From contig NC_057718.1 in NCBI RefSeq assembly GCF_004010195.1, positions 79,788,514 to 79,824,431 of the forward strand: a DNA stretch of 35,918 nucleotides. Direction: 5' to 3'. A program made the position numbers and the translations under genes. Shown in pieces: positions 1 to 35,918 of the stretch. The notes beneath the pieces are model-generated. The model searched no databases. It was not told the DNA's origin and saw only the letters and a program-made list of their open reading frames with translations. Position 1 is the stretch's first letter, and every line of letters starts with the position of its first letter. Source of the stretch: Chiloscyllium plagiosum (Eukaryota).

Positions 1-1170
1 AAAAGCTTTTCTGAGGTCCATGCAGACTGCATCAACTGCACAACCTTCATCTACACATCTAGTCACATCCTTGAAAAGATTAGATTAGATTAGATTACTT
101 ACAGTGTGGAAACAGGCCCTTTGGCCCAACAAGTCCACACCGCCCCGCCGAAGCGCAACCCACCCATATCCCTACATTTACCCCTTACCTAACACTACGG
201 GCAATTTAGCATGGCCAATTCACCTGACCTGCACATCTTTGGACTGTGGGAGGAAACCGGAGCACCCGGAGGAAACCCACGCAGACACGGGGAGAACGTG
301 CAAACTCCACACAGTCAGTCGCCTGAGGCGGGTATTGAACCCGGGTCTCTGGCGCTGTGAGGCAGCAGTGCTAACCACTGTGCCACCGTGCCGCCCAAAA
401 CTTTCATGAAACCTGTCAGATATGATCTCCCCTGACAAAACCATGCCTATTATCCTTGATTAATCCTTGTCTCTCCAAGTGAAGATTGGCTCAGTGGCTT
501 TTAGTTCCTCAATTTATCCCTACCACTCTTCTTGAATAACTGTACAACATTAGCAGTCTTCCAGTTCTGCGACCATTCAGGATTTGAAAGTAAATGTTGC
601 AACCTTCTTCCCTTCCTCCCATAACAGTCTGGAACATAGCTCAAAAGTGTATCGAGGCTTATCCAATTTTAAGCTTGCTAAAACTACTACTATCTCCCTC
701 CCTATCAATGGGAATTTGCTCAACTTTCTCACAGACCTCAATGCTGATTTACATATCTATACTTTCCTACTCTATAGTGAATAAAGATGCAAAGTACTCA
801 TTCAAGCCTTACTGATGTCTCCCAGACCCTCACATACAGATTACCATGTTGGTCTCTAATGGACCCTGCTCTTTTCCTTGATTATCCTCTTGCCTCTAAT
901 ATATTTACAAAGGACCTTTAAATTTTCCTTTACCTGAATCATCTTTTTTTTAATCACACCCATCTTTGCTCCTTTACCTTTTTTCTAAGTATCCTTCTGC
1001 ACTCCCTATATACCTCTAAAACGTCTGCTGTTTTTTGGCCATAGGTATCTACCATACCCTTCCCTTTTTTTCCCTTATCGAATCCTGTACATTCCTTGAC
1101 CTCCAGATTTCTCTGCGCTGGTTGGTCCCAACCCTGATCTTTGTGGGAACATGTTGGCTTTGCACTCTCA
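1..1170 (-). mobile_element. Decayed CR1-clade LINE ORF2 fragment, interrupted by a SINE at 78-396
   Basis: Minus-strand translation of 1-75 gives FKDVTRCVDEGCAVDAVCMDLRKAF (RT 'D.SKAFD' region). After the SINE it resumes with GLIKDNRHGFVRGRSYLT (HGF..GRSCLT motif). The right boundary is approximate. Confidence 0.8.
78..396 (-). mobile_element. HE1-type (V-SINE) tRNA-derived SINE, full length, young subfamily
   Basis: The reverse complement starts GGGCGGCACGGTGGCACAGTGGTTAGC (A box), has a GGTTCAATACCC B-box, the V-domain TGTGTGGAGTTTGCACGTTCTCCCCGTGTCTGCGTGGGTTTCCTCCGGGTGCTCCGG, and a (TAATC)n tail. Many CpGs are retained. Confidence 0.93.
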
Positions 1171-1199
1171 CTGTTTCGTTTTTGAATTAATATCTCAGA

Positions 1200-1590
1200 A
1201 ATTGTGGCATTGGAGGAAATTACAGAGATACAGAAGGATGAGGCTATGGCAGGATTTGAACGCAAGGTTAAGAATTTTAGAAGCAAGATATTGTTTGACC
1301 AGGAGCCAATGGAAGTCAGTATATACTGAGGTGATAGGGATCACCCCAGGGGAATTAGAACTTTTGATTACTTCACATTTACAGAAGGTAGAATGAGGGG
1401 GACCAGCAAGGAAGATTTTAAATTAGCTGAGTCTAACAGTGATAAAGGCATGGATCAGGGTTTCATTTGAAGAGAAGTTAAGATGGGTGAGATTGGGCAT
1501 TATTATGAAATTGGATATAGTGATCTTAGAGATGGTGCAACTTGACGCAAGAAACTTATGTCAAGATCAATTGCTGAGCAGATATCACAG
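1200..1590 (-). mobile_element. Old L2-clade LINE fragment
   Basis: Resembles the recalled antisense 3' ORF2 region of fish/shark L2 (ggagg..attacagagata, ggagccaatg, aaggcatggat.agggtttca). Highly degenerate. Confidence 0.6.
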
Positions 1591-1801
1591 TGTCAGAATA
1601 ATTATAAAAGATTTTTCAGGAAATGATCCAAGAATCACCAGAAGGAAATGATAAAATCTTTTAGACGAGGCATGAAAAAACCTGCTGTTGAACCTGTGAG
1701 AGCAACTATTACATTTTGCAATCATCTGGCACAGTAGGCTATTCTAAGAAACTATAAGAGTAGCATAAAAGTCTACATTGGTGTCCACTACATTTTTTTA
1801 T

Positions 1802-1953
1802 GATGTGGAGGTGCCGGTATTGAGCTGGGATGGACAAAGTTAAAAGTCACACTACACCAGATTATAGTCCAATAGGTTTATTTGGAAGTACAAACTTTCG
1901 AAGCACTACTCTTTCATCAGGTAGCTATAGCCCGGTGTTGTGTGAATTTTAAC
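1802..1953 (-). mobile_element. Short Penelope-like terminal fragment with 29-bp inverted repeat enclosing a hammerhead motif
   Basis: Arms 1839-1867 and 1925-1953 are imperfect reverse complements. The loop's minus strand reads CTGATGA-A-AGAGTAGTGCTTC-GAAA-GTTTGTACTT. Confidence 0.7.
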
Positions 1954-2594
1954 AACTTTTTTTAGCAAGTAAAATATCATCACTAAAATATAAGACATCT
2001 AAATAAACAAGGTGCACTTGTTACATTAATTTGCTGAATTTTTGGTCAATTCTTAAAAGTGAGTACTAATGATAATGAGATCTATTAATAGAGATTAAAA
2101 GCTTGAAAATATCAAGCCAATTGATGAATATGATGTGCAATACAAATGTGATAGGGTCAGGAATTCTGACTAAACTTAGAAATGCTGTGACAATAGCTGA
2201 CAACTTGTAATGAGTCCTGGGCACTTAGAACTTCCATCCATCTCAAACTCTATGTGGCAGGCATCGAAAGGAATTTTCTAGACTGGAAATTTTCTACAGA
2301 CCAAGACTCACAAGCTGCAATGCAGGGTTACTTTAATGGTGGGAGCATTTTCCTCAGTGACTGTAGATTGGATGCCTCAGAAACTTGCCACTGTAGAGAT
2401 TAGTGTGGTGATTTAAGTGCAGTGCATCTGGGGGATCGGGAGCAGTTTCTGGCCTGACACCCCAGAAGAAAGTCAGTCCAAAATCATCTTACCTCTCCCT
2501 ATAAAAAACAGCTTTATGAAGAAATCAGAACTATCTGCAGAGTATTCATCATTGTCAGTTCCTTCCATCCACAATAGGCACAAATTATAAATTA

Positions 2595-2768
2595 GAAGAA
2601 AGTGAGGACTGCAGATGCTGGAGATCATAGTCGAGAGTTTGGTGCTGGAAAAGCAGGATGTTTTGGGCATAAGCCCTTTGATCTAGTGCTTATGCCTGAA
2701 ATGTTGATTCTCCTGCTCCTCAGATGCTGCCTGACTTGCTGTGCTTTTCCAGCACCACATTCTCGAAT
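2595..2768. mobile_element. Foldback Penelope end-fragment with ~15-bp TSD
   Basis: Two inverted copies of the same terminal sequence seen at 28330-28420 (ggtgctggaaaagca / tgcttttccagcacc; gggcataagc / gcttatgcct). Flanked by acaaattataaatta (2580-2594) and acgaattataaatta (2769-2783). Confidence 0.8.
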
Positions 2769-3624
2769 ACGAATTATAAATTATTAGTCATTGATTAAAA
2801 GTACGTTAGGAAAATGGAGGTATTTTGAAAAATGAAAACAAAATATGATACTGTTTTGTTTTAAATTGGTTAATAGTGAAATTCAGCCCTACAACCCTCA
2901 GAGAACTATTCCTCTACATGCATAGAGTTTCTGCTGGAAGATAATGAAATGCTGATTTGAGTGTCCAAATCAGGATCAAACATCACCAGAGTAAACTGCA
3001 AAATTTACACGAGGCCAGCGCATGGTTGCCATTGTGGCTTTCCAATTGGGAAAATTTGGCAGTAAATTAATTCAAGGTCATAACAGGCCAAGAGAAGTAA
3101 ATAATTTGACATGTTTTTGATGCAATCCTGCAGAAGATTACAAAGTTCAGGCCATGGCTCTGAAATCTGATGCCCAGTGCAAGTTAATAATTAATTTGAT
3201 CTTTACAACAAATATTGAAATGCTGCTGGCAAAAAAAATTACTCAAACTCACACAAACAGTTTCATACAATAAAGAAAAACTTCTGCTTGATATTAAGAG
3301 TTTTGAAAAAAACATGAAGGCTTGGCTTTTACTGCTGAGACGGGAAACACGAATCGGGATCATTTTCAGATCAGCTACCTGCACTCCACGGGAAAGCTGA
3401 TTTAACTCATGATTTTCATGCATCTCAGCTCTTATTTGATATGGATACAGATTCCCTGTACACTTAGAACCAATGGTGCATGAGGAGACCATCAGTTTGC
3501 ATGACCACTGACTGAGGCACTCAGTGGATTCTTCTGGTCTCTCTCAATTAGTTACTTCTCTTTCCACTGTCTGATCAATGATACTTTAAACAGCTGTCTG
3601 GGCCTCCTTATATTTTTCTTACAG

Positions 3625-3748
3625 GTAATGGGAAAGGTATTGGGATCATTCACACCAAGCAGGGGGGAAAATTGTCAGGTAGCTGAGCTCTTCAATGAAA
3701 TAAAACCACATGTTCCAGTCTACATCTTCCATAGATGTGTTAGCAGAG
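3625..3748 (+). CDS. Candidate internal exon A of an unidentified host gene (VMGKVLGSFTPSRGENCQVAELFNEIKPHVPVYIFHRCVSR)
   Basis: Strong acceptor tatttttcttacag at 3611-3624, a stop-free phase-0 frame (ORF 3628-3819), and donor GAG|gtattt at 3748/3749. It lies outside recognisable repeats. The protein is not recognised. Confidence 0.45.
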
Positions 3749-4340
3749 GTATTTTAGACTCCCATCCATGCTATGCTCCTCAACCAGGGTCAGAGACATC
3801 TCATGTTGCTCACAATTAGGGCTTATATGTTGGGACAAAACAAAAATCACTGACTCTTCAGACTCTGGGTCACAGCTATTTCCCATTTACAAATCACATG
3901 ATTATGGAACACATTGCAAGATACTCCAGAACTGAGTCACAGGCTAAACCTGTTAATCAAAGGCCGTGCCCAAATCTATGTTCCTTTTTTCCTTGCAATT
4001 CCTGTCACACTCATCAATACTGAGCCTCCAAACATGCCCAAACACCACTTTGATTTGTGTCTTCAGCTCTCAACATTACCCTCTGAGCCCTGACCCTACA
4101 GTTTGGTCACGCTAACCATTATGTTGCAATGTTCCTGTCAAGGCCATGGCAATGGTGGTCATCAACAATACTTCCCTTCTGCAGCAGCCCATGACCTCTA
4201 CTGTACTATTGCCTCCCTTCTATACATGAGTCGCTCCACTTCAGAATTATTATCCCCTGCATCCCAGCCGGTTGCCTCCAACCCACAGAATTAGTTTTCC
4301 TAGCCTCCATACCACGGCAGTGCCCTTTGAGAAACATTCT

Positions 4341-4736
4341 TGACTTTACATGAGCTGATCCCCAGGACTGACCAGAGCTTATTCTCCTAAATGACTTTGA
4401 CAGACAGTTCTGATTAATGGTTGACCTGACCTCTGACAAATTGTGTGTGGCTCTCCAACTGACTTACCACTATTTCCCAGACTGTTTGCACTGGGCTTGC
4501 AGGAATGACCATGGCCAACACCCTGAACTGATCTGAAATGGACTCTCTGACCCTGGCCACCCCAAATAGCTGACTGGTCATGTCCAAGCCCCGTGGACTG
4601 ATTACAGATGTTGCTTTACATTGACAAAGCTAGGACTCTTGGTTAAACTGACTTGACGACTGAAATGGGCTCCCCTGAGACTTTGATTGACCATGGTTTA
4701 AGCATATGAAGTGAATTTGCCACATAGGCTACTGAC
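4341..4736 (+). repeat. TGAC-rich degenerate repeat
   Basis: 16 TGAC tetramers counted on + in ~400 bp versus one GTCA. Three more TGAC follow the CR1 insertion, at 5085-5104. Confidence 0.6.
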
Positions 4737-4774
4737 AATAGATGCAGGTGTAAAATTGGCATAACATGGTGCTA

Positions 4775-5064
4775 TGACGCTAGAGGGCATAGGTTTAAGA
4801 TGAGAGGGGAAACATTTAAAAGGGACCTTACGGGCAACCTTTTCACACAGAGGATGGTGCACGTATGCACTGAGCTACGACAGGAAGTAAGTGGTGGAGG
4901 CTGGTACAATCACAGCATTTAGAAGGCATTTGGATGGGTACATGAACAAGTGGGGTTAAGAGGAATATGAGCTAAATGCTGGCAAGTGGGACTAGATTTA
5001 TTTAGGAAATCTGATTGACATGGAATGAAAGGTCTAAATCCATGCTGTACAGCTCTATGATTCT
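4775..5064 (+). mobile_element. CR1 LINE 3' end fragment
   Basis: Encodes the RGHRFKMRGETFKRDLTGNLFTQR C-terminal ORF2 motif and ends in a ctctatgattct CR1-type tail. Confidence 0.88.
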
Positions 5065-5371
5065 GTGTCTTGCCCCTGGACTGATGACTGCTGACAACTA
5101 TGACAAGCTGCCTGGCTTTGTCTCTGCTCTAAAAGCCAAGGCAAGACAAAGGGGTGTAGGGGACAGTGAAGAAGGTTGCCTTGGTCAGATGACAATTCAG
5201 CAGCTTTCTAACAAGAAGAGTTGCAAGGCTGTATGTGGGCTTCTTAGCCGGGGCTTGTCTGCTCCCACCTGCTTTCTTTGTTTTTTTTAACTTTTTTTTC
5301 TTTTTTTCTTGTGTTTTTCTTCTCTTGAAAGCCTTTTGCAGAGGGTTAATCTCTAACTTTACTGATTTTAT

Positions 5372-5855
5372 CAAAAATGGTGGCGGAGTCGGACCTTCAG
5401 TTGGAGCTTGTCCGCTCAGGCCGTTTCCTATTCTTCTTTTTCTCTTCTCTTTTGTGTCTTTTCTCCTCTCTTCTTTCTTTCCCCCGCCAAGAATTAGCAG
5501 CCTCCGATGCTTGGCCTAAGACTCAGTGCCGATCCGGTGAGCTGGCCTCACTGCTTGGTGTGGTGGCCACCTGACATGGTGAGGCAGCCTCCTGGTCTGG
5601 CATAGCAGTCTTTTGGTCAGCTTGGTGGCCATCCAACATGGCATGGCAGACCTTTATCCTGACATGGTGCAATCTTGGCCCGGCATGGCAGTCTCTCTGG
5701 CTAGCATGGTGGTCATTAGGTGGTATGTGGCAGTCTCCCAGCCTGCTGTTCTTCTTTGTGGACCTCCGGTGGGTCCTATCCCTGAAGGCAGATTGTCCTG
5801 GCAGTGGCATTCCAATGAATGGTGCTGGTGCCATTCAAGATGCAGCATTAAAGTG
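5372..5855 (+). repeat. Unclassified GC-rich repeat with YY1-like start motif and internal 21-bp tandem array
   Basis: AAAATGGTGGCGG at 5374-5386 (a CpG-decayed AANATGGCG), then a pyrimidine tract, then nine 20-21-bp units (consensus ~ggcatggcagtctcctggcct) at 5557-5744. The right boundary is uncertain. Confidence 0.55.
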
Positions 5856-6103
5856 CAGAACAGTGTTGCAAGTAGATTAGAGATGAGCCATGTGGGTTGG
5901 TGAGGTTGATATGTGTCAGATGCCAACATCCATAGAAGGCAGTAGCATACAGTTACTGCCCATGGAATGTGTCCCGAGATGTTTGATTGATGTCCAATAT
6001 AGAGATCGAGGAACTGGAGTTGCTGGACAACAAATCTTACTTTTATATCCAGCATTGTCATCATTTAATTTTAGCTGTTGCTTGGGAGAATGGGAAATTG
6101 CCA

Positions 6104-7435
6104 TTAGAGATATACAGCACAGAAACAGAACCTTCAGTCCAACTCATCCATGCTGACCAGATATCCTAAATTAATCTAGTCCCATTTTCCAGCACTTGCC
6201 CCACAAACCCTGCCTATTCATACACCCATCTAGATGCCTTTTAAATGCTGTAATTATAACAGCCACTGCATGGAAAAATTGCTTCTTAGATCCCTTTTAA
6301 CTCTTTTGCCTCTCACCTGAAACCTATGCCATGCAATTTTGGACTCCCCCACACAGGGGAAAAGACCTTAACTATTTTCCCCATCTATACCCTCAGACTT
6401 TATAAGCCTTTGTAAGGTTACCCCTCAGCCTCCGATGCTCCAGGGAAAATAGTTCCAGCCTATTCAGCCTCTCATTACAGCTCAAATCCTCCAACCCTGG
6501 CAAAATATTTGTAAATCTTTTCTGAACCCTTTCAAGTTTCACACCATCCTTCTGACAGCGGGGAGACCAGAATTGCATGCAGTATTCCAAAGGTGGCCTC
6601 ACCAATGTCCTGTACAGCCACAACATGACCTCCAAACTTCTATACTCAATGCACTGATCAATAAAGGAAAGCATACCAAACACCTTCTTCACTATCCTAT
6701 CTACCTGCAATTCCACTTTGAATGAACTATGAACCTGCACCCCATGATCTGTTTGTTCAGCAACACTCCCCAGGACCTTGCCATTAAGTTTAAAGGATCT
6801 GCACTGATTTGCCTTTCCTAAATGCAGCACCTCACATTTACCTAAATTAAACTCTGTCTGCCACTCCTCGGCCCATTGGACCATCTGTCAAGATCACAAT
6901 TTACTCTGAGGTAACCTTCTTCCCTGTCCACTACACCTCCAATTTTGTGTCATCTGCAAACTTACTAACTATACCTCCTATGTTCACATCCAAATCATTT
7001 ATATAAATGATGAAAAGCACAGATCCTTATGGCACACCGCTGGTCACAGGGCCCCAATATGAAAAGCAACCCTCCACCATCACTTTTTGTATTCTATCTT
7101 TGAGCCAGTTCATACCCAAATAGCTAGTTCACCCTCTATTCAGTGTGATCTAACTTTGCTTACCAGTCTACATGAGGAACCTTGTCGAATGCCTTACTGA
7201 AGTCCATATAGTTCACATCCACTGCTCTATCTTCATCAATCCTCTTTGTTACTTCTTCAAAAAACTCAATCAAGTTAGTGAGACATAATTTCCCACACAC
7301 AAAGCCATGTTGACTATCCCTAATCAGTCCTAGGTTTTGAAATGCATGTAAATCCTGTCCCTCAGGATTCTCTCCAACAACTTGCCCAACACTTATGTCA
7401 AGCTCACCGCTCTGTAGTTCTCTGGCTTTTCCTTA
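6104..7435 (-). mobile_element. 5'-truncated CR1 LINE (RT C-terminal half plus 3' UTR)
   Basis: ORF 6393-6884 reads WAEEWQTEFNLGKCEVLHLG...LYRTLVRPPLEYCMQFWSP...LERVQKRFT. Upstream FADD and HGF..GKLCLTNL remnants are present. Confidence 0.95.
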
Positions 7436-8149
7436 GTAATCAGTATTTAGTATAATCACATTATTTAGGAATATGATTCAAGGTTGAAATTTGTTAATGT
7501 ATGTGAATTACTTGTGCTCCATCTTCATTGTTCATCATACATACTAAAGTCAAGGAGTGTCATTGTCATCTGACTGCTCAGTATACAACAGTAACAAAGA
7601 TCTTACATGCACAGGATTGTACTGGATATTATGATCCCATGTAATGTTAACAACGGACAAGGCAGATCCTAAAATGAAATCTGTTTGAGCGACCATATTT
7701 TGGTTTTTGCAGATGATTAACATTTTGGTCAGTCACTAACCCATATTCATAAGGCTGCAGATGTTCTTAAACAACAGAAACATAAATTAATTTCAGAAAG
7801 AAAAACAAGCCAAGTAACATGTTCACAATAAAGTTTAGAGAACTATTAACAAAAACATCAAAACAAAGTTTCAACCTTTATCATACCATCTAACAGGGAG
7901 ACTTAATTCCAAAGAAATATCACTCCTGTCACAGCTTTACAACTCTTAACTGTAACTGTCCAGTTTCTTTTTCTTGAATAGAAAAGACAACATTATGATT
8001 CATTTCAGAATCCAATAGCATGAACCTCTTAATTCTGTTGGCCTCAGCTAAACTGTCTGATGCTTCTTAAAAAAAAATTCACAGAACTGACAAATTCCTT
8101 CTACCTCTACCTTAAAATCCAACTTCCAAAAATGATTTTTCATGTATAT

Positions 8150-9275
8150 AAAATCACAACACAACACAAAAAACAAGCCATTTAATCCATTCAGTACACT
8201 CTGGTGTTTATTCCTCACTCAATTCTCTCCCACCTTTCCTCATCTAAATTGGTCATCATAACCATCCATTCCCTTTTTCTTGACATACCTGTCCAATTTT
8301 CCACTAAGTGCTTCTACATTATGTTCTTCAACCACTCCCAATATTGCTGAGTTGCACATTCTCACCATTATTTGGGTGAAGAAATTTCTTCTAAACATTC
8401 CACTGGACTTCCATGTGATTATCTTATCCTGATAGACTCTCATTATGCTTTTCCTCGCAAGAGGGGATCCACTTAATCAAACCTTTTCATAATGTTTAAG
8501 ACCTTCATTAAGTCACCACTAGGGAATTTTATTTTCTCTCAAAAAAATGACCCTCGCTCTCAATGCATTCCTATGCATCCAGCCCCACCAGTGCCTCATA
8601 TCCCTTTTAAAAGGACTTTGGTTAGCTTTATTAACTGGATGTCTGGTTTGCAATGCAGAATAATGCCAACAGTTGGGTTCAATTCCTACAGTGGCTGAGG
8701 TTACCCTGAAGGACTCTCCTTCTCAGCCTCTCCCCTCTCCTGAGGTGTGGTGACCCTCAGATCAAATCACCTCCAGTTGTCTCTCACAAATGAGACAGCA
8801 GCCCGATAGTCTAGTAGGACTATGACAACTTTACCTTTTCTTCTTTTTACAATATGGTAATCAGAACTGCACACAGTCCTCTAAAGTTCTTTAACCAAGG
8901 TTCAGTACAGATTTAACATGACTTCTCTACTTTGCAATTCCAGTCTTCTGGGAGAAAAAAAACTTTGTACATGATTTGCTGTGATTTTTGTATTAGTCAC
9001 ACAAACAAATGGCAAACTTTCCAGTGAATGGTGTATTCGTAATTCAAGAGCCCTTTGTTCCTCTGTCCCACATAGACTTGCACCTCCCAAATAATGTGAC
9101 TTCCCTATACTCCCCACCAAAATATATTATTTCACATTTATCTGCATTGAATTTCATTTGCTACTTATTTGTCCATTCTGCAACATTATTAATGGCCCTT
9201 CCTGATAATTAGTTATAGTCTCCCTCAGTATTGATCATCACTTTCCCAATTTGATTTCATCTGTAAATTCAGAAA
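8150..9275 (-). mobile_element. Old CR1 LINE 3' fragment, interrupted by a SINE
   Basis: ORF 8240-8443 contains FRRNFFTQIMVRM, and ORF 8902-9120 contains LELQSREVMLNLY. Confidence 0.8.
8612..8838 (+). mobile_element. Second tRNA-headed SINE family, copy 1 (family unassigned)
   Basis: TGGTTAGCT head, GGGTTCAATTCC B-box, and internal cctgagg...cctcag hairpin. Homologous to 13998-14138 and 33429-33614. Confidence 0.8.
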
Positions 9276-9944
9276 TAAATTGTGTTGTCACAGGTAACTT
9301 TTTTTTAAACTTTTCCTTCTATTTGCCAGAGATCAAATAAGTTACTTCATGTTGGTCTATATTTCCTTAGTTAAGAGAGATCAAGTCAATTTTAATAACA
9401 AAAGGACAAATGAATATTAAAGAAAATGAAGATTACTTTATTTCACAACACCTGACCCAGATGTTAAACAAAATGTCTCACTTACACAACTTACCTTCAC
9501 TAACACATAAAAAATTTAAACACAGATGGATGAGAAAATAGAAATTAAAAATGTTAATAGTAAAGAAAAATGCAATTTCACTCACTCTTTTGGTGCAAGC
9601 TTAATGTTTCTCAGTCAAGTTGTTAATTAGGCAAAAGTGAAAGTCTTTAAAATATAGCAATTTTTCAGAGGTTACAACAGTTCCTCTAGCTGACTTGCTC
9701 AGAAATTAATTTTGCAGGGATAATTGAGGCAAGATTAACTAATAATGTTAATGCATGCTAATGCACACAAATAAGCCTCTCACTGCTCGTTAATAAGAGT
9801 CTTATCTTGCCATTCAACAATTAGTTGAAAAATGGGAGTATTTGCTCTCAACATTGAGAAGCTCCTCACTGCTAATCTCACATAATTTTCCTAACTTCCT
9901 CATCAATGCCCACATTGTTCAATGTCTGGGAATTCTGAAGTGAA

Positions 9945-10460
9945 TAATTCATCTCCTGACTGCCTAAATCCTGTCCACCATCTACAAGAACAATTGGGGT
10001 ATGATGGAATTGCTACACTTGCCTGGATGAGTGCCCCTCCAACAACACTCAAGAAACTTAACATCATCTGGGACAAATCAGCCTGCAGCACAGCCTCCAG
10101 CACATTGAACATGCACCATCTTCACGACCAATGATCAGTGAAGGTGTGTGCACCATTTTCTAAATACGTGTTTTCTGACATCACCTTTCAAGACCATGAC
10201 ATCTACAACCTAGAAAGACAAAGGCAGAAGATGCATGGGAATACTATCATCTGCAAGTTCACCTCTAAGTCACACACCATTCTGACTTGGAACTACATCA
10301 CCATTCCCTTGCTGTCATTAAGTCAAAATCCTGGACCCCTTCCTAACAGTATGTGGGTGTATCTATGCTCTATGGACTGCATCAGTTTAAGATGGCAGCT
10401 CACAACTAGCTTCTCAAAGGCAATGATTAGCTAGCCAATGACATCCACATTCCAAAGATT
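9945..10460 (+). mobile_element. LINE 3' fragment of the CR1/L2 group, distinct from the other CR1 copies
   Basis: Translates to LSTIYK...LAWMSAPPTTLKKLNIIWDKSA (the 'LYKAQVR..MEY...W...L..IQ.KA.R' RT C-terminal region) and CKFTSKSHTILTWNY. Confidence 0.75.
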
Positions 10461-10554
10461 AATTGCTTTCTACTAAAAAAGAAAATTTTGAGTCTCAGGT
10501 TTTATTCTCAGGCTGGGACTATAAAATCAAAGACAATTTCCAGCCAGTCTAGAT

Positions 10555-10892
10555 GGGTGGCACAGTGGTTCAGTGGTTAGCACTGCTGCCTCACAGCACC
10601 AGGATTGTGGGTTTAATTCCAACCTTGGGTGACTGTGTGGAGTTTACACATTCTCCCCATGTCTGCATGGGTTTCCACTGGGTGCTCTGGTTTCTTCTCA
10701 CAGTCCAAAGATGTACAGGTTAGTTGGATTAGCTATGCTAAATTGCCCATAGTGTCCAAGAATATCTGGTTAGGAGGCCTGGCCAAGGGAAATGCAGGGT
10801 GATTGGGTTGGAGGAGGTGGGTCTGGGTGGGATGCTCTTTCGGAGAGTCAGTGTGGGCTGACCGACCTACTTCTACACTGTAGGAATTCTGT
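10555..10892 (+). mobile_element. HE1-type SINE (older copy)
   Basis: GGGTGGCACAGTGGTTCAGTGGTTAGC head, V-domain, and acactgtaggaattct tail. CpGs are decayed. Confidence 0.92.
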
Positions 10893-10913
10893 CTTTGGGT
10901 TTTTGTTCCACAG

Positions 10914-11006
10914 GTGGGACGTGCAGATTTGATAGGAGCCATAGCAGGAAACTGTGGAATGAGCACAGAGGCGGATCAGGCAGAAGGAGAAAAAATAATT
11001 AGGAAG
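10914..11006 (+). CDS. Candidate exon B of an unidentified host gene (VGRADLIGAIAGNCGMSTEADQAEGEKIIRK)
   Basis: Strong acceptor ttttgttccacag (10901-10913), a purine-rich stop-free phase-0 frame, then an abrupt switch to T-rich sequence. The 3' end is uncertain: only a GC donor (AAG|gcattg) or read-through to TAA at 11058-11060 is available. Confidence 0.4.
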
Positions 11007-12079
11007 GCATTGGTCCATTTCCTTCTTTATTTTTCTATTTTGGCCTTTCTTTTTAAATAAAAACGTTACATTGTATTGTGCCACTGCAGGCACCAATGTG
11101 AGAGTTACTTGTATTTCATTGCAAGAACTATATGTCACCACTCAGTATACACTTCAGATTCAATATTAATCACTTTTGGGTCAATGATTGGATTTTCTTG
11201 CCAATAGATAAAACAGCAAACAGAGGACATAAAAAGCAACTGGAAAAAAAAAATACTGAATCAGATGGGGTTACATGTCAAAGTACATGCTAGAAAACAA
11301 ACATATGAGTGAAATGAACGTTTAATTAGATATGGCAGCTGTATTCAACTAATGAGCATTTGGACATTTTTGCATACTTCTGGGATAACAGTGATCAACT
11401 GGAGTGAACTTTAGTAGGTATTTTTTCAAAGCTTAATTAAAATTTGATAAGCTCCCTTAGAAAGCATACATCAAACAGCTTAGAAAAAACTAGATTGATA
11501 ATCAAACAAATTCCTAACTAATGGTAGTGAAGTTGTATTGGGTTGATGTTGACTAATCCAGTCCGTGCCTTAAGTATCATGTTTTTGAAATCCCAATTCT
11601 AATTTACAATTTGTGTAATAATTCAAACACAACACTTTGAAATGCCCAAATTCCCAACTCTAATTACTCAGACGTTTTCACATCTCCAGTATTTATTTTG
11701 ATAGAGGAATTCCAAATATAATCCCAGACACATAGTTAGACTTTCAGAGGATCTTATGAGAAAAATACACAAACATTATTTAATATGTGAAGCAAATCAG
11801 AATTGCTTATCAAGGCTGAGTAAATGCTGAGATGTTTGAAAACTGAGGTTTAGGAAGTTGGATTTTAGCTACTATGATAGGCAGGTGAGGCAAATTTCCT
11901 GATTCACCAAATCTGCCTCAGTGTAAGGTACTCTGAAATGTATGATTTCTGTCAAGGGGGACTGGGGGTTAGAGCTCAGACAGGCTGGGTGCAGATAGTC
12001 TCAAGGTGGACAAGTGCCAAATTGGGCTGATTTAAAGGACTGCCTTGGTTCTCTGAGACCTTGTCCCAGTTGGTTTAGA

Positions 12080-12491
12080 AGTTGGATAGGCAAGGACTTC
12101 TTCTACTGGAGAATAGGAGAATGAGAGGTGACTTTACAGAGGTTTATAAAATAATGAGGGTTGTAGATAAGCTGAATGTCAGGAGTATTTTTCTCAAGGA
12201 TGGGGTTTTTTAAGACTGGGGCATATTTTTAAGGTGAAAGGAGGAAGATTTAAAAAAGACGTGGGGGCAATTTTTTTTATAGAGAATGATTCATGTGTGG
12301 GATGAACTTCCAGAGAAAGTGATGGATGCAGGTACAGTTACAATGTTTAAAAGACATTTAGATAAGTACGTGAATAAGAAATATTTGGTGGGATATGGGT
12401 CAAGTGAGACTAGTTTAGTTTGGGAACGTGGTCGGAGTGGACTGGTTGGGCCAAAGGATCTATTTCCATGCTGTATGCACTATGACTCTAT
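12080..12491 (+). mobile_element. CR1 LINE 3' end fragment
   Basis: RRMRGDFTEVYKIMR and VWDELPEKVMDAGTVTMFKRHLDKY motifs, with a ctatgactct tail. Confidence 0.9.
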
Positions 12492-12517
12492 AAGTTGTTT
12501 GTCTCTTTAACCTCATA

Positions 12518-13094
12518 TAGGTAGTTCTCCAATAATGCTGTATTCAGTGAAATCTCGCTGAATAGAAAATCGCTTAATAGAAATAATGGGGCCTATGGGA
12601 AGAATTGGGGTTGGAGCAGACAGCTAAAAATATTACACATGGCCACTCAAAAATCATCCAAAAGTCAAATGCTAAGTTTAGCACAGCCTGAATGAAGGTT
12701 GAAATCATGCGTATTAACAAAATGAAAGTAAATTTAATGCAGTACATTTAATAAATGTAAGAAAGCTGCTCTGTCGGCAACAGACATCGGTGCATGCACA
12801 GAGACTTCAGCGCAGGTATCGCACATGCACAGAATGGAATAGAGATTTCGGTGTGGACACTGGCATATGTGCAGAACACTACAAAGACCGGCACTGATGT
12901 TGCATGCGCAGAACGGTGCAGAGATTTTAACTCACACATCGGTGCACATGTAGAATGAAGCACACAAATTGATCCCCGCTGGAATCGCGCTATTGCCAAT
13001 GGAGGTAAGCCTTCTCCAAAATATCGTTCCCTAATTCTTCAGCGATGTTATAACCAAATCATGTCAATAAAACATGTTATTCCAGAACTACCTG
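12518..13094. mobile_element. Tigger/pogo-type (Tc1/mariner) non-autonomous DNA transposon (MITE), 577 bp
   Basis: TA at 12516-12517 and 13095-13096. The TIRs taggtagttctccaataa and (reverse complement) caggtagttctggaataa match at 15/18 positions. There is an internal ~40-bp tandem array. Confidence 0.85.
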
Positions 13095-13612
13095 TACCCC
13101 ATTCCTATAGTCATTCATAATATGCTGCCAACTCATGCCCCTCATTCATCTCATACTCCAGTTCCATAGCTGGTCACCCAGCAGTCACCATAGGCAGAAC
13201 CATAATGCAATGACAAAAAAAACTAACAATCTAAAGTACCTGCATCTCCGACATTGAGTCATAAAGTCATACAGCATGGAAACAGACCCTTCGGTCCAAC
13301 TTGTCCACGCCAACTAGATATCCCGATCTGACTTAGACCCATTTGCCAGAATTTGGTCCATATCCCTCTAAGCTCTTTGTATTCATATACCCATCCAGGT
13401 GTCGTTTAAATGTTGTAATTGTACTTGCCTCCACCACTTGCTTTGGCAGCTCGCTCGATACACACATAACCCGCTGCATGAGGAAGTTACCCTTCAGGTC
13501 TCTTTTAAAACTTCTCCTCTCATATTAAACCTATAGCCTCTAGTTTTAGACTTCCCCACTCTAGAAACAAAACCTTGGTTATTCACCCTATCCATGCCAG
13601 TTATGATTTTTA

Positions 13613-13975
13613 TCATAGAATCACAAAATTCCTCGAGTTTGGAAACAGACATCAATCCATCGAATCCACAGCAATCCCCTGAAGAACATCCCATCCAAAC
13701 CCATCCCCATCCCCTGCAATTCCATATTTCCCGTGGCTAACCCACCTAGTCTGCACATCCCTGAACACTATAAGCATTTTAGCATGGCCAGTCCACCCTA
13801 GCTGCACATCTTTGGACTATGAGAGGAAACCAGAGCACCCGGAGGAAACCCACATAGACATGGGACAAACGTGCAAACTCCACCACTCCCCAGATAGTCA
13901 CTCAAGGCTGGAATCGAACCTGGGTCCCTACCACTGTGAGGCAGCAGTACTAACCACTGAGTCACCATGCTGCAC
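13613..13975 (-). mobile_element. HE1-type SINE (older copy) nested in CR1
   Basis: Reverse-complement A box GGTGACTCAGTGGTTAG, B box GGTTCGATTCC, and V-domain (ORF-track peptide RKPEHPEETH). Confidence 0.9.
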
Positions 13976-13997
13976 TAAAGATGAATTTGCTTATTTT

Positions 13998-14138
13998 CAG
14001 GGTCATCATCCCTCAGGTGAGGGGAGAGGTTCAGAAGGACAATCTTATGTGGTAACCTTAGCCAGTGCTGGAATTGAAGCCCTGTTGTTCGACATTACTC
14101 TGCATCACAAACCAACCATTCAGCCAACTGAGCTAACT
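13998..14138 (-). mobile_element. Second SINE family, 5' half only
   Basis: The reverse complement begins GTTAGCTCAGTTGGCTG and aligns by eye to the head of 8612-8838, ending after the cctgagg...ccctg segment. Confidence 0.78.
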
Positions 14139-14942
14139 AAATCCCTAGGTTTACAGAGGTTTTAAACCTCTATAAAGTCATCCAGAGTCTCTGATGCTCC
14201 AGAGAAAAAAGTTAGAACCTATTCAGCCTCTCCTTATAAATCAACACTCTAGTCCCAGCAACATCCCTGTAAATTTTTTCTGCATCGACTCTAGCTTAAC
14301 ATCCCTTCTATAGAAAGGCAACCAGCATTTTATGCAATATTTTAAGTGTGGCTTCTCCAATGTCCTGTACAGCCGCAACATGACATCCTAACTCCTATAC
14401 TCAATGCTCTGACCAATGAAGGCAAGCATACCAAATGTCTTCTTCACCATCCTGTCCACTTGTGATTCCACTTTCCAGGAACTATGCATCCACACCCCTA
14501 GGTCTTAGTTCAGCAGCACTCCCCAAGGTCCTATCATTAACTATATAATTCCTGCCTTTGTTCGTCTTGCCAAAATGCAACATCTCACATTTATCTAAAT
14601 TAAATTCCATCTGTCACTCTTCAGCCCATTGGCCCATCTGATCAAGATTCCATTGTACTCTCAGAAAATCTTCACTGTCCACTACACCACCTATTTTGGT
14701 ATCATCATCAAACTTATTTTATTATGAAAATCATATGATTCATAAAATCTATTCAATACTTTTAAATCTCTAAGGTGGGTAATTTCTGATAGAGACAAAT
14801 TTGTATTCAATAACACATTAAATTATCACTTACCATTCCATTTATCTACAATAAAAGTTTGAACTCAAAGCCCCTTTGCTGAGATAAGTATAAGTTTTGC
14901 AATTCAGCCATAACAATATTAGTGCTAGCTTTGAGTAAAATA

Positions 14943-15165
14943 CAGGGAGACCCCTCTATCCGTGGAATTGTTTTCTGCGGTTTCAGTTACCCGCGACTTA
15001 CTGTGGCTGGAACACATTATAAGGAATGCCCTGGACCCAGGAACGAGGAGGCTGCTGGGAAGGTATATTTTCCATTTAAATTAATGGGTTTGCTCCTATC
15101 TGTGGTTTTGGGCTTCTGTGCTAAGTCCTGGAATGTATACCCTGCTGGTACGGGCGGGACTACTG
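14943..15165 (+). mobile_element. MER44/Tigger7-like MITE, 223 bp
   Basis: TA at 14941-14942 and 15166-15167. Imperfect TIRs cagggagacccctctatcc / (rc) cagtagtcccgcccgtacc. Subterminal ctgcggtttcagttacccgcg and ctggaatgtataccc...gggactactg match the recalled MER44 termini. Confidence 0.78.
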
Positions 15166-15409
15166 TATTACCAAATCAGAGATGCTACTTTTGCTTCTAA
15201 CCTGCACTTGGCAAACAAAACAGTCCAGACTTTGTTAAAATTCAGATATATCTCATCTCAGCTATTTAAATGCAGTAGGACTTCAGAAGTCTAACTCGTT
15301 TATGATACGGCTTATAATTTTAATCAAGGTTTGATTAAAAACTGTGAATTTATATATGGTGTCATATTTTGTTATAAAAGTGAAAATGAAAAATGAGATA
15401 TACTCTCTT

Positions 15410-15635
15410 AATGCTGAAAGGACAAACAAAGGGAAACTGTTTTGTTCGTTCCCATTTCTCCTTGTGTCTGCGCTTGCTGAATATCTATTACATCTGCAAC
15501 ATTTTCCAGTTCACTGAAAGGTTATCAACTTGAAACTTTAACTCTGATTCTCTCCCCATGGATATTATTGTCTGATCTACTGAGTGTCTCCAGCATTTTC
15601 TATTTTTATTTCAGAATTCCTGCTGCTGCTGTGGC
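15410..15635 (+). repeat. Direct duplication, copy 1 (226 bp)
   Basis: Near-identical to 17288-17532, with about five substitutions, one 1-bp indel and a CTG tract length difference. Includes an old Penelope-like end-fragment. Confidence 0.95.
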
Positions 15636-16477
15636 TGATGTATCCTTCCTAAAGTGCAATGCCCAGAACTGTACGTAGCGACTAAGGTGAGGTTTGACCG
15701 AAATTCTAAACAGCTGATAAATAACGTGCTCATTTTTGCATTATAGCACATCTGAAATAATTTGGCACAAACTGGCAGTAAATTTGCACTCTTGTATGGC
15801 TGGTATGGAAAATTTAAAAAGTAATATTTATTGTCACAAGCATTGCTGCTCTGAGGGTATAAGGCATGAATGCTCCAGGGGAATGAATATTTACTCTGCT
15901 ACTGGCTGGTGCTGCAGCTGATCTATGGGCCTAACGTGAGGAATGAAAGATAGAAGAGTGTTTCATTCCTTCAAATAAATACGCATGACCTTCAAGGGTA
16001 TGAATAAATTCTGTGATTTTGTTTTCTTTTAATTCTAAGTTTTAGGATTTCTTTCCCCTGTGCACTGCAAACAAGCTCATCAAACATAAGCATAATTTTG
16101 TTGTATCAGTCTTTTCCTAAAGTTAGTAAAATAATATATGAAGTTGAAGCTTCTCTCCTTGCACTTATCAGAACTGGGATGCATGAAATCAAACTTTGAA
16201 AGGGAACAGGTGTTCCAAACCAAATGAGTGCAAGACAAGATAGCTTTGACTTTGTCTCTCTTTCAGCAATGTATAAGTTTTGTGCTACTAAGTAATTATT
16301 AATACAGTTAATCCACAAATACCAGAGGCCATGAGGTTTTTTAAATTAAATCTGGTTAGGAAAGAACTAGAGTTCAGATAATACATGTAAAAATACCCCT
16401 CCAGCATAATCTCTATGCTATACTAATATTACAGCCTTATCCTGTCCTTGATTCATTTTTGTATATTTACAAAGCAG

Positions 16478-16528
16478 AGCATATTAAATTAAGAAAAGAC
16501 AAAGTCATACTGATGTGTGGCACTCGAG
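16478..16528 (+). CDS. Candidate symmetric (phase 1-1) mini-exon C ((E)HIKLRKDKVILMCGTR)
   Basis: T-rich tract with tandem acceptor aag/cag (16472-16477) and good donor GAG|gtatga. Length is 51 or 54 nt, and only one of three frames is open. Confidence 0.42.
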
Positions 16529-17287
16529 GTATGACTGTACATTACTGTAAATCCAGGCTGTGCTGAAAAATAAACATTTGAAGCATATTTGAGGCATTAA
16601 AGGAAATGACAGGATCAATGTTGGACGGCATTCCCTGCTACTAATGAAATCAAGTGGCCCCTTTCCAACTGAGCCATTATGTGGAAGAGCAAATAAACCA
16701 AGGGCAAATGAAAATCCTTGATCAATAATTAGATGTCTCTTCCAGTTTAGAGACTTGAGAACAAATTGACTGCATTATTTGGCAGGCGAGGTGGATCGAC
16801 GTTAATAGGGTCAACATTTGTTTGGATATTAAAAAAAGCTAATATCCAAAGGAAAGTAAATATGATTCCATGGAATTATTTGAGGCCAATCTGAACATTT
16901 GGAAGTGCTTCAGCAATGGTGTATAAGGACAACAGTGTAGCACCGCTGACCATTAGTAGTGCTGAACAGCTAACCAAGACTATATCTGATAAAAACATGC
17001 TGTAGCTCAAGACTAATCGTTGTGATTTGTGAGTTGTCGTTTGTGACTTTGAGTAAGCTGCTACTTCTTATTTCTGTTACATACTACTTCTCTAAGATTT
17101 ATCACAAAATGAAAAAAAAAACAATCCTGCCTCTACAGGAATAAATTATTCACTTTTCACAACAGAAATTCAATTACTATACCATAATATTTAATGATAG
17201 AATAGAAGAACAGATGCTGTGATAGGACAGTATGTTAGAGGTGATTAAGGAACGATCTAGAGTCGCCAATTGGGAACAGGTTCCCTC

Positions 17288-17532
17288 AATGCTGAAAGGA
17301 CAAACAAGGGGAAACTGTTTTGTTCGTTCCCATTTCTCCTTGTGTCTGCGTTTGCTGAATATCTATTACATCTGCAACATTTTCCAGTTCACTGAAAGGT
17401 TATCAACCCTGAAACTTTAACTCTGATTCTCTCCCCATGGATATTATTATCTGACCTACTGAGTGTCTCCAGCATTTTCTATTTTTATTTCAGAATTCCT
17501 GCTGCTGCTGCTGTTGCTGTTGCTGCTGTGGC
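17288..17532 (+). repeat. Direct duplication, copy 2 (245 bp)
   Basis: Near-identical to 15410-15635. Ends in 10 CTG/TTG triplets versus 4 in copy 1. Confidence 0.95.
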
Positions 17533-17934
17533 AAATCACTGTGAGAAAACACCTCAGTAATAAAGTTGACAACTTTTCACAAGTGTGTCATTGTGAGGAC
17601 AGTGTAGGGCCAGACTGAGTGCAAGCTTATGTCAGCTGTGGTGCTATAATTAGAAGGCATAGACTTTGGTCCAGATTTCCAATGACCAGATAGTCATTTC
17701 CACAGCACACATGACAGCTGTTCACAGGGATCCCACAGATTTCTGACATAACAGACTCTGAAGAAATTGCATGGGAATTTGCCGTTATTTATTGCGGCCA
17801 ATCCCCTTATGCCTTCATCTGTCTGAAAGTATTTATTGAAATCGGAGAATTCCAAGGTTTGCTATTAAGCAAATAGTTACAAAAAGTTAAACTATGAACT
17901 ATCTAATCTAACTCCTGAGTAATTATTTAACTGA

Positions 17935-18485
17935 TCCACCAACCAGCCACACACACCCTTGAATACACCTTCCCAGTCTCCAGATCCTTACTCGACACCT
18001 TGCTCTCCACCCCCATGACCAAATATTACCAGCTTTACCCCTGTTGTCGACACACCCCCCTACTTGAATGGCCTGACACAACCCCTCCTATCCAGTAGAC
18101 CCCGCCACCTCTGAGACCCAACTCCCATCCTCCCATCAGTGTCATGTCTAGGACCCAATACCCTTCCTGCCTGTGTACCAAATGCCGCCACTGTAGATCC
18201 TGACAGCCCCACAACCCCCGGGACCTATTATTCCTTCTTCCTCTGCTGGATCTGCTTCCCCATAGACTCATTATATCCTGATACCCCTGAATTACGCTAA
18301 ACACTGCATCACTTCTCTGGCCTTCTTATCACCTTGAGCTCTGGTATCCTACCCACCCAGTGCTCTACCGTCTAGGCACACTACCCACCTGCACTCCACT
18401 AAACTGACATGATACCCCAAACTCACCTGGTATACTACCCTTTCAGCACCTCAACATCATACTTACTTCTTGTACTTACCCGTTC
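17935..18485. repeat. C-rich low-complexity tract
   Basis: Strong C-over-G skew with recurring taccc/accc/cccc runs. Confidence 0.55.
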
Positions 18486-18607
18486 ATAGGAGCTGTGAAA
18501 TTCTGATTCCAGAGTTTTAAATCACAAAATACAGCAACTGACTGTTGGGGATATGGATGCATATTTATTTTTACTCATCTGTTCCGCATTATAAGTGACC
18601 CACCAGA

Positions 18608-20175
18608 ATAGAGTCATAGAGTCCACAGCATAGAGACAGGCCCTTTGGCCTAAACTGGTCCATACCGACCAAAATGTCCATCCAGTCTAAACCCATTTGC
18701 CTGCACTTGGCCCATACACGTTGAGTACTGGCAACATCCTAGTAAATTTCCTCTGCACTCTTTCCAGCTTAATAATATCTTTCCTATAACAAGGTGACCA
18801 AAACTGAACACAATACTCTAAGTGCGGCCTCACTAATGTCCTGTACAACTGCAACATAACTTCCAAACTTCTATACTCAATGACCTGACTGATGAGGGAT
18901 AGTGTGCCAAAAGCCTTCTTCACTGCCCTGTCTACCTGTGACTCCACTTTCAGAGAACCATGTATCTGAACTCCAAGGTCCCTCTGTTCCACTACAATTC
19001 TTAAGGCCCTAACATTCACTATGAAACTCCTACCTTAATTTGACTTTCCAAAATGCAAGACCTTACTTATCTGTATTAAACACTACTTGCCATTTCTCAG
19101 AGCACTTCCCCAGCTGATCAAGGTCCTGTTGCAATTTCTGATAAACTTCGTCAATGTCCACGGTACTGCATATTTTAGTGTTGTCTGCAAACTTACAAAT
19201 CATGTCTTGTATATTCTCATCCAAATCATTGATATAGACAATAAACAGCAATGGGCCCAGCACTGACCCCTGAGGCACACCACTAGCTCACAGGCCTCCA
19301 GTCCGACAAGCATCCTTCCCCTATTACCCTCTGCTTCCAACCATCAATCCAATTTGCCAGTACCCCCTGGATTCCATGTGATCTAACCTTTCAGAGCAGC
19401 CTACCATGTGGAACCTTATCAGAGGCCTTACTGAAATCCATAGAGACTATGTCTACTGCCATGCCCTTGTCAACCTTCCTGGTCACTTCATCAAAGATTC
19501 CTAACAAATTTGAGGCATGATCTCCCATGCACAAAGCCATATTGACTACTCCTAATCAAACCATGTTTTTCCAAATGCATGAATATCTTATCTCTCAGAA
19601 TTTTCTCAAGTAACTTACCTACCACAGAAATTAGGCTTACTGGTCTATAGTTCCCAGGGTTTTCTTTGCAGCCCTTCTTGAATAAGAGCACAACTTTCGC
19701 TACCCTCCAGTTGTCCAGAACCTCACCTGTGAATAGAATAAAATCCCTACAGAGTGGAAACAAGCCCTTTGGCCCAACAAGTCCACACGAACCTTCTGAA
19801 GAGTAACCCAACCAGACCCATTTTCCTAACCTATTATCTTATATTTATCCCTGACCAATGCGCCTAACCTATACTTCCCTGAACATGATGGGTGATTTAG
19901 CATGGCCAATTCACCTCACCTGCATATCTTTGCATTGTGGGAGGAAACCCACGCAGACACAGGGAGAATGTGCAAACTCCACACAGACAGTCGCCCGAGG
20001 CTGAATTCGAACCCAGGTCCCTGATGCTGTGAGGCAGCAATGCTAACCACAGAGCCACCATGGCTAAAGATGACGCAAAAATATCAGCCAGGGCACCTGC
20101 AATTACTTCTCAAGCCTCTTGCTGTGTTCCTGGTTATATCTGGTCAGGACCAGGAGATTTATCCACCTAGTATGG
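18608..20175 (-). mobile_element. 5'-truncated CR1 LINE (most of RT plus tail), interrupted by a SINE
   Basis: ORFs 19491-19811 (PGNYRPVSLISVVGKLLEKI...GFVHGRSCL), 19063-19278 (PQGSVLGPLLFIVYINDL...FADNTK) and 18687-19019 (LVRPHLEYCVQFWSP). A tagagtcatagagtc tail is present. Confidence 0.96.
19732..20062 (-). mobile_element. HE1-type SINE nested in CR1
   Basis: Head, B box GGTTCGAATTC and V-domain lie on the minus strand. The CR1 sequence cacctgtg/gctaaagatg rejoins across it. Confidence 0.92.
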
Positions 20176-20570
20176 TTCCATATTTCTGAAAAAGCGTTAA
20201 TTGGAATTTCCTGTCAGAAATGTGGATTATTTTCTCACAGTATAAAAGGAGTGGAGTGGCAATCTGTATATGATTCCAGCCTTTTGAGTGTTTACAAAAC
20301 TCCTGTGATAGAACTGCCATTGAAAATACAAGTCAATCTTTTCTACTTTAATGAAAATCCCATTCAGGTTTGTTAATTGATTCAATGAAAGTTTTGAACA
20401 TAAATCCACCCAATCCCTCTCCTCTCAAGAAACAAATTTCCAATGGCTAAGTCAATAAACAATAAATTACAAATAAATAATAAAGAAAGTGTAATATTGA
20501 TCTACACAGGCAAATAGGATTCTGGGCTCAATCCCATCCCAGAGCACAAAGGCCATGGTTATTGTCAAAG

Positions 20571-20584
20571 CTACCACCTAGTGG
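20571..20584 (-). promoter_or_regulatory. Candidate CTCF motif
   Basis: The minus strand reads CCACTAGGTGGTAG, one mismatch from the CCACYAGRKGGCAG core, in non-repeat sequence. This is a motif match only. Confidence 0.35.
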
Positions 20585-21087
20585 AGCAATGAGCTTGCAC
20601 ATACAGGAATTATACTATTACTGTCAGATTATGTCCTTGTTCACTCTTGCAAGTGTGCTGGTGGCCACATTAACTTCTGGATGGAGGTGGAGTTCAGCCC
20701 TGTCGCTTAGTCATGCCAATCGGTTCAAAGACCAGACATTCTGGTCTGACGATCTCAGGTCCTGCTCCCTTTTCCTACTGCCTGGAGCTGCAGTTAATTG
20801 CCCAAGCCCGACTGTGAGATCACTGGCATAGGCAAAGGGGCAGGCTTTACAAACTCCAAGTGCAGCCATAGGTTTGAATCTGAAATAACATATTAATCTC
20901 ATTATCTGCTACTTCTAGCTCTATCCTGACCACATCAGCAATAACCAAAATTCCCAGGAGACTCCAAGCAAGCACCATCCGCACTGACAATCCACAGCTG
21001 CAGACAGAATGGTTTCTGAGGCACAAATGATTATGGTTAATATTTTTTCAATTAGAGTCACTTCTCAGTCAATGTCTGTCTGAATCT

Positions 21088-21332
21088 TGGTTTGCACATT
21101 CTCCCTGTGGCTGTGTGGGTTTCCTCCGGGTGCTCCAATTCATCCCACAATTCAAAGATATGCAGGTTAGATGTATTGGCCGTGCTAAATTGCCCATAGT
21201 GTTCAGGAATGTTATGTGCATTAGTCAGGGGTGAATTAGTAGAGGAATGGGTCTGAGTGGGTTACTGTTCGGAGGGTCGGTGTGGACTTGTTGGGCTGAA
21301 GGGCCAGTTTCAAAACTGTAGGGATTCTATGA
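21088..21332 (+). mobile_element. HE1-type SINE, 5'-truncated
   Basis: Starts within the V-domain (tttgcacattctccc) and ends actgtagggattctatga. Confidence 0.9.
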
Positions 21333-22554
21333 ATGAGTGAAGGTGAGAATCTGCTGACTTAGGAATTTTCAAAACATAGACCTTTCACCAGACGCTGGGG
21401 AGACATGAGCCCCAGCCTCTATTCCTGCTCTCCTCTGCCTTGCTGTGCCCAATGATGTCAGCAGCGCAGACACATCCTGCAGGTTGTCACATCAAGCTGA
21501 TATCACAGACTGTATCTGGCCATGTGCAGGGGCCATTTTGACATTTTAGGTAATCATTCCAGGGCACAACCATTCAAAGCACCTCTGGTGCAGCAGAGTA
21601 ATATTAGCCAGAATTTCCAAGCCTAATCTCTATTCAGTAAACAATTAGTGAGGATTGGCTGAGTTGTGATGACCTATCCAGTAAAATGGTTTTCTGAAGT
21701 TCACTCAGGCGGATGTAACCCATTGAAACTGGCATTAATGGTGTGGGTGTTGAGAGGTGCAATGGCCTCAAATTGGGTGAAGGGGGTAGACATCACCTCA
21801 TTCAACAGTCACCCTGCTGACACTTTCACAAATATAACACAGGGTAACTGAAATCCTCTTCCATGCCACAGCAGACCTCTTTTAAAATGAATATTGTGGT
21901 GCCATGACATCGATAGAACCTCAAGTTGCCATGATATGAACGAATGGATCAGACTGCGCACCAGGATATTGATGCTTATAGAAAGTGGGTCTATCAGTCT
22001 TAAACGATTCCTTGATTAAATTATTAAATTATGAATCACACAAAGTTGACATACAGACAAATCTAACAATTGGGAAAATAAATATTATGCGTAATTTACT
22101 GTCCCATCACCAGAGTGGGCTGGGAGGTGGTTAGGGCCGTATGATTTAGAAGGAAGGGCCCGTGAAAATAACATGACCCTTTTGCAATGCCCTCCAAATT
22201 AAATCTGGAATCGAGAAAGTTGAGGTCCTCCCCACCTGTAAGCTGTTTTGGATGTCCAACTCTACTCTTTGGTCCTGGGCTCCCACAGTCCTGTCAGCAG
22301 CCACCACTCCCATCTGGTTCTGTTGAAACTGTACATGTGTCAATCTCTGGTAGACCAGTAGCTTATAGAGGTGGGATGTCTACCTTGCAAGCATCAGGAA
22401 CCCAGATATTGACTAGACAGATGTATGATTAGTTTTTAATTGCAACAGAGCACCTGGAAATAGCTGCAGTGTGGCTGCCACTGGTTCTCCAGATGGTGCA
22501 TGGGCCCACCACCACTATCATTAAATCTAGACCATTATGTTATCCTTTATGACA

Positions 22555-22745
22555 AAAAGATTGGAGTCCAAGAGTAAAAATGTCAGACAGCAACACTATG
22601 TGGCCTTGGTGAGAATAACAACAGGAGTTGGACTCCTTCCCGAAGGAATGATATACTTGTCTTCAAAGATGCCCAACAAATAATCACTAGGCCCTACTTC
22701 CTAAGGTGAGGGGATTGTTCTATGAGCAGCAATTCAGCAGTCTTG
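22555..22745 (+). mobile_element. Very old CR1 fragment
   Basis: Degenerate 'LE.KSK.V..Q.Y.ALVR' and 'GL.YE' codon patterns. Confidence 0.5.
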
Positions 22746-23829
22746 AGAATACATTTATCTTGAGGTGAATGAAATCTGTGCCTCATGAACCAGAATCACT
22801 AAATTATCCATAAGATAACCTTTATTATCCAGGCTCCCTATTTGATACCAACTTAATCCTTCAGTTGCTGCATTTTATACTTGTCAGCTTCACTGGTTGA
22901 CTGACAAACAGAGGATACTTAAATATTTACAGAGGTGTCCTATGAATTCTTAGAACACAATTGATAGCATAGGGATGATGCTACACCATTATATTTGCCT
23001 TCAAAAATTTAACAGAGGAAAACAAACAGGAAAGGACACTGGTACCTAATGAGGTACAAGATACAGTGAGGTGTCAGCTAGAGTTATTAGCTCAATGCAA
23101 AGCTGTCTTTTACTGCATTTTTTGTCAGAAATTTTCAGAAGCTACTTAGACAAGAGAGAGGCAGACAACATAACAGTTTAATGATCTTGCTGCCTTTCTG
23201 GTCTATAACTGCCATCCATTGATATGTACAGAATAATAATCTTTCGCTCAATGTAGCAAATTCAAACAGTTCAATCCATAAATCCTACATTCTTGCTTAT
23301 GATTATAAAGTCCGTGATTATTATTATATATACCTATTATTTTGACAGCCTTACTGTACCTGCTGTAGTGACAGGCAACCTTACTTTATTACTAGAAAAT
23401 AATAAAAAACCTGAGCAGAATTGAAGGAAAAAGAAGTAAACATATCAGTCAGCGTACTCCTCTTGACTAATTGTTCAAAATCTGTCCATAATATTAACAT
23501 TTTCTTTCAATCTAGACATCAACTCCATAATACTCCATTCCAGTCAGTTAGGATCTGCCTGTATACACACTGAATGCCCTAAAAACACCAGTTAAGCAAA
23601 AGCAAGAAAGTCCAGAAAATAAGTTACATTCAATCACCAGGCCAGGGATTCGATTTAATGGCAACTCAGAAGTTTGCCTGGGTGCTCCTCCATTGGTGCA
23701 CATTCAGTGGAGCAGAACTCCTGTCCACCCTCGCCTGAATTCATTGACCCCTAAAAAGTATAAGAACAGGATCATTTTCACAACTACGGTAGGACGTCAG
23801 TAGCTGCAAATTCCCTTCCCAGGAAACAC

Positions 23830-24070
23830 TGGATGACTTGACAGGTGTCATAATTAGATAAATGTAGAAAAGATATTTCTACTTTAGAATGAGTCCAAAG
23901 CTAAAAGGTGTTAAAAAAGGTAGTTACCACATCAATCAAAACTTTGGGAGTAGTCATGCAGAAAATGTTACATTAAATAGTGTTGCAAAAGTCTCAAATA
24001 GAGTGAAAACCTGATATAGACCATGGGTTGATGGTCTGCTTCTGTTGTTATAAGTTTTGTAATCCTGTGT
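23830..24070 (+). mobile_element. Very old CR1 3' fragment
   Basis: Degenerate 'VEKIF.L..ESK' region and a ggtctgcttctgttgttataagttttgtaatcctgtg tail. Confidence 0.5.
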
Positions 24071-24149
24071 GAATGGATTTAGCTAAGAAGCAAGTCATTC
24101 TCCCTCCTCAAAAAGAAACGGTTGTTTGGGGCCTTTTGAAACACTTCAA

Positions 24150-25536
24150 CATAAAGGGTTAACTCTTCAGCATGTGGTTAGGAAGCTGTGTCAATGAGAG
24201 ACCACAGATGACATGATGATGGAAAGACCCTGAAGACAGAAGCAACAGTCCAGACCTAATGTGTAGCCAGAATGTACATAGTTAATCTTAGGAGCCACTG
24301 GAAATGAGCCACACAGCATGGTGGCTAATCATTTTGGGATCATTGGAAGACATGGTCTCCAAGTGCAGTACACTGTTGCACAAATCGACAAGAGCAGCAG
24401 GAGCCACTGCTGGCATCTTTATTTCAGTCTTGATCATGTGACTATTTTGAAACGGTCATGCTTGAATTCAGAAAAAAAATCCTCATTGTAGTAGACTACT
24501 GTTCTCACTGGTGGAAGCAATTACATAGGCTCACTCTGAAGCCATCATTGTCTGCCTAAAAGAGATAGGCATCCTGTACATCATTATATTGGGTAACAAG
24601 CCAAAGTTGCAAGTAAGTTATTAAAGTCCTTTGTGGAATCATATAGGTTTGTTCATATAACAGGCTCGCCAAGGTACCCTCATACCACTGAGAGACTGAA
24701 AAGTACAAACAATCAAAGCTCCATGCCATTGAAAAATGGTTTAACCTCTGTGTAAGCTTCTGAGGGGCTAAAATTGAGGACTCTGTCTTTTTTCACACAC
24801 GCATTGAGGCCAAGTGTCACTGTAGATGATTGTGAATGGTTAACACTACAGCAGGAAGAGTATTGAACAGGCTAGGTCCACATATTTGGCCAATTCAATT
24901 GAGCTTGTTGCCTGCTTGAACTCGAAGCTGAAAAGGGGCTGAGGATCACAAATAAAAAGTCAAGGAAGTGTAGTCATCAAAAAGACACAGCAACCAAGGC
25001 CCACTCCTTTTGAAATAGAGAATGCTATCATTGGATTAAACAGGGGTACATTGATCTAATTGAAAAGAAAACGAAATCGCAGGATGGACTAACAATCCAA
25101 ATATCCAAGAGGAGAATTTTACTAAAGATGTGACATTCGGTGAATGAGAAACCTAAAATGGCAAGTGTGGACTCTGAGAATGTAGATCCTCAACACCTTC
25201 AATGTGATCAGGAAATCGGTGTAACCACCACCCTTTGAAACAATGGCTTTTCGGGAGATGCAGGACATATATATCGTAAAGAGACAATACCATGGGGGAA
25301 ATGTAAAGAGTTAACTCTTAAAATATATAAGGAAGCTCTGTCAATGAAAATACTGATCAAATGTTGATGGCGAGACCATAATGAAACAACTAACAGGCTA
25401 GACCTCATGCTTAGCCAGAATATACATAGCTAATATGATGGAAGCAAAGATTTACTTTCAAAAGTCTTCTGATTCATAACATCTCTTTCAAAGGGTTGTG
25501 TATCCCATATATCCTCTAATACTCCACATGACAACA
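24150..25536 (+). mobile_element. Old Gypsy/Ty3 LTR retrotransposon remnant: LTR piece, integrase, PPT, LTR
   Basis: Frameshifted translation gives WW...LEDMVSKC..C.NRQEQQEPLL, LIVVDY (from 24482), FVHITGSPRYP and PLKNGL...KLRT. Purine tract gggggaaa (25294-25301) is followed by TGTAAAGAGTTAA. 24150-24290 is a degenerate copy of 25302-25440. The LTR 3' end (..acaaca 25536) is tentative. Confidence 0.78.
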
Positions 25537-25582
25537 GTAGATTTAGGCCAATCAGATGATGCCTCATAAGAAAGTACAAGGG

Positions 25583-26826
25583 TAGAGTCATAGAGTCATA
25601 CAGCATAGAAACAGATTTTGGTCCAATCAGTCCACGCCTACCTTATTCCCAAACTAAACTAGTTCCACCTGCCTGTGCTTGACCCATATCCCTTCAAGCA
25701 TATATTATTCAAGAACTTATCCAAATGTCTTTTAAATATTGTAACTACACTTGTATCCACCACTTTATCTGGCAGTTCATTCCACACACGAGCCATTCTC
25801 CGTGCAAAAAGGTTGTTCTTCCTGTCCTTTTTAAAGCTTTGCCCACTCACTTTGAAAATATGCCACTTTATTTTGAACTCTCCCACCCTAGTGAAAGACC
25901 CTTGTCATTCACCTTATCTAGGCCCCTCATGATTTTATAAATCTCAATAATCCTGTGCTCCAGTGAAAAAAGTCCCAGGCTAGCACGGTGGCTCAGTGGT
26001 TAGCACTGCTGTCTCACAGTGCTAAGGACGTGGGTTTAATTCCAGCCTCGGGTGACTGTCTGTGTGGAGTTTGCACATTCTCTTCTTCTCTGCGTGGATC
26101 TCCTCTGGGTGCTCTGGTTTCCTCCCATAATCCAAAAGACATGCAGGTTAGGTGAACTGCCATGCTAAATCGTGTTCAGGGATGTGTTAGCTAGTGAGTC
26201 CCGTACTAGTTAGGGGTAAATGTAGGGTAGGGGAATGTTCTAGGTGGGATACTCTTCAGAGGCTAGGTGTGGAGTTGTTAGGCCAAATAGCCTGTCTCTG
26301 CACTGTAGGGAATTCTATGATTCTTTCCCATCTATCTACATATGTCAAAACTTCATTCCCGGCAACATCCTTGAAAATCTTTTCCAAACCCTCTCAAGTT
26401 TAGTAATATCCTTCCTACAACTGGGAAACCAAAACTGCACACAGTACCCCACAAGAGGCTTCACCAACATCCTGTACAACTTTAACATGATCTCCCAACT
26501 CCTAAACTCAAAGGTCTGAGTAATGAAGGCAAGTGTGCCAAACATCTTCTTAACCGTCCTGACTACCCATGATGTAAATTTTAAAGAATTATGTACCCAA
26601 ACCTTTAGTTCTCTCTGTTCTACAACACTCTCAGGGCCTTACCATTAAATTGTGAAGATCCTGTCCTTATCTGTATTACCAAATGCCATACCTCACATTT
26701 ATCGATATTAAACTCCATTTGCCACTCCTCAGCCTATTCACCCAATTGGCTTTGTAACCTTAGGTAATCTTCTTCCTGAGCATTATACCATCAAATTTGG
26801 TGTCATCTGCAAACTTATTAACCATG
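25583..26826 (-). mobile_element. 5'-truncated CR1 LINE, interrupted by a SINE
   Basis: tagagtcatagagtcatacag tail. ORFs 25659-25886 (VWNELPDKVV) and 26345-26545 (YCVQFWFPS..KDITKLERV), with FADD near 26810. Confidence 0.94.
25977..26323 (+). mobile_element. HE1-type SINE nested in CR1, opposite orientation
   Basis: GCACGGTGGCTCAGTGGTTAGC head, V-domain, and gggaattctatgattct tail. Confidence 0.92.
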
Positions 26827-26983
26827 CTGTAACCAGGTAAGGTTCTTAAATGTATGAAACAGGACCAGAGAAAATCACCCACATCAACAATTATTTCAGA
26901 TAAAGAAAGGCTGCCGAGAACAAAACAGCTTGAACTCTAATTCATTTCCTGATTCCTGCCATAGTTGGCTGATATCCCTACCG

Positions 26984-28428
26984 CTTCCTTCAGAACAAAG
27001 GGGTACCCATGGGCACCCCATTAGTCTCAGCTATGTCTGCCTTTTCTTCTGGTACGTGTAATAGTCCATCTTCAGTAGTTACATTGGCATCATTCCCCAC
27101 CGTTTCCTCAGCTACATTGATGACTGTATCAGCACCACCTCCTGCTCTCACGAGGAGGATGGATAGTTCATCAACTTTACGAACACCTTAAACCCTGGCC
27201 TCAAGTTTACCTGGACCATCTCCCCTTCCTGGAGCTCTCCATCTTCATTTTTGGCAACCAACTCAACATGGGCATCTACTGCAAACCCAATTACTCTCAC
27301 AGCTACCTTGACTACAGCTCCACCCACCCCGCCTCTTGTATCCCATACTCCAATTCCTCCGCCTCTGCCACATCTGTTCCCAGGAGAAGCAATTCTACTC
27401 GAGAACATCCCAGATGGCATCCTACTTCAAGGACCACAACTTCCCCTCCCATGTGGTCAACAATGCCCTCCAGTGCATCTCCTCCACCCTTGAACCCCAC
27501 CCCTCCAACCGCAACAAGGATAGAGCCCCCGGGTCCTTACTCTCCATCCCACCAATCTCCGGATACAATGCAACATCCCCTGTCATTTCCTCCACCTATA
27601 GGCAGACCCCACCACCAAAAGTATATTTCTTTCCCCATCTTATCAGAATTCTGCAGAGACCATTCCCTCCGCAACTCCCTTGTTAGGTCCACGCCCCCCA
27701 CGAACCCACCCTCCACTCCCAGCACCTTCCCTTGCTGCCTGCATCCATACCTCCGCTCTCACCTCCATCCAAGGCCCCAAAGGATCCTATCACATCTGGC
27801 AGAGATTTTCCTGCATATCCCAACACCTCATCTACTGTGTCCGTGCTCTCAAAGTGGTCTCCTCGACATTGGGGAGACAGGACGCCAAATTGCGAACATC
27901 TCTGGGACACACACCCCAAATAACCCCACCTCCCTGTGGTTGACCACTTCAACTCCCCCTCCTACTCCACCAAGGACATGCAAGTTGTGGGCCCCCTCCA
28001 TTGCCAAATCCTAGTCACCTGATGCCTGGAGGAAGAATGCCTTACGTTCCGCTTTGGGACCCTTCAACCACATGGCATCAACATCGACTTCACTAGTTTC
28101 CTAATCTTCCCCCCTCCCCACCTTATGCCAGATCCAACCCTCCAACTTGATCCACCCTCTTGGCTTGTCCTACCTATCCATGTTCCTTCCCAACTATCTG
28201 CTCCACCCTCTGGTCCGACCTAGCATCATCACCCCTACCCGCATCCACCTATTGCCTTCAAAGCTACGGTCCACCCAGCTCCACTCCCTCCTATTTATCT
28301 GTCAGCCTCTTTGGGCTCCCCCCACATTCCTGATGAAGGGTTATGCCCAAAACATCAATTCTCCTGCTCCTCGGATGCTGCTTGACCCTCTGTGCTTTTC
28401 CAGCACCACACTTTTTGACACTGATATC
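26984..28428 (+). mobile_element. Penelope-like retroelement, 5'-truncated and frameshifted (RT C-terminal part, GIY-YIG endonuclease, 3' end)
   Basis: KGVPMGTP (~27000), YIDD (27113-27124), LKFTWTI, IYCKPNYSHSYLDYSSTHP and QFLRLCHICS motifs. GIY-YIG region LIYCVR...DIGETGR (27830-27885) and C-terminal GTLQPHGINIDF. A decayed hammerhead core lies at ~28330-28356. Confidence 0.93.
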
Positions 28429-28519
28429 CCTACTCTCCATCCATGAAATGAGCCACAATTTTATTGTTGCTGCTCTACCTGTTGGACATTTCCAGCACTT
28501 TTTAGAAAAGGTTTCAGAT

Positions 28520-28885
28520 TTACATTACCTGCAGTATTTTACTTTTGTAGATGTGGAGAAAATATTTCCACTTGTGACAGATCCCAAAATTAAAAACCAC
28601 AAGTACAAGAAAGTTACTAATAAATTCAACAGGGAAATAAGAAGAAATTACTTTCATTAGTAATTAGTCTCTACCATAGGAATTAGTTGAGGAAAATATC
28701 TCAGAGGCTTTCAAAAGGAAACTAAACAAGTATATGGGTGAAAATGGGATAAGCAATACTAAGTTATGTAGAGAGGCTGTGATGAGATAAATAAAGAGAT
28801 AAATAGACTTGTGCAGAGTATAAACCCAGCACTGAAATTTTGGGCTGAATGACCTATTTCTGTGCTGTGTATTCTATGTGGTTCT
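28520..28885 (+). mobile_element. Old CR1 3' fragment
   Basis: VDVEKIFPLV...HKYKKVTNKFNREIRRNYF motif, and a gggctgaatgacctatttctgtgctgt..ttctatg tail. Confidence 0.8.
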
Positions 28886-29362
28886 ATTTATTTTGTAGGT
28901 TATGGGAAAAGAGTAGAGGAACAAGACTAACTGGACAGATTTTCGCAAAGTGCTGTCATGGATGCAGTAAGCTAAATAGCAGCCTCCTGCACTATGAGAG
29001 TCAAGGAGCTACAAAGATTTTCACTTTGTCTAAATAATGCAATACGAATGGATTGACAGTAATTACACCCTACAGGAATGTCACATTTCAACACATGAAC
29101 TGACAGCCTTAGCCAAGTGATTTGGAGAGGTGATGAGTTGCTTTTCCAACAATGAGGCACATGCGTAGAATCAGAGGTAACGGTATTACAGCTGAATAAA
29201 GGCATCTACAGAGGCATGAGGGAGAAGCTGGGTAAAACTGACTGGGAAAGGAGCCTAGCAGGAAAAACAGTGGAACAAGAATGGCAAGAGTTTCTAGGAG
29301 TAATTCAGGAGACAGCAGAGATTCATCCCGATGAAAAGGAAGCATGGTACAAGGAGAATGAG

Positions 29363-29466
29363 CTGAAAATGTGTTGCTGGAAAAGCGCAACAGGTCAGGC
29401 AGCATCCAAGGAGCGGGAGAATCGACATTTCGGGCATGAGCCCTTCTTCAGGAATTTCCAGCTTTC
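29363..29466 (-). mobile_element. 104-bp Penelope end-fragment inserted in CR1 with a 13-bp TSD
   Basis: CAAGGAGAATGAG occurs at 29350-29362 and 29467-29479. The insert matches the Penelope 3' end at 28330-28420 in reverse. Confidence 0.9.
29424..29451 (-). ncRNA. Minimal hammerhead ribozyme motif
   Basis: CUGAAGA-A-GGGC-UCAU-GCCC-GAAA-UGUC, with both conserved core boxes and a perfect 4-bp helix II. Activity is not demonstrated. Confidence 0.65.
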
Positions 29467-30837
29467 CAAGGAGAATGAGGCAACCATGGCTGACTAGTGA
29501 AATCAGGGATGGTATAAAAACAAAAGAGAAAGCAGATAATGTGGTGAAGGACAGTGGGAAACCAGAGGACTGGGAAGCTTACAAAGACCAACAGATGGCA
29601 ACAAACAAAGAAATAAGGAGGGAGATTAAATATGATGGTAAGCTAGCCAGTAATATAAAGAAAGACTGTAAATGTTTTTTAAGATACATAAAGGGCAAAA
29701 GAGAGGCAAAAGTGGACATTGGGCCGTTGAAAAATTATGCTGGAGAGATAGTAGTGGGGAACAAGGAAATGGCTGAGGAACTGAACAATGACTTTCCGTC
29801 AGTCTTCATGGTGGAAGATACAAACGTTCAAGAGGGTGAGGGGGCAGAGCTGAGATTGGTGGTCACCACCAAGGAGAAGGTGCTAGAAAAACAGAATGGC
29901 CTGATGGTGGATAAATCACCTAGACTAGATGGACTACACCCCAGAATTCTAAGGGAGATTGCTGAAGACAAAGTGGAGGTGTTAATTGTGATCTTTCAGG
30001 AATAACTAGAATCAGAGAGGATCCCAGAGGACTGGAAAATCGCTAACGTGACACCCCTGTTTAAAATAGGAGGAAGACAAAAGATGGAAAATTACAGACC
30101 AATTAGCCTAACCTCGGGTGTGGGCAAGATCCTGGAATCCACTGTGAAAGATGAGATTTCTGAATATTTGGAAGTGTGTGGTAAAATAGGGCAAAGTCAG
30201 CATGGTTTCATCAAGAAGAGATCATGCCTGATAAATCTGCTAGAATTCTTTGAGGTAGTAATGAGCAGGTTAGACCAAGGTGAGCCAATGGATGTTGTCA
30301 ACCTGGTCTTCAAGAAGGCCTTTGACAAGGTGCTGCACAGGAGGCTACTGAGTAAGAAAAGGGCCCATGGTGTCAGAGTAAAGGCACCAACATGAATAGA
30401 AGCTTGGCTGTCTGGCAGGAAGCAGAGAGTGGGGATAAAAGGATCCTTCCCAGGATGGCAGCTGGTGACAAGTGGTGTTCTGCAAGGCTCAGTGTGGGGA
30501 CCACAACTTTTCACTTTATGCATTAATGATCGAGGTGAAGAGACTGAAGGCACTCTGGCTAAGTTTGCAGATGAAACAAAGATAGATCGAGGGACAGGTA
30601 GCATTGAAGAGGCGGGGAGGCTGCAGAAGGATCTGGACATGCTAGGAGAGTGGGCAAAGAGGTAGCAGATGGAGTACAACGTGGGAAAGTGTGAGGTCAT
30701 GCACTTTGAAGGAAGAATAGAGGCATGGACTATTTTCAAAATGTGAAGAAAATTCTGAAGTCTGACGTGTAAAGAGACTTCGGAATTCTACTCCAGGATT
30801 CTCTCAAGGTAAACTTGCAAGTTGAGTCAGTAGTTAG

Positions 30838-31592
30838 TGTTACAACACAGAGTTAAACCCTTCTGTTAATTAAATCAAACACCCAGAAAAGCTCACCTCA
30901 CCATAATCTGTTAAAATATGAGTGACAGAGAATTCCCAAATTCCACTATTAAAGAAAAAATATTAATTTATTCTTTAACTCTAAAAGTGAACATTAAACA
31001 ACAACTATTTATAACTCTAAGCCCCCTTTCTCTTAACTGCTTATTATCTGCCTCCAACTCTAACAACATATGGTTCCAGTTTAAAAAAGGTTATTAAAAT
31101 TACATCAACTTAATTTCAAAACCACACAGTGGCTGTCATCACTGGTGTCCTTCCTCTTTAGGCTGAAGATCTCTCTCTGGGTCGTTTCTGTCTTCTCATG
31201 TTTCATATGAGAAAGGTATCTTTGATACAGAGTGTTTTAAAGGGCTGTCTCTCTCCAGATGACAGTTCATTCTCTGTCTAACTTTCAAAATGTCTGCTTC
31301 TTTATACCGGAAACACTTGATTGTCTCATTGGTTTGAGGTTGGCAAAAACAATAAATTCAAACTTGATTGGGTTTTAGTATCCTGGGGCATAGTTTAAAC
31401 TGATTGGTTAGATTTGAATTGTTGTCAAAACAACTCAGGTATCTATTTCACAGGCAAATGTTACATATTGTCAATTTTCCAGTACATGCTGAGACTGGTA
31501 GCTAGTCATATAACAGGTGCTTGTAAGCTCTCAGTGTAAAACAGCATTCACTCTGTCTTAAAGGTACAGTATATGCCTTCAACTTCATAACA
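30838..31592 (-). mobile_element. Solo LTR, 755 bp, with 4-bp TSD
   Basis: TGTTA...TAACA termini with TTAG at 30834-30837 and 31593-31596, splitting CR1 sequence cleanly. The minus strand carries three CCAAT (31328-31407), TATAAA (31301-31306) and AATAAA (30967-30972) in U3-R-U5 order. Confidence 0.92.
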
Positions 31593-32449
31593 TTAGGAAG
31601 GCAAGAGAAATTATTCCATTTATATTGAGAGGACTTGGATATAAAAGCAGGGATATGCTTCTGAGGCTCTATAAAGCTCTGGTCAGGCCACATTTGGAGT
31701 ATTGTGCTCAGTTTTGGGCCCCATTTCTCAGGAAGATGTACTGGCCCTTGAGTGTGTTCAAAATAGGGTCATGAGAATGGTCTCAGGAATGAAAAGCTTA
31801 ACATATGAGGAATGTTTGAGGAGCCTAGGTCATACCCGATAGAGTTTAGAAGGATGAGGAGGAATCTAATTGAAACTTGCAGAATACTGAATGGCCTGGA
31901 CAGAGTGGAAGTTGGGAGGATGTTTCCATTGGTAAGAAAGACTAGGACTCGAGGGCACAACCTTAGAGTAAAGGGAAGACCTTTCAGAATAGACATAAGG
32001 AGAAACTTCTTCAGTCAGAGAATGATGAATCTATGAGATTCACTGCCACAGAAGACTGTGGAGACCAGGTCATTGAGTATAATTAAGATTGAGATAGATA
32101 GGTTCTTGATTGTCAAGGGGATCAAGCGTTATAGGGAGAAGGCGGGAGAATAGGGATGAGAAACTTATCAGCCATGAATGAATGGCAGAACAGACTTGAT
32201 GGGCCAAATGGCCTAATTTCTGCTCCTAGGTCTTATGGTGCAAGAAGTCATACCTTAGAATAAGGATCACTCTTGCTCATGGCAAGAACCCGCATGTGTA
32301 ATCTTTCAACATAGGGAAGCTGCAGTTACCTCACGGTTCCAGCTCATCTAGAAATTACTCTGCTCTTATCACTGCAGCAGGAATATCAGAAGGATTAATA
32401 GATTGATAGTCAATCTGTCTTGACTGCAATATGACACATCTTCCATAGG

Positions 32450-32527
32450 CATCAAGTCGTGAGGTGGGACTTGAACCCACTGCTTTTGGTGCAGAGATAG
32501 GCCCACTGCCATCTGCCACAAGACCTT
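32450..32527 (-). mobile_element. tRNA-derived SINE head fragment
   Basis: The minus strand has a TGGCAGATGGCAGTGG A-box-like sequence and a GGGTTCAAGTCCC B-box. Confidence 0.6.
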
Positions 32528-32544
32528 CTCATATAATGAGGAAG

Positions 32545-32895
32545 TAAAGAGAGATTTAATTGAGGAGTATAAGTGATATTCTTGACCATGTTTAAAAGAC
32601 TTGATAGAGTAGGTAGGGAGAAACTGTTTCTTCTGGTGTGGCAATTAAGGTCAAAGAGAATAAGCTTCAAATTAAAGCTAGGGTATTCAGTAAAGATATC
32701 ATGAAACATTTCTTCTACAATTATTGGAAATCTGTATCTCCCATTGCCAAAAAGCTGTTGAGGCTAAATCAAAGATATCAATACTGAGATTGATAAGTAA
32801 GGGTTTTCAAGAACAGTAAACAAAGGTGACAAAATGGAGCTGAAACACAGCAGGAGCTCGAGAGGCTGAGGACCAGCATTGATGAGTATTCTATG
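32545..32895 (+). mobile_element. Old CR1 3' fragment
   Basis: Degenerate RDLIEEYK and DRVGREKLFLLV motifs, with an attctatg tail. Confidence 0.7.
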
Positions 32896-33428
32896 AGCCT
32901 AGATTACGCAATAAGAGATGGAATTGCCAATTAAATAACAATCAACCATTTAAAAAAAACCCTGAAAAAGTGTATGGAACCTTCCTGTTTTCAAATAAAT
33001 TTAGTATATTGTTTAAAACATGGAGAATATTTAACTTTAAAATTGAAAGATATTTTCATACATTTGACTGCAGAATTCTGCTAAGGATATTCATATATGA
33101 TTTATTAAAACACAAACACACAGCAAGTGTAACCTCATTACTGTAACTGTCAGCTGCTGACAGATTTAATCTTGTTGCCAAGTACCACTGAAGAATGTTT
33201 TGATTAAAACTGTTATAATTGCACAATGACATTAAGCAAGATTTTTAAGGGCCGTATTTTCTTCTGTACATTGAATTTGGGAAAGTAGATGCAGCCATTA
33301 GTAAAGAAATGAATAGAAAGTAGTAATGGGCTTTGGTACTGCCTTCTTGTGTCTTCTATTAAAAAATACCTTACAGAAGTAAACTTTTCCAAACACATGA
33401 CTGTTGGCCATTTCTTAGTTTTGTTTTG

Positions 33429-33614
33429 TGTTGCCATAGTCTTATCAGACCATAGAGCTGATCACTCATTCGAGAGAGGGAGATGACTGGTGGTGATTTA
33501 ACCTCAGGCAAGGGGAGAGGTTGAAAAGGAGAGTCTTTCATGGCAACCTCAACTGGTGATGGGAATTGAACCCATACTATTAGCATACCAACCGTGCAGG
33601 CAACTGAGCTAAAC
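33429..33614 (-). mobile_element. Second SINE family, copy 3
   Basis: The reverse complement aligns by eye with 8612-8838 (GGGTTCAATTCCC B box, ttcaacctctcccct, gactatggcaac end). Confidence 0.82.
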
Positions 33615-33639
33615 TGTTTCCCATTCCTTAGTGTAAAAG

Positions 33640-33840
33640 AGGAAGTACAATAAGAACAGTAAATGGCATCGGGGTGACAAAGGAATGGAATGGGGACTTC
33701 AGATACAGATAGGCTGAAGTAGGAGTGCAGGAAGGATTATGTAATGGAGGTGGAGTTTGTGATGGATTCTGGCCTTGGAAACTCAGCTCAAGTTAAAACA
33801 AGAATACTGAGGTTGCAAGAACAAAGTGGTTTAAGTCCAG
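33640..33840 (-). mobile_element. Old L2 fragment
   Basis: Degenerate homology to 1420-1590 (ggtgacaaaggaatgga..ttcag, tgaggttgc). Confidence 0.45.
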
Positions 33841-33899
33841 GTAATTTTTGTATATTAAAGTTAGTTTATTTGCTCTGCGCAAAAATATTACTATTATAC

Positions 33900-34945
33900 G
33901 GATCAATATGAGCAGCAGGTTCTGATTGTAGTTCAGTGTTCTCTTTTTCTCTCACCTTTTCTATCTCTGTCACCTTGAATCATGGTCAAAGGGCATAAGG
34001 AAAATTTGGCAGCTGTGTGTAATCTCCCTCCATCAAGTGTTCTAATGGATTAAAACCATTCAGCTGTGGTGTAGACTGGTAACTTGACTGAGCTAAAATA
34101 ACAATATCATTCTTCTGTAACAAGGATTTGACAGTGCAGGTCCATATTTTAGGCTCTCCATTGGCTTGTGGGTACTTAGGCAATCTAGTGATGTGGAGAA
34201 AGCCATAGGTGTCAGTGAAGCAATTGATGCAATCATTGGCAACAAGAGAACTGTTGTCAGAGATAACTAAGTCAAGAAAGCCCAGTGTAACATAAATTTC
34301 CTGGAGCATTCCAGTATCCAACTGAGGTGGAGCTGTGCAGTCATTTAATGTTGTTCCACTGAGAACAATAATCCTTGAACATAAAATCTATCTCAAGGGT
34401 GTTTCTAAGGTCAAGATGGGAATGAAGATGTGATCAGTGATTCTTTTGGATCTTGCATATCGATGGCACAAGTAACACAATTGGAAATCATGTCTTTGAA
34501 TAGCTTTTCAGGTTCCTGGACATCAAGGTGAATTGTGGGCCCTGGTCTAGCACTTGGTTACACCCAGGTGCCTCTTATAGAAGAACTGCACAGGTTCTAG
34601 CCTATGGCTCTTGGAATAATGATTCTTTTCTTGTAGACCAATAAGTCATTAAGGAGGCTGCGGTACGATGCTGTTCAAAGTACTGTTTTAAGAATACAAT
34701 TGCTAAGAGCTTACATTGGCCATTCTATAACACAACGTTTCCACGTTTGTACACTTGGTGTCAGATTTTTGAGCTGCTTGAATTTCCTCTAGACTCTGGG
34801 TGATTGCTGGTAATTAAGGAATCAAGGATCTTCAAATCCTCAAGAAAAATGCATTTTGTGTTAAGTAGGCTTCTCACAAGAATGCAAGACAATGCATCTG
34901 CAATGGTTTACTGTTTATCTTGGATATGCTCTGTGAAGAACTACA
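33900..34945 (-). mobile_element. Gypsy/Ty3 pol remnant (RNase H end plus integrase)
   Basis: ORF 33986-34321 reads LVISDN...YGFLHITRLPKYPQANGE...TVKSLLQK...STPQLNGFNP. Upstream are HLGVTKC and NCVTC (zinc-binding region) and IADALS (~34890). The RNaseH-then-integrase order is the Gypsy arrangement. Confidence 0.9.
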
Positions 34946-35401
34946 ACTTGTGCCACATACGTTTAAAGTACATACAGCAAAGTTTGTTTTCACTGGCACC
35001 TTATGAACCAGCACTCTTGATAAAAATCCGGCAAAATTTATGCACCTAAAATATCTGATGTTTACTGTATTATCACCATCTCTGCAATGTCAAAGTAGTC
35101 AGTTAAGGGTGCAAATGAGAAGGGTCTCTGCTGGTAAGCTTTATTCAAGGCAAAGTTGCATCTTTTTTAAGTGATTTATTCTGTAAATAAAGTATAACAG
35201 TGATGTGTGCACCTCCTGCATTATGTTTCCATTATTTAATGTTTGTTTTTACACTGAAAATGTGGACCTCTTCCTCAACTGGAATATTTGATCAAATGGC
35301 ACACTCCTGGTGCAATAGCTGGTAGTTAATAATAGGTTTGCTGTACTCAGGGTGGCACCTTCGTGAATTTTTTACTGTCAAGTAGGGTGAATAATTAGTT
35401 T

Positions 35402-35713
35402 GGGCGGCACGGTGGCACAGTGGTTAGCACTGCTGCCTCACAGCGCCAGAGACCCGGTTCAATTCCCACCTCAGGCTGTGTGGAGTTTACACGTTCTCCC
35501 GTGTCTGCGTGGGTTTCCTCCGGGTGCTCCGGTTTCCTCTCACAGTCCAAAGATGTGCAGGTCAGGTGAATTGGCCATGCTAAATTGCCCGTAGTGTTAG
35601 GTATAGGGGTAAATGTAGGGGTATGGGTGGATTGCGCTTCGGCAGGTCGGTGTGGACTTGTTGGGCCGAAGGGCCTGTTTCCACACTGTAAGTAATCTAA
35701 TCTAATCTAATCT
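35402..35713 (+). mobile_element. HE1-type SINE, full length, young subfamily
   Basis: Close reverse-complement match to 78-396, including the short body variant and (TAATC)n tail. Confidence 0.94.
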
Positions 35714-35771
35714 TATGGCTTGCCTGAATAGTAAACCTGAGGCCTAGAATGTAATTTGATACATTTTTACA

Positions 35772-35918
35772 GGTTCTGGATTAGTGGTGCTGGAAGAGCA
35801 CAGCAGTTCAGGCAGCATCCAAGGGGCAGCGAAATCGACGTTTCGGGCAAAAGCCCTTCATCAGGAATAAAGGCAGTGAACCTGAAGCGTGGAGAGATAA
35901 GCTAGAGGAGGGTGGGGG
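35772..35918 (-). mobile_element. Penelope-like element 3' end, running off the window
   Basis: gtggtgctggaagagcacagcag..ggcagcatcc..tcgacgtttcgggc, homologous to 28330-28420 in reverse. CpGs are retained. Confidence 0.88.
35837..35864 (-). ncRNA. Minimal hammerhead ribozyme motif, best-preserved copy
   Basis: CUGAUGA-A-GGGC-UUUU-GCCC-GAAA-CGUC, with an intact core, perfect helix II, palindromic ACGU helix III region and GUC triplet. Confidence 0.72.

What the first reader, a model, noticed from the sequence alone, without database searches (positions are those of the whole stretch)
35837..35864. Intact minimal hammerhead ribozyme core in a young Penelope end; the window holds a decay series of these motifs
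Seen: the minus strand reads CUGAUGA A GGGC UUUU GCCC GAAA C GUC. Related motifs occur at 29424-29451 (-), 28330-28356 (+, GAAA mutated to AAAA) and 1886-1920 (-), with relics at ~15510-15540 and ~17388-17420. The helix II loop varies (UUUU, UCAU, UUAU) while the stem is largely kept. Established: Penelope-like elements encode minimal type I hammerheads whose short palindromic helix III is thought to work as a dimer, and an extra base after A9 is tolerated in some natural hammerheads. Inference: these abundant repeats scatter self-cleaving RNA motifs through this genome at roughly one per several kb. The three motifs with intact cores here are all on the minus strand, antisense to the candidate + strand host gene, while the + strand copies are broken. 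This fits selection against sense-strand cleavage, but the sample is tiny.
Basis: partly seen in the sequence, partly recalled or inferred. Interest (0 to 1): 0.72.

Follow-up and report, generated by a model that had tools for sequence, protein, structure and literature searches.

The report
Penelope hammerhead in shark parkin intron
The small self-cutting-RNA motif is really there, but it is one of tens of thousands of ordinary end-pieces of a Penelope-type jumping gene, it faces the same way as its host gene parkin rather than away from it, and it is likely idle because it would need a partner copy and is predicted to pair with a mirror-image twin 2.6 kb away.

Summary
The motif at 35837-35864(-) is exactly as described: a minimal type I hammerhead. 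The 28-mer occurs 18,175 times genome-wide; with free loop and N7, 87,227 times. It is the 3' end of a Neptune-type Penelope element: 12 of 12 top RT loci carry it downstream. Helices I, II and III covary across seven local families. The class is published (PMC4209133). The window lies in a 73-kb intron of parkin, transcribed on the MINUS strand, so the better-kept copies are sense and the broken ones antisense. In 1.67 Mb of oriented introns fully intact copies are 25 sense:28 antisense; the mild antisense excess of single insertions (92:131) is the same with or without a core (p=0.86) and like CR1-type LINE ends. Only one window copy is fully intact. It has a 94/97-identical inverted twin beyond the window. 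No cleavage footprint in copy ends or RNA reads. The scan reported this class before on other shark DNA. Ordinary.

The parts
35837..35864 (-). Minimal type I hammerhead core, family A: CUGAUGA, extra A, helix II GGGC/GCCC with UUUU loop, GAAA, loop-less ACGU palindrome, GUC triplet; predicted scissile bond between 35837 and 35836. Sense to parkin pre-mRNA.
   Evidence: orientation
35833..35868 (-). Core plus helix I strands AUUC (35868-35865) and GAUU (35836-35833): C-G, U-A, U.U mismatch, A-U; the weakest helix I among the local families
35770..35918 (-). 3' end (pseudo-LTR piece) of a family A Penelope-like element: pyrimidine-rich 3' untranslated stretch, hammerhead, about 65 nt downstream; runs off the window into a 2,512-nt N run. 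Its inverted twin lies at window-equivalent 38431-38560 (+) and alone carries the 32-nt tail extension.
   Evidence: 94 of 97 identical
29360..29458 (-). Family B end stub inserted in a CR1-type LINE; core 29424-29451 with boxes and helix II intact, C15.2>U (CpG-type change). Sense to parkin.
26960..28428 (+). Decayed Penelope body (RT, thumb and GIY-YIG remnants in broken frames) ending in a family B hammerhead 28330-28356 with GAAA>AAAA and ACAU. Antisense to parkin. Left boundary approximate.
   Evidence: peptides match the family A/B ORFs by eye; no Pfam match
1822..1926 (-). Family E end stub; boxes CUGAUGA and GAAA kept at 1892-1920, G10.1-C11.1 pair and helix III palindrome lost. Sense to parkin.
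2640..2775 (.).
15517..15614 (+). Family D relic, core not recoverable; first copy of a local 1.88-kb-spaced duplication
17395..17494 (+). Family D relic, second copy of the same duplication
1..35918 (-). Host context: the whole window lies inside one 72.8-kb intron of parkin (PRKN; intron 6 by human numbering, recalled), between the exon at C9:79854506-79854621 and the RING1 exon at C9:79781525-79781661

Best explanation
The motif is the minimal type I hammerhead carried at the 3' end of a very abundant Neptune-type Penelope-like retrotransposon, left as one arm of an inverted insertion in a parkin intron, sense to the pre-mRNA, where it is likely a passive and non-cleaving passenger. Shown: the motif, its copy number, its place downstream of RT, Zn-finger and GIY-YIG remnants in longer copies, helix covariation between families, the host gene and strand, the inverted twin. 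Inferred from published work: with no loop in helix III it would cut only as a dimer through the ACGU palindrome, slowly, and perhaps only when bound by the element's protein; selection kept the fold in the transposing master elements, not in dispersed copies, which decay neutrally (mostly at CpG). Predicted: in parkin pre-mRNA the antisense twin is made first and would pair with the sense arm over about 97 nt, hiding the core. The hairpin layout is likely the normal product of Penelope insertion, not a safety device.
For: Motif and copy number. 12 of the top 12 loci of an RT search (one is the query's own; 151 matches scored) have a family A end 0.5-1.4 kb downstream on the same strand; CX4CXXC linker in 8 and the IYCIRC..LLYIGET motif in 2 of the 12; Atlas first hit 0.95 to RT-domain clusters with HTH_animal/RVT_1; weak GIY-YIG match, E 0.023, below cut-off. 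Family consensuses from non-seed copies keep helix II (GGGC/GCCC, GGAGC/GCUCC, GAGUC/GACUC, GGGUC/GACCU) and swap ACGU for AGCU in family E; in 102 strict hits helix I, which was not required, pairs in 91 (first pair; C-G, U-A, U-G, A-U) and 94 (second; U-A, A-U, C-G). No core-specific strand bias; core mismatches 25/680 sense versus 22/700 antisense. 137 of 360 insertion events are inverted pairs, a layout described for PLEs with the tail on one arm only (PMC8557442 passages). Active-like dimer -10.3 kcal/mol against -27.3 for the free dimer and -194 for the arm duplex. Low or protein-dependent activity of such motifs in vitro (PMC4209133; PMC11167929). No pile-up of read ends in 1,222 RNA reads.
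Against: Single insertions are 41% sense (92:131, p=0.011), different from the SINE control (96:77, p=0.006), so a small cost of sense insertion is not excluded. No cleavage assay was run. The RNA test is weak: poly(A) single-cell reads, only 31 of 1,222 at 99% or more alike, one of two raw-read runs gave 0 reads. The 2,512 nt between the arms are N, so the pair is inferred from its ends. Folding energies ignore the tertiary core. Pfam did not recognise the RT fragments (0 of 6; 0 for the 394-aa piece), so the clade call rests on motifs.
Confidence: 0.85

Rival explanations
1. One reading: intact cores are purged from the sense strand of introns because they cut host pre-mRNA, so intact copies are antisense and sense copies are broken.
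For: All single insertions 92 sense:131 antisense, p=0.011; discordant inverted pairs lean the same way, 17 sense-only:24 antisense-only, p=0.35. Retrozymes are reported depleted in Xenopus introns (bioRxiv 10.64898/2026.07.22.740005, passages; strand not examined there).
Against: In this window the orientation is the reverse of the claim. Fully intact copies 25:28 (CI 0.33-0.61 sense), fully intact singles 10:9; intact versus rest p=0.77-0.86. Copies that start downstream of the core are at least as antisense (21:35) as copies that cover it (159:191). CR1-type LINE ends without a ribozyme are 68:84. Seven sense copies with core and helix II stand between parkin exons 4 and 7.
Confidence: 0.07
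2. The ribozyme is active in the element's own cycle: dimer or protein-assisted cleavage followed by ligation gives circular RNA, and reverse transcription across the sealed junction leaves copies that show no cut. This concerns the master elements and is compatible with the best explanation for this copy.
For: Helices are kept by compensatory change across seven families, so the fold is under selection somewhere. The circle model is proposed in PMC4209133. It would explain why copy ends avoid the cleavage site.
Against: Hammerhead mutants did not affect insertion in vitro and unprocessed RNA was the main template for an anole Poseidon element (PMC11167929). Naiad and most Chlamys elements spread without the motif (PMC8557442 passages). 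No direct sign of circles was sought here.
Confidence: 0.3
3. The motif is a chance or degenerate look-alike that no longer works even in the master element, because helix I has only two stacked pairs before a U.U mismatch.
For: Helix I pattern C-G, U-A, U.U, A-U in families A, B; monomer fold is no better than shuffles (z -0.71) and pairs the CUGAU box with GUCG; no Rfam hit.
Against: All core letters, the extra base, G10.1-C11.1 and the palindrome are majority states in A and B while loop II and N7 vary between subfamilies; a B subfamily restores a perfect AUUC/GAAU helix I; a 2-bp helix I is described for Drosophila virilis Penelope (PMC4209133).
Confidence: 0.15
4. This particular copy has been domesticated as an intronic regulator of parkin, like the conserved amniote intronic hammerheads.
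For: Sense orientation in a very long intron and an intact core; domesticated intronic hammerheads exist in amniotes (PMC6155905 passages).
Against: It is identical to 18,174 other copies, young, lacks a monomer-competent helix III, and has a near-perfect antisense twin in the same transcript. Conservation at the orthologous site could not be tested (no relatives held).
Confidence: 0.02

Closest known systems
Minimal hammerheads (min-HHR) in the pLTRs of metazoan Penelope-like elements (Cervera and de la Pena 2014, PMC4209133; parts 1-2 of 4 read, supplements not seen)
   Same: CUGANGA and GAAA boxes, unpaired base between 9 and 10.1, G10.1-C11.1, palindromic 15.2/16.2 with no loop 3, short helix I, mostly single dispersed copies from truncated elements, several covarying families per genome.
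   Different: Helix II is 4 bp (7-8 bp in the Schistosoma families); helix I is 2 bp, a mismatch, then 1 bp. Copy number is about ten times the largest vertebrate figure in that paper (87,227 for one pattern here against about 9,000 in Xenopus tropicalis). Sharks are not named in the parts read.
Neptune clade of endonuclease-positive Penelope-like elements (PMC8557442, passages)
   Same: RT, then CX2-5CXXC linker, then GIY-YIG with two cysteines between the motifs; 5' truncation, adjacent inverted copy, 30-40 nt tail on one end, hammerhead in the terminal repeat.
   Different: No intact full-length ORF was recovered and no tree was built; clade assignment is by motif order. Local family F is Poseidon-like by its endonuclease motif (label from recall).
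PAc hammerhead of the anole Poseidon element (Frangieh et al. 2024, PMC11167929; passages and second part of the main text)
   Same: Minimal core at the pLTR/ORF junction, copies ending about 65-110 nt downstream of the cut site, no RNA-seq reads ending at the cut site.
   Different: Other clade; there the ORF starts at helix II, here the AUG inside the core opens only 17 codons (read from the sequence). Protein-assisted cleavage was shown there and is untested here.
Non-LTR retrozymes (bioRxiv 10.64898/2026.07.22.740005, part 1 of 5 and passages)
   Same: Type I hammerhead derived from PLE terminal repeats, found in a chondrichthyan genome among others.
   Different: Retrozymes are head-to-tail tandem arrays with a ribozyme in each unit; this copy is one arm of an inverted pair.

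Membership tests
PLE minimal type I hammerhead | Core boxes CUGANGA and GAAA with a UH cleavage triplet | tested here: met
   CUGAUGA, GAAA, GUC
PLE minimal type I hammerhead | Extra nucleotide between 9 and 10.1 and a G10.1-C11.1 pair | tested here: met
   A, then G-C; A in 92 and U in 7 of 102 strict hits
PLE minimal type I hammerhead | Palindromic, loop-less helix III | tested here: met
   ACGU; family E has AGCU; CG 57, GC 11, CpG-type TG/CA 30, other 4 of 102
PLE minimal type I hammerhead | Helix II supported by covariation | tested here: met
   Invariant inside A/B, compensatory between families, also in non-seed copies; family models were seeded on paired copies, so some lean remains
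PLE minimal type I hammerhead | Helix I of 4-5 bp | tested here: inconclusive
   2 bp, U.U, 1 bp in this copy; first two pairs covary across families
PLE minimal type I hammerhead | Lies in the terminal repeat of a Penelope-like element | tested here: met
   12 of 12 top RT loci end in this family; for this copy the upstream part is N
PLE minimal type I hammerhead | Self-cleavage as a dimer | not testable with these tools
   No assay; no end pile-up in poly(A) reads, a weak test
Neptune-clade PLE | RT followed by C-terminal GIY-YIG with internal cysteines | tested here: met
   YIDD, GVAMGT, IYCIRC..LLYIGET in order; Pfam GIY-YIG only E 0.023, under cut-off
Neptune-clade PLE | CX2-5CXXC linker between RT and endonuclease | tested here: met
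   CHRRNCKTC-type motif in 8 of 12 loci
Neptune-clade PLE | RT phylogeny places it with Neptune | not tested
   No reference PLE proteins held; no tree built
Neptune-clade PLE | Inverted 5'-truncated copy and one-sided tail | tested here: met
   Twin arm with tail on one side only; 137 of 360 events are inverted pairs
Canonical type I hammerhead (Rfam models) | Scores against an Rfam hammerhead model; 6-bp helix I with loop contacts | tested here: not met
   No hammerhead among 6 matches at E up to 10; helix I too short
Non-LTR retrozyme | Head-to-tail tandem units, each with a complete hammerhead | tested here: not met
   Nearest same-family copy is inverted; next sense cores are 4-6 kb away and of family B
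Domesticated intronic hammerhead | Conserved at the orthologous site across species | not testable with these tools
   No related genomes held

The most novel reading that the evidence does not exclude
In giant shark introns, separate sense copies inside one nascent transcript (five with intact boxes within 16 kb of parkin intron 6: 29424, 35837, 39875, 43265, 45559) pair through their ACGU palindromes, or are folded by the element's protein in the germline, and cut host pre-mRNA at a low rate; with about 10^5 intact cores this would be a genome-wide, ribozyme-based load on long genes, seen as the 41% sense fraction of single insertions and partly masked by the inverted-pair layout.
Probability: 0.07. 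Interest if true: 0.72.

Novelty: new member of a known kind. Interest (0 to 1): 0.2.

Why it matters
As it stands it matters little: the class has been in print since 2014 and the scan has met it many times. Two by-products are of some use. The genome holds at least 87,227 intact-looking cores of two sister families and seven covarying families, a large natural mutagenesis set for asking what Penelope hammerheads are for, which the papers read leave open. And the first oriented count found here (no such count turned up in searches) shows that sense copies with intact cores are tolerated in introns, which argues that lone minimal hammerheads do not cut pre-mRNA much. If the novel case held, transposon-borne ribozymes would be a new kind of load on long genes.

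Tried and rejected
Rfam scan of the window: no hammerhead model matched. Monomer folding gave no support (z -0.71 and -0.89). A plus-strand host gene: none of 16 longer ORFs had a meaningful Pfam match and a candidate exon at 10914-11057 matched nothing in Pfam or PDB; a nested plus-strand or non-coding gene is not excluded, and splice joints across the window were not examined with RNA reads. Short recalled motifs failed to find the exon 6-like exon; a length-and-phase scan found it among 8 candidates. An IBR search did not show parkin's later exons, so the 92 kb left of the RING1 exon (31 hits, 17:14) were dropped from the main counts; with them the totals are 247:301. The 6:26 skew of family C is one tandem array in one stretch and vanished on collapsing to events. 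Cleavage footprint in copy ends: 1 of 197 A/B copies (85% identity or more) ends within 2 nt of the cut site; 6 of 197 begin at positions 37-38, which looked like an excess, but on inspection they were largely fold-back, tandem or poor-edge junctions, and genome-wide 41 of the first 100 of 837 junction matches sat at the cut site against 40 of the first 100 of 467 at a control offset 5 nt downstream (counted by hand): rejected. Sequencing-run search: no RNA holder listed. Pfam missed the RT fragments and PDB gave nothing for them. The paper on dimer cleavage of PLE hammerheads (Lunse et al.) is known here only as a reference-list entry in PMC6765202. Supplements of PMC4209133 and of the 2026 preprint were not seen and may list shark motifs.

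Full report
Observation. The minus strand from 35864 to 35837 reads CUGAUGA A GGGC UUUU GCCC GAAA CG UC, with AUUC before and GAUU after. A strict two-strand scan (both boxes, a UH triplet, helix II of 4 bp or more) finds this site and 29424-29451 only; 200 Markov shuffles give a mean of 0.195 and 3 of 200 reach 2. The exact 28-mer occurs 9,017 times forward and 9,158 times reverse in the 3.56-Gb genome, the reversed control never. Freeing N7 and the 4-nt loop gives 87,227 matches, one per 41 kb. Rfam has no model that catches it. They belong to four families, so they are not one decay series.

What carries it. Longer copies continue upstream through a pyrimidine-rich stretch into a broken ORF. 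A search with one natural RT fragment scored 151 matches; all 12 loci fetched (one the query's own) end in a family A hammerhead on the same strand, 8 show a CHRRNCKTC-type linker and 2 an unbroken IYCIRC..LLYIGET motif. That order (RT, CX2-5CXXC, GIY-YIG with internal cysteines) is the one given for Neptune elements in PMC8557442 (passages). The Atlas places a 394-aa piece with RT-domain clusters (0.95; HTH_animal 94%, RVT_1 23%); Pfam itself missed the RT pieces and gave GIY-YIG only at E 0.023. The labels shark, V-SINE/HE1-like and CR1-like are from recall and from earlier scan notes on this genome.

The insertion. The window ends at a 2,512-nt N run. Directly beyond it, at window-equivalent 38433-38460 (+), stands a mirror copy, 94 of 97 letters identical; only that arm carries the further 32-nt tail. 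An inverted truncated copy and a one-sided 30-40 nt tail are described features of PLE insertions (PMC8557442). In my intron sample 137 of 360 events are such inverted pairs, 96 with a gap of 30 nt or less.

The host gene. A splice-signal scan of 235 kb around the window turned up a minus-strand exon 6.9 kb to the left that is the parkin RING1 exon: Pfam PF17978 E 1e-21, PDB parkin E 1e-23, AG and GT flanks. RING0 exons lie on the minus strand 88 kb and 199 kb to the right, and a 116-nt exon ending ..NLITPNRQNIPCITCTET, like the stretch before RING1 in the PDB chain, starts 30 kb to the right. The window is therefore inside one 72.8-kb parkin intron read on the minus strand. The motifs at 35837, 29424 and 1892 are sense; the broken ones at 28330, 2686, 15517 and 17395 are antisense. 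A nested plus-strand gene is not excluded, but none was found.

Strand test. Gene spans were oriented by same-strand Pfam exon hits and 1.77 Mb fetched. Seven family profiles gave 548 hits. One 92-kb stretch not bracketed by exons (31 hits) was dropped, leaving 517 hits in 1,674,076 bases and 23 stretches: 230 sense, 287 antisense (p=0.014). Fully intact copies are 25:28, copies with boxes and helix II 42:55, the rest 188:232 (Fisher p=0.77 and 0.82). As events, single insertions are 92:131 (p=0.011), with core 18:24, fully intact 10:9, without core 74:107 (p=0.86); in inverted pairs with one good arm the sense arm is the good one in 17 and the antisense arm in 24 (p=0.35). Hits that start after the core are 21:35, hits that cover it 159:191. 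Controls: CR1-type LINE 3' ends 68:84, LINE RT 11:14, SINE 96:77; Penelope singles do not differ from the LINE ends (p=0.52) but do from the SINE (p=0.006). Mismatches in ten core positions are 25 of 680 in sense and 22 of 700 in antisense A/B copies. The sample excludes a strong effect, not a small one (CI 0.33-0.61 for fully intact copies), the spans are not annotated genes, and since every copy was probably intact when it inserted, the intact-versus-broken contrast tests later selection better than selection at insertion.

Structure. Between families it does: GGGC/GCCC, GGGU/ACCU, GGGUC/GACCU, GGAGC/GCUCC, GUUACC/GGUGAC, GAGUC/GACUC, also when only non-seed copies are used (one weak column in F). 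Helix III is ACGU, or AGCU in family E. Helix I, not required by the scan, pairs at the first position in 91 and the second in 94 of 102 strict hits, with several pair types each. The fold is thus real and kept in the master elements. In this copy helix I is C-G, U-A, U.U, A-U. The monomer folds no better than shuffles and pairs CUGAU with GUCG; the active-like dimer scores -10.3 kcal/mol against -27.3 for the free dimer and -194 for the duplex with the twin arm, which the polymerase would make first. These are secondary-structure estimates.

Signs of cleavage. One of 197 well-kept A/B copies ends at the cut site; most run 60 nt or more past it. 5' ends at the cut site are no commoner than at a control offset (41 of 100 listed against 40 of 100, counted by hand). 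In one poly(A) single-cell run 1,222 reads lay on the motif from both directions with no place where many begin or end; only 31 were 99% alike, and a second run gave none, so this is a weak, family-level test. Cleavage followed by circularisation would also leave no footprint.

Known work. PMC4209133 (parts 1-2 of 4 read) defines this motif class, including the extra base, G10.1-C11.1 and the palindrome, reports no monomer activity and low dimer activity for a Schistosoma example, and counts about 4,000 in coelacanth and 9,000 in Xenopus. PMC11167929 (passages and half the main text) shows protein-assisted cleavage that is not needed for insertion in vitro. The 2026 preprint (part 1 of 5 and passages) includes one chondrichthyan and reports intron depletion of retrozymes in Xenopus, with no occurrence of 'antisense', 'orientation' or 'shark'. 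PMC6765202 and PMC6155905 were seen as passages. Searches listed no paper on shark Penelope hammerheads or on their intron strand; one search was seen as a listing only. Eight earlier scan notes, two on this genome, reach the same reading on other DNA; I saw them after the tests above and they are not independent support.

Verdict. A real, ordinary member of a known class, notable only for its copy number; the proposed antisense bias is reversed in this window and not core-specific in 1.67 Mb of introns. Interest 0.2.

Noticed in passing
family A and B copies genome-wide; window 35865-35872: 5' ends of copies crowd at the 5' edge of the ribozyme, not at the cut site: 23 of 36 family A (one bounded by N) and 34 of 63 family B copies share 13 nt or less upstream of C3 with any other copy; 2,978 genome matches have foreign letters 7-9 nt upstream of the core, roughly a third of family A after a rough correction, sibling subfamilies included. 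Could mark a transcription start or an RT stop, and would explain why ribozyme stubs far outnumber ORFs.
   Followed up: partly
G000:C9:79781525-80023818 (-): Parkin exons 4-7 (human numbering, recalled) span 242 kb; introns of about 111, 57 and 73 kb. Later exons were not located.
   Followed up: partly
window-equivalent 29424-45586 (window and L011-L012): Five sense copies with intact boxes within 16 kb of parkin intron 6 (29424, 35837, 39875, 43265, 45559), two fully intact, plus antisense copies at 38433 and 39081.
   Followed up: partly
intron sample, family B subfamily with loop CUGU: A near-identical subfamily has GAAU after the cut site and so a perfect 4-bp helix I (6 of 103 strict hits); it would be the natural positive control for the U.U form found here.
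   Followed up: no
intron sample, family F: Family F has U as the extra base, a 6-bp helix II and a VVYKIPC..HYIGQT endonuclease without the Zn-finger linker: a second, Poseidon-like lineage (label recalled) in the same genome.
   Followed up: partly
one stretch of the C10 laminin-G gene (L151-L160): An array of about 49-nt tandem units of the family C end, mostly without the core, all on one strand; satellite- or retrozyme-like.
   Followed up: no
window 15404-15641 and 17282-17520: Local direct duplication, 95-97% identical, 1.88 kb apart, holding the two family D relics and a CTG run of different length.
   Followed up: no
window 76-399 (-) and 35399-35714 (+): Two 95-100% complementary tRNA-type SINE copies at the two ends of the window, in opposite orientation.
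   Followed up: no
window 29109-30780 (+): A CR1-type LINE fragment interrupted by the 29360-29458 Penelope stub.
   Followed up: no
intron sample, SINE control: The SINE is 96 sense:77 antisense while Penelope singles and LINE ends lean antisense; unexplained, small sample.
   Followed up: no
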